Part shown: one piece after another, positions 1 to 64,000 of the stretch
Layout of the letters: each line of letters begins with the position of its first letter
Position numbering within the stretch: the first letter of the stretch is position 1
IMG/VR virus record: IMGVR_UViG_3300020204_000005
Reading direction: 5' to 3' (one strand)
From: a virus
DNA length: 64,000 nt
Notes under the pieces: generated by a model
What the model was told of the DNA's origin: nothing
Databases searched by the model: none
Seen by the model: the letters and a program-made list of their open reading frames with translations, nothing else
Position numbers and translations under genes: made by a program

Positions 1-915
1 AGTTTCATTTAAATTATCCTCTAACCAATTTTGTAATACATCTGCAATAAAATCTACAATTTGGTTTTTATTGTTAATCCAAATACCATTATCTTCATTT
101 AACCAATGAGGTAATAAATTAGGAACTAATCCTAAAACAGGTATACCTGATTTCATAGATTCGAGAGGGAATGTCCCATAGGAACTTGTCTCATCAATCC
201 AAACAGAAAGGAAACAATCGTTAAGTGAATTTGCAAATTCTTTTTCACTCAATCCTCTCATATCTTTAAATGTAATCCATCTATACTGAGGAAATTTAAT
301 ATAAAAAGTTTTAATTATATTTGCAGTGTCTCTTGGTTCTCTTGTATGAATAGCAATAATTGGTTTTGGTGGTAATGTTTGATTTTTAAAATTATCAGAA
401 ATAAAAGGTTCTAACACATCAATAGATAACCCTCTCATTACGTTTGTAATATATTCTTTTTGGAATTCTGAAGTAGTAATACATTTAAAAAATCCTAATT
501 GGTTCCATGTCTGACCTGGTTGTAAAGTCTCTAACATATGGTCATACGCTTGACAAAGAACTATTTTACCACAAGGTAATTTAGTAATCTGACTCATTAC
601 AAATCCGTAAAGTTCAGGAATAACAATAAAGTCTTCAGGTGCGACTTGTAGATTCTGACCCTCAATAGGTTGATGAGGTAATCTATCCATATAATCCTGA
701 CCTAACCAATTAGCAACACCTGCGTAGTCAGACTTTTCATGTAGAATTATTGGGTTGTACCCATTATCTAATAAGGCAATACCCAAGTTATATATGTAGG
801 ATATAGATGCCTTTGCATTACCCTTAGTATCTTGTACTAATAGATAAATTTTAGATTTTTTGTTTTTTAAGTTCTCAATCGACTTTTCTAATTTTGTAAT
901 TTGTTCCTGATTCAT
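1..915 (-). CDS. GT-B fold glycosyltransferase (GT4-like), truncated by window edge
   Basis: Not in ORF track; hand-translated from ATG at 915 (MNQEQITKLEKSIENLK...), open to position 1; contains DETSSYGTFPLESMKSGIPV, matching the GT-B E-x-F/YG-x3-LE-x-M-x2-G-x-PV nucleotide-sugar motif. Confidence 0.7.
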   Translation of the reverse strand, partial: MNQEQITKLEKSIENLKNKKSKIYLLVQDTKGNAKASISYIYNLGIALLDNGYNPIILHEKSDYAGVANWLGQDYMDRLPHQPIEGQNLQVAPEDFIVIPELYGFVMSQITKLPCGKIVLCQAYDHMLETLQPGQTWNQLGFFKCITTSEFQKEYITNVMRGLSIDVLEPFISDNFKNQTLPPKPIIAIHTREPRDTANIIKTFYIKFPQYRWITFKDMRGLSEKEFANSLNDCFLSVWIDETSSYGTFPLESMKSGIPVLGLVPNLLPHWLNEDNGIWINNKNQIVDFIADVLQNWLEDNLNET

Positions 916-916
916 A

Positions 917-1186
917 TTAATATTTATTTAATAATTTTTTATTTAAAAGACTATTAAAAGCGATTTTAAACGGTATAGATAACTCATTATTTTTAATACC
1001 TAACGTTTCATCGACTTCCTCAATTTCGGTTAATAACACATCTGTTAATAATTTAACCATATCGTATTTAACAACACTAATATGGTTTTCTGCAGAACCC
1101 GAATAATCTTTCCGGGGTTTTGCGTTTGTATACTTCTCAATAGCATCTAAATCAAGATAGTAGTGTTCATTTAAAATTTTTAACAT
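917..1186 (-). CDS. hypothetical protein (89 aa)
   Basis: ORF track; abuts neighbours in the same minus-strand run. Confidence 0.6.
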   Translation of the reverse strand: MLKILNEHYYLDLDAIEKYTNAKPRKDYSGSAENHISVVKYDMVKLLTDVLLTEIEEVDETLGIKNNELSIPFKIAFNSLLNKKLLNKY

Positions 1187-1782
1187 TATAAAAACTTTTT
1201 TAGTTCATCTTCCAATTCCTTTATAGTACTAATTGTGTTAGGATGGTCGATATGTTTATTATATTCAGTTTCGAATTTTATTAAAATTTTGTCTGAAGGA
1301 TATTCTAATAATAATGATGGGTTGGATGTAAGTAAAATGTCTATTTGTTCCCACATTGATTTTATTGTATAATTACTATAAAAAAATACTCTTTCTAATT
1401 GACATCCGAATTTTGAAAGGAAGAATAGTGAAGCTGGCTTAGACCTACCGATTTCGTCTGAAACAACTATAAAATCATGGTTATCTCTAAGATTAACATA
1501 CACATCGTTTAAATCATTAAAAGTTGTATATTCAGTAGACTGAGAGTGACCAAAAATCTCCATTGGGAATTCCTCATATAAAAATGAAAATAAATCATCA
1601 GGTTCTTTAAATTTAAAGTGTTCTCCTAAATTTAATGAAGTTACAGGTAGAATCATTTCATATTTAAAGTCTGACTCATCTTCTATCCCTTCTGTTTTTT
1701 GAATTAAGAATTTATCGTAGGTTTGTTCTATTTTACCAATCGTATTTCTTAATACACCATTAATTTCAATCCCTATTCTCAT
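1186..1782 (-). CDS. HAD-fold 5'(3')-deoxyribonucleotidase-like protein with degenerate catalytic motif
   Basis: N-terminus MRIGIEINGVLRN resembles NT5C-type MRIGIDxDGVL but has E/N in place of both Asp. Confidence 0.5.
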   Translation of the reverse strand: MRIGIEINGVLRNTIGKIEQTYDKFLIQKTEGIEDESDFKYEMILPVTSLNLGEHFKFKEPDDLFSFLYEEFPMEIFGHSQSTEYTTFNDLNDVYVNLRDNHDFIVVSDEIGRSKPASLFFLSKFGCQLERVFFYSNYTIKSMWEQIDILLTSNPSLLLEYPSDKILIKFETEYNKHIDHPNTISTIKELEDELKKFL

Positions 1783-2506
1783 CTTCGTATTTTTCTAATA
1801 TTTTAGCAATTAAAGGGTTTCGCACATTTTTAGCGTTTCTAAAATCGTAAACCCCGATATCATTAATATTTTGAAATTTCTGTAATGCGTCATATAAACC
1901 TGATTGTTTTTTATCTTTGTATCTATCTGTCTGTTCCAAATCCCCAGAAATAAAGAATTTACTATTAAAACCAATCCTTGTCATTAATAATTTAATTTGG
2001 TTAGGTGTTGCGTTTTGAGCTTCCTCAAAAACTAAGATTGAGTTGTCTATATTCATACCTCTCATGTAAGCGAGTGCAAACACTTCGATAATTTCAGCCT
2101 CTTTTAATTTTTCTCTAGCGTCTTTACCAATAATTTTATTTAATAAGTAATATGAAGGGAAAATATAAGGGTCTAACTTTTCTTCTAAATTTCCTGGTAA
2201 CGAACCAAGTTTTTCTTCCGCTTCTACCGCAGGTCTAACAATTATTAGTTTTTCATATGAGTTATTCGGGTCAATTAATAAATCTACCGCCGCTTTCATT
2301 GCTATATAAGATTTACCAACACCTGCAGGTCCCGAACAAATTGTAATTTGATTTTCTTTTAAAATTTTATAATACTCTTCTTGATTTGGTGATAAAAATT
2401 TATTTTTTTGTTTTTTCTTAACTACCGAATTAATGAATTCTTTTCTTGAGAATGGTTTAACTTCAGAGTCCTCAGACAATGGAGGTTGTTTTTTTCTTTG
2501 AGTCAT
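1766..2506 (-). CDS. phoH: PhoH-family ATPase
   Basis: Walker A GPAGVGKS, RPAVEAEEKLGSLPG, YMRGMNI, EEAQN, GDLEQTD; start more likely ATG at 2506 (MTQRKK) than track start 2548. Confidence 0.92.
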   Translation of the reverse strand: MTQRKKQPPLSEDSEVKPFSRKEFINSVVKKKQKNKFLSPNQEEYYKILKENQITICSGPAGVGKSYIAMKAAVDLLIDPNNSYEKLIIVRPAVEAEEKLGSLPGNLEEKLDPYIFPSYYLLNKIIGKDAREKLKEAEIIEVFALAYMRGMNIDNSILVFEEAQNATPNQIKLLMTRIGFNSKFFISGDLEQTDRYKDKKQSGLYDALQKFQNINDIGVYDFRNAKNVRNPLIAKILEKYEDENRD

Positions 2507-2578
2507 ATTTTTAATTATATTTATAAAAATATATTTTATTTTTAACAAATGTGAATACGAAAATTATTTACGTATATA

Positions 2579-4087
2579 TTACATAACAATTATGTGTTTC
2601 TTTATCTTTTCTAAATTATTAATAACAAAAGGTTGTAAGGATTGAAAATAGTCTGTTTGTACTTTTAAAAGGTTGTCACTGTCCTCATTTCTGGTTTGAC
2701 TTTCTAAGTGATACGCAACTAAAGAACCGTCATAATAATTATCAAATCCTAATGTTACACATTTTAAATTCAACTCTACGTCCTCAAAACAACTAATATA
2801 ATTTTCATTAAAATAACCACATTTCTCAAAAACATTTTTACGTATCATCAATAATGCCGCAGTAGAACCCACAACTTTTTTTACATTGGTTGTAAAATTG
2901 TAATACGATTTTAAATTAGAGTGTGTCACTTGGAAAGCTCTTTTTTTATCAATGAATGTGACAATACCATCATGTTGTATTGTGTTATCTTCATAATGAA
3001 GTCTTGCACCAACAGTACCAACCTTTTTATTGTCATTAAAAATTTTTAACATTCCGTATACAACGTTATTTAATAATTTAATATCGTTGTTTGAAAATAA
3101 CAAATATTCATAATCACTTGAAATGTGATTTTTAACTATATCGTTATTTATCTGTGCAAAATTATAATAGTCATACTCGATTAGTTTTATATTACCCATT
3201 GGTAATATATTATTTTTAATCCATTCTTTTTCTTCTTTAGAAGACCCTGTATCACCAATAAAAATATCAAATAAATCACTATTACAGTTTTTATAAAATG
3301 ATTCTACACAATTAAATAAAAGATTAGTTTTACCTTTAGTGACAATAACGATTCCCACTTTACCAATATTCTTGATTGTTTTTTCAGTTATTTCAGGTAT
3401 ATAAACATCATTAGGTTTTAAATCTATTGGTAAATTTTTACCCCACTTTTCTAAAAATTTATCTTTAGACTCAAAAAATTCTTGATTAGGTTGACCTATT
3501 GATTCGTGAGTAATTTCAAATGACGAAGTTACTCCTAGTTTAACGTTATCTAAATAATTTGGGATGCAAAAACCGTGGTCATAAAAATGAAATTTACCAA
3601 AGGATTGGTCAAATAAATGTTTTATTTTTGTTTTATCAAATGAAATAAATAATCCATCAACACTTACAACAGGAATTAAAAAAGGTAATTTGGGTGAATA
3701 CTTACTTAAAAATTTTTTACCTCCTTTTGGATGGTGGTATACTTGACCAACCATTGTCTGTTGCATCCTTTCCCAATAAACACCTGATGAAGGGAAATAA
3801 CAAGTACCTGCTTTTCCAATTATACCGAATTCGGGATTATTAGAAAAATCCTCAAGTAATTTAACGCCCCATCCTTTTTCTAATTTAATATCGTTATGAC
3901 AACAAACAATAATGTCATACTTAGCTTCTTTGATTCCTTGATTGTAAACTTCAGATAGTGAATATTCATTATGATTTACATAAGGTAATACTTGTACCCA
4001 CTGAAGTCCTGATGTTAGTATAAGATGGTCATTAAATTTATCATTATACTCTTTGTCTTTATGTGTTGAATAGATTATTGTTATCAT
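2579..4087 (-). CDS. two-domain GT-A glycosyltransferase (GT2-like x2)
   Basis: N domain CCHNDI, VSVDGLF, FHFYD; C domain IGDTGS, LLFSNNDI, CFEDVELNL. Confidence 0.8.
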   Translation of the reverse strand: MITIIYSTHKDKEYNDKFNDHLILTSGLQWVQVLPYVNHNEYSLSEVYNQGIKEAKYDIIVCCHNDIKLEKGWGVKLLEDFSNNPEFGIIGKAGTCYFPSSGVYWERMQQTMVGQVYHHPKGGKKFLSKYSPKLPFLIPVVSVDGLFISFDKTKIKHLFDQSFGKFHFYDHGFCIPNYLDNVKLGVTSSFEITHESIGQPNQEFFESKDKFLEKWGKNLPIDLKPNDVYIPEITEKTIKNIGKVGIVIVTKGKTNLLFNCVESFYKNCNSDLFDIFIGDTGSSKEEKEWIKNNILPMGNIKLIEYDYYNFAQINNDIVKNHISSDYEYLLFSNNDIKLLNNVVYGMLKIFNDNKKVGTVGARLHYEDNTIQHDGIVTFIDKKRAFQVTHSNLKSYYNFTTNVKKVVGSTAALLMIRKNVFEKCGYFNENYISCFEDVELNLKCVTLGFDNYYDGSLVAYHLESQTRNEDSDNLLKVQTDYFQSLQPFVINNLEKIKKHIIVM

Positions 4088-5405
4088 AAATTTCGTCGAA
4101 TTTATCTTTCATTTCATGAAAGAATGGTGTTATTAAAGTTTGATGTGGAAAATCAATATAGTTATCATCATTAAAAGTTGGTTTTGGTCCATGAAAATGT
4201 AAAATTTTAATGCCATTAAACGGACCCCAATAAGGTTTATAATTAAACCTATAGTTTAATCTTTCAATTGATTCATTATAAAACATTTTGTACGCGTCTT
4301 GGTCGTACACATTAAATTTACTTAAATTTAATTTAATAAATTCAACGAACTCATTATAGGTATCTTTTAAATACCTCCAATTAATCCACATTACGCCGCT
4401 ATTCATATCCCAATGTTTACCAACTTTTGTAAATTCCCCAGCACACATAAATGTATTAGGTTTGTTATCTAAAATGTCAGAAATATCTGACATAAACATA
4501 ACATCATTATCGGTATACAAAACATAATCATCTTTAATATCAAGAGATTCACACACAATTGGTATATCAACTCTTAAAAAGGCTCCATAAGCAATTGTGT
4601 CATCACCGTAGTGTTTTTTTAAATCATCATAAAATGTTATCCTATGGTTTATTACTGTAACACCAAGTTTAGTTAATTCCTCGATATGGGAATCTTCTTC
4701 ACCATCAAGTATTAAGATAGGTGTTAAAAACGGATTTGTTTTTTTTGCGGTTATCACCGCAACTTTATACATCTTTATATAGTTTAAATAACTATTTTGA
4801 TTATGAGTGTTTAATCCAGTAAACCAATAAACATTCTTTGTTTGGTTATCTTTATTAGAAATTAATTTATACCAAGAACCGTCACCATAACTATTATCAG
4901 GTTTACCTAACATTTCGTTGACCGCAACTCTAACACCCGCAATATGTCTATGAACATTAACAAACTCATCAGTTTGATAATCATGACCTGAAATAACTTT
5001 TTTAACCAACGGACTCCAATGAACGATGTCATTTTTAACACATTCATATTTATGACAGGCATCAATATAAACCATATCACATTCTATAGAATAATCTGTA
5101 GTATAACCTTTAATTTTTCTAATATTTCCGTATAAAGAAGCTCTCAAATCAAATTGTTCCTCAACATCAACGTAATCGGCATAACTAGCGGAATCCGCAT
5201 CATCAAATCCACCTTCCCAAGAGTCAATACATATTATAATTCCGTTTGGGAATTCTTGAGCGAAGATTGCACTACTCTCACCCATATAGGAACCTAACTC
5301 AACAATTGTAGGAGATTCCCCTAATATGGGTTTTAAATCTTGACATAATTTTCTTAACTCTAACTCAAAATCATGAGTTCTCATTACAGTCTTCAATTCT
5401 TTCAT
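4059..5405 (-). CDS. class I SAM methyltransferase fused to GT8-like glycosyltransferase
   Basis: N: VELGSYMGES, YIDACHKYE, GHDY; C: FLRVDIP, LYTDNDVMF, NSGVM, DQD, ILHFHGPKP. Confidence 0.8.
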   Translation of the reverse strand: MKELKTVMRTHDFELELRKLCQDLKPILGESPTIVELGSYMGESSAIFAQEFPNGIIICIDSWEGGFDDADSASYADYVDVEEQFDLRASLYGNIRKIKGYTTDYSIECDMVYIDACHKYECVKNDIVHWSPLVKKVISGHDYQTDEFVNVHRHIAGVRVAVNEMLGKPDNSYGDGSWYKLISNKDNQTKNVYWFTGLNTHNQNSYLNYIKMYKVAVITAKKTNPFLTPILILDGEEDSHIEELTKLGVTVINHRITFYDDLKKHYGDDTIAYGAFLRVDIPIVCESLDIKDDYVLYTDNDVMFMSDISDILDNKPNTFMCAGEFTKVGKHWDMNSGVMWINWRYLKDTYNEFVEFIKLNLSKFNVYDQDAYKMFYNESIERLNYRFNYKPYWGPFNGIKILHFHGPKPTFNDDNYIDFPHQTLITPFFHEMKDKFDEIYDNNNLFNT

Positions 5406-6001
5406 ATTCCTGTAGAACCAAATCCATTCTCCCCTCTATCTTTATTTTTTTGATTTTTATTTTCGGTTAACTCTACCCATTTACCATTTACTACAGGACA
5501 TAAAACCGCTTGAGCAACTTTCATTCCTTTTGGAATCATAACATTATAGTTGTTGGTGTTAAATATAATCACCTGTATCTCTCCTGTATAACCATTATCT
5601 ACAGTACCTGGTGAATTTAATACCATTAAACCTTGTTTTAAAGATAACCCACTTTTAGACCTTACCTGAATTTCATATCCGTCTTTAATGTCTAAAGAAA
5701 TTCCTGTTGGTACCAAAACTCTACCAAATGGAGGGATATCAACGTCAATTACAGAATGTAAATCAAATCCTGAATCGCTTGGATAATTGTATTTTGGCTC
5801 AACGGAATCAGGGTGTAACTTTACAAATCCAAGAGGTAATTTAGGGTTGTAGTTGGATAAATCATCCTCGAGAGATTTCATATCTAACCCAAAGTCATTT
5901 AAAATCATATCATAATCCAACTCACCGTTCCCACTCTCATCAATCATTTTTTGGAGTTTTTTTGCATACTCACTTAAGTCTAAATCATCAAGTCCATTCA
6001 T
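5402..6001 (-). CDS. dut: trimeric dUTPase with acidic N-terminal extension
   Basis: SGFDL, RSKSGL, GTVDNGYTGEI, RGENGFGSTG motifs. Confidence 0.95.
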   Translation of the reverse strand: MNGLDDLDLSEYAKKLQKMIDESGNGELDYDMILNDFGLDMKSLEDDLSNYNPKLPLGFVKLHPDSVEPKYNYPSDSGFDLHSVIDVDIPPFGRVLVPTGISLDIKDGYEIQVRSKSGLSLKQGLMVLNSPGTVDNGYTGEIQVIIFNTNNYNVMIPKGMKVAQAVLCPVVNGKWVELTENKNQKNKDRGENGFGSTGI

Positions 6002-6711
6002 TATTGTAAATTTTTTAATTTTTTAATTGTGTCGACTAAAACAACAACATCTTTTTCACAGTATTCTGAGATTGATTTTAAATCTTGTTTTTCCCAATAG
6101 GTTTCATGTACCTTATCACCTGTAACTTCACCATCTTTAGGTGTTGGGATTTCTAAACAACTACACATTAAATCTAATGAACCAATTGAGGAGTACGCTC
6201 CGTATTGCCAAATTTCTTTAGTGTCAATTGCCTTTACTTCCCATGGTTTTGTATCATAAGATGGAAGAATTTTTGACGGCATAATACCATTGATAATCAT
6301 TCTTTTAGCTAACATCGGGATATCAAAATTCTTAAGATTGTGACCACATAAATAAAAATCTAATTTGTGACACCTATCAAGTAAATTTCTAACTTGGATT
6401 AATAATTCTTTTTCGTTATTACCTGAAAAAGTTTGTTTTTTAACATCTCCATTATCCATAACAAACGCCATTGATACACAAACTATTTTTGCAAACTCAG
6501 GTACTAGAGCAGCTCTTCGTTTAAACATAAAATTTTTAGAGTCGATGTCAACCGTAGCATCTTCAGGGAATCTTTTTTGGAACCAATCAAAATACTTTTC
6601 AAATTGACTAGCAATCTCAGGACTAAATTTTTGACAAGAATCATAGTCGGGACAACCCCCGACAGTTTCAATGTCTAAGAATAAAATTTTTGTAATTGGT
6701 ATATTAATCAT
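6001..6711 (-). CDS. stand-alone DnaQ-fold 3'-5' exonuclease related to the PolB proofreading domain
   Basis: ExoI LDIETV, ExoII GHNLKNFDIPML, ExoIII YCEKDV. Confidence 0.85.
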   Translation of the reverse strand: MINIPITKILFLDIETVGGCPDYDSCQKFSPEIASQFEKYFDWFQKRFPEDATVDIDSKNFMFKRRAALVPEFAKIVCVSMAFVMDNGDVKKQTFSGNNEKELLIQVRNLLDRCHKLDFYLCGHNLKNFDIPMLAKRMIINGIMPSKILPSYDTKPWEVKAIDTKEIWQYGAYSSIGSLDLMCSCLEIPTPKDGEVTGDKVHETYWEKQDLKSISEYCEKDVVVLVDTIKKLKNLQ

Positions 6712-6714
6712 AAC

Positions 6715-7932
6715 TTATTTAATTAGTGATTTGTAAAATTCTTTTCGCAAAGTAGTAACATTTTGCAAATTGTATTTGTCTTTAACAGTTTCATATAGTC
6801 TTTCACCCATATCTGTCATTAGGTTTGGATTTTGTAATAATTTTTTAATGAATTTATGCCAATCACTATGATTTCTATTTTCATTAACTAACATAGCATT
6901 ACCATCAACAAACTCACCATTTTTTAGACAATGTTTAAGGTCTATAGTGTAAGGTCCTATTTCGGAAGCGATTAATGCCTTTTTATAAAATCCCGCCTCA
7001 ATCACTTTTAATTGAGATTTCATTCTATTGAATATGTGGTTTTTGATTGGAGCTAAAGATATGTCAAACTTAGAGTAGTTAGAGGCATATTGTGTTACAG
7101 GTCTTGTCCATACTCTAACATAAGGTAATGACTTATCAGTCATATAATTTTTTTCCTCATACAACGTTAGATATTTTTTATAGTCTTCATCGATAATACT
7201 ATATTTATCTGTAAATATTTCTTCATAACGAGCCCAAACAGTTTCTTCAGGTCTAATTGGTCTTTGTTTTTTTTCTCCCGTTTGTTTGTTAATTTCTGTT
7301 ATATGACCTCTAGTATCGAAACCACATAAAACATATTGTATGTTATTTTTTAATGAACTGTTTTTTGTTACAAATCCATCTAATAACTTTAAATCATGTA
7401 AGTGGGAAGAACCACCTAACCAACCAACTCTAATTCTATCAGATTCTAATGTTGGTTCTTTAAACTGAGGTTCATTTGGGTCCACTGCATTTGGTAAAAC
7501 AATTACGTTTTTGTTAAATTTACGTATTTCATTTGCAAATATTTCAGTAGTTGTTGTAACATAACTAGCTTCTTTTAGATTAGCAACAATTTTTTCATGT
7601 ATTTTTTCTTGTAAAATAATACTATGGATAGGATGTTCTTTTGTCGGTAACCAATAATCATCAATATCAACTACTACAACAATACCCATTGATTTTAAAT
7701 TTCTAATTATCGCAGGACAGGAGTCGTAATTTTGACCAATGTTTCTATGTACATGGACTATTTGGTACTTCTTCCAATAATTGGGGTCACTAATTCTTGG
7801 TTCATAATCGATATCGACATGAAAATCATCATTATACATGTTTTGTAACATTATATGGGGGTCAATCGACCTAAATTTACCAACACCTGTACGGTCTGAT
7901 GGTAATACTAAAACTTTAATTTTTTCTGACAT
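6715..7932 (-). CDS. GT-B glycosyltransferase (GT4-like)
   Basis: DIDDYW, VLPNAVD, VGWLGGSSHLHDL, FNRMKSQLKVIEAG; start placed at ATG 7932 (MSEKIK) because track start 8007 lies inside a terminator hairpin. Confidence 0.8.
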   Translation of the reverse strand: MSEKIKVLVLPSDRTGVGKFRSIDPHIMLQNMYNDDFHVDIDYEPRISDPNYWKKYQIVHVHRNIGQNYDSCPAIIRNLKSMGIVVVVDIDDYWLPTKEHPIHSIILQEKIHEKIVANLKEASYVTTTTEIFANEIRKFNKNVIVLPNAVDPNEPQFKEPTLESDRIRVGWLGGSSHLHDLKLLDGFVTKNSSLKNNIQYVLCGFDTRGHITEINKQTGEKKQRPIRPEETVWARYEEIFTDKYSIIDEDYKKYLTLYEEKNYMTDKSLPYVRVWTRPVTQYASNYSKFDISLAPIKNHIFNRMKSQLKVIEAGFYKKALIASEIGPYTIDLKHCLKNGEFVDGNAMLVNENRNHSDWHKFIKKLLQNPNLMTDMGERLYETVKDKYNLQNVTTLRKEFYKSLIK

Positions 7933-7994
7933 ATTTTTATATATAACATAGAAAATATAGTCAGATAAACAGACATTATCAATATAATAATAAA

Positions 7995-8021
7995 TAAAAA
8001 ACCCCATCGATTGACGGGGTT
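7995..8021 (-). terminator. intrinsic terminator
   Basis: Minus strand reads aacccc-gtcaatcgat-ggggtt followed by a T run, just after the stop at 8026. Confidence 0.6.
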
Positions 8022-8025
8022 CAAG

Positions 8026-8619
8026 TTATTGTACTTTTTTAATTTTGGTTACCTTACCTTCAAAAATGTGTTTTCCAACTTTAAATTGGAAAAGCTCATT
8101 TGATTTTTGGGTTGATTCGGTCAACAAACCGTTTTCAGATAAAACTTCTTCAACAGTTTCTCTCACAATATCTTTAATTTGTTTTGCGGTAAGTGAACTA
8201 CTAATTTGATTTGGATTAGTTTGTTGTCTTTTAGGATTTGTCTCATTTATGACATTACCATTAGAATTCATTAACCTCGTAGCTTTCTCAACTAACTCAT
8301 TTGATAAAGTGGGACCTGACATACCATTAGGTTGTGCAATTGGATATTCTATCATAAGTTGTTTTATTTCATCTGGTAATTTAGACCCCATAATTCTATC
8401 TACCGTAGGTGTTTCGGTATTATAAATTGGTTTTGATTGTTCCATCATAAATTCTTGTGGAATGTTGTAATTAGCTTTAGGATTATCAAAATTTTCAGTA
8501 TTGGGAATGTTGTAATTTGCCAATGGTACATTTTGACCACTTCTCGGCATTTGATTATGAATATCCATCATTTTTTTGGATATCATTAATTTTTGTAATA
8601 AATCATTTTCGTTTGTCAT
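8026..8619 (-). CDS. hypothetical protein, possibly head-associated
   Basis: ORF track, 197 aa; Asn/Gln/Pro-rich; repeated I/L-x-E motifs. Confidence 0.6.
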   Translation of the reverse strand: MTNENDLLQKLMISKKMMDIHNQMPRSGQNVPLANYNIPNTENFDNPKANYNIPQEFMMEQSKPIYNTETPTVDRIMGSKLPDEIKQLMIEYPIAQPNGMSGPTLSNELVEKATRLMNSNGNVINETNPKRQQTNPNQISSSLTAKQIKDIVRETVEEVLSENGLLTESTQKSNELFQFKVGKHIFEGKVTKIKKVQ

Positions 8620-8621
8620 AT

Positions 8622-9023
8622 TTAAATGTTTTCTTCTTCATTATTAAAGACCGCGTTAATCACTACTCTTTTCATACTTCTATCACCTCTTGGATTATAA
8701 CCAGGTTTTGGTGTGTTAAAATTTTCAGCGGTCGGTTTAAATGATAAAATTTTATCAAGTCTAAAAAGTCTCCACCCAGGTAATGGTTGTTCACCTTTAT
8801 ATCCTGTGTGTGAAGAACCTTCTTCATCCCAAGCTCTTAAAACAGGGTTATCCGCTTTACTGTAACCAAAACAAACAGGTTCAATAACACGTAATCCCCT
8901 ACCACCTGGCTCGTCACCATCATAATAAATTACTATTTTTTGTTTTTTCTTAATAGAATCTATTATAGACTCGACAGAAGCTACTTCTAAAATAAGTGAT
9001 TTAGTTATGTTGTAAAGTTTCAT
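8622..9023 (-). CDS. stand-alone WYL-domain protein
   Basis: IYY...LRVIEPVCFG...LRAW...GWRLFRLDKI; no HTH domain. Confidence 0.8.
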   Translation of the reverse strand: MKLYNITKSLILEVASVESIIDSIKKKQKIVIYYDGDEPGGRGLRVIEPVCFGYSKADNPVLRAWDEEGSSHTGYKGEQPLPGWRLFRLDKILSFKPTAENFNTPKPGYNPRGDRSMKRVVINAVFNNEEENI

Positions 9024-9319
9024 TACGCGGATGGTGTTGTGTATGGTTTGTTAGGTTGATATTCGTTAATAACTATTTCAGCTTTTCTTTCCAAAATATC
9101 TTGGATTGCTCCTGCTCCTTGGTTATAAACATCTAAAAATCCTCCCGTACCTTTACCTTGCTCATCACCATCGGCTAAAGCATCAGGATTAACACTTGAG
9201 TATTCATTTGCGGTCTTTTTAAAATCATTTTTAGGTAATAATTTAGCTCTTTCCGCCTCAGCTATTGAACTTAACTCATTTTTAGGTTGTTCAAAATTTA
9301 AAGGTTCATTTACTGCCAT
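9023..9319 (-). CDS. hypothetical protein (98 aa)
   Basis: ORF track; overlapping stop/start with neighbour. Confidence 0.6.
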   Translation of the reverse strand: MAVNEPLNFEQPKNELSSIAEAERAKLLPKNDFKKTANEYSSVNPDALADGDEQGKGTGGFLDVYNQGAGAIQDILERKAEIVINEYQPNKPYTTPSA

Positions 9320-9321
9320 TT

Positions 9322-9792
9322 TTAAATTATTTTTTTAATTAAGTCGTTTATGCGTTTTAGGCTTTCGGTAACCTCCAAATTATAATATTCGGTGTTACTA
9401 CTATGACTTTTTGATGGTCTATTTAAATTGTTTATTCCATTTTTTTCATGTGGGTCTATAAATTGGTTAGGAAGAACTTCAGACCTATTTTGTTTTAAAC
9501 TATGTACACCATCCCTCATTGATGTTAGGGTATTATCAACCCAATTTCTAACATAATGACCTCCATTTAATATAAATGGTAAATCGTTTTCTCTTCCATT
9601 GAATGAATCAAACCAATTTTTCATTCTTTTTAGTTGTTGGTATGAAATTTCACCATTATCTCTAAGTTCTTTATTTCTTCTAAAACCTTCGGTGTTTTCA
9701 TCCGCACCTTGAGCTGCGTCATGACATTGTTTTAAATAGGTCATAACATCTTCAGGTAATTGGACTTTATTTCCGTATAAATCTTTATTCAC
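9322..9792 (-). CDS. hypothetical protein (156 aa)
   Basis: ORF track; operon context. Confidence 0.6.
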   Translation of the reverse strand: MNKDLYGNKVQLPEDVMTYLKQCHDAAQGADENTEGFRRNKELRDNGEISYQQLKRMKNWFDSFNGRENDLPFILNGGHYVRNWVDNTLTSMRDGVHSLKQNRSEVLPNQFIDPHEKNGINNLNRPSKSHSSNTEYYNLEVTESLKRINDLIKKII

Positions 9793-10618
9793 TGGTTTTT
9801 AAAATACTTATAAGTTTATTAATACTTATACCTTCTTTGTCGGCAATTTTTTTAATTGATTGTAAGTTTTTAACTAATATTTTACTAACAGGGGAATCTT
9901 TTCTAACAACGTCAGAATAATCACTATCCTTTTTAGATAACATATCCTCAACCATTTTAATCATTCTTTGTTTTTGTGCCTCTTCTAAAGAACCCTTCTC
10001 AACTAAACGTTGTTTAAGTTTACCCTTTTTTCTTTTTTGACCTTTTAATTTACCAAAGTCATTAGTCCTCTCAACAGGGTTATCAACACCCATATCTTTA
10101 AGAGTTTTTACTGATTCGATAAAATCCATATCTTTAGTTTCTTCATAACCAAAGGCATCTGAAAAATCAATCTCTTTAACAATATCTCCATCCTTTTCTT
10201 CACTTTCACCGTAATAAACTCTATAACCTCTAGTTACAGGGTCATTGGTTTGTCTTGTGGCAACAATAGTTTGGTCCATTGTCTTCTTTGGGTGTAAGTA
10301 CATATTAATAAATGGAATACTTGAGTCTCTAAAGGTACCGTCAGAACCTATTAATTCATTTATTTCTTTAGTATCACTAACATCATCAAGTTCTTTTTCA
10401 ATATCCTTCTTTTTAACTTTTTCTTTCTTGGTTAAAAATTTTTGGACAATTGATTTAACTTTTTTCTCATCTTTTTTATTGAAGTCTTTTTTGTTATCGG
10501 TTTTTCTAGATTCGGATAAAGTTTCCGCAACAGAATAATATAGGGAAATTTTATCACCTTTATCTTTAAGGAAAAAATAACAATTATTATTAAAGTATTC
10601 TTTATTAAAATTAATCAT
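9785..10618 (-). CDS. hypothetical protein (277 aa), Lys/Asp/Glu-rich
   Basis: ORF track; upstream TATTTAT motif on minus strand at 10632-10638. Confidence 0.6.
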   Translation of the reverse strand: MINFNKEYFNNNCYFFLKDKGDKISLYYSVAETLSESRKTDNKKDFNKKDEKKVKSIVQKFLTKKEKVKKKDIEKELDDVSDTKEINELIGSDGTFRDSSIPFINMYLHPKKTMDQTIVATRQTNDPVTRGYRVYYGESEEKDGDIVKEIDFSDAFGYEETKDMDFIESVKTLKDMGVDNPVERTNDFGKLKGQKRKKGKLKQRLVEKGSLEEAQKQRMIKMVEDMLSKKDSDYSDVVRKDSPVSKILVKNLQSIKKIADKEGISINKLISILKTSE

Positions 10619-10631
10619 GACTTTTTTATCA

Positions 10632-10658
10632 ATAAATACTTCGTTTTAATGTATTTAT
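10632..10658. promoter_or_regulatory. divergent pair of TATTTAT motifs (candidate late promoters)
   Basis: ATAAATA at 10632-10638 and TATTTAT at 10652-10658 between divergent genes starting at 10618 and 10670. Confidence 0.45.
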
Positions 10659-10669
10659 CATAAAAAAAG

Positions 10670-13519
10670 ATGTCGAGTCAAAATATAAATCAATATGTAA
10701 GGAACAACCTATACCCAAAACTTTATTTGGATAGTTATGATATGTCCCTAACATCTGATGAAACAGATTTTAATCAGGAGGTTGTTTTCTCACCTTATTT
10801 AATCGCTCAAACATATGGTAATAAACTACCAATCAATATTGACATAAATAATATTGATACCGTCCAAAATTTAAATTTAACATATAAAAATTATAACAAT
10901 AACAATATTTTTGTTTCTCAAAATTATTACAACCCTGATAAATTAGATTTGAAATGTTTTACTGCAGAAACTTCATGTGATATAGGTTTAACAGGAATTG
11001 ATAACGGTTTAGTAAATAAAATGACAGGTCAAACCATAACATTTACTAAAGGTTTATTTTCAGATTTTTTAAAATTTGATAGGTTAAGTTTTGATAGAAG
11101 ATTCAAAATGTTCCAAGTAACGGGGTATACAAATACTCCAAATGTAAGATTTTCTGGTTTTAATAATACCGTATTATATGAAGTCGTTAGTAAAAACGAC
11201 CCTGTAATCGGTAGATACCACGAATTATATGGAGGGTTTTATCAAGGGTTTTATAAACTTCATGGTTATGATTATGAAATTTTTCCTGAAAGGATGACCA
11301 AAGGGTGGTCGGTCGAAATGATTCTTAAACCGAGATTATTTAATGAATATGTACTAGGACCTGGCGAGACAACATTAAATGGGATATACCCAAATAATAA
11401 AAATACATTTTTTTATTTTGGTACTAGAGCCGAGAATAAGTTTTATCATCATGCGGATGGTACTCCTGATTGTTTTACAGGTTATACTCGAGTAACAACT
11501 CCTTTAACGGGTTTAAGTACATGCGCATGTTGTGATTTAACAATAAAGAATAGTAGATGTATATATGTATACCCGCCAAGGTCTAAGGATGGTAAACATG
11601 ACCCTAGAGTTAATTATGGTTGTGATACATGTGGTGGTTTAAAGACAAAACAGTTATCATGCGGGTGTGGTTGCGACAAACCACAATGTGAGAATTGTGG
11701 GTGGGAATGTCAAACACACATTTGCCCAACAACACCCACCCCAACCCCAACTCAAAGTCCTACACCAACCCCAACAAGTAATAATTGTATTGTTACCCCT
11801 ACTTGTACACCTACATGTACTAAGTGTGATACTTGCGATGACTGTTTAGATTGTAAACCTGAAGGTTTTTCTTCTATTGAGGACACTTGTGAAAAGGACC
11901 CATTATACGACTCAATGTCAAATGCTTTTTCATTAAGATTATGTGGAGACCCTAAAAACCCAAAAATAGGTGTTAGATTTTTAAGATTTACAGGTGATTG
12001 TACAACTTCAGGAGAGTGTTCTACTAGTGGAATCACATACTCAACGGGATATACTATAACTGATATATGTACACCACCAATATACCCAAGATGTGAAAAA
12101 GAAAATCCTGCTTGGTTAAATGAAGAACATTGGTTCCAAGTTAATGTTGTTTGGGAAAGATATACTTGGTTCGATTACTGTGATTTAAAATATCGTGGTG
12201 GATTAGGTGATATAACTAAACAAGTTTATTTAGAATCTTTAGCAAATAATACAACCTCATTAATTAGTACTCCTTACACAAAAGAAAATGGTAAAGTTGC
12301 TGAAAAAATGGATATCATCAATTTAAATGAAAAATGGTTAATTGAGGGTAAAATGAGAAAGGGTAGATTAAAAATCTACATTAATGGTAAGATATTTCAC
12401 ACTATCGAGGATTTTGAGGAAATTATACCAAGAGCTCTAAATACTGATAAAGAAAAACAGGTTGGTGTACCATTTAATATCTCATGGGGCGGAGGAACAC
12501 AAGGGCTTAGAGAAAACTTAACCTTCTCCTCAACAACAATTCCTAATGGACCCTATATCCAAGACCCTGAGTGTTTTCCAACTAATGATTTAACGGCAAC
12601 AACATTCAATGGGTTAACTACTAATATTTTAATCGAACAAAATTTTGCAGGTACTTTTGATGGAGGAATCTCACAATTTAGAATGTATGTAGAACCATTA
12701 TCGGCACCTGAAGTTAAACACAATTTTAAATTACTTGTAAGTAAATTTAATATGTTTAATCCAGATTGTCCTAATTGTTCAACAACAATATGTAAACCTG
12801 ACGACATTACTTATATACTTTCTGCAGATACTCCAACCACAACAACTGAAGACCCATTTGGTAACGAACCTTTAGGTAGATTATATATTGAGGATTTAAG
12901 AGATAAAAATTATTTGATTGAAAGGAAGTTAAAATTAACTCCTAATAAACCAACTACAATGTATTGGGAGTCCGATGAATGGTGGGGAGACCAAGGAAAA
13001 ACTTCTGAATGTGTTGGTTACGCTTGGGCTCATTGGGTCGAGGACGGGCCAATCAAACATAGCGGTATCGCTCCAATAGTTCACCCAACAATTATTTATA
13101 AAGAAGCTCAAAAAATAGATGAGTGGCCTGGTGAAAATTATAAAGGAACTTCTGTTAGAGCGGGGGCCAAATATTTAAAGAGTATTGGTAGAATTGAGCA
13201 ATATTTATGGACTTATGATATAAACGTTTTAATATCGACTGTATTAACTAAAGGACCTGTTGTTGTCGGTACTAATTGGTACTCATCGATGAATAGACCT
13301 AATATTAATGGTTTAATGAAAGTTTCGGGTTTCAAGATTGGAGGTCATGCCTATGTTATCAATGGTGTTGATACAATTAAAAAACAATTTAGAATTAAAA
13401 ATAGTTGGGGTCGTTCTTGGGGTAAACAAGGACATGCCTTTATTTCTTTTAATGATATGAATAAACTTATTAGACAAAACGGTGAAGTTTGTTTAGCTAT
13501 AGAAAAAAGGTCTAACTAA
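10670..13519 (+). CDS. putative virion protein: Cys-rich/Thr-Pro regions, possible LamG-like domain, C-terminal papain-like (C1) cysteine peptidase
   Basis: C-terminal [12 protein letters not shown] (Gln/Cys), GGHAY (His), KNSWG (Asn); central CxC/CxxC cluster and PTTPTPTPT linker. Confidence 0.75.
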
Positions 13520-14082
13520 TGAGTGAAATTATAGTAATAAAAAGTATAAATTACGATGGTGAATTGGCGAATGTGTTATTTAAACCATCGGGGTCTAACA
13601 AAGTCATTAATTTGGGTAATATTACATTACCTTTTGAATTCGACCCTTCTTTATTAGTTCCTCCTTTAAAACCATATGGTGATTACACTATTTTCCTTGT
13701 TGAGGAAAGTTGTACTTATTATTTAAACGTTCCTGCACCAACTCCAACTCCAACACCTAGTAACACAACTACAAAAACCCCCACACCAACACCAACTCCT
13801 ACCCAAACACCAACTCAAACTATTGACCCTTGTAAATTTATTACACCAACACCAACTAAAAGTGTTACACCAACTAAAACACCTAAATCATCTCCAACAC
13901 CTACACCAAGTTGGGACCCGTGTATAACACCATTCCCAACTAAAACTCCAACACCTACTAATACTCAAACGCCTACATTAACTCCAACACCAACACTTAT
14001 TACTTATTATATCACGAGTGAATCGGGTAATCCTATAATTTCTGAAGATAATAATTATATTATTCCTGAAGATTGTGAATAA
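13519..14082 (+). CDS. Pro/Thr-repeat putative virion protein
   Basis: PTPTPT tracts from about residue 72 to 160; C-terminal [13 protein letters not shown]. Confidence 0.65.
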
Positions 14083-14102
14083 CGATAAATATATATTATT
14101 AA

Positions 14103-17100
14103 ATGATTCAATCAATAGAAATAACTGGTGCGTCAGGTACAGGTCCTTACGACATTGAGGTATGTGATATCACATTATCATTGTGTGTACCAATTGCGTC
14201 ATCAGTTCCTATACCACCAACCTATCAATTTACATTACCTAACGTTTTAAGTGGTGCAACTGAAGTTGTTGTAAGATTAATTGATTCTGAGGGATGTCCT
14301 TGTTTACAGGTATGCCCATGTATTTTACCTAGCCAAACGCCAACATTAACCCCTACAATAACACCAACAATGACAGTTAATTGTAATTGTCTTGAGTTTA
14401 ATAATGAGGATGTTATTGAACATACAATTTCTTTTATTGATTGTAGTGGTAATAATATAGACACTGTTATTTCACCTGAAACGGTATTAACTTTTTGTGG
14501 TAAAAGTCCTTCAGTTAGTAGCCCTTCAGTTATTGTTACAATAGGGGATTTTTGTGTTGGAGGAGTGTGTCCTCCCCCACCACCGACATTAACTCCTACA
14601 CAAACACCGACTAACACCTCAACACCAACAATTACACCAACAAAAACATTGGTACCTTTAGTGGGATATTTCCAATATTGTTGTGACCCGTCAAATATTG
14701 TTATTATCTCAACAATTCCTCTTAGTTATTATCCATTGAGTGGAGTTTATTATGTTGAAAGTGCAGGTTTTAATGGTTGTGTTACTTCAATACCTCCAAC
14801 ATTTTCACCTAATGCGTATGTTTACATCGATGCAATATCGTTTACTTCATGTTCTGATTGTGAATCAACTTATCCATGTCCTTCACCAACCCCTACTGTA
14901 ACACCTACCATCACCCCAACGGAAACCGTTACACCCACTGTAACATCGACCCCAACTACAACGCCAACAGTTACACCAACGGAAACCGTTACACCCACTG
15001 TAACATCGACCCCAACTACAACGCCAACAGTTACACCAACCGAAACTGTCACTCCAACAGTTACTATAACACCTACTAATACCGTCACTCCAACAGTTAC
15101 TAAAACATCAACTCCTACTATTACTCCCACTAAAACTTCAACTGTTACCCCAACTGTAACTAGAACCCAAACGATTACACCAACTAATACGGTAAGACCA
15201 ACTAATACTCCTACCAATACTATAACTCCAACAAAAACTCAAACACCAACTATTACACCAACACACACAATTACTCAGACTAATACGGTAACGCCAACTA
15301 ACACTGTTACCCCAACTAATACCATTACCCCAACAATTACAAGAACTCCAACTAATACCATAACACCAACTAATACACCTACTAATACTGTAACTCCGAC
15401 TAATACTATAACTCCAACTAATACTGTAACTCCGACTATAACACCTACTAATACCATTACCCCAACAATTACAAGAACTCCAACTAATACCATAACACCA
15501 ACTAATACACCTACTAATACTGTAACTCCGACTAATACTATAACTCCAACTAATACTGTAACTCCGACTATAACACCTACTAATACTGTAACTCCAACTA
15601 ATACTATAACTCCAACTAATACTGTAACTCCATCTATCACGCCTACTAAAACTGTAACACCTACTAATACTATTACTCCAACTATTTCATTAACACCAAC
15701 AAGAACTCAAACTCCAACTATAACACCTACTAATACTGTAACTCCAACTAATACTGTAACTCCATCTAATACTGTAACTCCGACTATAACACCTACTAAT
15801 ACTATTACTCCAACTATTTCATTAACACCAACAAGAACTCAAACTCCGACTATAACACCTACTAATACTATTACTCCAACTAATACTATAACTCCAACTA
15901 ATACTGTAACTCCGACTATAACACCTACTAATACTATTACTCCAACTAATACTGTAACACCTACTAATACTGTAACTCCAACTAATACTGTAACTCCAAC
16001 TAATACACCTACTAATACTGTAACTCCGACTATAACACAAACACCAACTAATACTGTCACCCCTACAGTTACTCCAACTATTTCATTAACACCAACAAGA
16101 ACTCAAACTCCAACTATAACACCTACTAACACTGTAACTCCAACTAATACTGTAACTCCGACTATAACACCTACTAATACTGTAACTCCAACTAATACTG
16201 TAACTCCGACTATAACACCTACTAATACTGTAACTCCGACTAATACTGTAACTCCAACTAATACTGTAACTCCGACTATAACACCTACTAATACTATTAC
16301 TCCAACTAATACTGTAACTCCAACTATAACACCTACTAATACTATTACTCCAACTAATACTGTAACTCCATCTATCACGCCTACTAAAACTGTAACACCT
16401 ACTAACACTGTAACTCCAACTAATACTGTAACTCCAACTAATACTATAACTCCAACTAATACTCAAACTCCATCTATCACACCTACTAAAACTGTAACTC
16501 CAACTAATACCATAACACCAACTAATACTGTAACTCCGACTAATACTCAAACTCCATCTATCACGCCTACTAAAACTGTAACTCCAACTATAACACAAAC
16601 ACCAAGTAATACTGTAACTCCGACTATAACACCTACTAATACCATAACACCAACAAGAACTCAAACTCCAACTATAACACCTACTAATACTATTACTCCA
16701 ACTATTTCATTAACACCAACAAGAACTCAAACTCCAACTATAACACAAACACCAACTAATACACCTACTAATACTGTAACTCCGACTAATACTGTAACTC
16801 CGACTAATACTATAACTCCATCTATCACGCCTACTAAAACTGTAACACCTACTAATACTATTACTCCAACTAATACACCTACTAATACTGTAACTCCAAC
16901 TAATACTGTAACTCCATCTATCACGCCTACTAAAACTGTAACACCTACTAATACTATTACTCCAACTAATACTGTAACTCCAACTAATACACCTACTAAT
17001 ACTGTAACTCCAACTAATACTGTAACTCCATCTATCACGCCTACTAAAACTGTAACACCTACTAATACTATTACTCCAACTAATACTGTAACTCCGACTA

Positions 17101-18893
17101 TAACACCTACTAATACCATAACACCAACTAATACTCAAACTCCATCTATCACGCCTACTAAAACTGTAACACCTACTAATACTATTACTCCAACTAATAC
17201 TGTAACTCCGACTATAACACCTACTAATACTGTAACTCCAACTAATACTGTAACTCCAACTATAACACCTACTAATACTGTAACTCCAACTAATACTATA
17301 ACTCCAACTAATACTCAAACTCCATCTATCACACCTACTAAAACTGTAACTCCAACTATTTCATTAACACCAACAAGAACTCAAACTCCGACTATAACAC
17401 CTACTAATACTATTACTCCAACTAATACTATTACTCCAACTAATACCATAACACCAACTATAACACAAACACCAACTAATACAGTTACTCCAACTATTTC
17501 ATTAACACCAACAAGAACTCAAACTCCAACTATAACACCTACTAATACTATTACTCCAACTATTTCATTAACGCCAACAAGAACAGTTACACCATCTATA
17601 ACTCCAACTAATACTATAACGCCAACAAGAACAGTTACACCATCTATAACGCCAACAAGAACAGTTACACCATCTATTACACCTACAGTTACACCAACAA
17701 CACCATATAGGTTTTATTTAATGAGTGATTGTTGTACAAATACTAAAACTAATGTAATGAGTTTACCGACCGCATTTGCATCTGTAGGAAATACTTTTGT
17801 TTCTACAGGAGGAGTTTGTTATTCGGTATCGGCAATCGTTGAGGGACCTGCAAATGTTACTTGGAATGGGGGTACTATATATAGTGGGGGTACTCCATCT
17901 GAAAATTGTACTAGATGTACCGCGGCCAATATTTGCCCTTCACCTACCCCAACGACTACAAAAACACCGACACCTACCCCAACAATTACAAGAACACCAA
18001 CAGTAACACCAACAAGAACTCAAACTCCAACTATTTCATTAACACCAACAAGAACTCAAACTCCGACTATAACACCTACTAATACTATAACTCCAACTAA
18101 TACTGTAACTCCAAGTAATACTGTAACTCCGACTATAACACCTACTAATACTATTACTCCAACTATTTCATTAACACCAACAAGAACTCAAACTCCAACT
18201 ATAACACCTACTAATACTATTACTCCAACTATTTCATTAACACCAACTAGAACTGTAACACCTACAGTAACTCCAAGTATTTCTGTTTCACCAACTAGAA
18301 CTGTAACACCTACAGTAACTCCAAGTATTTCTGTTTCACCAACTAGAACTGTAACACCTACAGTAACTCCAAGTATTTCTGTTTCACCAACTAGAACTGT
18401 AACACCTACAGTAACTCCAAGTATTTCTGTTTCACCAACTAGAACTGTAACACCTACAGTAACTCCAAGTATTTCTGTTTCACCAACTAGAACTGTAACA
18501 CCTACAGTAACTCCTACCATTTCATTAACGCCGACTAGAACTGTAACACCTACAGTAACTCCTACCATTTCATTAACACCAACGAGAACTCAAACCCCAA
18601 CTATAACCCCTACACCAACAATGACACCAACACCAACACAGTGTGGGGATGCTTCATGTTGTCAAATAGAATTATGTTTTGGGCCTGATTGTAGGGGGGC
18701 TTGTGGTTGTAATCAAACAGACACATTCTATCTACATTTACCGTGTGGTGGTAATTGTAAATTATCAAATGCGGATGGTATATTTGAGGACCCGAGGTGT
18801 ACAACTCCGGCAAATAGAAAGTACTATTCAGATGGGAATGATTGTTACTATTGGGATGGAATAAGTTCATTATCTTACGAAGGCCCTTGTTAA
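14103..18893 (+). CDS. giant mucin-like Thr/Pro-repeat protein with Cys-rich modules (putative glycosylated virion fibre/decoration)
   Basis: 1596 aa; TPTNTV/TPTNTI/TPTITP-type repeats over about 14880-17703 and 17940-18640; Cys-rich N-terminal, internal and C-terminal domains. Confidence 0.8.
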   Translation: MIQSIEITGASGTGPYDIEVCDITLSLCVPIASSVPIPPTYQFTLPNVLSGATEVVVRLIDSEGCPCLQVCPCILPSQTPTLTPTITPTMTVNCNCLEFNNEDVIEHTISFIDCSGNNIDTVISPETVLTFCGKSPSVSSPSVIVTIGDFCVGGVCPPPPPTLTPTQTPTNTSTPTITPTKTLVPLVGYFQYCCDPSNIVIISTIPLSYYPLSGVYYVESAGFNGCVTSIPPTFSPNAYVYIDAISFTSCSDCESTYPCPSPTPTVTPTITPTETVTPTVTSTPTTTPTVTPTETVTPTVTSTPTTTPTVTPTETVTPTVTITPTNTVTPTVTKTSTPTITPTKTSTVTPTVTRTQTITPTNTVRPTNTPTNTITPTKTQTPTITPTHTITQTNTVTPTNTVTPTNTITPTITRTPTNTITPTNTPTNTVTPTNTITPTNTVTPTITPTNTITPTITRTPTNTITPTNTPTNTVTPTNTITPTNTVTPTITPTNTVTPTNTITPTNTVTPSITPTKTVTPTNTITPTISLTPTRTQTPTITPTNTVTPTNTVTPSNTVTPTITPTNTITPTISLTPTRTQTPTITPTNTITPTNTITPTNTVTPTITPTNTITPTNTVTPTNTVTPTNTVTPTNTPTNTVTPTITQTPTNTVTPTVTPTISLTPTRTQTPTITPTNTVTPTNTVTPTITPTNTVTPTNTVTPTITPTNTVTPTNTVTPTNTVTPTITPTNTITPTNTVTPTITPTNTITPTNTVTPSITPTKTVTPTNTVTPTNTVTPTNTITPTNTQTPSITPTKTVTPTNTITPTNTVTPTNTQTPSITPTKTVTPTITQTPSNTVTPTITPTNTITPTRTQTPTITPTNTITPTISLTPTRTQTPTITQTPTNTPTNTVTPTNTVTPTNTITPSITPTKTVTPTNTITPTNTPTNTVTPTNTVTPSITPTKTVTPTNTITPTNTVTPTNTPTNTVTPTNTVTPSITPTKTVTPTNTITPTNTVTPTITPTNTITPTNTQTPSITPTKTVTPTNTITPTNTVTPTITPTNTVTPTNTVTPTITPTNTVTPTNTITPTNTQTPSITPTKTVTPTISLTPTRTQTPTITPTNTITPTNTITPTNTITPTITQTPTNTVTPTISLTPTRTQTPTITPTNTITPTISLTPTRTVTPSITPTNTITPTRTVTPSITPTRTVTPSITPTVTPTTPYRFYLMSDCCTNTKTNVMSLPTAFASVGNTFVSTGGVCYSVSAIVEGPANVTWNGGTIYSGGTPSENCTRCTAANICPSPTPTTTKTPTPTPTITRTPTVTPTRTQTPTISLTPTRTQTPTITPTNTITPTNTVTPSNTVTPTITPTNTITPTISLTPTRTQTPTITPTNTITPTISLTPTRTVTPTVTPSISVSPTRTVTPTVTPSISVSPTRTVTPTVTPSISVSPTRTVTPTVTPSISVSPTRTVTPTVTPSISVSPTRTVTPTVTPTISLTPTRTVTPTVTPTISLTPTRTQTPTITPTPTMTPTPTQCGDASCCQIELCFGPDCRGACGCNQTDTFYLHLPCGGNCKLSNADGIFEDPRCTTPANRKYYSDGNDCYYWDGISSLSYEGPC
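14880..17703 (+). repeat. degenerate in-frame tandem repeat array (units of 12 and 18 nt and multiples)
   Basis: Units such as actccaactaatactgta recur dozens of times; plus strand is strongly G-poor. Confidence 0.9.
18241..18514 (+). repeat. 48-bp perfect tandem repeat, 5 copies plus partial
   Basis: caccaactagaactgtaacacctacagtaactccaagtatttctgttt at 18241, 18289, 18337, 18385, 18433; encodes PTRTVTPTVTPSISVS. Confidence 0.9.
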
Positions 18894-18894
18894 T

Positions 18895-18923
18895 AAAAAA
18901 CCCCCACTTTTAAGGTGAGGGTT
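18895..18923. terminator. possible terminator hairpin
   Basis: aaaaaa-cccccac-ttttaag-gtgagggtt imperfect stem right after the stop at 18893; the A-run side suggests minus-strand or bidirectional action. Confidence 0.35.
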
Positions 18924-18979
18924 AATAATTATACTATTTTCTTTATCTTTTTTTTAAGTATTTTTTCAGTAAAAAAGAT

Positions 18980-20227
18980 ATGAAAATTTTTGTTCAAATT
19001 GCCTCATATAGAGACCCCCAATTAATACCAACAATAAAAAACATGTTTGAAAATGCTAAAAGACCAAAAAATTTGGTTTTAAGTATTTGTAGACAATATC
19101 ACCCTGAAGATGGTTTCGATAATCTTGATGAATATAAAAGTGATAAAAGATTTAGAATTATTGATGTTTTGTATTCAGAGTCTAAAGGAGTTTGTTGGGC
19201 GAGAAATCTAACACAACAACAATATCAAGGTGAAGATTATACATTACAAATCGACTCTCACATGAGGTTTGAGAAAGATTGGGATGATACTCTAATTAAG
19301 ATGATTAAACAACTCCAAAAGAAAGGGTTTGATAAACCTCTGTTAACAGGTTATGTTTCATCATTTGACCCAGATAACGACCCCGCAGGTAGGGTTCAGG
19401 AACCATGGAGAATGGTATTTGATAGATTTATACCTGAAGGTGCGGTTTTCTTTTTACCTGAAACAATACCTGGCTGGAGGGAAATGGAAGAACCTGTTAC
19501 GGCAAGATTTTATTCTGCTCACTTTGCATTTACGTTAGGTAAATTTAGTGAAGAGGTTCAACATGACCCCGAGTTTTACTTCCATGGAGAAGAGATTTCA
19601 ATAGCCGCAAGAGCATATACTCATGGTTATGATTTATTCCATCCTCATAAAGTTGTGATTTGGCATGAATACACTCGTAAAGGAAGAACAAAACAATGGG
19701 ACGATGATAAAGATTGGGCAACAAAAAATAATTTATCACATTCTAAAAATAGACAATTATTCGGTATGGATGGGGAAGAAGTTTTATTAGATTTTAGTAA
19801 ATACGGATTTGGTACCGAAAGAACTCTAAAAGATTATGAAATCTATTCAGGTTTAAGATTCTCAAGAAGAGCGGTCCAACAATATACATTAGATAAACAT
19901 TACCCACCAAACCCAACAATATATAATACTGATGAAGAATGGGAGAGTAGCTTTGCATCAATCTTCAAACATTGTATTGATATTGGGTTTACTCAAGTAC
20001 CTGAAAAAGATTATGAGTTTTGGGTGGTTGCGTTTCATGATGAAAAGGATGAAACAATTTTCCGAAAAGATGCCGACATCAATGAAATTAATGGTATGAT
20101 GAATGACCCTGATGGATATTGTAAAGTGTGGAGAGAATTCCAAACATCTCATAAACCAAAATATTGGGTTGTATGGCCTTATAGTGTATCAAAAGGATGG
20201 TGTGAAAGATTAACGGGTAATTTGTAA
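18980..20227 (+). CDS. GT60-like UDP-GlcNAc:polypeptide alpha-N-acetylglucosaminyltransferase (Gnt1/TcOGNT2 family)
   Basis: IFVQIASYRD, KGVCWAR, LQIDSHMRF.KDWD (DxH metal motif), FHGEEISIAARAYTHGYD, as recalled for Dictyostelium Gnt1-type enzymes. Confidence 0.85.
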   Translation: MKIFVQIASYRDPQLIPTIKNMFENAKRPKNLVLSICRQYHPEDGFDNLDEYKSDKRFRIIDVLYSESKGVCWARNLTQQQYQGEDYTLQIDSHMRFEKDWDDTLIKMIKQLQKKGFDKPLLTGYVSSFDPDNDPAGRVQEPWRMVFDRFIPEGAVFFLPETIPGWREMEEPVTARFYSAHFAFTLGKFSEEVQHDPEFYFHGEEISIAARAYTHGYDLFHPHKVVIWHEYTRKGRTKQWDDDKDWATKNNLSHSKNRQLFGMDGEEVLLDFSKYGFGTERTLKDYEIYSGLRFSRRAVQQYTLDKHYPPNPTIYNTDEEWESSFASIFKHCIDIGFTQVPEKDYEFWVVAFHDEKDETIFRKDADINEINGMMNDPDGYCKVWREFQTSHKPKYWVVWPYSVSKGWCERLTGNL

Positions 20228-21163
20228 ATGAAAAATATTAGAGTCCATAATCCCTGTAATGAACATACAAGATATTATAGAAATTATAATTACTTTTGGG
20301 ATGAGTTTACAAACTATTTAAAAGAATTCTTTAATGTTGAAGAAAACCGATACTTTGAGAATGCTCATAAAGAAAGATTTCCTGTTAATTTGAAAAAAGG
20401 AATCTCGGGTAATTTTTTATTATTAGAGTGTGAATATGTTATTGAAAATTTAGAAAGTGGTGAATTTGTTATTATGTCTGTTTCAGATGATTTATCTCAT
20501 GCAACTTTAAATGAAAAGTCAAACCCATTTTTAAAAAAGGTATTAATCTCACAATTTTTACCAAAAAAAATATTAGACCATGTTGGAGAACATATGTATA
20601 AATATTCCCCGTGGACATACTTCCAAGCTTCAATGGATGACTTATCAATATATTACAATAAAAGACAAGAAAAGGAATTTTTAAATAATACTTTATATTT
20701 TAAAGGGACTTCTTTAGAAGATAGAAAAATCCTGAGTTTTATTGACAAAAATATTATTACCGATTTTAATGTTATCACACCATCTAATTATTTTGATGAT
20801 TTGATATCCCATAAAATTGCTTTGTCAGTTGATGGTAGAGGTGAATTTTGTTATAGGGATGTTGAGTGTTTTGGGATAGGGGTACCCATTATTAGATATG
20901 AATATGTATCAAAATTTATTTCCCCGTTAATCCCTAACTACCATTATATATCATTACCAAGACCATCTGATATGGGTTTATATAGGTTAGGTAATGAAAC
21001 ACACGCCAAATTATTGGAAAATAGATACCATGAAGTTATAAACGATAACGAATTCTTATCATTCATCTCAAGAAACGCTAAAGAATATTATGATATTAAT
21101 TTTTCACTTAACTCTAAAATAAAAAACACATTTAATTTATTAAATTTACAAGATTGGGTATGA
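20228..21163 (+). CDS. putative GT-B glycosyltransferase (GT90/GT47/CgeB-like C-terminal half)
   Basis: LYFKG...KIALSVDGRGEFCYRDVECFGIGVPII. Confidence 0.55.
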   Translation: MKNIRVHNPCNEHTRYYRNYNYFWDEFTNYLKEFFNVEENRYFENAHKERFPVNLKKGISGNFLLLECEYVIENLESGEFVIMSVSDDLSHATLNEKSNPFLKKVLISQFLPKKILDHVGEHMYKYSPWTYFQASMDDLSIYYNKRQEKEFLNNTLYFKGTSLEDRKILSFIDKNIITDFNVITPSNYFDDLISHKIALSVDGRGEFCYRDVECFGIGVPIIRYEYVSKFISPLIPNYHYISLPRPSDMGLYRLGNETHAKLLENRYHEVINDNEFLSFISRNAKEYYDINFSLNSKIKNTFNLLNLQDWV

Positions 21164-22035
21164 TACACGAAAATATATTATATGGATACGATTACGATTC
21201 AAATAAAAATGTTCTAATAGGTAGAGAAGAAATTAAAGATTACGGTTTCTTTTCAACTTTTACATTGATGATTTCATCAATAATGGTTGTCTATAAAAAA
21301 TTTAAAAAAACCCCAAAATCTATAGATGGTAAATTCTTATTAAGAAAATTAAAAAAAGATTTAGATATTGATATGTATCAATATTTTTTTCATATTGACG
21401 ACAGTATTGAAATAAATTTTGACGAAGAAATTCCCGTCCCTTTTAGTCCTGATGACCAACACACAATATATTCTGAAAAGTATATCAAATACTATTTACC
21501 ATTTTTTAAAAAGTATTTTAATGTTAACACAAACATTACGGAAAAAATTTCCTTTTTAAAAGAAAAATATGGTATTGATGAGGATAACTCAATTTCGGTT
21601 ATTTACCGTGATTCTGATAAATGGACAGATTTTGGTGGGTTTAATTATATTTCCGCTGGAGGATATTTTAGAAAATGTAAGGAGATTATCGAATTAGAGA
21701 AAATAAGACCAAGAGTGATTATTCAATCTGAAAATAATGGAGTTATTAAAACATTTCAAGAGGCATTCGGTTCTGTATTCTTCACTGAAACTTCTTTAGG
21801 TAATTCTTCCGAAATTTACCCACCAATACCAATAAACGATGAAATTAGATTAGAATGGTCTGAATATTATGTTGCCTCTTTATGGATATTATCAAAATGT
21901 AAACATGTTATAACATACACTGGTAATAGTTCTTTTTTCATCTATTTAAATCGAGGGACTACAAACAATTTTACACAAGAAATAACTTTTACAAAAGATT
22001 ATAATGAGTTTTTTGTAACTAATAATAATATTTAA
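21154..22035 (+). CDS. putative fucosyltransferase-like GT (NodZ/GT23/GT11-like)
   Basis: SVIYRDSDK (variant of VHxRxxDK) and LWILSKCKHVITYTGNSS motifs. Confidence 0.6.
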   Translation: MGMIHENILYGYDYDSNKNVLIGREEIKDYGFFSTFTLMISSIMVVYKKFKKTPKSIDGKFLLRKLKKDLDIDMYQYFFHIDDSIEINFDEEIPVPFSPDDQHTIYSEKYIKYYLPFFKKYFNVNTNITEKISFLKEKYGIDEDNSISVIYRDSDKWTDFGGFNYISAGGYFRKCKEIIELEKIRPRVIIQSENNGVIKTFQEAFGSVFFTETSLGNSSEIYPPIPINDEIRLEWSEYYVASLWILSKCKHVITYTGNSSFFIYLNRGTTNNFTQEITFTKDYNEFFVTNNNI

Positions 22036-22041
22036 AAAACT

Positions 22042-23802
22042 ATGAAAATATCAATTGGTGACATCGTAGATAGATACTCTATCTGTAAATTAAAAAGTGA
22101 ACGACTAAATTTAGACCTGTCAGATGAGATAAGTCAATTAGAATCTGAAATTGTTAATTATAAAGACATTACACAATATGTCGGGGACTTATATGAAGTA
22201 AACGGTTTAATATGGGATTTAGAGTCTGATATACGTAAGGGTAATGAAGAAATTTTAGGTTTAGAGGAGATTGGCCGAAGAGCTTTAAAAATTAGAGATT
22301 TTAACAATTTAAGAGTAAAAATTAAAAATGAAGTTAATTCAAAATATGGGGAAGGTTTTATTGAGGTTAAAATGAATCATGGTAGTGAAAAGGAAAAATC
22401 TGTAATTATAACTTTAACAACAGTACCTGAAAGATTAGACAATCTAAAAGAAGATGGTTTAAAATTAGTATTAAAATCATTATGTGAACAACTTGATGAT
22501 GATTATGAGGTTCATTTTAATATACCCGAAAAATCCATGGTAACTAATAAACAATACAATATACCGTCTTGGATTAGCGAATATAAATTAAAATACCCTC
22601 ATCTAAAAATTTTCAGACCCGAAGATTTAGGACCACCAACCAAATTTGTACCTACACTTGTGAGAGTCAAAAATCCTGAAACAATATTAATTGTTGTCGA
22701 TGATGATTTAGTTTATCATAATGAAATGGTATCTGAACATAGAAAATATCAAAATGAACTTTTAGATAGTGTGATAGGTTACGATGGAAGAGGTTGTGAT
22801 GTTTTTTTACACAATAATGACATTAGGGATAGTTGGATACTGTGTGTTACTGAAATTAGAAAAACACATAGTTTACAACATTATAAATCAGTCTCATATA
22901 AGAAAAAATTATTTAAAGATGATTTCTTTACCGACTATTTAGGGTCGACTTTTTCAGACGATGTTTTGGTTTCGTTATATTTCAAAAATGAGGGTATACC
23001 GATGTATGTTGTTCCCTACGAAAAAGAAAACCATCTTTTTGAGACCAGAGAACTATGGGATGAAAACCAAGGTGTAACAACATTTCCTGTTTTAAGGTAC
23101 GCGTCTAGTGTTGAGGACACGGGATGTAATCATCCTGAGATGTTAGCAAAACAACCAAAATTTTTTATACCTAATATAAAAACAACTAATAAACATATAT
23201 CTCAGACTAACTTTACAACTGATAAAATTAATCATGGGTATATGGAAGTTTACCAACCTTTATTTACAAGTATGAAAAATGTGAATAAAGTACTTGAGAT
23301 AGGAATATATAAAGGGGAAAGTTTAGAACTTCTTTCTCATTTTTTTAAAGATAGTATAGTTTATGGTATTGATATAACTGATTGTTCTCATTTAAATTCT
23401 GATAAAATTAAAACATTTATTTGTAACCAAGAAAATATCGATGAATTAGAAGATTTCATCTCAAAAGAAGGTGGTAATTTTGATTTAATTATTGACGATG
23501 GCGGACATACAATGAAACAACAACAAATTTCTTTGGGGGTATTATTTAAACACTTAAAGGATGGAGGGGTTTATATTTTAGAAAATTTACACACTTCAGT
23601 TAGAGAAGGTTATAGGGATGAGAATGATATTATAACAACTTTGGATATGTTAAATAAGTTAAATGATGGTGGTGAATTAATTACCAATCATATAACAGAA
23701 GAAAATAAGGAATATATTAAACAAAACGTAGACTCAATTAAAATATGGACAAGGACTCCTGATTTTAATGAAAGTGTAACATCAATAATTAAGAAAAAGT
23801 AA
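22042..23802 (+). CDS. three-domain fusion: DUF6165-like coil + GT-A glycosyltransferase + sugar O-methyltransferase (MycE/TylE-like)
   Basis: N: ISIGDIVDRYSICKLKSERL; middle: ITLTTVPERL, DLGPPTK, VVDDDLVY, SDDVLVS; C: TDKINHGY, VLEIG, IIDDGGH, GGVYILENL. Confidence 0.7.
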   Translation: MKISIGDIVDRYSICKLKSERLNLDLSDEISQLESEIVNYKDITQYVGDLYEVNGLIWDLESDIRKGNEEILGLEEIGRRALKIRDFNNLRVKIKNEVNSKYGEGFIEVKMNHGSEKEKSVIITLTTVPERLDNLKEDGLKLVLKSLCEQLDDDYEVHFNIPEKSMVTNKQYNIPSWISEYKLKYPHLKIFRPEDLGPPTKFVPTLVRVKNPETILIVVDDDLVYHNEMVSEHRKYQNELLDSVIGYDGRGCDVFLHNNDIRDSWILCVTEIRKTHSLQHYKSVSYKKKLFKDDFFTDYLGSTFSDDVLVSLYFKNEGIPMYVVPYEKENHLFETRELWDENQGVTTFPVLRYASSVEDTGCNHPEMLAKQPKFFIPNIKTTNKHISQTNFTTDKINHGYMEVYQPLFTSMKNVNKVLEIGIYKGESLELLSHFFKDSIVYGIDITDCSHLNSDKIKTFICNQENIDELEDFISKEGGNFDLIIDDGGHTMKQQQISLGVLFKHLKDGGVYILENLHTSVREGYRDENDIITTLDMLNKLNDGGELITNHITEENKEYIKQNVDSIKIWTRTPDFNESVTSIIKKK

Positions 23803-23803
23803 T

Positions 23804-26182
23804 ATGGATAATTTTTTTGATAAGTCATTACATTTTTTAGGTAAAGTAGAAAATAATATCACCGCATTAAACATTGGTTCGATGGATGGTGTAATGTTTG
23901 ATGAAATGATTGGATACACTAATATGTATAACTTTAGTGTTTTATATGTAGAACCCATACCTTATCTTTTTGATAGATTACAAGAAAACATTAAATCTGA
24001 AAATGCTTTGTTTGAAAATAGTGCAATATCAGATTATAATGGTTCTATTGAAATGGTGACTATCGATAGGGAAGTAATTGATAGTGGCTTAGTCCATAGT
24101 TGTTTTTACGGTATGAGTGCGGTTTATCCACCTAAAAATGGTTTAGGTAGTGAGTTTGATAGACTCACAGTTGAGAAATATGGTAAATTAGTAAAGGTTC
24201 CATGTATTACATTTGAGACTTTATTGGTAAAACATAAACTTAATAACTTTGACATTCTCAAGATAGATGCTGAAGGTCATGATTATAAAATTTTTAAACA
24301 AATTGATTTAAAAAAATATACACCTAAAGTTATAAGATTAGAATGGATTAATTTAGAAGAATCAGAACAAAATGATATTATAAATATTTTTAATGAAAAT
24401 AATTATGTTTATGAAATTTCTGACCAAGATATTGTAGGTATACCTAAAAATTTTTATGATGAACTTAAAAATCAATATACTGAACCCATTAATTTAAACA
24501 ATGGACCAAACATTACTTTAGTTACGGGGTTATGGGATTTAGGTAGAAATAATTTAACCGAAGGATGGTCAAGGTCATACGAAAATCATTATTTAACAAA
24601 GTTTGATGAATTATTAAAAATCGAGAACAATTTAATAATTTTTGGTGATTCAGAATTAGAAAAATTTGTTTGGGAAAGAAGAAGTCACAATAACACCCAA
24701 TTTATAAACAGAGATTTAGATTGGTTTAGAAACAATGAATTCTACTACAAAATTCAAAAAATAAGAACGAATCCTGAATGGTATAATCAATCAGGTTGGA
24801 TTCCAGATTCTACACAAGCAAAATTAGAAATGTATAACCCTCTTGTTATGGGTAAAATGTTTTTATTACACGACGCAAAAATTCTCGACAAGTTTAATTC
24901 CGATTACATGTTTTGGATTGATGCGGGTTTAACAAATACGGTAAACCAAGGATATTTTACTCACGATAAAGTTATCAATAAATTACCAAAACTAACCAAT
25001 AAATTTACATTCATCACTTTCCCATATGAAACTAATTCTGAAATTCATGGTTTTACATTTGATAAGATATGTGAATTTGCAGGTGATAAAGTAAACAAAG
25101 TTGCTAGAGGAGGATTTTTTGGGGGTCCTAAAGAAACCATAACCGAGTCTAATAATTTATATTACCAATTACTTTCTCAAACATTATCTAATGGATATAT
25201 GGGTACTGAAGAAAGTATATTTACAATTATGATATACAAATACCCACAATTATTTAATTATAGTGAGATTGAGGGTAACGGATTAGTATGGTTATTTTTT
25301 GAGAATTTGAAAAAAGAAACATTAAATCTTAAAAGTGAAAAATCAAATAACGAAATTATAAAAATAAAAGATTTGAGTAAAGTAGGTTTATATGTTATTG
25401 GGTTTAATAGTCCAAAACAATTCGAGACTTTAATTTTTTCAATGAAAAAATACGACCAAAATTTCATTGACAAACCTAAGAAATTTTTATTAGACAACTC
25501 AACTGATTTATCAACAACTGAAAAATATTTGTATTTGTGTAAGGAGTATGGTTTTGAACATATTAAAAAAGATAATCTTGGTATTTGTGGTGGTCGACAA
25601 TATATTGCTGAACATTTTGAAAATACCGATTTAGAATATATGTTCTTTTTCGAGGACGATATGTTCTTTTATCCTAAGAAAGGTGAATTATGTCGAAACG
25701 GATTTAATAGATATGTGAGTGATTTATATACCAAATCATTAAAGATTATTGATAGTGAAAACTTAGATTTTTTAAAATTGAATTTTAGTGAATTCTACGG
25801 AGACAACTCTACACAGTGGAGTTGGTACAATGTTCCTCAAACGGTAAGAGAAGAATTATGGCCAGATAATAAAAAATTACCTGTACAAGGATTAGACCCA
25901 AATGCACCAAGAACTAAATTCGAATCAATTAAGTGTATAGACGGAATACCGTACTCAATTGGTGAAGTTTATTATTGTAATTGGCCACAAATAGTCTCCA
26001 AAAAAGGAAATTATAAAATGTTTTTAGAAACTAAATGGGGTCATCCATTTGAGCAGACGTGGATGAGTTACATTCATCAAGAAACGGTCAAAGGTAAAAT
26101 TAAATCAGGTATATTATTATTAACTCCAACAGAACATGATAGATTTGACCATTACGATGGTTCATTAAGAAAAGAAAGTTAA
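23804..26182 (+). CDS. three-domain fusion: FkbM-family methyltransferase + HtrL/WlaTC-like glycosyltransferase + GT-A-like domain
   Basis: N: IGSMDG, YVEP, ENSAIS, LKIDAEGHD; middle: TLVTGLWDLGR, FWIDAG, GGFFGG, GTEESIF; C: LLDNS, FFEDDMF. Confidence 0.72.
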   Translation: MDNFFDKSLHFLGKVENNITALNIGSMDGVMFDEMIGYTNMYNFSVLYVEPIPYLFDRLQENIKSENALFENSAISDYNGSIEMVTIDREVIDSGLVHSCFYGMSAVYPPKNGLGSEFDRLTVEKYGKLVKVPCITFETLLVKHKLNNFDILKIDAEGHDYKIFKQIDLKKYTPKVIRLEWINLEESEQNDIINIFNENNYVYEISDQDIVGIPKNFYDELKNQYTEPINLNNGPNITLVTGLWDLGRNNLTEGWSRSYENHYLTKFDELLKIENNLIIFGDSELEKFVWERRSHNNTQFINRDLDWFRNNEFYYKIQKIRTNPEWYNQSGWIPDSTQAKLEMYNPLVMGKMFLLHDAKILDKFNSDYMFWIDAGLTNTVNQGYFTHDKVINKLPKLTNKFTFITFPYETNSEIHGFTFDKICEFAGDKVNKVARGGFFGGPKETITESNNLYYQLLSQTLSNGYMGTEESIFTIMIYKYPQLFNYSEIEGNGLVWLFFENLKKETLNLKSEKSNNEIIKIKDLSKVGLYVIGFNSPKQFETLIFSMKKYDQNFIDKPKKFLLDNSTDLSTTEKYLYLCKEYGFEHIKKDNLGICGGRQYIAEHFENTDLEYMFFFEDDMFFYPKKGELCRNGFNRYVSDLYTKSLKIIDSENLDFLKLNFSEFYGDNSTQWSWYNVPQTVREELWPDNKKLPVQGLDPNAPRTKFESIKCIDGIPYSIGEVYYCNWPQIVSKKGNYKMFLETKWGHPFEQTWMSYIHQETVKGKIKSGILLLTPTEHDRFDHYDGSLRKES

Positions 26183-26206
26183 TCAGTTTATTTTATAGTA
26201 CCAAAG

Positions 26207-26214
26207 TATTTATA
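26207..26214 (+). promoter_or_regulatory. TATTTATA motif (candidate late promoter)
   Basis: Exact TATTTATA ending 15 nt before ATG 26230; recurs before many structural genes. Confidence 0.5.
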
Positions 26215-26229
26215 AGATAAAAAGATTAG

Positions 26230-28089
26230 ATGGAATTCTTTATTAAGAAAAATGCAACATTACCCATATTAAAATTACAGGTAGTAAAGGACGGTAGAAG
26301 TGATTATGATAACTTTATGAAGACCATAGAGTTGTCCGCCATCTTCTTTTCTATGGTTGATGTTGAATCAGGTATTCCTAAAATTTCATCGAGACCTGCA
26401 GGATTTGTTGAGAAGGAGTTTATTGAACCGAATGCAGAACCCGAGTACTACATATATTACCAATTCCAAAATAGAGATACTAATAAAGTAGGTAGATATG
26501 AAGGTCAATTTATGTTAAGAACCGATGATGGTGTCTTAATATTACCTATCAGAGAAAAATTATTTATTAATATACAAGAATCATTTATTGCGAATGATTT
26601 ACCTTATGAAAGTTGTTATACTTCGGAATTCCCTTGTTGTGTTAATCATCCTTATATAACAACCACAACCACAACCACAACACCTTGCCCTAGTTGTCCT
26701 ACATGCCCTGAGCCAACACCTACACCAATAACCACAACTACAACAACTATAGAACCAATAACCACAACTACAACAACTATAGAACCAATAACCACAACTA
26801 CAACAACTATAGAACCAATAACCACAACTACAACAACATTTCCACTATCTGTTATTTTAGATGTTAATATTAATCCAGGGTCAATAATTATTGATTATAA
26901 TTTGACATCAAATCAAGTTTATTATGAAGAAATAAGTATGAGTTTTACTCATATATTAGGTACAACAGAAACGTCAATAACAATTGTTACAGGTGTAACA
27001 ATTCCTATTGGTTATACGACAGGGAATACCCAAGTAATTATAAATGAAGATTTTAACATATTAACTAAAAACGATTCTTTTGGTAATTTCATAGTCAACC
27101 CTCCATCATTAGATTGGGTCGTGTATGAAAATTATCCGACACCTACACCAACTGTAACCCCAACTTTGACACCAACACCTACCAAAACAGTTACTCCGAC
27201 AATTAGTGTTACACCTACACTTACAACCACACCGACTGCCACTTTGACGCCAACAGTTACACCAACCTTAACACCTACAAACACACCTACTAATACACCA
27301 ACATTAACTCCTACTGAAACACCTACTAATACTCCGACTAACACTCCTACAGAAACGCCTACTTTAACACCAACGAATACCCCTACTATTACCCCAACAC
27401 CATCACCATTACCCCAACTACCAATATTGGTCGATAACTGGGATACTTTATTGAACTACTCTATAACGGGAGTGACCTTAAATTCCGTGACACCAACAAA
27501 TACCGGTGGGTCAAACTTCCCTCTTGATGGTTATCCTAATGTGAATTATGAAGGTACGTTTGTATCTACCGAATCTAATCCATTAACAATTCAAGTAGGG
27601 TATAATAGCTCAACATTTGTTCCTGGTATGTATATACAGGTGAGTCACTCAAGTATTGGTTACGCTGTTGAAAATATTTTATCCACGTCTGGAGTTGCAA
27701 CGTTTGGTCCGTACAATTTATATTTTGGAAGTCAACTCTTAATTGAGTTGTTTTCCCCATCAATACTTTTTAAAATGGTAAATAACTCCACAAATAGAAC
27801 TGTTACAAGTGCTTCATATACTATTGGAGGACCAACAGTAAGTTTAGATGTGGGTTCATTCCCAATAAACTCAACAAATTCGGCGGGTTCTTTCACACAT
27901 CCTTCTAGTACAGGTGTGGCACCTGATGCAATAAATTACACTATTGGCGGTACAGGTAATTACACATACGTTGTACTCCGTAATGGAGTTGGAGTGAAAA
28001 GTCAAATAAATACAAATATTAACAATATAATTGTTACTGGTGTGACTTTCTCATCAAGTGATGAAATTATATTAGAAATGTATAACTAA
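26230..28089 (+). CDS. putative virion protein: BppU-like baseplate-attachment N-domain, Thr-rich tracts, Ig-like C-terminal domains
   Basis: [18 protein letters not shown]...[19 protein letters not shown]; poly-Thr, [10 protein letters not shown] and TPT tracts. Confidence 0.6.
26725..26838 (+). repeat. 30-bp tandem repeat, 3 copies plus partial
   Basis: ccaataaccacaactacaacaactatagaa at 26725, 26755, 26785, partial at 26815; encodes [10 protein letters not shown]. Confidence 0.9.
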
Positions 28090-28126
28090 CTATATTAACT
28101 AACAAGATATTTATAAAACAAAAAAT

Positions 28127-28303
28127 ATGGCACTTACAGGAAAAACAATTGGTCAGTTGACCTACCTACAATTCCCCACTAATGATACTACACATGTTTA
28201 TGGGGATTATAATTGCACTTTATTTAAAAACTCAATACCTTCATCAAGATTGTCTTACTATGATGGAACTGACACTTTAACGATTGTTAATATTACTTCT
28301 TAA
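28127..28303 (+). CDS. small ORF (58 aa), possible fibre-gene remnant
   Basis: Not in track; MALTGKTIGQLTYLQFPTNDTTHVYGDYNCTLFKNSIPSSRLSYYDGTDTLTIVNITS*; TATTTATA at 28108-28115. Confidence 0.5.
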   Translation: MALTGKTIGQLTYLQFPTNDTTHVYGDYNCTLFKNSIPSSRLSYYDGTDTLTIVNITS

Positions 28304-28320
28304 AAAATTAACTTACTTAG

Positions 28321-28349
28321 TTGATAAGAGTAATTTTTACTCCTATATT
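28321..28349 (+). promoter_or_regulatory. sigma70-like promoter with palindromic spacer
   Basis: TTGATA-17nt-TATATT; spacer contains GAGTAA-TTT-TTACTC (28328-28342). Confidence 0.5.
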
Positions 28350-28408
28350 TATTTACGAAGGTAAATGCCGACCTTATTCGGTAGCTAATACACCAAAAGT
28401 AAATAAGT

Positions 28409-31207
28409 ATGATATCACAAGAAGAAATTAAATCTTTCCTAGAGGGAGGTGACCCAGAAGAATTTATAGTTGCGATAGAATTTGATTACGCATCGAACTG
28501 TATTTACAAAATCAAAGAAATTCCCGATAAAGGTAAAGAAATTAGAAAAGACACTTTCACACCATTCGCTTGGGTTGGGGATTTAAGAAACCTAAATTTT
28601 TATCAATCATCTAAAGGACTTCAAAAAGAGGCCATGACAAAGTATGGTATTATGATTGAAAAATTGGAAACGGGTAAAAATGAAAGATTGGAGCAAGGTC
28701 TCAATTTTATGGTTAAGTCTCTTAAAGGGTATCGAGAATTAATACAATTTTTTAGAGATGGTGGAGTTGACCCTTGGGGTGAAAGAACCAAAGATAAAAT
28801 CTTAATTCTGCCACCTGTAGAACAATATCTAATACAAAAAGAAAAACGATTATTTAAAGGTTACGAAGAATACAATGATATTACAAGATTTGGATTCGAC
28901 TTGGAGACGACCGCATTAGAACCAAAAGACGGTCGTATATTCATGATTGGGATGAAAACCAATAAAGGTTTTAAAAAAGTTATCGAATGCTCAAATGAAG
29001 ATGAAGAACGAAGAGGGTTGGTTGAATTTTTTAGAACGATTAACGAACTTAAACCAAGTATTATCGGTGGGTATAACTCATTTAACTTTGACTGGTATTG
29101 GATATTTGAGAGATGTAAGGCGTTAAATTTAGATGTTAAAAAAATATGTAGGACTTTAAATCCTGATATTAATATCAAACAAAGTGAGAATCTATTAAAG
29201 TTGGCTAACGAGGTTGAGAGGTATAACCAAGTTGGTATGTGGGGTTATAATATTATCGATATCTTACATTCAGTAAGAAGAGCGCAAGCAATAAATTCAA
29301 GTATCAAATCCGCAGGTTTGAAATATATTACTCAGTATATTGATGCTGAGGCTCCTGACCGTATCTATATTGACCATGACAAAATCGGACCTATGTACAC
29401 ACAAAAAAATGAGTATTGGTTAAATATTGAGAATGGTAAATATAAAAGGGTTGGGGATAGTGAAAAGGTTGATGAAATTTGCTCACGAAGAACTGACATA
29501 TACATAAAAACAACAGGGGACGACATAGTTGAGCGTTATCTTGACGATGACTTAGAAGAAACTTTATTAGTTGATGAAGAATTTAATCAAGGAACCTTTT
29601 TGTTGTCATCATTAGTACCAACAACTTATGAAAGAGTATCTACAATGGGTACCGCAACATTATGGAAGATGTTGATGTTGGCGTGGTCTTATAAGTACAA
29701 ATTAGCAATTCCTAAAAAACAAGATAAAACAGAATTTGTAGGAGGATTATCAAGGTTATTAAAAGTGGGGTATTCAAGGAACGTATTAAAACTTGACTAC
29801 TCTTCCCTATATCCGTCAATACAATTGGTACATGACGTTTTTCCTGAATGTGATATTTTAGGAGGTATGAAAGGAATGTTATCTTATTTCCGTAATTCTC
29901 GTATCATGTATAAAAACTTAGCTTCCGAATGGTACGATAAAGACAAAAAAAAATCAGTATCATATGACCGTAAACAGTTACCGATTAAAATCTTTATTAA
30001 CTCGATGTTCGGGGCATTATCCGCTCCACAAGTATATGCTTGGGGTGACATGTATATGGGTGAACAAATTACTTGTACGGGTAGACAGTATTTAAGACAG
30101 ATGATTAGGTTCTTTATGAAAAAAGGTTATACCCCTCTTGTAATGGACACGGACGGTGTTAACTTCTCTAAACCTGATGGATGGGAAAATCATAGATATG
30201 TTGGTAAAGGTCTTAATTGGAAAGTTAAAGAAGGTAAAGAATATGTTGGGGATGATGCTGACGTTGCAGAATTTAATGATACTTTTATGAGGGGTGAAAT
30301 GGCTTTAGATACTGATGGTACTTGGCCCTCATGTATAAATCTCGCTCGTAAAAATTATGCCGTTATGGAATCTAGCGGTAAAATTAAACTTACAGGTAAT
30401 ACAATTAAATCTAAAAAACTACCATTGTATATTGAGGATTTTTTAGATAAAGGTGTAAAACAATTACTTGAGGGTAAAGGTCAGGAATTTGTTGAGTGGT
30501 ATTATGAATACCTATCCAAGATTTATAATAAAGAAATCCCATTAATGAAAATTGCTCAGAGAGCTAAAGTGAAATTATCGTTAGATGATTATAAAAAACG
30601 GTCAACACAAAAAACCAAATCAGGTGGTGCTATGAGTATGATGGCTCATATGGAACTAGCGTTAAAGAATAAACTGAACGTTAGTTTAGGTGATGTAATT
30701 TATTATGTTAATAATGGAACCAAAGCATCCCAAGGGGATGTTCAGAAAGTTGCAAAACTTAAAAGAGGGTGGAGTGATGAACAATTACAATATTATTTTT
30801 CAGAACATGGGAAATATCCTGAAGATTCTGTAACATCGATGGTTCAGATTAATTGTTATATGTTAGACCCATCGGAGATTGAGAGTAATCCTGATATGAG
30901 GGGTGAATATAATATCGATAGAGCGATTGCGACTTTTAACAAACGTATCGAACCTTTATTGGTTGTATTTAAAGAAGAAATTAGAGATGGGTTATTGGTG
31001 TCAAAACCTGATGATAGAAGTTTCTTTACTAAAGACCAATGTGAGTTAATAAATGGAGTACCTTTTGAGGAAAAAGACCAAGATAGATTACATGAAGATG
31101 TATTAGATATTAGTGAACCTGAATTACGGTATTGGGAAAAACGAGGGTTAGACCCTAACTATATTTATGATTTGGCGGAAGAAGGGTGGGAAAAGAAGTT
31201 AATCTAA
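28409..31207 (+). CDS. polB: family B DNA polymerase
   Basis: ExoI FDLETT, ExoII YNSFNFDW, motif A LDYSSLYPS, motif B KIFINSMFG, motif C MDTDG. Confidence 0.97.
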   Translation: MISQEEIKSFLEGGDPEEFIVAIEFDYASNCIYKIKEIPDKGKEIRKDTFTPFAWVGDLRNLNFYQSSKGLQKEAMTKYGIMIEKLETGKNERLEQGLNFMVKSLKGYRELIQFFRDGGVDPWGERTKDKILILPPVEQYLIQKEKRLFKGYEEYNDITRFGFDLETTALEPKDGRIFMIGMKTNKGFKKVIECSNEDEERRGLVEFFRTINELKPSIIGGYNSFNFDWYWIFERCKALNLDVKKICRTLNPDINIKQSENLLKLANEVERYNQVGMWGYNIIDILHSVRRAQAINSSIKSAGLKYITQYIDAEAPDRIYIDHDKIGPMYTQKNEYWLNIENGKYKRVGDSEKVDEICSRRTDIYIKTTGDDIVERYLDDDLEETLLVDEEFNQGTFLLSSLVPTTYERVSTMGTATLWKMLMLAWSYKYKLAIPKKQDKTEFVGGLSRLLKVGYSRNVLKLDYSSLYPSIQLVHDVFPECDILGGMKGMLSYFRNSRIMYKNLASEWYDKDKKKSVSYDRKQLPIKIFINSMFGALSAPQVYAWGDMYMGEQITCTGRQYLRQMIRFFMKKGYTPLVMDTDGVNFSKPDGWENHRYVGKGLNWKVKEGKEYVGDDADVAEFNDTFMRGEMALDTDGTWPSCINLARKNYAVMESSGKIKLTGNTIKSKKLPLYIEDFLDKGVKQLLEGKGQEFVEWYYEYLSKIYNKEIPLMKIAQRAKVKLSLDDYKKRSTQKTKSGGAMSMMAHMELALKNKLNVSLGDVIYYVNNGTKASQGDVQKVAKLKRGWSDEQLQYYFSEHGKYPEDSVTSMVQINCYMLDPSEIESNPDMRGEYNIDRAIATFNKRIEPLLVVFKEEIRDGLLVSKPDDRSFFTKDQCELINGVPFEEKDQDRLHEDVLDISEPELRYWEKRGLDPNYIYDLAEEGWEKKLI

Positions 31208-31552
31208 CTTAATTCCATCCGATGAGGTTATATACCAATAACCATTTAAAAAAATTAATTCTATACATGCTCGATTATTAATTAGTATTTCATCATAATA
31301 TTCGTCAATACTACCTTGTTTGGATTTAATAATAGTATCGGTAAGTGATTTTATTTTAATTTCACTTGTGGTTTCACCATCTAAAATTAATACGCAAAAA
31401 TCAACTCCTTTAACAACTATAAATTCTTCACCTTTGGTTGTATAGTTTGGTACCGAAATAGTTTTTTTTAATTCAGTAATAACCATCGGTTCAAAATGTA
31501 TATGTCGGTCACTAATTTTTTTTCTTACTAATGTTGATTTTTGTCCTATCAT
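31199..31552 (-). CDS. hypothetical protein, probably virion-associated beta-rich domain
   Basis: ORF track; directly downstream of the neck gene. Confidence 0.55.
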   Translation of the reverse strand: MIGQKSTLVRKKISDRHIHFEPMVITELKKTISVPNYTTKGEEFIVVKGVDFCVLILDGETTSEIKIKSLTDTIIKSKQGSIDEYYDEILINNRACIELIFLNGYWYITSSDGIKLD

Positions 31553-31556
31553 AAAA

Positions 31557-32681
31557 TTATATTACGTATATTTGTCTTGGCATCGCGGTAAATTTCTTTT
31601 GTTTGTTTAGATTTTCCGCTAATAACGCTTCTCTTTCCATAACTTTTTCAGGTCTTAATCTTGTAAGTCGACCTTCCGCACCTACTAATTCCTCAATCAA
31701 TTTTGTTTTTTCATCTTTACCTTCAGTCGCTAATGATTGATAGTCCATAGTTAATTCACTATCAGGTGTTTTTATATTACCACTAAATTTACCTCTAACT
31801 TTAGACAAGGCTTCTTTAGCCGACGCAAAGAAATATCTACGAACCCAAATTTGTGCGGGGTTATTTAAATCCACCCAAGAAATTTTATCAAACGGAACAT
31901 CTGACGGTAACTTAATAATATCAGGATTATCTTTAAGACACTTATCCCTATCTGAAGTGCCAACATCATAATACCAATACCATACCTGACCTTTCCTTAA
32001 AGACCCGCTACCAAAATCAAATTTACCCCCAGGAACATTCATTAAATGAATCGCCTTTTTACCTTCGGGTAATGCGGTAATTCGATAAGTTAAATCACCA
32101 CCAATAATTCTTCTTTGTATGTTTATTTGTTGCATTCTAAGTAACATATCAAAAGCTGGCATCATAAAGTAACTTCCTCCCATATTCCCCATTTGGGCGA
32201 ATCCTCCCTGACCTCCGATACCTCCACCACCTAAAGTACCAAAAGACCATGGGTCAAATAAAAGGTTGTTCATTGGGGTCGGGGTAAACCATAATAATTC
32301 ATTAATTTCTCTACCCGCTGGTATTTCATATATTTGTTTACCTCTTTCGAGATTAAAAAAATCTTTTTTAAGTACATAATCACCACCCGCTTGCAAACCA
32401 ACAATTTTAGAATATGCGTAAGTATATCTTTCTTCATAATCTAAACTTTTTGTAATAAAAGCCCTTGATAATGACTGAGTATCAAGATTAAGATTATATA
32501 ACGAAGTCCATTGAGATTCGATTAACCAATCTTGAACATATTGAGAATAATCCTCAATAGATAATTCTAAAATTGAATCTAGTTGTTCATCTTCTAACTC
32601 AACCGACCTAAGAGGTGCTCCTAATGTATGTCTCAATTTAGTATATAGTTGAGTTCTTTCTGGTTCTGCGATAATTGACAT
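31557..32681 (-). CDS. neck / head-tail connector protein (T4 gp13-like)
   Basis: LRHTLGAPLRSVELEDEQLDSILELSIEDY, the gp13-like N-terminal pattern; FASAKEALSKVRGKF near C-terminus; TATTTATA upstream on minus strand (32695-32702). Confidence 0.75.
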   Translation of the reverse strand: MSIIAEPERTQLYTKLRHTLGAPLRSVELEDEQLDSILELSIEDYSQYVQDWLIESQWTSLYNLNLDTQSLSRAFITKSLDYEERYTYAYSKIVGLQAGGDYVLKKDFFNLERGKQIYEIPAGREINELLWFTPTPMNNLLFDPWSFGTLGGGGIGGQGGFAQMGNMGGSYFMMPAFDMLLRMQQINIQRRIIGGDLTYRITALPEGKKAIHLMNVPGGKFDFGSGSLRKGQVWYWYYDVGTSDRDKCLKDNPDIIKLPSDVPFDKISWVDLNNPAQIWVRRYFFASAKEALSKVRGKFSGNIKTPDSELTMDYQSLATEGKDEKTKLIEELVGAEGRLTRLRPEKVMEREALLAENLNKQKKFTAMPRQIYVI

Positions 32682-32702
32682 GTTGACTTTTTATTATAAA
32701 TA

Positions 32703-34241
32703 TCAACTTACTTCATAAATTAAATTCTCAATCGGGAAGGTATAGTTACCCTCAACTATTTTAGAATCTTTATTATTAAAAATTAATATACCTTTTTTAG
32801 GATTTGCGAATATAATCCAATCAGTATCATATTTCTTAACTTGTCCTGTATTAAAAACTGTTATATTCCCGTTATCGGTTTTTATATAACTAAAAGGTTT
32901 AATTTGTGAAGTTTTGGTTTCTCCATTGACGTTTACTTTACAATCAACACCCCCAATCATGTCTTCTTGACTACCTAAACCACCAATCCTTTCGATATTT
33001 TCCTCACCAAATTTCTTTTCAAGAACTTCTACAGTATAATCTTCCCTCTTATCACCTAAGTCATGTGTCAATCCTAAAGTCGACATTAAATTTTTGAACG
33101 TTCCTGAATTTTGATTAAATATTCTTGATTTATAATCATTTAAAAATCTTACAAATTTTTTAGTTTCACTTATTTGGACGTATGGTGGTTGACCTATAAT
33201 TTTTATTTCAGGTTTATTCATTGATTTTAAAACTTTATTAACATCAGTTAATAAAATACAAAAACAATTATAATTGGTGTTAAGTTTATTAATCACTGAC
33301 CTACCACTCCCTTCTAAATCATATATACCTGACATCTCACCTTCTTTGTACCCATTTTGACCATAATAATTATCGGGAAATACGTCTTTTAAAATTGAGT
33401 CAATGGCATACCGATAGGTTGTTTTAACTTTAGGATTAATGTTAAATACAAATCTGATAGCATCGTTCATCTCTTTACTACATTTCTCAGAAACACCTTC
33501 TTTTATTATTTGTCTAAACCCTACCGATTCATTTAATTTTGATGTCGATTTAGAATTAAATAACTTATTTACAAACTCCCAATTTACAGATTTCCAAAAG
33601 TTTTTAATATATTCATCTCTTTTATTTCTATATTTTAAATAATAAGCGTGTTCCCATAAATCAAGACCTAAAATAGGAAATCCTCCGTCTTGTACGACAT
33701 TCATTAATGGATTATCTTGGTTTGGTGTTGATATAATTTTTAAAGTGTTTTTATTATTTAGAACTAACCAAACCCATCCTGAACCAAATCTTTCTTTCGC
33801 TATTTCTTCAAATTTAGATTGGAATTTTTTATACGAACCAAAGTCTTTATTAATCCGATTCAAAACATCTCCAAAAGGTTTTTGAGTTTTAGGTGATAAC
33901 ATTTTCCAAAACAATGCGTGATTAAATGCACCACCAGCGTTATTTCTAATTGTTTTATCAAATTTACTGATAGTTTTAATAATTTCCTCTAACTCTAAAT
34001 CACCTCCTTTTTTCTTGGACAATGCTTTATTAAGTTTGTCTACATAACCCTTATAATGTTTATTATAATGGTATGACATGGTTTCGGAATCAATAAATTG
34101 TTTTAGTGCGGAGTAAGAATAAGGTAACTTCTCAATACCTATTTTTTTCATTTCAAACAAAAAGAACTTTTCATTTTCCTTTTGTTCTTGTAAGATTAAC
34201 GATTTATTTAAAATCTTAATCTTATTTTCAAATTTTTTCAT
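32703..34241 (-). CDS. sodA: Mn-type superoxide dismutase fused to a PD-(D/E)xK-like domain
   Basis: HYNKHY, RNNAGGAFNHALFW, FGSGWVWL, NQDNP, DLWEHAYY (all metal ligands present; GG/NQD Mn signature); extra about 270-aa C-terminal domain. Confidence 0.88.
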   Translation of the reverse strand: MKKFENKIKILNKSLILQEQKENEKFFLFEMKKIGIEKLPYSYSALKQFIDSETMSYHYNKHYKGYVDKLNKALSKKKGGDLELEEIIKTISKFDKTIRNNAGGAFNHALFWKMLSPKTQKPFGDVLNRINKDFGSYKKFQSKFEEIAKERFGSGWVWLVLNNKNTLKIISTPNQDNPLMNVVQDGGFPILGLDLWEHAYYLKYRNKRDEYIKNFWKSVNWEFVNKLFNSKSTSKLNESVGFRQIIKEGVSEKCSKEMNDAIRFVFNINPKVKTTYRYAIDSILKDVFPDNYYGQNGYKEGEMSGIYDLEGSGRSVINKLNTNYNCFCILLTDVNKVLKSMNKPEIKIIGQPPYVQISETKKFVRFLNDYKSRIFNQNSGTFKNLMSTLGLTHDLGDKREDYTVEVLEKKFGEENIERIGGLGSQEDMIGGVDCKVNVNGETKTSQIKPFSYIKTDNGNITVFNTGQVKKYDTDWIIFANPKKGILIFNNKDSKIVEGNYTFPIENLIYEVS

Positions 34242-34284
34242 ATGGCTATTAATAATATATCTATAAATAAGCCAATATTTTGAT

Positions 34285-36066
34285 TTATCTCAAACTGTTA
34301 ATTCTATTCATCATTTCCTCAACAACATCGGCCTTATCCAAATTGTCCCCCATGACGGTTTCAAAAATATTTTTCTTATTTGCTAAGATATCATAAATAA
34401 TCCCCTCAATAGTATTCTCAAATATTGGATAATAAACGGATACATTTGATTTTTGACCGTATCTATAAGCCCTATCTTCGGCTTGTGAGTGGTCAGATGG
34501 AACAAATGATAAGTCGTTCATAATAACCGCCTCACCCGCAGTTAAGGTTAACCCAACTCCTGCGGCTTTTAAGTTCCCAACAAAAACTTTTATTTTTTCG
34601 TTCTCTTGGAATTGGTCGACCGCATATTGTCTTTGTGGTTTACTTGTACTACCGTCTAATCTAACCGCTTGTTTTCCAAAATGGTCGGCAATTTTATTTA
34701 ATGTGTCGGTGAAATTTGTAAAAATTATTACCTTTTTATCTTGGTCTAAAATATTTTGAGCTAATTCTATAGTATTTTTTATTTTCTCTTCAGCAATTAC
34801 TTGTCTGACTTTCATAAGTTTAGAAAATTGAACAGTTAGTGAATTAGATTCTTCTTTTTTATTATCATACCAATCATAATATTCCCCCATTAAACCTTCG
34901 TAATGTTTTGATTTTAATCTTAAGTAAACAGGTGTAATGATTTTATCAGGTAAATCTAAGACCTCAGTCTTTAATCTCCTCAAAACTTGTCTTGAGGTTC
35001 TATCTCTTAATTCTTCTAAATTAGATGCTCCCGTAACGTTCCAAACTTTACGATTACCTGCTTTAAACTGATACCCTTGACAATATCTGATTGCGTAAGC
35101 CATCCAATTCTGAGCTACAGGACTTTCAATTAAATTTAATAAGTTAAAATAATTCATCGGTCTTGAGGTCATAGGTGTACCAGTAAGTAACCATAATCTT
35201 TCCGCCCTTTTACTAAAACTATTCACTAATTTGGTTCGTTGTGCCTGACCATTTTGGATGTAATGGGCTTCGTCAATTATAACCAAATCGGGATTAAATT
35301 GGTAAATCAAAGTGTTTTCTTTTTCTTTACCTGTATCATAAAAATTTCTAAGAATATCGTAATTAACAATTACAAAATCATGTTCTAAAGAGAAATTTTT
35401 ACTTTCCGCAATATAAACTGACCTATCAGTATAATTTGCAATCTCTCGTTGCCAATTTATTTTTAATGATGCGGGACATACAATTAGTATTCGTTTAGCT
35501 TTAGTCTCTAAAGCGGCAACTATTGTTGCGGTTGTTTTACCTAAACCCATATCATCCGCTAAGATAAATCTTTTTGAACCCGCAAGTTTTTCGACTGCAG
35601 GAATTTGGTGTGATAATAGAGGTCTATGAGAATATTTAGAATAATCAATCTCTACTTTTTCTACTTTATGAGTTTTCATTATCGCTCCTTTTGGTAACCA
35701 AAAATCGTGCAAAGATTCCGTTTCAAATACCTTACCCCAAATATGATATGATTTTTCTTTTTCAGTTAATAATTTCTCAACCCAAACTTGTTCAGGTATT
35801 GTGGTATAAAGTTTTTCATCAGCAATTTTTTTCGCAAAATACGGGTCCAACTCAACCCATTTTTTTGCCACTTTGGGTTGTGTCTCATGAAAATTTATAA
35901 TGTAATCCGATTGGGAACGGGTGGGGTAAAACTTTTTATTATTTTCTTTTTTATGTTTTAAATTTAATATAAAATTATTACTCCCTAAGTAGTTACCAAG
36001 AATTTCTAAAGCCCTCATCTCAATTAATGATGAGGTGTTACCTGTTATTACTTTATCTATTGACAT
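34285..36066 (-). CDS. SNF2-family helicase/translocase (SMARCAL1/HARP-like)
   Basis: LADDMGLGKT, IIDEAH, LLTGTP, GVGLTL, QAEDRAYRYGQ. Confidence 0.92.
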   Translation of the reverse strand: MSIDKVITGNTSSLIEMRALEILGNYLGSNNFILNLKHKKENNKKFYPTRSQSDYIINFHETQPKVAKKWVELDPYFAKKIADEKLYTTIPEQVWVEKLLTEKEKSYHIWGKVFETESLHDFWLPKGAIMKTHKVEKVEIDYSKYSHRPLLSHQIPAVEKLAGSKRFILADDMGLGKTTATIVAALETKAKRILIVCPASLKINWQREIANYTDRSVYIAESKNFSLEHDFVIVNYDILRNFYDTGKEKENTLIYQFNPDLVIIDEAHYIQNGQAQRTKLVNSFSKRAERLWLLTGTPMTSRPMNYFNLLNLIESPVAQNWMAYAIRYCQGYQFKAGNRKVWNVTGASNLEELRDRTSRQVLRRLKTEVLDLPDKIITPVYLRLKSKHYEGLMGEYYDWYDNKKEESNSLTVQFSKLMKVRQVIAEEKIKNTIELAQNILDQDKKVIIFTNFTDTLNKIADHFGKQAVRLDGSTSKPQRQYAVDQFQENEKIKVFVGNLKAAGVGLTLTAGEAVIMNDLSFVPSDHSQAEDRAYRYGQKSNVSVYYPIFENTIEGIIYDILANKKNIFETVMGDNLDKADVVEEMMNRINSLR

Positions 36067-36106
36067 TATATATCTATAAAAATAATAATTATTTAGATAT
36101 TTATCA

Positions 36107-36622
36107 ATGATGAATAATAAAGTCCCAATAACAAGAGTAGGAAAATTTTTTGGTTCCGATGATTATAACTTAGATTTATCTATAGGTGAAGAATGGTTAT
36201 ATGGTGACATGAATTTTACTTTAGTATTATACAGAATTGATAGAATCAAAACTAAAACTGATGATGTATACGGAGAATCTTTAAAAGACGGGATTAAATT
36301 TTTACCTCCTGTCGAATTTAAAGGTTATGTTCAAATAATGGCCCCTGAAAATAAAAATATTGGAACTTCTAAAGTTAACCAATTTGAGCCAGGTAATATA
36401 AAGGTTTCAGTTTATACTAAACACTTGGAGGAACTTGGTGTAGACATAAGTCATGGTGATTACCTTGGTTATTATGAAACTGAAGATAGAGTTAGATACT
36501 ATGTTGTTAACAATGATGGTAGGGTAATTTCAGATAATAAACATAATTACGCGGGATACAAACCGTACTATAGAACTATTATGGGTTCTGCAGTAACCGA
36601 TAATGAATTTAGAGGATTATGA
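36107..36622 (+). CDS. neck/head-closure protein (T4 gp14-like)
   Basis: EEWLYGDMNFTLVLYRID...DDVYGES; position between neck and tail terminator genes; TATTTAT at 36098-36104. Confidence 0.6.
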   Translation: MMNNKVPITRVGKFFGSDDYNLDLSIGEEWLYGDMNFTLVLYRIDRIKTKTDDVYGESLKDGIKFLPPVEFKGYVQIMAPENKNIGTSKVNQFEPGNIKVSVYTKHLEELGVDISHGDYLGYYETEDRVRYYVVNNDGRVISDNKHNYAGYKPYYRTIMGSAVTDNEFRGL

Positions 36623-38064
36623 AAATAGTACTAACAGAAACTCAAATATTAAAATTACTTGAAAGAGTTAATTCAGGTAAGGTTACTTGTGATAAATGTG
36701 GTCATAACAATTCTGAAGAAGATTATATCGGTAAAAACGTAATGGTTTATTATAATTTACACAAACATACATTTTCTGTTACATATAAATCTAAAGTTAT
36801 TTTACACGCCGATTACGTTAAACTTAAAGATGTTGAGTTTAGAGTTCGAGGAGGTGGTAAAGAAAAAGTTAGAAATGAAAAAAGAAAAAATGTTCATGCT
36901 TTTGTAATTGGTAAATTAGAAGATTATTGTGAGTTTCCTTGTAATAAAATACCCGATGAAAAATCGGATAAAGTAATTACATACGACCCATACAAATACG
37001 ATTCGTTTGTTTATAAAAATAGTAAAGAACCTGTATATAAAGCGAAAGAGGTCGATATGATTAATCATAAAAATAAAATTTTTGTAATTAATGAAATCAA
37101 ATCGAAAATAATTAAAGAATCTGAAGAAGAACAACCAACAAAATACACATATTTGACAATGGGTCTTTTTGAAAAGTTCAACACCAAAAGGTATTATTTT
37201 AATAAGATAGTTCCCGTTGTTGATGGCTCACCAATACCTAACAAAATTAAGATGTATGGTAGCGATGGTGATTTTGAATTTAATAAAGAAGATATTACTA
37301 TAAATCAAGATGAGGGGGTTGCCTTTATTAGTAAATCAACTATGGATAGTTTAAATCCTAATTTTAGTATGACTAATCATTCTAAATTATCCTCTTCAAT
37401 TGGGATTACTCCGTCAAACGTAAGACAGTCTTTAGAAATGGCCTTTCCTGATAATTGGAATAAAGGAGATAGTTTATATACTCCAGGTTTAAGAGGTGTG
37501 TACACTATAGGTGAAAAAATGGGGAACTCTGAAGAGGATTGGTCAATTATGAATTATTTTGATACTAAAGATGAAATACATAGTTTAATTTACTTAAAAT
37601 ATTTTGACGATATAAAATCAGGAAAAAATATTAACGATATCATCGAATGGATGTCCGATTTATTTAAAAATGAAGAATACACACAAATGTTAGTTGATAG
37701 ACAATGGAGCTCCATAAAAAATGGTTTAGAATTGGAAAAAATGTCTGTTAATAACTTTTTAGACAAGGTTGGGTCTTCTAATATCATTTATTATCCTCAT
37801 GGTTCTAAGATGGATAGGTGGTTAGGTGTTGACGTTACAATTGATGGTGTTAATTACCAAATTAAACCATTAAAGGGGTTTATTGTTAACGATGGTCTTT
37901 ACAGTGTTAGTACTTATGGTATGAGAGATTACACAACAAAAAAATCTGTAGATAAAATTGCGTTCTCAAGTAAATCAAAAACATTAATATTTGATAACAA
38001 AGATTATACAGTGATTAGTAAAACAAGAGTTGTTTTTAAAGAAGAACCGTTAATAATAGAATAA
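36619..38064 (+). CDS. multidomain protein: conserved phage domain (YYNLHK...KNVHAF) + PD-(D/E)xK-like domain paralogous to the SOD C-terminus
   Basis: FPDN...G.Y...S..N...T and GS..D...GVD...QIKP...IF.NKD shared with 32703-34241. Confidence 0.6.
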   Translation: MKIVLTETQILKLLERVNSGKVTCDKCGHNNSEEDYIGKNVMVYYNLHKHTFSVTYKSKVILHADYVKLKDVEFRVRGGGKEKVRNEKRKNVHAFVIGKLEDYCEFPCNKIPDEKSDKVITYDPYKYDSFVYKNSKEPVYKAKEVDMINHKNKIFVINEIKSKIIKESEEEQPTKYTYLTMGLFEKFNTKRYYFNKIVPVVDGSPIPNKIKMYGSDGDFEFNKEDITINQDEGVAFISKSTMDSLNPNFSMTNHSKLSSSIGITPSNVRQSLEMAFPDNWNKGDSLYTPGLRGVYTIGEKMGNSEEDWSIMNYFDTKDEIHSLIYLKYFDDIKSGKNINDIIEWMSDLFKNEEYTQMLVDRQWSSIKNGLELEKMSVNNFLDKVGSSNIIYYPHGSKMDRWLGVDVTIDGVNYQIKPLKGFIVNDGLYSVSTYGMRDYTTKKSVDKIAFSSKSKTLIFDNKDYTVISKTRVVFKEEPLIIE

Positions 38065-38065
38065 G

Positions 38066-39103
38066 ATGCCGTTACCAAAGAAAATAAAAAAATATATTCC
38101 ATTAACAGAGTCTAAAACTTTGTTACCTAGAAGACAAGAATTATTAGATAAAATTAATAAGGACGGTACCTATTTACCTAAATCAATTTTACATGCCGAT
38201 TTAGATAAAGGATTTTTAGAATTTGTTAAAGAAGAATTAAAGTGTGTTGTTGAGGGAACTACCATACCAATGGTCGATATAATAATCACAACACAAAATT
38301 GGTCTCAGTTTGTTGAAACTTGGGATTTTCAAAATATAGATAAAAATGCCGAACCTCCATTTCTGACAGTAATAAGAGTTCCTGAAGTTAAATTTGGGAC
38401 CAATCCTGCGGTTCTATACAACATTCCTAATAGAAGACAATATTTTTATGCTCAAGTACCAACTTGGGACGGTCAAAGAGCAGGTATGGACATTTATAAG
38501 ATACCCCAACCTGTTCCTGTGGATATAACTTATCAAGTTAAGATAGTTTGTAATAGAATGAGGGAACTTAATAGATTCAATCAGATTGTGATAGAAAAAT
38601 TTGCATCAAAACAAGCGTACCAAGTTATTAAAGGTCACTACATTCCTATTGTCATGGGTAATATTTCTGACGAATCTGTTATGGACATTGAGAAAAGAAA
38701 ATATTATATACAAACTTACGAATTTACAATGTTAGGTTTTTTAATTGATGAGGATGAATTTGAAATTTCTCCAGCAGTAACTAGATTACTACAGGTTGTT
38801 GAGGTTGATACTAAAACATCAAGAAGGCAAGTGAAGATGAATTCTAATATTGAAAAGGAACCTAATGAAGTTTTATTTGTTATCGGTAATGATACTATAT
38901 CACAAGTTTTTGATTATGTTGCCGATATTAAAATAGTTGGTTCTGAAAATATCAGTGAATATGATGTGTTTATAAACAACAATTATTATGGTACTGATAT
39001 TACGGATATACAAATCAATACCAATGATATTCTTAAATTTGTTATTAATAAAACCAATGTTAATTCAGAATCTAAAATATTCATATACGGAATCTTAATT
39101 TAA
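38066..39103 (+). CDS. tail terminator/completion protein (T4 gp15-like)
   Basis: LHADLDKGF, PVPVDITYQVKI, position immediately before sheath. Confidence 0.6.
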   Translation: MPLPKKIKKYIPLTESKTLLPRRQELLDKINKDGTYLPKSILHADLDKGFLEFVKEELKCVVEGTTIPMVDIIITTQNWSQFVETWDFQNIDKNAEPPFLTVIRVPEVKFGTNPAVLYNIPNRRQYFYAQVPTWDGQRAGMDIYKIPQPVPVDITYQVKIVCNRMRELNRFNQIVIEKFASKQAYQVIKGHYIPIVMGNISDESVMDIEKRKYYIQTYEFTMLGFLIDEDEFEISPAVTRLLQVVEVDTKTSRRQVKMNSNIEKEPNEVLFVIGNDTISQVFDYVADIKIVGSENISEYDVFINNNYYGTDITDIQINTNDILKFVINKTNVNSESKIFIYGILI

Positions 39104-39264
39104 TTCTCTCCGTAAATATCTTTCTTTTCTTTACATTTTTCAGTAATCATCTTTTCTAAGAAACGATACATTTTAATACCGTGTTTTTCACAATACTTTT
39201 TTAATAGGTCGTGAACCTCGGTTGATATCTTTAAATTCTTTATCTTTTTAACCTCTTTAGACAT
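39100..39264 (-). CDS. small ribbon-helix-helix-like DNA-binding protein (54 aa)
   Basis: Not in track; MSKEVKKIKNLKISTEVHDLLKKYCEKHGIKMYRFLEKMITEKCKEKKDIYGEN*; beta-strand KNLKI plus two helices; TATTTATA upstream on minus strand (39299-39306). Confidence 0.65.
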   Translation of the reverse strand: MSKEVKKIKNLKISTEVHDLLKKYCEKHGIKMYRFLEKMITEKCKEKKDIYGEN

Positions 39265-39386
39265 AGTAGAAAAAAGGCAGAATTTATTCTACCCAATTTA
39301 TAAATAGTTGCAAGAAAGTAAAGTATTTTGGTTTTTTAGTGAATATTTATCAATAAAATAAATTAACAAGCTAAATTAAAAAAATA

Positions 39387-42300
39387 ATGGCATCTAACAA
39401 CAAAGTATTCGTATCTCCTGGAGTGTATACATCTGAGGTTGATTTAAGTTTCGTAGCCCAAAGTGTTGGGGTTACAACGTTAGGTATCGTTGGTGAGACT
39501 TTAAAAGGTCCAGCATTCGAACCAATCTTTATTAGAAACTTTGATGAATTCACTACATTTTTTGGAGGAGTATCCCCTGAAAAATTCATTAATACACAAA
39601 TACCTAAATATGAGGGGGCTTATATTGCAAAATCATATTTACAACAATCTAACCAATTGTTTGTAACGAGAGTTTTAGGTTTATCAGGTTATGATGCGGG
39701 TCCTTCATGGACTATATCAACAAAGGCAAATGTTGACCCATCAACTGTAGGGTTTTATTGTGAAGACCCTGTTATTGAGAATTGTGAACCTAAATGTAAT
39801 GATTACTTAACAATTGACTACTCAATTGATTTCACAGGTTGTACTAATAGTGTGGACAGTATTAAATTTATCAACCCATCACAAATACCTGATGAAATTG
39901 CTGAAAAGATGAATTTACCCTATGAAAAATTTGATGGTAGTACGTCAACAATATATGGTGATATGACAAGTCAAATTATTGATATCTTAACTGATAATAC
40001 ATTAGAAACATCTTCAATATATTATTACGGAGCGATTTCAGGTGAAACTTATGATACATTATCACCAGTGTTTACCGCAGAAACTAATGTTTTTGGTGTT
40101 GACAATGTTAGTTCTTCATTAATAAATTTTTCAGCGTCAGTTAACGACCCTTGGTATTATGCAACTTTTGATAATATAGGTAATGCACTTTATAGTGGTT
40201 ATTCGTTTTGGAGTATTGTTACTGATTTGGCATTAATTCCTGTAACGACCACTACAACATTAACACCTTCAACAACTACTACAACTACTAACCCTTGTGT
40301 TACACCAATCCCAACATCAACTACTACAACAACAACTGCTAAACCTGTTAATTGTTATACAGGTAAGTTAATTGGTAGATTGTATATCTATTCAGGTACT
40401 GCATACACTGACTATGATGATTTAGTAATTGCAACATTACGTTCTAGAGGTTTAGCAACTTATGGCACTGATGACGGCGCGGTATATGAAGTTTCAGGGT
40501 TAACAGATGTTGAAATGGTTTGTGGTAATGAATATTCAGGAGTTACTAAAAACCCTTACTCAACTTTCGGTTTAAATGTTACAAATAAAAATGGTGAGAA
40601 ATTCTTCTTTGAAACATCGTTTTCTAATTCAGATACTAAATACTTAACTAAAGTATTTGGTTCGTCTAACTTCGCAAAACCTAAAGATGTAGTACCGTTA
40701 TTTGTTGAGGAAAGATTCCAAGCATTATTAAACTACGCGTGGAGAAAAGGTTATATTAGAGGATTAAATTGTGAATTAACTGCATTACCAAATGCTAGAC
40801 AAGGAAATGACCCAACATCAATCGCATGGTATTTAGAAAAATACCAATCACCGATGTCCCCTTGGGTTGTGTCTGAATTAAGAGGTAACAAAGTTTATAA
40901 ATTATTTAAATTCACAACAATTGCTGATGGTAACGAGGCTAACATAGAAGTTAAAATATCAATCGCAAATATTTCATTCAGTAATGGAACATTTGATGTG
41001 ATTGTTAGAGATTTCTTTGACTCAGATGCTGCCCCTTCAGTTATCGAAAAGTTTACTAACTGTTCAATGGACCCAGGCCAAAATAACTTTATTGCTAAAA
41101 AAATAGGAACTGTTGACGGTGAGTACGCGTTAAATTCTAAATATATTATGGTTGAGATAAACGAGGACGCTCCTGTAGACGCTTTACCTTGTGGATTTGA
41201 GGGATACCAATTTAGAGAATACGCGGGTGTAAGACCTCCATTCCCTATCTATAAAACTAAATATGACTTCCCTGGTGAAGTTGTATATAACCCACCTTTT
41301 GGTTTGTCTTCAGGAGCTGATGATATCGTAAGAAGTGCGGGTGATAACATTAGAAGAACATACTTAGGTATCTCAGATACAGTAGGATTTGACGTTGATT
41401 TTTATTCATATAAAGGTAAACAACTACCATTAGATATTTGTACTGATGTAACAGGTGATGATTGGTTCTATAAATCGAGAGGTTTCCACATGGACATAAA
41501 TGCTTCAGGTATAACAATTGGTAATGGTTTCATTACAAGTGGTACACCAGCATTCTTTGTAGGTTCTGCACCATTTACAACAGACCCTGAAGATTCTTCT
41601 AACCCATATTTTAGATTGTTTGCACGTAAATTTAGTTTACTATGTTCAGGTGGTTTTGACGGATGGGACATTTATAGAGAGAGTAGAACTAATGGAGATA
41701 AATTTGCATTAGGACAACCAGGTTATAGAAAAGGGTCATGTCCATCATTTAAATACCCAAGTGCTACAGGTTGGGGTGCGTTTAAACAAATTACTGTTGG
41801 TGACAACACACAAGATTGGGCGAACACCGACTATTACGCATACTTATTAGGTCAAAGGTCTTTTGCAAATCCTGAAGCGGTTAATATTAACGTATTTGTT
41901 ACACCTGGTATTGATTACGTCAATCACTCAAACTTAGTTGAAGACGCTATAGATATGGTCGAGAACGATAGAGCGGATTCAGTCTATATTTGTACAACCC
42001 CTGACTACAATATGTTTGTACCATCTACGGGTGACCAATTAGACTTTATTTACCCACAAGAAGCGGTAGATAATCTTGAGGAGGCAGGTTTAGACTCTAA
42101 CTATACCGCAACATATTACCCTTGGGTACTTACAAGAGATACCGTTAATAACACACAAATTTACATCCCACCAACTGCGGAAGTAACGAGGAACTTAGCG
42201 TTAACGGATAACATCGCATTCCCTTGGTTCGCCGCGGCGGGTTACACAAGAGGTATTGTAAACGCTATCAAAGCGAGAAAGAAACTTACTCAAGAAGATA

Positions 42301-42716
42301 GAGATGTATTATATAAAGGAAGAATCAACCCAATTGCAACTTTCTCTGACGTAGGTACTGTAATTTGGGGTAATAAAACTTTACAAATTAGAGAATCTGC
42401 ACTTGACAGAATCAATGTTAGAAGATTATTATTACAAGCTCGTAAATTAATATCTGCGGTTTCTGTAAGATTATTGTTTGAACAAAACGATGAGAAAGTA
42501 AGACAAGATTTCTTAGATGCGGTTAACCCTATATTAGATGCAATCAGAAGAGACCGAGGTTTATACGATTTCCGTGTAAATGTTTCTTCAGACCCTGCAG
42601 ATTTAGATAGAAACCAATTAACAGGTAAGATTTATATCAAACCTACTAAATCGTTAGAATTCATAGACATTACATTCTACATTACTCCAACAGGGGCATC
42701 GTTTGATAATATCTAA
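39387..42716 (+). CDS. contractile tail sheath protein with large insertions
   Basis: N: VSPGVYTSEVDLS, KGPAFEP; C: YYPWV, PWFAAAGYTRG, INPIA, IWGNKTL, RINVRRLL. Confidence 0.95.
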   Translation: MASNNKVFVSPGVYTSEVDLSFVAQSVGVTTLGIVGETLKGPAFEPIFIRNFDEFTTFFGGVSPEKFINTQIPKYEGAYIAKSYLQQSNQLFVTRVLGLSGYDAGPSWTISTKANVDPSTVGFYCEDPVIENCEPKCNDYLTIDYSIDFTGCTNSVDSIKFINPSQIPDEIAEKMNLPYEKFDGSTSTIYGDMTSQIIDILTDNTLETSSIYYYGAISGETYDTLSPVFTAETNVFGVDNVSSSLINFSASVNDPWYYATFDNIGNALYSGYSFWSIVTDLALIPVTTTTTLTPSTTTTTTNPCVTPIPTSTTTTTTAKPVNCYTGKLIGRLYIYSGTAYTDYDDLVIATLRSRGLATYGTDDGAVYEVSGLTDVEMVCGNEYSGVTKNPYSTFGLNVTNKNGEKFFFETSFSNSDTKYLTKVFGSSNFAKPKDVVPLFVEERFQALLNYAWRKGYIRGLNCELTALPNARQGNDPTSIAWYLEKYQSPMSPWVVSELRGNKVYKLFKFTTIADGNEANIEVKISIANISFSNGTFDVIVRDFFDSDAAPSVIEKFTNCSMDPGQNNFIAKKIGTVDGEYALNSKYIMVEINEDAPVDALPCGFEGYQFREYAGVRPPFPIYKTKYDFPGEVVYNPPFGLSSGADDIVRSAGDNIRRTYLGISDTVGFDVDFYSYKGKQLPLDICTDVTGDDWFYKSRGFHMDINASGITIGNGFITSGTPAFFVGSAPFTTDPEDSSNPYFRLFARKFSLLCSGGFDGWDIYRESRTNGDKFALGQPGYRKGSCPSFKYPSATGWGAFKQITVGDNTQDWANTDYYAYLLGQRSFANPEAVNINVFVTPGIDYVNHSNLVEDAIDMVENDRADSVYICTTPDYNMFVPSTGDQLDFIYPQEAVDNLEEAGLDSNYTATYYPWVLTRDTVNNTQIYIPPTAEVTRNLALTDNIAFPWFAAAGYTRGIVNAIKARKKLTQEDRDVLYKGRINPIATFSDVGTVIWGNKTLQIRESALDRINVRRLLLQARKLISAVSVRLLFEQNDEKVRQDFLDAVNPILDAIRRDRGLYDFRVNVSSDPADLDRNQLTGKIYIKPTKSLEFIDITFYITPTGASFDNI

Positions 42717-42726
42717 TAAAAAATGT

Positions 42727-42754
42727 GGTGAGTCGGTTAAAAAATCGGCTCATC
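42727..42754 (+). terminator. hairpin terminator after sheath
   Basis: ggtgagtcggtt-aaaa-aatcggctcatc stem (with GU pairs) followed by attattt. Confidence 0.5.
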
Positions 42755-42772
42755 ATTATTTATTAATATAAT

Positions 42773-43591
42773 ATGATAGATAGAAAATATATTGTTGAGG
42801 GTATTAATGAATCAGGAACACCTGATATGAAATATTATGCGTTTGATTGGGATGATAATATTATGACAATGCCAACACAAATAATATTAAAAGATGATAA
42901 CGATAAAGAGGTTGGGATGTCAACCGAGGATTTTGCCGAATATAGAACTCAAATTGGTAAAGACCCTTTCGAATATGAAGGTCACACAATTGTAGGATTC
43001 GCAGAAGACCCGTTTAGATACTTTGGTGTGAAAGGGGACAAACAATTTGTTGTTGATTCAATGATTGCTAAAACAGGACCCGCTTGGGGAGACTTTGTAG
43101 AGGCAATTAATAACGGTTCAATCTTTTCAATAATAACTGCCAGAGGACATACCCCAAGTATTCTAAAAGAAGCGGTTTATAACCTAATTGCTTCAAACAG
43201 AGGAGGGATAAATTCAAAAGAGTTAATTAAAAACCTTAAAAAATATAGGGATTTAACCGATGAAGAAAAATTATCCACTAAAGAATTAATCAATGAGTAT
43301 TTAGATTTATGTAGATTTCACCCTGTAAGTTATGGTGAGGGTTCCGCAACTAATCCTGAAGAAGGTAAGGTTAAAGCTATGAAAGATTTTATTCAGTATA
43401 TTAAAAATGTTTCAGAATATATTAGTAAAAAAGCATATTTAAAGAACAAAATATCAAATAATTTTGAATTACCTAGTATTGGTTTTTCTGATGACGATAT
43501 AAGAAACGTAGAAACAATTAAAAGTCGTTTTGAAGATGAACCTATGTTAAAGACCTACTCAACTACAGGAGGAGTTAAAAAACTATATTAA
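42773..43591 (+). CDS. HAD-superfamily phosphatase
   Basis: Motif I FDWDDN, motif II IITARG, motif IV GFSDDD. Confidence 0.75.
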   Translation: MIDRKYIVEGINESGTPDMKYYAFDWDDNIMTMPTQIILKDDNDKEVGMSTEDFAEYRTQIGKDPFEYEGHTIVGFAEDPFRYFGVKGDKQFVVDSMIAKTGPAWGDFVEAINNGSIFSIITARGHTPSILKEAVYNLIASNRGGINSKELIKNLKKYRDLTDEEKLSTKELINEYLDLCRFHPVSYGEGSATNPEEGKVKAMKDFIQYIKNVSEYISKKAYLKNKISNNFELPSIGFSDDDIRNVETIKSRFEDEPMLKTYSTTGGVKKLY

Positions 43592-43707
43592 TTAAAAGCT
43601 CTAGTAGAAATTTAAATAAAAAAAAAAGAAAAGTAAAGAGAAAAAATTTAACTGAATATATTTATAAATAAAAAAACAAATAAACAAAAAATTAAAAAGA
43701 AAACACA

Positions 43708-44196
43708 ATGGCTGATTTATTAATGAAAATGCCGATACCTTATGAACCGAAAAGACAAAACAGGTTCATTCTTCGTTTCCCATCTACATTGGGTATTAAC
43801 GAATGGTTCGTAGAAACTACATCAAGACCACATATAACAATTAACCCAGTTGAGATTCAATTCCTTAATACATCAACCTATGTGGCAGGACGTTTCACTT
43901 GGAGCACGATTAATGTTAAATTCCGTGACCCTATTGGACCTTCAGCGTCTCAGGCGTTAATGGAATGGGTACGTTTATGTGCTGAGTCTGTAACAGGTCG
44001 TATGGGTTATGCGGCGGGTTACAAAAAGAACGTTGACTTAGAAATGTTAGACCCAACAGGAGTTGTTGTTGAGAAATGGATTATGGAAGGTACTTTTTTA
44101 TCTGATGTAAACTTTGATTCATTGGCTTATAACTCTGACGCAATTGCTTCTATTACGGCGACTTTAAGACCTGATAGATGTGTGTTAGTATACTAA
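43708..44196 (+). CDS. tail tube protein (T4 gp19-like)
   Basis: YEPKRQNRF, GRFTWSTINVKFRD, MLDPTG...EKW...GTF; follows sheath; TATTTATA at 43659-43666. Confidence 0.88.
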   Translation: MADLLMKMPIPYEPKRQNRFILRFPSTLGINEWFVETTSRPHITINPVEIQFLNTSTYVAGRFTWSTINVKFRDPIGPSASQALMEWVRLCAESVTGRMGYAAGYKKNVDLEMLDPTGVVVEKWIMEGTFLSDVNFDSLAYNSDAIASITATLRPDRCVLVY

Positions 44197-44221
44197 TTTA
44201 ATAAAATATATAATATTTTTG

Positions 44222-44250
44222 TCCCACATATTGATTATGTGGGATTTTTT
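44222..44250 (+). terminator. intrinsic terminator after tube
   Basis: tcccacata-ttgat-tatgtggga followed by tttttt. Confidence 0.75.
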
Positions 44251-44299
44251 ATTTAAAAAAAACTAATATACCGTATATTTTATAGTAAAAGATAATACT

Positions 44300-45058
44300 A
44301 TGGAACAAAATGCTTATACAGTAGGTCAAGAAAATTTTAATTTACCACACGATGTTGTCGAGTTACCCTCTAAAGGACTCTTCTATAAATCAAAAAAGAA
44401 ATCAGTTAAAGTTGGTTATTTAACCGCAAATGATGAAAATTTTATTGTGAACGCTTTTAAAGGTGGTTCAGGTAATATTGTTTTATCATTAATAAGAAAT
44501 AAAGTGTACGAACACGATTTAAGGCCCGAAGAGTTACTTGAAGGTGATGTTGAAGCAATTCTTATCTTTTTAAGAAATACATCATTTGGTCCCGAGTATA
44601 GTGTTACTTTAACCGACCCTATGACAAGTAAACAATTTACGGCAACAATTATATTAGATGAATTAAATATAAAAAAACCAACACATTTACCAGATGAGAA
44701 TGGTTTTTTTACTACTAAATTACCTAAGAGTGAGGCGGTTGTTAAATTAAAGGTTTTAACTTATTCAGAATTAATAGAATTAGAGAAACAAGCTGAACAA
44801 TATCCCCAAAATTTAACCCCACCAAAAATAACATGGAAATTAAACAAACAAATTGTTGAACTTAATGGGTCTCAAGACAGAGAACAAATTTCAAAGTTTA
44901 TCGAATCCATGCCAATAATGGACTCAAAATATATTAGAAATTTTTTAAGAGAAAATCAACCGTCATTAGACCTTAAACAAAATGTTGTAGCCCCGTCAGG
45001 AGAATTGGTATCTTTCGAGATTGCCTTTGGGGTTGAATTTTTTCGGCCTTTCTTTTAA
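44300..45058 (+). CDS. tail assembly chaperone / baseplate hub assembly protein (gp26-like)
   Basis: VELPSKG.FY, LLEGDVEAILIFLRNTSFG; located between tube and tape measure. Confidence 0.75.
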   Translation: MEQNAYTVGQENFNLPHDVVELPSKGLFYKSKKKSVKVGYLTANDENFIVNAFKGGSGNIVLSLIRNKVYEHDLRPEELLEGDVEAILIFLRNTSFGPEYSVTLTDPMTSKQFTATIILDELNIKKPTHLPDENGFFTTKLPKSEAVVKLKVLTYSELIELEKQAEQYPQNLTPPKITWKLNKQIVELNGSQDREQISKFIESMPIMDSKYIRNFLRENQPSLDLKQNVVAPSGELVSFEIAFGVEFFRPFF

Positions 45059-45203
45059 TTACAGACAATATCTTATTGACGAATATTATATAATGGCTCG
45101 GTTTTTAAGAACTTCTTATTCCGACTTTAATCTTATGCCAACATATATGAGAAAATATTTAATCGATAAAATTATTGAGTCAAATCAACCTAAAAATAAT
45201 TAG
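45021..45203 (+). CDS. gp51-like chaperone extension, possibly expressed by +1 frameshift from the upstream ORF
   Basis: Overlaps the end of 44300-45058 in the +1 frame; track start is TTG; YSDFNLMPTYMRKYLI motif. Confidence 0.55.
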   Translation: MPLGLNFFGLSFNYRQYLIDEYYIMARFLRTSYSDFNLMPTYMRKYLIDKIIESNQPKNN

Positions 45204-45234
45204 ACTCATAAGTATTTATAATTAAAACAATACT

Positions 45235-47172
45235 ATGGGAGATGGAGATGGTAAAAGTAGTGGTATAGTAGGGGACTTTAAAAAAGTTATGTCCGAAATG
45301 ACCACAATCAAAGGTCTCAAAGACACTATCCTTGAGGTAGAAAACGCCGCTTACAAATTAGCTCAAGATTTCGCGTTAGGAGCCCAAAACATTGATTTAA
45401 TGAGGGCGGGATTAGCTGACGCCGCTTCAGATATAAAACGTTTAGGAGGGAGCTTTAATGATGTTATTGCTATGCAAACATCCGCGTACACTAATTTAGG
45501 TAGAAATGTAACATTGACCGCCGATGGGATGAAAGATTTATATGCGACTACTAAAGCGACGGGTCAAGATGCTAATACATTAGTATCTAAATTTAAAGAT
45601 ATTGGTACGGGTACTTACGACATAGGTAAAAATATGGAGGTTGTTTTACAATCCGCTAGAGATATTGGTGTTAATGGTAAAGCGGTAAGTGACCAAGCGT
45701 TGTCAAACATGGAATTGATGAATAAGTACAACTTTGAAGGAGGTGTGCAGGGTCTTGCAAAAATGGCCGCTCAAGCGGTTAATTTAAGGGTTAACGTTGG
45801 TGATATGAAAGTTCTTATGGATAAGGCGTTCGAACCTGACCAAGCAATACAATTAGCCGCGTCCATGCAAAGATTGGGAGCAACGCAAGCCGACCTACTT
45901 GACCCATTAAGGTTAATGGATTTAGCTCAAAACGACCCAGGTGAATTAATGAATCAAGTTGCTGAGTTAGGTAAACAGTTCACCCAATTTAATGAAGAAA
46001 CAGGTAAATTTGAAATTGCTCCTGGAGGTAAAAGACAATTAATGGAATTGGCTAAAGAATTGGGAATAAATTATGAACAACTAACTAAAATGTCATTAGC
46101 GGGAGCTGAATTAGATGATAAATTAAGTAAGATTTCTTTCCCAACCGATATTGCCGATGAAGATACTCAAAAAATGATTGCTAATATGGCCGAAATGAAG
46201 GACGGTCAATATATGATTAAGTTCAAAGACGAACAAGGTATCACTCAAGAAAAAAATGTTATGGAATTAAAAGACTCCGATATAGAAGCGATTGCCAAGG
46301 CACAATCCGAAGCACCGAAAACTATGGAAGAAATTGCCGAGTCACAATTAAGTACTTCAGAATCAATGTTGGCCGAATTACAAAGTATGAACAGAGCGGG
46401 ATACGGTTTAGCAGGTAGTAAAGGTGCGGGGGATGTATTAGGAGCTGCTAGAACAGGGGCTAAATTAGTTGCGGGAGGTATTAGAGATATACAAGGAGAA
46501 TCACAAGACTTTAGAAAAGGTACTGATAAATTATTAATTAATAATCTTGATGCTATAAACAAAGCCATGTCAGGAGAAGGGTCATTAAATGAAGTTTTAA
46601 AAACCGCAACAACATCTATTGGAGGTGTCACAAGTGCAATAAAAGACAATCTTAATGTGGCCTTAACCAATGCCACTACCGAAATGGATAAGTTCTCTAA
46701 AAGTGGAAACTTATTTGCCGAAACACTTAAAGGAACTTATGATTCAGCGGCAAAATATATTCAGGAACATGAAAAATTATCAAAATTGGGAATTAATTTA
46801 GCGACTGAGAACAAAAAAACCGAGAGTGTTACAACTGAAACATCCACAATAAAGGTTAGTGATTTTTACATTAAAACATTACCTGAAGACAAGTTAATTA
46901 TGGCTGGTGGTACTAATTTAGACGGTGGTAATAATACCACTCAAGATATGGGACCTAAAGAAATGAACGTTAATGTTGTTTTAGACGTGAAAGCTCCATC
47001 AAACATTAATACAACTCAAATTTTGGCCATGCTTGAAGACCAACAAATTAAAAATGCTATAGTTAAAGCCTCTCAAGACGCAAATACTTCAGGAGGAATG
47101 ACAGGTCCTAATAACCAAACAGTAAGAAATAAATCAATTGTTGATAGTGCTTTAAGTATGTCGAATCTTTAA
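45235..47172 (+). CDS. tape-measure-like protein
   Basis: Ala/Gly/Leu/Met-rich helical 645-aa protein directly after the chaperones; TATTTATA at 45213-45220. Confidence 0.65.
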   Translation: MGDGDGKSSGIVGDFKKVMSEMTTIKGLKDTILEVENAAYKLAQDFALGAQNIDLMRAGLADAASDIKRLGGSFNDVIAMQTSAYTNLGRNVTLTADGMKDLYATTKATGQDANTLVSKFKDIGTGTYDIGKNMEVVLQSARDIGVNGKAVSDQALSNMELMNKYNFEGGVQGLAKMAAQAVNLRVNVGDMKVLMDKAFEPDQAIQLAASMQRLGATQADLLDPLRLMDLAQNDPGELMNQVAELGKQFTQFNEETGKFEIAPGGKRQLMELAKELGINYEQLTKMSLAGAELDDKLSKISFPTDIADEDTQKMIANMAEMKDGQYMIKFKDEQGITQEKNVMELKDSDIEAIAKAQSEAPKTMEEIAESQLSTSESMLAELQSMNRAGYGLAGSKGAGDVLGAARTGAKLVAGGIRDIQGESQDFRKGTDKLLINNLDAINKAMSGEGSLNEVLKTATTSIGGVTSAIKDNLNVALTNATTEMDKFSKSGNLFAETLKGTYDSAAKYIQEHEKLSKLGINLATENKKTESVTTETSTIKVSDFYIKTLPEDKLIMAGGTNLDGGNNTTQDMGPKEMNVNVVLDVKAPSNINTTQILAMLEDQQIKNAIVKASQDANTSGGMTGPNNQTVRNKSIVDSALSMSNL

Positions 47173-47214
47173 TAAAAAATAAGGTAATACCTATTTATAT
47201 AAAAATAAAAATAA

Positions 47215-50200
47215 ATGTCTGACAGTACTTTATCATTCTCATCATCATCTTCTTTTAGGGATGTATTAATGGCAAGAAATCTTCCACCTTACGATGTCCC
47301 AGGTGTTTACACACCACCATCGGGGCCTCTTAATTACGAAGTTGTTCAGACTGTTTCTAATGTCATCGATTCTCCTGATGAATTAATTGCTAACGACCCA
47401 TTTGCTCAACAATTATACCCATTAAATGAATATGGTCCTGAAGGAGGTTATAATTTAAATATAACATATAATGGTCCACCATTACCTGTAGATTCTAATA
47501 AAGGAGAATACGACCCAACAGACACTGTATTAGATTTGGTTAATGAATTTTATATTGACGCGGCATACATTGAAAATAAGTTTGGACCTGAAGGAGGGTT
47601 TAAAGACATGGTTGTTATTGACAATATTCAAAACAATAACAAAATATATCTACCTTATTGGAACCCACCAATCTTCACACCATCTGTATATACACCATAC
47701 GAGATTTTAATTAATAATAATCCCGCAGGATTGTCTCAAGACTCGTTTATCGCTAAGTTAGGAGCTCAACAATTAAGAGCTTTATTCCAAGAAAGAGTTG
47801 CCGCTGAATTATTTCAGAATACAGTTGGTTTAGTTAATTTAGAATCATTATCAGACCCATTTGAAGCGAGTCTTATTATTACAGGTCAAGAACCTTTGAT
47901 TTATAGAAATTGGAGAATTACGGTTGCGGAAAACCCAATAGTTGCGGCCGTAGATTTTGCCACAAGATTAACAGGTGCTTATTGGCCTGTATCACCAATA
48001 CCTGGTGATTATTTTGAAGAGAACGAACCTAATGCGGGCGCATCATCCCAAATATCAGGTGCTTTAAATGTTGTTAACCAATTAACAGGGGGTTTTTTAG
48101 GACCTATCTTAAACAAGACAAGAAACCCTTCCGAAATATTCTTAGCTAATACAGGTAACGGTCAAAGGTCAGCGTTATTTGCCAACATAAATTATAATAG
48201 ATATAAACCCGACTATAAGAAAAATTTTGGAGGACTTCTTGGTGTTGCACAAGCTTTAGTTAATTTAGCGGTTAATTTAATTGACCCTAATAACGGAACT
48301 TTAGTTGGAGGATATTATGTTGGTAGTAGAAATGCCGAACCATCAACGATTACGTCACCACCAAATCAGGTACCTGTTAACCCGTTTGGTAAACAAGAAC
48401 AAGCTCCTGTATATGGACCTTCAGAACTTGGTATCTTATATGAAGGTAATGAAAATAAAATAAATTTTGGTTTAGCTGGTAAATCATCATCTGATGGTGG
48501 TGGTATTGACGGACAATTTGTTTGGACCTCACCTAAATATAAAGGTGACGCGGGATATAAAGCAACTGTTGGTGGAGGCACAGGAAGTTTAGATGAGGAA
48601 TTTAATCAAATTGCGTCTCAATATAGTAGAGGAGAATCTACAAATATAACATTTAAACAAAGTTCAATTCTAGACCAAACCCAAAGACTTGTTGATTCGG
48701 CAGATAATGTTTCGGGGATTAACCGATTAAAACATGTCGGTAACGCAATTAACCAAGTTAGTAAAGTTTTCAATGACGGATATAAGGAAATGACCAAAGG
48801 TTCTCAAGTTGTAAGTTATAAAGACAATACAACGGGAGAACAAGTTGGTACTGAATATTGTAGAGTATTTACAAAAGATACACCATACTACACTTACGCC
48901 GATTTACAAAAAACTGATGGTATTACAACTTCAGGTAGAAGATTTACTAATTCTGTTTTTGATAATACGTACAATTTAAATATTGCACCACTTAAAAACC
49001 CTGGCTCTACGAATATACAACCAAACGCTAAGGGGGATTTGGTAGCTAAAAAATATATGTTCTCAATTGAAAACTTGGCATGGAGAACATCAAGTAGACC
49101 TGGTTTTACTTATGATGAACTTCCTGTTTGTGAAAAAGGACCTAATGGTGGTAGAGTTATGTGGTTTCCACCTTATAATTTAAGTTTTAGTGACTCAAGT
49201 TCACCAAACTTTACACCTACAAATATTATGGGTAGACCTGAACCAATTTATACATATAATAACACTAGCCGAAGCGGTACGTTAAGTTGGAAGATAATTG
49301 TAGACCACCCATCAATAATGAACGTTTTAGTTGATAAACAATTAAAAGGACAAAACTCCGAAAGAGTAAATTCGATAATAGATTCGTTCTTTGCGGGTTG
49401 TGTTAAATATGACATTTATGAATTAGCTAAGAAGTTTAACACTATCCCAACAAAGGATTTATTTACGTACCAAGAAATTTTAAATAACCCAAGATTAACC
49501 CCTGAAGAATTGGCGGGTATTAATAAAGAAATACCTAAAGAAAATACCGCAGATGGAGGAGCGAATTCTACACCTACAGGTAACCAAAATACTAATACTG
49601 ATGTATCATCTACCCCTGACACTTCAGGAAAAGATTTTGAAGGTAAGTACCAAGATTTAGCGTTTTATTTCCATAATGATAGACCCGACCCCAACTCTAG
49701 TAATACCGTCGCTAGTAAACCATTTAATGTTTGGTACGAATCTTACACTACCACAGACTTTATTCAAAAGTATGTTAACAATGCCGATGCAATATTTAAA
49801 TCCGATTCAAAAAGTAGAAACGTTAAACAATTTTTTGATACGGTAATCATCCCAAATTTTAACGCAATTGCAAAAAATGAAAAAAACTTTATTGTTGAAG
49901 CTTATAATTTAATTAAAGAAAAGAAAGCAAAAATTACTGTTGAAATGGTTGGCTCCGCTTCAGCACCTGCAACTAAAGATTATAATGTGAATTTGTCTAA
50001 ACGAAGAAACGATTCCGTTATTAAATTTTTAAAGGCAACAACTATTGGAGAAGCAAATTTATCTAAATATATTGATGATGGTAGTTTAAAATTCACATTA
50101 TTGAGTGAAGGTGAAACAATTGTTATACCTAAAGCACCTGATGACTCACCTGCTAAAGGACCTGGATTTGATGTAAATTGTACTACAGATATAAAGGATA

Positions 50201-52320
50201 AAAACGGGGCGGTAACAACACTTTCTCAAATATTCTCTGTTGACGCCATGGCTTGTAGACGAGTTAAAATTGGTAAAATAAAAGTAGATATTACCCCTGT
50301 GCCCGCAACAACAACTACCTCAACCGCCGCACCACCACCACCTGTAGTTGAACAACCAAAAACTGAAAACATACCTGTTGTAAAACCAAAACCTACAGTT
50401 GAGATAGTTAAAAAACTTAAAGAGGGAATCGCCAAAAAAATATTAAGAAACTTATTAACTGAATGTGATTACTTTGAATTAATTAAAGAAGAAAACCCGA
50501 TGGTTTATAACACATTCAAAGAAAAGATTAAATACTTTAATCCTACTTTCCACTCAATAACACCTGAAGGATTGAACGCTCGTTTAACATTCTTAAATCA
50601 ATGTGTTAGACCTGGAGAAACAATCCCAACGATTGGTGCTGATGGTAAACCAAAATATAATGACGCAGTTAATACGTCATTCGGAGCTCCACCTGTATTA
50701 GTATTAAGAATAGGTGATTTCTACCACACTAAAATAATACCTACAGGATTACAGTTCCAATATGAACCAATTACCTTTGACATGAATCCTGAAGGTATCG
50801 GTATCCAACCAATGATGGCCAACGTAACATTGAGTTTTAATATCATCGGAGGAATGGGTCTTGCAAAACCTGTAGAACAATTACAAAACGCACTTTCATT
50901 TAACTATTATGCGAATACTGAAATATACGATGAAAGAGCAGTTGCAACTGAAGATACATCAGCATTAGATAAAGAAGTTGTCGATGCGATATTGGCTTCA
51001 GAAGTCCCTGCAACAGTTAATAATGTTGACACACAACAAACAAATAATGGAGGTTCAACAATCGGCACAATTATAACCAACATCCCCGTCCAAGGTGGCC
51101 AGGAAGGTGAAATTAGTTATGCTGATATTATGGATAAATTATTAACCGAAACAAAAAATTATTTTGAAACTGTGGTTAATAAATTAGAAAGTACTAATCT
51201 ACAATACTCATATCCTGTAGTTAGTATGTTAAGTAAAGACCCTTTATATTATGATGGTTATATATTTTTAGGTGACCCAACAGTTAATGACCCAGGACCT
51301 AACGGTAATAAAAAAACTGTCGAAATTTTTGGTAAATCTAACAATGTTGAGGACTTAATTAATAAAGAATTTAAACTTTGTATTGAGGATATTGATAACG
51401 ACTTTAACCCTATTATTGATAAACTTCTAAAAAAATATGGTTTTGCTCAGTCACCTGAAAAACTAAACGGAGTTAAGAATAATATGAAAGAATATATTTC
51501 TAACTTAGAAAAGACATTCACAAATGGAGTATCAACTATCATACAAGATTTAACATTATTCCAACAGAACTATGTACAGTTAATTAGAAAAGTAAATTTA
51601 GTTACAAGTAAAACTGATGGTAAAATTTTAGATACTAATTTACCTAGAGTTTATAGTTTATATAATGCTCCTGACCAAACTGGTAAAATAGATGAAAAAA
51701 CCGTAACTGTACTTGAAGAATTATCTTACGATTATGGTAGATTGGAAACCGCTATGGGTTTATTCATACCATTATTAAAAGATAAAGATAAAGGTTTTAG
51801 AATAGCGTTTGATGATAAAGAATATGTTGAGACTGGTAATTTTAGATTATTAAATCAAGGGGATTTTGAGGGAGGTAATACCCAATCTACATTTGCGAAT
51901 CAAAATTTCTTCTTAATTATGTGTAGAATATTAACTGATAAAAATAAAAAAGATGAATTTATTAATTACGTTATTAAAGGTGATATATTGAATATTAAAG
52001 ACCCTGTAAATTTAAAAAATAAATTTGAAAATATTGTAGATGACTTAGAAAAAATATATAAAAAAGAGTTAAAAGAAGAAGAAAAAATATATGATAAGTT
52101 AAAGAAAAATTCTACTTACAAAGATTTAACAGAAGGTATAAATGAAGTTATGTACACACCTAAAAAAACAAGAAAATGTAGTTATACTACAGTACCCAAC
52201 CAAAATACCGAAACTGTTAAGTTCCAAACTACAGAAATTAGTAATTTATATAAATCGGTAAATACCCCACCAGATGATAATAAAACTTACATAGGAAAAG
52301 TTAAATTTAGTAAAACATAA
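47215..52320 (+). CDS. large baseplate/tube-initiator protein (gp48/gp54-like domains) with embedded OmpA-like domain
   Basis: MWFPPYNLSFSD...GRPEPIYTY...RSGTLSW; LRIGDFYHTKI; GSAS...YNVNLSKRRNDSV; TATTTATA at 47192-47199. Confidence 0.65.
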   Translation: MSDSTLSFSSSSSFRDVLMARNLPPYDVPGVYTPPSGPLNYEVVQTVSNVIDSPDELIANDPFAQQLYPLNEYGPEGGYNLNITYNGPPLPVDSNKGEYDPTDTVLDLVNEFYIDAAYIENKFGPEGGFKDMVVIDNIQNNNKIYLPYWNPPIFTPSVYTPYEILINNNPAGLSQDSFIAKLGAQQLRALFQERVAAELFQNTVGLVNLESLSDPFEASLIITGQEPLIYRNWRITVAENPIVAAVDFATRLTGAYWPVSPIPGDYFEENEPNAGASSQISGALNVVNQLTGGFLGPILNKTRNPSEIFLANTGNGQRSALFANINYNRYKPDYKKNFGGLLGVAQALVNLAVNLIDPNNGTLVGGYYVGSRNAEPSTITSPPNQVPVNPFGKQEQAPVYGPSELGILYEGNENKINFGLAGKSSSDGGGIDGQFVWTSPKYKGDAGYKATVGGGTGSLDEEFNQIASQYSRGESTNITFKQSSILDQTQRLVDSADNVSGINRLKHVGNAINQVSKVFNDGYKEMTKGSQVVSYKDNTTGEQVGTEYCRVFTKDTPYYTYADLQKTDGITTSGRRFTNSVFDNTYNLNIAPLKNPGSTNIQPNAKGDLVAKKYMFSIENLAWRTSSRPGFTYDELPVCEKGPNGGRVMWFPPYNLSFSDSSSPNFTPTNIMGRPEPIYTYNNTSRSGTLSWKIIVDHPSIMNVLVDKQLKGQNSERVNSIIDSFFAGCVKYDIYELAKKFNTIPTKDLFTYQEILNNPRLTPEELAGINKEIPKENTADGGANSTPTGNQNTNTDVSSTPDTSGKDFEGKYQDLAFYFHNDRPDPNSSNTVASKPFNVWYESYTTTDFIQKYVNNADAIFKSDSKSRNVKQFFDTVIIPNFNAIAKNEKNFIVEAYNLIKEKKAKITVEMVGSASAPATKDYNVNLSKRRNDSVIKFLKATTIGEANLSKYIDDGSLKFTLLSEGETIVIPKAPDDSPAKGPGFDVNCTTDIKDKNGAVTTLSQIFSVDAMACRRVKIGKIKVDITPVPATTTTSTAAPPPPVVEQPKTENIPVVKPKPTVEIVKKLKEGIAKKILRNLLTECDYFELIKEENPMVYNTFKEKIKYFNPTFHSITPEGLNARLTFLNQCVRPGETIPTIGADGKPKYNDAVNTSFGAPPVLVLRIGDFYHTKIIPTGLQFQYEPITFDMNPEGIGIQPMMANVTLSFNIIGGMGLAKPVEQLQNALSFNYYANTEIYDERAVATEDTSALDKEVVDAILASEVPATVNNVDTQQTNNGGSTIGTIITNIPVQGGQEGEISYADIMDKLLTETKNYFETVVNKLESTNLQYSYPVVSMLSKDPLYYDGYIFLGDPTVNDPGPNGNKKTVEIFGKSNNVEDLINKEFKLCIEDIDNDFNPIIDKLLKKYGFAQSPEKLNGVKNNMKEYISNLEKTFTNGVSTIIQDLTLFQQNYVQLIRKVNLVTSKTDGKILDTNLPRVYSLYNAPDQTGKIDEKTVTVLEELSYDYGRLETAMGLFIPLLKDKDKGFRIAFDDKEYVETGNFRLLNQGDFEGGNTQSTFANQNFFLIMCRILTDKNKKDEFINYVIKGDILNIKDPVNLKNKFENIVDDLEKIYKKELKEEEKIYDKLKKNSTYKDLTEGINEVMYTPKKTRKCSYTTVPNQNTETVKFQTTEISNLYKSVNTPPDDNKTYIGKVKFSKT

Positions 52321-52643
52321 TGGCAAGACAAAGTTATAATAGATATTCGGATTTTTTAGTTGACGGACAACAAACGGTTGTTCCGTATATCACCCTACCC
52401 TCAAAATCTACGGATAAAAGGTTTATATATAAAGTTGGTCAATCTAGAATGGATAAGATTTCACAACAATATTACGGGTCCCCAACTTTTGGATGGTTAA
52501 TAATGATGGGTAATCCTATATATGGAGGACAAGAATGGAATATTCCTGACGGAACTATATTGACAATTCCATTTCCTTTAGTAGCTTCTTTACAGGACTA
52601 TAAAAATCAATTAGACAACCACTTCTTCTATTATGGTAGATAA
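52320..52643 (+). CDS. LysM-like baseplate wedge protein (gp53-like)
   Basis: YKVGQSRMDKISQQYYGSPTFGWLIMMGNP. Confidence 0.75.
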   Translation: MARQSYNRYSDFLVDGQQTVVPYITLPSKSTDKRFIYKVGQSRMDKISQQYYGSPTFGWLIMMGNPIYGGQEWNIPDGTILTIPFPLVASLQDYKNQLDNHFFYYGR

Positions 52644-55600
52644 CAATGAAAATATTTTAGTTGAATTTGATTACAACAATATAACAGTCATAGACCCTAA
52701 CAAAGTTATTGACGAAAATGGTAATGCCAAAGAACGATTAGTTAAACATGAAAATTTGGTAATGTATGCCAATTTAGAGTGTAAAGTAATCCCAAGAACT
52801 AAATTGGCGGTTGGTGTTGCAAGTAATGATGCGATACAAACAATTTCATTAGCGTCGATTAATTTTTTAAAACCTGGTGGTAAGACTTTTTTAGATAATG
52901 CTTATACTGATGAAATAACGGGTAAAGATACTGTAAAGGGTGAGGGAATTAATCAACCTGTAACTAAAGCGGTAAAAAATCCGCAAAATAGTGATGACAC
53001 TTATTTAAGACAGAGTATTAACTCTTATGGTAAGGCAGGTTCTGTTGATAATGGATTGTTAGGTATAACATCTATTAGTATTAGTTATGATTTGTCATTT
53101 ATGGCAACCATAACTATAAAATTGGTTGACATTAAAGGGAGAGCTTTATTTGAAGCGGGTGATAACTCACCATATGCCGCATTCTTCAATTTGCCATACC
53201 CAATGTTTTATTTAACGTTAAAAGGATATTATGGTAAAGCGGTTAGATTACCATTAATGTTAAACACCTTTAACGCGTCATTTAACTCATTTTCAGGTAA
53301 TTTCGATATTGATTTGAAATTTTACACTTATAAATTCACTATATTAAGTGAATTGTCTATGGGTTATTTATTAGCCGCCCCCCACATGTATCAATCAAGA
53401 ATTAAAATTGAGACTAAACAAGGTACTGCCAGTCAATTTACACCTGTTGAAGATAGTGTTGTTGAGAGAGGGTTTCAAAAAGTTAAAGAAATGTATAGTG
53501 AATATAAATCAAAAGGATTAATTCCTGATGATTTTCCTGAGATTACTTTGATGCAAATGCAAGACAAGATTGAAGTATTCATTAAAAATGTTATGGATTC
53601 ATTTACAAAACAAAATTTAGATTCTATAACCGATATTGAGACTTATGATAAAATATTAAAAGAATATAAGAAAAAAGTTTATTTAGGTAAGGGTAATTCT
53701 TGGTTTGATACATATATGGATTCTAAAAATTATTATGTATTAAACGATACTGATAAAACTAGAGTATATACTTTTAAATCAGAATATAATGATGAAACTA
53801 AAAGAGAAGAAGGAATAACAAAATTAAAAGGTATTCTCGCCGAAAACAATGACTTACTTAATAAAAATGCAACAGTAGGAACTAATGGTAAATACACTAT
53901 AAATAATAAAAGTAAAAACGTTTCAGTACCTAATAAAATCACTTATGAGATTTTTCCAAAAACAATAACTAGTAGTAATGATATTGATATTAATGAAACT
54001 TACAGACAAAGAAAAAAGAGTAAAAAAGAGCCACCCGACTCTGAGAAAAAAGAATTATTAGCTGAATTAGACAGAACTAACCAATTTAATTCTGGTTCAA
54101 TAAAGAATAAAGACGGTAGTACCAATCCTGTTTATACTTATTTTGTTTTTGAAGGTACTAATACATTCTTAGACTTAGCGGACAAGATGAGTAAAGACTT
54201 GTTAGCGATTAGAGAAGAAGTGGAAGTTGAGTTGACCAAAGCTTTATCTGAATTGTTACAAGATAAAAACTCAGGTATTGGGTTTGTACCAAACATCAGA
54301 AATGTTTTAGCGGTTATTTTTGCAAATGGTGAAGCGTTTTTAAGAATGATGGATGATGTACATACCGCAGCTTGGGAACAAAGAGATAACAAGTATAGAA
54401 AGGCAGTAATTTTTGATAAACAAGTGGCAGGAGCGTCCGCAGATGCGGTTTTATCGGGTGATGATAGTAACACCCCTGTATACCCTTGGCCACAATTAAT
54501 TGTTGAGACAACAGGTGAGAACGGTCAGGAAAAATATGAAATTAAATACCCTGGAGACCCTTCTATTGTAAATAGAACCAAAGGGTATCTTTTTGATGTT
54601 TGGCCTGAAATAGAATTTGTTGAAGAATTTATAAAAGGGTTAGCGGAAAGAAAAAGTCCAGCACCAAACCCGTCAGAAAATAATAATGAAGTTACGGACC
54701 CAAAAAGAACATCTTTTAATGCGATTGAATTCCCTGTAACTAATGAAGTATATGGAAACAAAGAAGAAGTTAAATTTTTCTATGAGATTTACGAAAGAAT
54801 TATTATGGTATCGAATTATTCTAAATTATCGAGAAGTAATAATAAAACATCTGAAGGTGATGTAATAACAAATATTATTGCCGAATCAGAAAGCCAAAAT
54901 ATTGTTAAGAGTTTATCTAATGATAATCCATTCTTAATACAAAAATTAAAAAATTACGGTATTAACGCATCCAACTTTACAACAATATTAAGACAATTTT
55001 CAAACGAAGGAATTGGAGAAAGTTGGCAAAATTTTATTAGGGGTGAGTTTAATACTAAGTACCTTAAAAACGATATTAAAAATTCTAGTTTTGAATTTAT
55101 CGATGTGGACATTATTAACAAATCAATTTCACAACCTTTAGTTTCATTAGAAAATGAAGACGCTGCAATTGAGATTATTACTAATTCTACCAACACTAAT
55201 AAATTTGATACTACAGACACATTCCCATTCACTAATAAACAATGGGATAAAACTTATTTGGCTAATGGTACTACTATTGTCGACGCAAATGGAACTTTAG
55301 ATACTAGAAAAGTATTAAATTACAATAAAAATAAAAAATTAATTACAAATTTCTTAGACACAACATCAACAGATAAAGTTAGACCAATTACAAACTTTAA
55401 TTTCATAAGTGTTGAGGTACCAAATATAATTAATTTTAAAGACGATTTAAAATCATTCTATAGTAGTAGAACTTTTGACAAACAATTACCTACTGAAGGT
55501 AATTTAAGATATTCTAACTATAACGGTAATGTGGTTAATGACCAAACAACGTCAATGTTTAACACACCTTATTTTATTAATTCAATTCAAGAAGGTGTTA

Positions 55601-58600
55601 AAAATTTTAGAAATAATAACCAATACCCATTTGTCTCTTCCGCATATTATTTTATTAATAGCTTACCTTTAGCGACATTAAGGGAGAAATTTAAAACATA
55701 TGAAAACAATGTTGCTAGTGATTTAGATTATATTTTTGCATCCTTTAAAAAATACGGGGCGATTCATAAATTACCTTACGCTTGGATTTTAAAAATTGGT
55801 TCTGTTTGGCATCGATATAAAAAATTTATTGAGGATGGTGTAGATATTTTAGACGGGTCTTGGAAATCTTTTGATTATGCGTTTAATTTTGACCCTGTAA
55901 CAACCGCCACTACAAGAAATTATGCTTTAATAATTGATGAGGCACCCATAGATATTGTTCTACAAAAAGACACAACAATAGGAACCGAATTATCTTCATT
56001 AATAAATGTTGGGTTTTATCCGCAATTAATTAATGATTTTAATGTATTTTATCAAGGATACCAAATATTCGAGGGGTACACCGATTCTCAGATACAGTCA
56101 GGTATTACATCAGGAACTTCAGTATATTATGTCGATAGCGCTATTATTAACGAAGCGGAAGGATTCGACCCTAATAACGATATGAGGGATTTAAGAATTA
56201 TACCTTGGTCTGTAACCGTAGATGAGGTAAATAAAAAATTCACATATATAATGCCATCACATGGTTCTGATATTAATCAAACAAAAAATGAGTGTTTTAA
56301 AGACGGTAAGTTAAATATTGAAGTTAATTCTAACCAATCAATTTATAATGGTTCTGTTAGATTATTTTGGGCAGCACCCCAATATGGGTATTTTGACCAT
56401 TCTAAAATAGTTAAACCAACACCGTTTGATTATATGAAACAAGTTTTTTCGGGACAATCGTTACAAGAGAACTTCTCAATTAACGGAACACCCGACAAGT
56501 ATTCTAAATTTAGCGAAATGTTGTCAGTCTTCCAAAAAGAAATATTAGATGGTTTCGAAGATGAGTTTTTAAAGTTTTCTAGGTCAATATATGATTATAG
56601 CGATTTCCCAGCAAATGCTGATGAAACAACAAAATCGTTTAAAAACTTCCAAATGTTATTCAGGTCCTTAATGAAGGTACCTATTTTGACAGGGGCAACA
56701 GGAAGTGAAATCGTTGATAAAATACAGGATAAACAAACATCAACTATTGCGGAAACCGTTAAGGCGTTTTTGAATTATGACGTTATTTTTAAATATGGTA
56801 ACCCATCATCATACGATAGAAAATTATTTTTAACCTTCTCAACACTACCATTAACTGACCCATACACTTGGGAAAGTTATAAAAGTGTAACACCTAATTC
56901 ATTACCTACTAATGGTGGTGGTGTTACTTTATCGTCATCGCAATCAACTTTTAATTTGGCGTGGGATGCTCTATATTTAAATGTTGGGTTTTCGGAAATA
57001 CCACAGTTGGCATACACCAATAATGGTTCATATATAACAGATTTCTTTATTGATTTAGATGTTGCGTTCACACCCGACAATGTTAAATTATTTGCACCAA
57101 TCATTAAAATATATGCAACACAGAAATTAAACAAATTCCAACCTGACCCAATACCACCTGTAGACCCACCACCAACAACTCCTAGTAGTATTGTTGGAAT
57201 TGCGAATTTAGCGAGTGGTGATACTATAACAGTTAGAACTGAGATGGGTAAAAAAGTCGCTTATGTTGCAAATAACACAGGACTTATTTTATTTGAAAGT
57301 TTACCTAAAATATCTCCACCAACAACAGGATTTACACAATCATTAATTGATGAAACAATTATTCTTTTTTACGGTTCCTTGGCGACAAACCCAACGGATA
57401 AACAATATATTGTTAATATAGAATTTTTCTCACCACCTACATATCCACAAATACCAAACGCACAATCAAAAGAAGGTCAGACTGCTTTTTATGAGGTAAT
57501 GACAAATTATCTATTAGGGATAGAAAATTTCCAAGGTAAAGTAGTAAATAACTTAATGATTAAGTTACAAAAATCATTACCTGATGTTAACAACACTCCC
57601 GAAAGTCAGGTAGAATCAAAATTAGATGGTGACCAAAGTAAAGTTGAATATTGGGAAACCTTTAAATCATTAAATGATAAATGGGTTTCAGGAAATGATT
57701 TTAAGAATAAAACATTATTTGAAGATGTTTTATTATTGGATAGAGCAAGTAGAAATATTGGAGATAAAGTTTTAGTTGATATTTTTAAACTTAAAAATAG
57801 ATTGTTAAATATTAATACCAAAGCTTCTATTTTAACTTTTGTACAAAGTATTTTAGTGGAAAATCATTTTGTGGTTATGAACATACCATCATATGTTAAT
57901 TTCTATAATGTACAAGATGCTATTAAGAATCCTAAACCAAAACCTGAAGGGACTTTAGAATTTGCCAATACTTTATTTGGTACATTTTTAAATGTAGATT
58001 ATAGAGATTCATCAGCAAAAATGGTTTGTTTCTATGCAGGTAAACCAAGTGAACAATTGGATTTAAAAAACAATGTTGATTTTAGATATAGAAATGATGC
58101 TTTTGATTTAAGAAGGTCAAGCGATAATCCTTTAGTTGAGAATCAAATTAATAAAAACGACTGGGATAAATCTAATAAAGTGGTTGGGTTTAATATTGAC
58201 ATAGGACCTCAAAATCAAGGGATTTTTAAATCCTTTTCAGTTAGCCAAAGTGCGGGAAAGGCAACCGCAGAATCGTTACAAGTGACTAATGAGATGGCTA
58301 ACCAAGGAGGTAACCGAGGTGCAACAACTCAAAACGTTTCTTTATATAATTTATATAAAAATAGAAGTTATGAATGTAGTGTTTCTATGTTAGGGAACGC
58401 ATTGATACAACCAACGATGTATTTTAACTTAAGATATGTCCCTATGTTTAGTGGACCATATATGATTCAATCTGTGACACATACAATAACAACCTCTGAT
58501 TTTGAAACTACTTTTACAGGGATTAGACAACCTACGGCATCATTACCAAAAATAGATAAATTCTTACAATCTTTACGTAATAATTTATTACAAGGTGTGT

Positions 58601-59274
58601 TGGAAAAAAATAAACAAGCTAAGAAGGGTGAAACTAAAGATTCTAAAGGTAATGTAATATCGCAAAAAGATAAAGTAACATCAAATGCTAGTGGTAATGA
58701 AGAAGTTGTCCAATCTCCAGCATGTACCACCGCAAGTAATTACAGTACTTATACAACATTGAGTTCACCTGCGGAAAAACAAATTTCGTTTAGAGATGCT
58801 TATGGGACTATTATGTCATTAATGACAAGTAATAATATTGTTGATGATGGTAAATTAAAATTCGTTGTTTTCTCAGCGTTATATCTTAAATCAGGAACAT
58901 CGACAGGATTTAAAACATACGAAAGTAATTATTCGGGTGTCGATTTAACCAAATATTGGGGAGGGTCAAGTAGTTATTTCGAAACAAGTAAAAATTATTT
59001 CTGTGTTAAAAATAATGACAGTGGTTTAACATTACCATATGCGGTATTTGAAAGTAGTTCTAAAAATATTGAAATGTTATTGATTAGATGGAAGGATAGA
59101 ATGGTTAATGTTCCTAATAGTGAACCTAAATCAATTACTAAATTTTTAATATTAAATAATAGTGCTGAAGTTTTAAATGAGAACGTCTACACAACAATGG
59201 ACCCAACACAACTCTCAAACTTAGAATCTAAAGTTCTAACCGCGGTTACTAAATTTTTAGAAATGAGTGTATAA
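52633..59274 (+). CDS. giant baseplate hub protein (gp27/VgrG-like halves split by a very large insert)
   Basis: N: LGITSISISY...TIKLVDIKG; C: SMLGNALIQPTMYFNL...FSGPYMIQSVTHTI...FETTFTG; 2213 aa. Confidence 0.65.
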   Translation: MVDNNENILVEFDYNNITVIDPNKVIDENGNAKERLVKHENLVMYANLECKVIPRTKLAVGVASNDAIQTISLASINFLKPGGKTFLDNAYTDEITGKDTVKGEGINQPVTKAVKNPQNSDDTYLRQSINSYGKAGSVDNGLLGITSISISYDLSFMATITIKLVDIKGRALFEAGDNSPYAAFFNLPYPMFYLTLKGYYGKAVRLPLMLNTFNASFNSFSGNFDIDLKFYTYKFTILSELSMGYLLAAPHMYQSRIKIETKQGTASQFTPVEDSVVERGFQKVKEMYSEYKSKGLIPDDFPEITLMQMQDKIEVFIKNVMDSFTKQNLDSITDIETYDKILKEYKKKVYLGKGNSWFDTYMDSKNYYVLNDTDKTRVYTFKSEYNDETKREEGITKLKGILAENNDLLNKNATVGTNGKYTINNKSKNVSVPNKITYEIFPKTITSSNDIDINETYRQRKKSKKEPPDSEKKELLAELDRTNQFNSGSIKNKDGSTNPVYTYFVFEGTNTFLDLADKMSKDLLAIREEVEVELTKALSELLQDKNSGIGFVPNIRNVLAVIFANGEAFLRMMDDVHTAAWEQRDNKYRKAVIFDKQVAGASADAVLSGDDSNTPVYPWPQLIVETTGENGQEKYEIKYPGDPSIVNRTKGYLFDVWPEIEFVEEFIKGLAERKSPAPNPSENNNEVTDPKRTSFNAIEFPVTNEVYGNKEEVKFFYEIYERIIMVSNYSKLSRSNNKTSEGDVITNIIAESESQNIVKSLSNDNPFLIQKLKNYGINASNFTTILRQFSNEGIGESWQNFIRGEFNTKYLKNDIKNSSFEFIDVDIINKSISQPLVSLENEDAAIEIITNSTNTNKFDTTDTFPFTNKQWDKTYLANGTTIVDANGTLDTRKVLNYNKNKKLITNFLDTTSTDKVRPITNFNFISVEVPNIINFKDDLKSFYSSRTFDKQLPTEGNLRYSNYNGNVVNDQTTSMFNTPYFINSIQEGVKNFRNNNQYPFVSSAYYFINSLPLATLREKFKTYENNVASDLDYIFASFKKYGAIHKLPYAWILKIGSVWHRYKKFIEDGVDILDGSWKSFDYAFNFDPVTTATTRNYALIIDEAPIDIVLQKDTTIGTELSSLINVGFYPQLINDFNVFYQGYQIFEGYTDSQIQSGITSGTSVYYVDSAIINEAEGFDPNNDMRDLRIIPWSVTVDEVNKKFTYIMPSHGSDINQTKNECFKDGKLNIEVNSNQSIYNGSVRLFWAAPQYGYFDHSKIVKPTPFDYMKQVFSGQSLQENFSINGTPDKYSKFSEMLSVFQKEILDGFEDEFLKFSRSIYDYSDFPANADETTKSFKNFQMLFRSLMKVPILTGATGSEIVDKIQDKQTSTIAETVKAFLNYDVIFKYGNPSSYDRKLFLTFSTLPLTDPYTWESYKSVTPNSLPTNGGGVTLSSSQSTFNLAWDALYLNVGFSEIPQLAYTNNGSYITDFFIDLDVAFTPDNVKLFAPIIKIYATQKLNKFQPDPIPPVDPPPTTPSSIVGIANLASGDTITVRTEMGKKVAYVANNTGLILFESLPKISPPTTGFTQSLIDETIILFYGSLATNPTDKQYIVNIEFFSPPTYPQIPNAQSKEGQTAFYEVMTNYLLGIENFQGKVVNNLMIKLQKSLPDVNNTPESQVESKLDGDQSKVEYWETFKSLNDKWVSGNDFKNKTLFEDVLLLDRASRNIGDKVLVDIFKLKNRLLNINTKASILTFVQSILVENHFVVMNIPSYVNFYNVQDAIKNPKPKPEGTLEFANTLFGTFLNVDYRDSSAKMVCFYAGKPSEQLDLKNNVDFRYRNDAFDLRRSSDNPLVENQINKNDWDKSNKVVGFNIDIGPQNQGIFKSFSVSQSAGKATAESLQVTNEMANQGGNRGATTQNVSLYNLYKNRSYECSVSMLGNALIQPTMYFNLRYVPMFSGPYMIQSVTHTITTSDFETTFTGIRQPTASLPKIDKFLQSLRNNLLQGVLEKNKQAKKGETKDSKGNVISQKDKVTSNASGNEEVVQSPACTTASNYSTYTTLSSPAEKQISFRDAYGTIMSLMTSNNIVDDGKLKFVVFSALYLKSGTSTGFKTYESNYSGVDLTKYWGGSSSYFETSKNYFCVKNNDSGLTLPYAVFESSSKNIEMLLIRWKDRMVNVPNSEPKSITKFLILNNSAEVLNENVYTTMDPTQLSNLESKVLTAVTKFLEMSV

Positions 59275-59328
59275 ACTTAATTACAATAATTTTTATTGAA
59301 GATTGTAATATTTATAAATAAAACTATT

Positions 59329-59553
59329 ATGAACACAAAAATGATATTAGATAGTTATTTAGGTAAAAATACTAAAACTACTGAAAAGGATATGGGTGAC
59401 GGAACAAAACAAGTTTGCGACCTAGAAACAGGTGATTGTTATACTGTTAGAATGAAAGACGGTCTTATTGAAAGATTTGACAATACAGTTAAAACTAATA
59501 AAAAAATCCAAGTTGAAACTACAACAGGTGTTAAACAATTATTAAACGGATAA
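59329..59553 (+). CDS. hypothetical protein (74 aa)
   Basis: ATG at 59329 (MNTKMIL) downstream of TATTTATA 59309-59316; CDLETGDC motif. Confidence 0.6.
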   Translation: MNTKMILDSYLGKNTKTTEKDMGDGTKQVCDLETGDCYTVRMKDGLIERFDNTVKTNKKIQVETTTGVKQLLNG

Positions 59554-59557
59554 TAAA

Positions 59558-60262
59558 ATGGGTAAGATAGACAGTAGAATTATTAACGAAATAAAAAGAT
59601 ATAGAGAAATAAACGGATATATCTTTGAACAAGACGCGGCATTACCACCGCCTCCGCCACCACCCGCAGACCCTGCGGCAGGAGGAATACCACCACCCCC
59701 ACCACCCACAGACCCTATGGCGGGAGGAGCACCACCACCTCCAGGAGGTGGCATGGCTGCGGGAGCACCACCACCACCTGCAGCACCTGTAGATGTTGCA
59801 AATGACCCTGATGTTGAAAAACTTGGAGACAAGGGTGAAGAAGGTAAAAAAGGTAAAGAGATTGAAATTACGGATTTAGTTAAAACACAAAAAAATGTTG
59901 AGACTAAACAAGAAGAATATTTTAATAATTTATTTAAACATTTAACAGATTTAGAATCCAAACTTTCAGATATGGATAACATCATGAATAAGTTAAATGA
60001 TTTAGAAACAAAAATTGAAAAAATAAGACCTAAAACACCTGAAGAAAAACTTGAATTAAGAAGTTTAGATTCAGGACCATACAATCAAAAACTTAGCGAC
60101 TTTTTTGAAGATAAGATGGATGATATGGAAAAATCAGGTAAAAATGAATATGTTTTAACTCAAGACGATGTTGAAAATTATTCATCAGGAGATATTAAAA
60201 AAAGTTTTAGAGACTTTGGTTCTGATACACCTGAACCAGACGCTTTTATACAAGTGAGATAA
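59558..60262 (+). CDS. poly-Pro linker / coiled-coil protein, possibly head-internal or scaffold-like
   Basis: PPPPPPP/GGG tract after IFEQD; heptad-like LTDLESKLSDMDNIMNKLNDLETKIEK. Confidence 0.65.
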   Translation: MGKIDSRIINEIKRYREINGYIFEQDAALPPPPPPPADPAAGGIPPPPPPTDPMAGGAPPPPGGGMAAGAPPPPAAPVDVANDPDVEKLGDKGEEGKKGKEIEITDLVKTQKNVETKQEEYFNNLFKHLTDLESKLSDMDNIMNKLNDLETKIEKIRPKTPEEKLELRSLDSGPYNQKLSDFFEDKMDDMEKSGKNEYVLTQDDVENYSSGDIKKSFRDFGSDTPEPDAFIQVR

Positions 60263-60293
60263 ATTTAAGGTCGATTATTTCGACCTTAAATTT
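60261..60293 (+). terminator. perfect 14-bp inverted repeat, probable terminator
   Basis: aaatttaaggtcga-ttatt-tcgaccttaaattt at the boundary of structural and replication genes. Confidence 0.75.
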
Positions 60294-60296
60294 TAT

Positions 60297-60325
60297 TTGA
60301 CAAAACCACGGCTGACACTTATACT
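60297..60325 (+). promoter_or_regulatory. host-type promoter upstream of SSB
   Basis: TTGACA-17nt-TATACT; also TTTG-20nt-TAtaCTTG, one mismatch from the Bacteroidota -33/-7 consensus. Confidence 0.7.
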
Positions 60326-60356
60326 TGTAATAAATAATAAATAAATATAATCAATT

Positions 60357-61214
60357 ATGGCGACAAACAGTTTAGACGCAGTACTTGCACAGTACGAAAA
60401 ATCACAACAAGGTAATCAATCCTCTACCTTAAAAATGTCTCAAGACGAAAGGATGAAAAAATACTTTGCGGCAATCCTCAAAGACAACGAAAAACAAGGT
60501 CAGAAAAGACTAAGAATCCTCCCAACCAATGATGGTTCATCACCCTTTAAAGAAGTTTGGTTCCACGAAATCCAAGTGGATGGTAAATGGCAAAAATTCT
60601 ATGACCCAGGAAAGAATGATAATGAACGTTCACCACTTACTGAAGTGTACGAAGAGTTAATTTCTACAGGGAAAGAGAGTGATAAGAAATTGGCAACAAC
60701 TTACAAACCTCGTAAGTTTTATATTGTTAAAGTTGTCGACCGAGATAACGAACAAGACGGTGTTAAATTTTGGAGATTTAAACACAACTACAAGAATGAA
60801 GGTATTCTTGACAAAATCATACCTATTTGGAGAGCAAAAGGAGATATCACAGATGCTGAAAAAGGTCGAGACATTATCCTTGAGTTAACTAAAGCTAAGA
60901 CTCCAACAGGAGCGGTATATACCGTAATCCAAACAGTGATGTATGATGACCCAACACCAATCCATGAGGATAAAGAAACTGCAGATTCTTGGGTTAATGA
61001 TGAGTTGACTTGGGAGGATGTTTATTCTAAAAAACCTGTAGAATATCTTGAAGCTATTGCTCGTGGTGAAACTCCTAAATGGGATAGTGAAAAAGGTGGA
61101 TATGTTTACGGGGATTCATCAGAAGCGGAAATGAGTATTGGGGGTAGTTCAGAAACTCCTAAGTATGAAGACCCACAAGCAGATGATGAAGTGGATGAAG
61201 AGTTACCATTTTAA
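60357..61214 (+). CDS. single-stranded DNA-binding protein (T4 gp32-like)
   Basis: RLRILP, RKFYIVKVVDR, DITDAEKGRDI; acidic tail DDEVDEELPF. Confidence 0.85.
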   Translation: MATNSLDAVLAQYEKSQQGNQSSTLKMSQDERMKKYFAAILKDNEKQGQKRLRILPTNDGSSPFKEVWFHEIQVDGKWQKFYDPGKNDNERSPLTEVYEELISTGKESDKKLATTYKPRKFYIVKVVDRDNEQDGVKFWRFKHNYKNEGILDKIIPIWRAKGDITDAEKGRDIILELTKAKTPTGAVYTVIQTVMYDDPTPIHEDKETADSWVNDELTWEDVYSKKPVEYLEAIARGETPKWDSEKGGYVYGDSSEAEMSIGGSSETPKYEDPQADDEVDEELPF

Positions 61215-61229
61215 TTAAAATAAAATATA

Positions 61230-61264
61230 AAAGCATGGACATTACGTCCATGCTTTCTTATTTT
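61230..61264 (+). terminator. intrinsic terminator after SSB
   Basis: aaagcatggac-attac-gtccatgcttt followed by cttatttttt. Confidence 0.75.
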
Positions 61265-61280
61265 TAAAGTAAAAATTATA

Positions 61281-61505
61281 ATGGAAAAAGAAAACAAAAT
61301 CACACAAAAAATGTATGAAGCTTTATGTAAAAAATATGAAGCCGAAGTAGCGGATTCCGAAACTTCATTACTTATCTATTTCACAAATTCAGTAGGGATT
61401 GGAGAACACCCACAACATATTGAGGAAATGGATAAATTAGTTGAGAAAATTGCAAACGCTAAAGACAAATTAGAAACAATTAAAGAATTTTATAAATACA
61501 ATTAA
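61281..61505 (+). CDS. small helical hypothetical protein
   Basis: VGIGEHP...EEMDKLVEKIANAKDKLE; resembles a small protein common in T4-like phages (recollection only). Confidence 0.6.
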   Translation: MEKENKITQKMYEALCKKYEAEVADSETSLLIYFTNSVGIGEHPQHIEEMDKLVEKIANAKDKLETIKEFYKYN

Positions 61506-61507
61506 TT

Positions 61508-62515
61508 ATGGCAATTAAGAAAAATGACTTTAGCTCTATAAAGAAAAAGTTTTCGTCTGATGCAAAATATAAACCACAGAGGTTTTTTGATTTAGGACCT
61601 GATTTTTTAGATGCCGTTGGATTACCAGGACCTGCGATAGGTCATTTGAACATGTTCTTAGGACACTCTGACACAGGTAAAACTACTGCACTTATTAAAA
61701 CTGCCCTAGATGCTCAAAAGAAAGGAATCTTACCTGTATTCATTATTACAGAACAGAAATGGTCTTTTGAACACTCAAAATTAATGGGGTTTGAATGTGA
61801 AGAAGTTGTTGATGAAGAAACAGGTGAATTAACTTGGGACGGATTTTTCCTATTCAATAATAACTTTGACTATATTGAGCAAATTACTGATTACATAAAT
61901 AGTTTATTAGATGCACAAGAAAAAGGGGAGTTAGATTACTCACTTTGTATTATGTGGGACTCTGTAGGTTCAGTACCATGTAAAATGACTTATGAAGGTA
62001 AAGGTGGTAAACAACATAATGCGAGTACTTTGGCGGATAAAATTGGAATGGGGATTAATCAACGTATTTCAGGTTCTCGTAAGGCGGATTCTAAATATGA
62101 AAACACTTTGATTATCGTTAACCAACCTTGGGTAGAATTACCCGATAATCCTTTTGGGCAACCAAAAATTAAAGCTAAAGGTGGCGAAGCGATTTGGTTA
62201 AACTCTTCTTTGGTATTTTTATTCGGTAATCAAAAAGGTGCGGGAACGACAAAAATTACCGCAACTAAAGATAAAAGAACTGTTAAATTTGCATCGAGAA
62301 CTAAAGTGTCTGTATTGAAAAACCACATCAACGGACTTGGATTTGAAGACGGTAAAATTATAGTAACACCTCATGGATTTTTACCTGGTAAAGATTCTAC
62401 AGAAGAAAAAAGTTCTATTGAACAGTATAAAAAAGAATATGCTGATTATTGGAAAGAAATTATCGGAGTCGAAGGAGATTTTGATTTGAAAACAGAAAAA
62501 GAAGAAGTTGAGTAA
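61508..62515 (+). CDS. uvsX: RecA/UvsX-like recombinase
   Basis: Walker A GHSDTGKTT, MWDSVG, IIVNQ, KGGEAI, adjacent to SSB. Confidence 0.88.
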   Translation: MAIKKNDFSSIKKKFSSDAKYKPQRFFDLGPDFLDAVGLPGPAIGHLNMFLGHSDTGKTTALIKTALDAQKKGILPVFIITEQKWSFEHSKLMGFECEEVVDEETGELTWDGFFLFNNNFDYIEQITDYINSLLDAQEKGELDYSLCIMWDSVGSVPCKMTYEGKGGKQHNASTLADKIGMGINQRISGSRKADSKYENTLIIVNQPWVELPDNPFGQPKIKAKGGEAIWLNSSLVFLFGNQKGAGTTKITATKDKRTVKFASRTKVSVLKNHINGLGFEDGKIIVTPHGFLPGKDSTEEKSSIEQYKKEYADYWKEIIGVEGDFDLKTEKEEVE

Positions 62516-62533
62516 CAATTTAATTTAAAATTA

Positions 62534-63541
62534 ATGACTAAGACTTTATTGGTCGATGGTAATAACCTAATCAAAATAGGATTTCACGGTGTCAAAGACT
62601 ATTATCATGAAGGTAAACATATTGGAGGAATTTGGCATTTCTTAAATACATTACGCAAATTTATTGAAGAGTTTAACTACGATAAAGTAGTTGTTTTTTG
62701 GGACGGAGACGATAGCTCCGTCCATAGAAAACTCTTATATCCAAGATATAAAGAAAATAGAAATCAAGAATCTAATGAACATAAGGTAACATCTTTTAAT
62801 TACCAAAAAGATAGGGTAAAACAGTACCTTGAAGAACTATTCATTAGACAAATCAACATTGAAAATAACGAGGCGGATGATTTAATTGCGTATTACTGTA
62901 AAATTGCTCTTAATGAGAATATTACAATTTTTTCGGCTGATAGAGATTTAACACAATTAATTTGTGAAAATGTATCATTGTATTCACCTAATACAAAACA
63001 GACGTATAAACAAGGTGATAACATAAAATTACATGATATCGAAGTTCCCCACTCAAACGTAAAAACATGTAAAATATTAATGGGTGACAAATCAGATAAT
63101 ATTGATGGGATTTATTATTTGGGTGAAAAAACTTTAATTAAGTTATTCCCTGAGCTACTTGACAAACCACTATCAGTAACCGATATTTTAATAAAGGCTG
63201 AAGAGTTATTAAAAGGAGATAAAGATAACACGGTACTTAAGAATCTTTTAACAGGTAAAACAAAAACAGGAATTTACGGTAACGAATTTTTTGAAATTAA
63301 TGAGAAAATTGTCGACTTATCAACCCCACTTATTACCGATGAAGGTAAAGAAATCGTTGAATTATATTACTCAGAAACATTAGACCCTAATGGTAGAGGT
63401 CATAGGAATGTTATACGAATGATGATGGAGGATGGATTCTTTAAGTTCTTACCAAAAGGAGATAATAATTGGGTAAACTTCCTAACCCCATTTTTAAAAT
63501 TAACAAGAAAAGAAAAAAAAAAATTTAAAACAAATAAATAA
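62534..63541 (+). CDS. 5'-3' exonuclease / flap endonuclease (T4 RNase H / Pol I N-domain-like)
   Basis: LLVDGNN, VFWDG, YKENR, EADDLIA, SADRDLTQL, GDKSDNIDGI..LGEKT. Confidence 0.92.
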   Translation: MTKTLLVDGNNLIKIGFHGVKDYYHEGKHIGGIWHFLNTLRKFIEEFNYDKVVVFWDGDDSSVHRKLLYPRYKENRNQESNEHKVTSFNYQKDRVKQYLEELFIRQINIENNEADDLIAYYCKIALNENITIFSADRDLTQLICENVSLYSPNTKQTYKQGDNIKLHDIEVPHSNVKTCKILMGDKSDNIDGIYYLGEKTLIKLFPELLDKPLSVTDILIKAEELLKGDKDNTVLKNLLTGKTKTGIYGNEFFEINEKIVDLSTPLITDEGKEIVELYYSETLDPNGRGHRNVIRMMMEDGFFKFLPKGDNNWVNFLTPFLKLTRKEKKKFKTNK

Positions 63542-63548
63542 AGTGAAT

Positions 63549-64000
63549 ATGAAAGACCAAGAAACAACAAAGCTAGAATTTTTGATGATGGTAAATGGTA
63601 ACATCATTGTCCAAAGATTTTTTAATGTTAGGAACTTTAATCCCCTTGCTAAAAATTCGTTAAATCTTTACGAATATCTTTCCGATTTTAAAGACGTATT
63701 GGAGAGAGAATTAAAGATTAAAACTGTCACATATATGTTGGATAATACGTATGAAATTATAAACAATCCAAACGTACTTGAAACATCAAATACTGAAGGT
63801 CCTGAAAATTTTAACATTTTTATTAAGTCGGGTGACACGACAATTTGTCATAGACAATTTGATGCTAAAGTGTTCCCACCAAAAATAAGATACACCGTAG
63901 ATATACGTCCGCACATAAAAAGTGTACTTTCGGCTTTAACTGACATTTTTTCATCTAAAAAATTAACTTATGACTATATTGGAATTAGTCTAAAGGGGTA
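63549..64000 (+). CDS. hypothetical protein, truncated by window edge
   Basis: Not in track; ATG at 63549, MKDQETTKLEFLMMVNGNIIVQRFFNVRNFNP..., open to the end. Confidence 0.6.
   Translation, partial: MKDQETTKLEFLMMVNGNIIVQRFFNVRNFNPLAKNSLNLYEYLSDFKDVLERELKIKTVTYMLDNTYEIINNPNVLETSNTEGPENFNIFIKSGDTTICHRQFDAKVFPPKIRYTVDIRPHIKSVLSALTDIFSSKKLTYDYIGISLKG

Follow-up and report, generated by a model that had tools for sequence, protein, structure and literature searches.

A GT60 glycosyltransferase, a tandem GT-A partner and Thr/Pro-repeat proteins: a candidate mucin-type O-glycosylation module in phages and bacteria

Could a phage glycosylate its own threonine-rich proteins in the manner of a eukaryotic mucin? 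The question is raised by a 64,000 nt stretch of DNA from an uncultured jumbo phage (IMG/VR record IMGVR_UViG_3300020204_000005, hereafter the window) in which a giant Thr/Pro (T/P) repeat protein is encoded next to a glycosyltransferase of family GT60. Mucin-type O-glycosylation initiated by GT27 or GT60 enzymes is regarded as eukaryotic, Golgi or cytosolic, and to our knowledge glycosylation of phage-particle proteins has been documented in only a few phages. We read the locus, with a probability of about 0.6, as a phage-encoded cytoplasmic module for mucin-type protein O-glycosylation. Behind this reading stand the enzymes' family membership and fold, their conserved catalytic residues, the order of the genes, their conservation and fusions, and the positional enrichment of T/P genes. 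The first gene listed below begins a co-directional block and the last ends it, ahead of a DNA polymerase gene.

10670..13519, + strand: 949-aa protein, candidate substrate; a (TP)n/Cys-rich linker lies inside it and a papain-like peptidase domain at its C-terminus
13519..14082, + strand: 187-aa protein, candidate substrate, with a small N-terminal domain, then a T/P tract of ~107 aa
14103..18893, + strand: 1596-aa mucin-like protein, main candidate substrate (translation, composition, repeats)
18899..18923, no strand: GC-rich hairpin with a 9 bp stem, directly 3' of the mucin-like gene's stop codon
18980..20227, + strand: soluble GT60 (PF11397) glycosyltransferase P0002, candidate initiating polypeptide HexNAc-transferase (profile, fold, motifs)
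20228..21163, + strand: 311-aa cassette gene, possibly a GT-B (Glyco_trans_1_2 / GT90-like) glycosyltransferase (language-model lead only)
21154..22035, + strand: 293-aa cassette gene, possibly a NodZ/FUT8-like fucosyltransferase (language-model lead only)
22042..23802, + strand: 586-aa cassette gene with a DUF6165-like N-terminus (weak), a central domain with a DDD motif and a C-terminal MycE/TylE-like sugar O-methyltransferase
23804..26182, + strand: 792-aa three-domain enzyme, FkbM methyltransferase (~14-215), HtrL_YibB (236-491) and GT2-like GT-A (~530-792)
26230..28089, + strand: 619-aa protein, candidate substrate, with an N-terminal domain, poly-Thr and T/P tracts (~230 aa) and a C-terminal domain

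The initial annotation had recognised the 18980-20227 product as GT60-like and proposed a PF11397 search, in which it proves a genuine family member (E 2.9e-73, 247.8 bits against a cut-off of 21, with profile positions 44-93 unmatched). It carries the motifs ASYRD, IDSHMRF and GEEIS, and has the GT-A fold, DxH metal-binding motif and distal His of the GT27/GT60 clan, the metal-binding motif being intact and the fold ppGalNAc-T-like. A catalytic GT-A domain (~1-325) is followed by a beta-rich C-terminal domain of ~90 aa (~325-415), and the family is present as one copy in each of four related genomes. No PDB chain is matched by sequence or profile, and the closest folds are those of polypeptide-modifying GT27 enzymes, clearly ahead of generic GT2 enzymes. 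Animal and apicomplexan GT27 GalNAc-transferases nevertheless differ in belonging to another CAZy family, at an identity of only 11-15%, and in their ricin-like lectin domain, for which no counterpart was identified here by family match, although the phage enzyme has its beta-rich domain and a few fold alignments extend, at high rmsd, into the GT27 lectin region. The protist GT60 alpha-GlcNAc-transferases (Dictyostelium Golgi pp-alphaGlcNAcT, T. cruzi OGNT) share PF11397 and the DxH motif, with no ricin-type lectin domain recognised in the phage enzyme, and their acceptors are dense Thr/Ser-rich mucin domains (PMC8724618), much as the phage GT60 adjoins T/P tracts. Unlike them the phage-encoded enzyme is soluble, lacks a membrane anchor, bears the extra beta-rich domain and would work in the bacterial cytoplasm. 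By family analogy its donor would supply a HexNAc, probably GlcNAc.

The gene at 14103-18893 is open throughout, encoding 1596 residues with no internal stops, among them 595 Thr (37%), 261 Pro (16%), 90 Ser and 36 Cys. Thr had been described as roughly every second residue over more than 1100 aa, and this holds: in the core (residues 266-1255) Thr reaches 46% and occupies both i and i+2 in 43% of positions, and 1260 residues count as T/P tract by a strict window criterion. TPT occurs 197 times, the top hexamers being TPTNTV, TPTNTI and TPTITP, and the TPTxTx repeats (~1260 aa) lie between Cys-containing modules at ~1-265, 1255-1345 and 1520-1596; neither a TM segment nor a signal peptide was found in the protein. 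At the DNA level the gene forms a degenerate tandem array (periods 30-132 nt) with strongly negative GC skew, and the minus-strand ORFs within it are by-products of the repeats. The hairpin that follows is possibly an attenuator or terminator separating an abundant substrate gene from the enzyme genes. Homologs of the N-terminal part lie upstream of GT60 in 48 of 80 related loci, their tracts ranging from 0 to >1700 aa, and the non-repeat modules have no relatives among isolated phages.

Of the window's other ORFs of 100 aa or more, only 13519-14082 (107 aa; homologs in 16/80 related loci) and 26230-28089 (230 aa) have tracts satisfying the strict criterion, and outside 13519-28089 no ORF, the tail sheath gene 39387-42716 included, has one. 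The 26230..28089 product, whose N-domain is conserved in 69/80 relatives, matches low-complexity phrog_15511 as its sole family in profile searches. The T/P linker of the 10670..13519 product is visible in translation; this protein, syntenic in 19/80 relatives, matches phrog_16701 peptidase (E 3.3e-56) and, barely over the cut-off, Peptidase_C1 (E 2.5e-4). Relatives from this phage lineage have T/P tracts as linkers between domains in some ten proteins per genome, in separate places. The giant protein is therefore an extreme case and not the dedicated substrate first supposed, and adjacency of GT60 to a tract is, by itself, weaker evidence than the initial annotation assumed.

What is new here is a conserved GT60 partner, a protein of ~560 aa with two tandem GT-A domains, which in the window makes up the last two-thirds of the 23804-26182 product. 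Of 80 related phage loci, 68 have it next to GT60, as do the cultured phages XacN1 (ORF330) and Xoo-sp13 and bacteria from many phyla, and in several lineages the two are fused. PF09612 is matched by the HtrL_YibB domain (E 1.3e-18, 68 bits, cut-off 24.1) and by all 15 aligned partners, six of which also give GT2 matches, and an E-D-D motif is invariant in the GT2-like domain. Since its score lies below the NCBIfam YibB equivalog cut-off (66 vs 265 bits), the partner is a member of the HtrL_YibB family and not an ortholog of E. coli YibB. Its AF2 model comprises two domains whose best fold matches are tandem GT-A bifunctional enzymes, and the protein is predicted to be a tandem GT-A di-glycosyltransferase.

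The genes between GT60 and partner (P0003, P0004 and P0005) form a swappable cassette of sugar-modifying enzymes, each present in only 2-19 of 80 relatives. The 22042..23802 product (19/80) matches phrog_21658 methyltransferase, and its residues ~398-543 match PDB 3ssm (E 2.3e-16) and 8ia9 (E 5.7e-15); profile searches returned nothing for the central domain. The 20228..21163 product (14/80) has no Pfam, NCBIfam or PHROG match and that of 21154..22035 (2/80) no HMM match, the NodZ/FUT8-like lead for the latter naming a family borne by 11-12% of cluster members. The cassette of a related phage holds a gene of GT-D fold. Of the four additional glycosyltransferase or glycosyltransferase/methyltransferase genes initially proposed, 22042-23802 and 23804-26182 are thus borne out, whereas 20228-21163 and 21154-22035 lack HMM support. 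Nor does the notion of a fixed extend-and-cap pathway survive, as what is conserved is GT60 and the HtrL-type two-domain enzyme.

The expectation that GT60 and T/P genes occur together holds in part. In this phage clade a T/P-tract gene lies directly upstream of GT60 in 48/68 loci, and the linkage recurs in two distant phage lineages (L086 and L084) and in bacteria of several phyla; six relatives (L054, L061, L066, L065, L071 and L073), however, have GT60 but no strict-criterion T/P ORF in up to 21 kb examined. Across 43 bacterial loci there are 13 T/P-tract ORFs, none more than 4 kb from GT60, and frequently such an ORF is the sole small one next to the enzymes. Three of the 13, long minus-strand ORFs in high-GC Burkholderiales, are putative genes; 29/55 bacterial loci have neither T/P ORF nor partner. 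The phage loci show no enrichment close to GT60, with 46 T/P ORFs at 4-10 kb from it and 45 within 4 kb, and with tracts at about ten places per genome the clade's adjacency could partly reflect sheer abundance. A dense Ser/Thr/Pro domain is nonetheless co-encoded, in conserved adjacency, with a predicted initiating polypeptide HexNAc-transferase, making prokaryotic and phage mucin-type O-glycosylation a well-supported candidate.

These same distributions bear on an alternative that we consider unlikely, in which the tracts are unmodified linkers or spacers, the GT60 block acts on a non-protein glycan and their adjacency reflects a shared variable accessory region. Its targets could be host LPS, capsule or wall polymers (for superinfection exclusion or receptor masking) or an oligosaccharide, either soluble or lipid-linked. 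Such an acceptor is conceivable because HtrL_YibB is, in the descriptions available of the family, otherwise associated with LPS/LOS core loci, and polysaccharide/LOS loci typically hold HtrL_YibB, GT2, FkbM, GT10 and UDP-GlcNAc 2-epimerase; the genome-wide linkers of relatives, the GT60 loci without T/P ORFs and the absence of enrichment near GT60 in phages fit it too. However, membrane segments are absent from all proteins examined, the scanned window and cassette genes include no polyprenyl-phosphate transferase, flippase or polymerase, and the bacterial T/P ORFs do cluster at GT60. The GT27-like fold also argues for a protein acceptor, as do the characterised GT60 enzymes, all of which modify polypeptides (PMC8724618), and the presence of glycoproteins on XacN1 virions (PMC5852040).

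Improbable in our view is that GT60 and partner glycosylate a protein without T/P tracts, either a phage structural protein, as at the C-termini of mycobacteriophage capsid and tail-tube subunits, or a host protein during takeover. Substrate identity comes from gene neighbourhood alone, T/P genes are absent at some GT60 loci and the XacN1 glycoprotein bands are not assigned to proteins, all of which would accommodate such a target; against this, T/P ORFs recur beside GT60 across unrelated bacterial phyla, and the known acceptors of GT60 and GT27 are Thr/Ser/Pro-rich tracts (PMC8724618).

Gene content also bears on the acceptor residue. No prolyl hydroxylase family (PF13640, PF13661, PF13759) was found in four related phage genomes (G001-G004, two of them 91-100% complete, with control genomes giving matches), which favours Thr and is in line with the direct Thr modification preferred at the outset. 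A Skp1-type route, in which Pro hydroxylated by the host or an unrecognised phage P4H receives GlcNAc from a Gnt1-like GT60 before a PgtA-like partner acts, would suit tracts of 16-17% Pro, the Gnt1-pathway architecture of GT60 plus two-domain partner, the precedent of Gnt1 (the sole cytoplasmic soluble GT60 characterised, which uses Hyp ahead of a bifunctional two-domain glycosyltransferase; PMC8724618) and a giant relative, P0129, with four GT60 stretches that JGI names a Tpa1-like proline 4-hydroxylase, but is very improbable given those missing hydroxylases and a Thr:Pro ratio above 2:1 with Thr at every second position. As a pathway, Skp1 modification (PhyA, Gnt1 [GT60], PgtA [GT2+GT74] and further glycosyltransferases) is still a close parallel, in its soluble cytosolic GT60 followed by a single two-domain glycosyltransferase in which one domain resembles GT2, and in its non-complexed, soluble, nucleotide-sugar-dependent enzymes. 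It differs in its hydroxylase, in targeting one Hyp on one protein where the phage substrate would be a long repeat, and in that a variable cassette sits between the phage GT60 and its partner.

Returning to the mucin-type module, the same pairing in many phages and bacteria indicates that this phage probably attaches sugars to proteins of its own; we infer the acceptor, the donor, the sequence of steps and the virion destination as follows. The soluble GT60 would start glycans on Thr (and Ser) of phage T/P tracts with a HexNAc, by family analogy probably GlcNAc from the host UDP-GlcNAc pool. Substrates would be the 1596-aa protein and the flanking T/P proteins (10670, 13519 and 26230), and probably also T/P linkers in modular proteins that resemble adhesins or fibres and are encoded elsewhere in the genome. 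The partner (the HtrL_YibB and GT2-like half of 23804-26182) would then extend the chain by one or two sugars. Decoration or capping would fall to the cassette genes and to the FkbM and MycE-like methyltransferases, and exchange of the cassette among related phages would diversify the glycan. On the virion, where the 1596-aa and 26230 products may form the glycocalyx-like coat initially proposed, the result could be stiffened, protease-resistant fibres, possibly adhesive or shielding.

Comparable logic is seen in the serine-rich-repeat adhesins of Gram-positive bacteria, in which O-GlcNAc initiation by GtfA/GtfB is followed by stepwise extension, including by the GT-D enzyme dGT1. Both systems have very long Ser/Thr-rich repeats and, on our proposal for the phage, a cytoplasmic O-GlcNAc start and variable soluble glycosyltransferases for extension, whereas the adhesin initiator is GT4 and not GT60, the repeats are Ser-rich and not Thr/Pro, and a dedicated accessory Sec system is needed for export. 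Among phages, XacN1 carries homologs of GT60 (48% identity) and of the HtrL-type partner, and its virion proteins are PAS-positive and glycoprotein-stained, its GT60 being annotated merely as 'glycosyltransferase family protein' (PMC5852040). In XacN1 and mycobacteriophages, phage-encoded glycosyltransferases are similarly proposed or shown to modify the phage's own structural proteins (PMC5852040; PMC12619734, citing Freeman et al. 2023). As described there, mycobacteriophages carry their glycans on the C-terminal tails of the capsid and tail-tube subunits (Freeman et al. 2023, via PMC12619734), where we propose giant T/P repeats, and the XacN1 bands have no assigned enzyme, site or substrate (PMC5852040). 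Because XacN1 and Xoo-sp13, which have both core enzymes, are cultured, the module idea is directly testable.

A broader reading, plausible though short of even odds, is that GT60 and the HtrL-type tandem GT-A enzyme constitute an ancient, widespread, undescribed prokaryotic mucin-type O-glycosylation module for Thr/Pro-repeat proteins. Bacteria in six or more phyla might apply it to exported leader-plus-T/P proteins, and jumbo phages to the linkers of fibres and adhesins, its hypervariable cassette diversifying the glycan much as O-antigen loci do. It might also be the prokaryotic counterpart, possibly even the evolutionary source, of Gnt1 and PgtA action on Skp1 and of Golgi GT60 mucin initiation. 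If true, prokaryotes would have a new class of glycoproteins of great abundance (>7,400 protein clusters at 90% identity, 4,640 at 50%), and the 'PT linkers' so widespread in fibre and adhesin proteins of environmental phages would be glycan carriers. Cassette exchange would then diversify virion surface glycans, with effects on adsorption, particle stability, protease escape and adhesion to mucus or polysaccharide, and the Skp1 and mucin initiation pathways may have a prokaryotic origin.

The window is a 64-kb fragment (~31% GC) of a tailed jumbo phage, to which no near-identical isolate was found; the closest isolated-phage relatives of its DNA polymerase are only ~23% identical. It also encodes a helicase, SSB, a UvsX-like recombinase, an exonuclease, PhoH and a dUTPase, and no tRNA genes were found in it. 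Features outside the glycosylation block are as follows.

2579-4087, minus strand, double GT2-type protein (Glyco_tranf_2_5, E 2.3e-21, and Glycos_transf_2)
4059-5405, minus strand, Methyltransf_24 protein, also with a weak Nucleotid_trans match
5402-6001, dUTPase, within the 2579-8007 sugar-enzyme set
6001-6711, PolB-type exonuclease, within the 2579-8007 sugar-enzyme set
6715-8007, minus strand, glycosyltransferase (phrog_7162)
28409-31207, family-B DNA polymerase
39387-42716, tail sheath
47215-52320, giant ORF of 1701 aa, downstream of the tail sheath, without a Thr/Pro-rich (T/P) tract
52633-59274, giant ORF of 2213 aa, downstream of the tail sheath, without a T/P tract

The minus-strand genes at 2579-8007 form a second sugar-enzyme set, interleaved with the dUTPase and the exonuclease, and its synteny is kept in four relatives (L007, L054, L061 and L083). 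The two giant ORFs have essentially no family matches, only a weak one to the tail-protein family phrog_52. Scans of the window for sigma-70 promoters and terminators gave no more than shuffle expectation, and the TAACTTTG motif is not enriched in it (5 observed, 6.2 expected).

Sequence comparison places the 18980-20227 product solidly in glycosyltransferase family GT60, as the initial annotation had it, with matches to PF11397 (E 2.9e-73) and phrog_24687 (E 7.2e-170). Among 37 aligned relatives with identities as low as 36%, the DxH-motif residues D92 and H94, as well as H229 and E204/E205, are invariant. The family comprises the pp-alpha-GlcNAc-transferases with which Dictyostelium and T. 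cruzi start mucin-type O-glycans, and includes the cytosolic Skp1 enzyme Gnt1 (PMC8724618). Both the donor and the acceptor of the phage enzyme are putative and taken from the family. Neither phmmer nor profile searches against PDB sequences gave a match, the fold matches listed include no solved GT60 structure, and the link to GT27 is seen by fold comparison only.

The neighbouring gene (14103-18893) encodes a mucin-like protein of 1596 aa (595 Thr, 261 Pro, 90 Ser, 36 Cys), in which Thr makes up 46% of residues 266-1255 and occupies alternate positions (TPTNTV, TPTNTI, TPTITP), and small Cys-containing modules lie at the N-terminus, around 1255-1345 and at the C-terminus. The tract DNA is a degenerate tandem array (periods of 30-132 nt) of extremely negative GC skew; nine minus-strand ORFs of 86-202 aa inside it (14225-18870) arise from the ACN/CCN codon repeat and are not genes. 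The only T/P tract ORFs in the whole window are 13519-14082, 14103-18893 and 26230-28089, while the 949-aa product of 10670-13519 carries a shorter (TP)n/Cys linker. These four genes flank the enzyme genes in a single tightly packed, co-directional block, and membrane segments or signal-like N-termini are found in none of its nine proteins. The 10670-13519 product also contains a papain-like (C1) peptidase domain alongside its T/P/Cys linkers, and in the cultured phage XacN1 a C1 peptidase (ORF382) is likewise found near a giant T/P-bearing gene (ORF384), two genes away, so that the pairing may be a recurring one. Against isolated phages, tblastn found no match to the Cys module of the mucin-like protein or to the N-terminal domain of the 26230 product, and the latter has no family in Pfam, NCBIfam or PHROG even at E ≤ 5. 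Matches of the T/P proteins to phrog_15511 were not counted as homology because they are apparently driven by low complexity. Directly after the mucin-like gene's stop codon, 56 nt before the GT60 gene, a 9-bp GC-rich hairpin (18899-18923), with a T-run on its minus-strand side only, could be an attenuator of read-through into the enzyme genes.

Co-occurrence of GT60 and T/P tracts in phage relatives, as initially proposed, holds in part. In 48 of 68 loci of the phage clade, a T/P ORF stops within 400 nt of the GT60 gene on its upstream side, and in 65 one lies within 6 kb; tract lengths range from ~46 residues to over 1,250 (30-residue criterion) or up to 1,738 (60-residue criterion). T/P ORFs are, however, no more frequent nearby (46 within 4 kb of GT60, 45 at 4-10 kb), and several GT60 relatives have no adjacent mucin-scale tract. 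Nor are such tracts confined to this position: they occur at ~10 places in each of four related genomes that are near-complete, compared with 0-1 for a reversed-pattern control. There they link the domains of modular proteins, which carry Fib_succ_major, SprB, BspA-LRR and DUF285 domains; one of the proteins has a baseplate-wedge/tail-fibre-connector domain. Since the tracts are genome-wide and show no excess near GT60, the 1596-aa protein is most reasonably regarded as an extreme case within a larger set of candidate substrates spread across the genome. Lineage L086, 45% identical, has a Peptidase_S74 fibre gene followed by a 652-aa T/P ORF and then two GT60 genes, and in another lineage (L084) a 975-aa S/T/P ORF lies 1.6 kb from GT60.

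The most telling case for T/P tracts accompanying GT60 is provided by bacteria. In 43 bacterial loci with full 10-kb flanks, every one of the 13 T/P ORFs (at least 50 residues of tract; three of them long minus-strand predicted ORFs in Burkholderiales) is found at most 4 kb from GT60, leaving the outer 60% of the flanks without any, the chance of which is ~0.4^13 if positions are uniform and independent, the loci being partly non-independent. Neither a T/P ORF nor the partner enzyme described below is present in 29 of 55 bacterial GT60 loci. Many of the bacterial T/P ORFs near GT60 encode small proteins in which a leader is followed by a pure T/P tract, the leaders being TAT-like in Alphaproteobacteria and of a common RRKLLQALG type in Gamma- and Deltaproteobacteria and Acidobacteriota. 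Four of the latter (L116, L122, L140 and L147, from Deltaproteobacteria, Acidobacteriota and Gammaproteobacteria) share a twin-arginine-like leader (RRKLLQALG ... W.KP.I) before the tract and are encoded ~2.5 kb upstream of GT60 with an HtrL-type gene between, those of L140 and L147 ending in a hydrophobic anchor and basic tail. This arrangement suggests that glycosylation would take place in the cytoplasm, ahead of export. Congregibacter has a T/P protein, an unassigned ORF, an HtrL-type gene, GT60, an unassigned ORF and GT60, in that order. Gemmatimonadaceae have the order PqqD-T/P, GT60, HtrL-type, the protein directly upstream of GT60 comprising a PqqD-like N-terminus (PF05402, E 1.5e-7), a hydrophobic segment and a T/P tract (Gemmatimonadota loci L103:9230-9955, L099 and L104). 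The PqqD-like domain is normally a peptide-recognition element of RiPP pathways, and fusion of such an RRE-like domain to a mucin-like tract is unusual.

The enzyme block was likewise only partly upheld as a unit. We compared the best 80 of 282 IMG/VR loci with a close GT60 relative (77-95% identity), a set in which GT60 is present in 80/80 by construction. Counterparts of the 23804-26182 product occur in 78, of the 26230 product in 69 and of the N-terminal part of the mucin-like protein in 48, whereas the intervening window genes 22042-23802, 20228-21163 and 21154-22035 recur in only 19, 14 and 2, respectively. The DNA between GT60 and the conserved C-terminal part of the 23804-26182 product, 0.8 to 7 kb across related loci, is a variable cassette of sugar-modifying genes. 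That of the window encodes a MycE/TylE-like O-methyltransferase and two genes with weak GT-B-like and FucT-like leads, no Pfam, NCBIfam or PHROG family being found even at E ≤ 5 for the 20228-21163 and 21154-22035 products or the central domain of the 22042-23802 product. Other cassettes encode GT32-like, GT2-FkbM, UDP-GlcNAc 2-epimerase, GT-D and GT10 enzymes and, elsewhere, a sulfotransferase-like gene; those of the cultured phages XacN1 and Xoo-sp13 have a carbamoyltransferase.

The conserved part of the 23804-26182 product is its C-terminal ~560 aa, near full length in 68 of the 80 loci, in which an HtrL_YibB domain is followed by a second domain with an invariant E-D-D motif, a Glycos_transf_2 match in 6 of 15 members and a weak match to a solved GT2 enzyme. 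In its AF2 model a disordered linker connects two folded domains, and the closest structural resemblance is to bifunctional enzymes with tandem GT-A domains (LARGE1, LH3 and COLGALT1, and further Mimivirus R699, the chondroitin polymerase K4CP and heparosan synthase 2), so that this partner is a predicted double glycosyltransferase. An HtrL-type partner, 31-46% identical to the phage protein, directly adjoins GT60 in ~28 distant loci from many phyla. Of the 150 library representatives listed, at least seven are fusions of GT60 and partner, in either order, and a further fusion is encoded in one Myxococcales locus, Rosetta-stone evidence that the two act together.

GT60 relatives fall into 4,640 clusters at 50% identity, and a pattern scan covering a single genome of each prokaryotic species confirmed at least 563 GT60-matching stretches. 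The closest prokaryotic GT60s among the matches listed (70-83% identity) are in Bacteroidota/Saprospiraceae MAGs, on low-GC contigs (L088-L092; L092 is CALJOK010000014.1, 230 kb) that are probably genomes of this phage clade binned with their host. They therefore hint at the host, in agreement with the SprB, Fib_succ_major and BspA-type domains of T/P-linked proteins in one relative (G001). Three divergent GT60 representatives, when scanned against viral contigs, retrieved 0, 0 and 1 locus, and distant viral loci were retrieved by exact-sequence contig look-ups. A 6.9-kb TARA ocean contig (L085) holds a compact marine module of two tandem GT60 genes with an FkbM methyltransferase, a sulfotransferase-like gene and an HtrL-type enzyme, its last, cut ORF containing a P/T/S-rich stretch.

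Is the acceptor Thr/Ser itself or hydroxyproline (Hyp)? The latter may apply, as the characterised cytosolic enzyme Gnt1 uses Hyp, and P0129, a 2461-aa protein with four GT60-like stretches (several other representatives have 2-5 each), is named 'Tpa1-like proline 4-hydroxylase/peroxiredoxin' by JGI and may be a hydroxylase-GT60 fusion, hence a Hyp-directed branch of the family. However, the prolyl hydroxylase families PF13640, PF13661 and PF13759 gave no match in four related phage genomes (completeness 91-100% for two), and control genomes were matched. Direct modification of Thr/Ser, the initial preference, is therefore favoured on this sequence evidence, although a host hydroxylase may supply Hyp. 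As background that was not counted towards this choice, Dictyostelium PsA carries O-GlcNAc on PTVT repeats.

Both core enzymes are also present in XacN1, where ORF334 is the GT60 homolog (48% identity) and ORF330 the partner, and the partner homolog of Xoo-sp13 is gp300. Each of these phages has (TP)n tracts at ~10 places, with zero in the control, which in XacN1 include the paralog array ORF232-237, the giant ORF325 beside baseplate wedge genes, and ORF384. ORF325 itself is ruled out as a mucin-like protein, its (TP)n linkers being short and confined to the region near the C-terminus. XacN1 virions contain at least two periodic-acid-Schiff-positive proteins, seen as stained bands, and the suggestion has been made that these glycoproteins are due to the phage glycosyltransferases ORF328 and ORF334 (PMC5852040).

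A literature search found no description of GT60 in phages or bacteria, or of glycosylated phage T/P linkers. Our preferred reading, to which we give a probability of about 0.6, is a soluble, cytoplasmic O-glycosylation system acting on the phage's own proteins. GT60 would start O-glycans on their T/P tracts, the conserved tandem-GT-A partner would extend the glycan, and the enzymes of the swappable cassette would decorate it.
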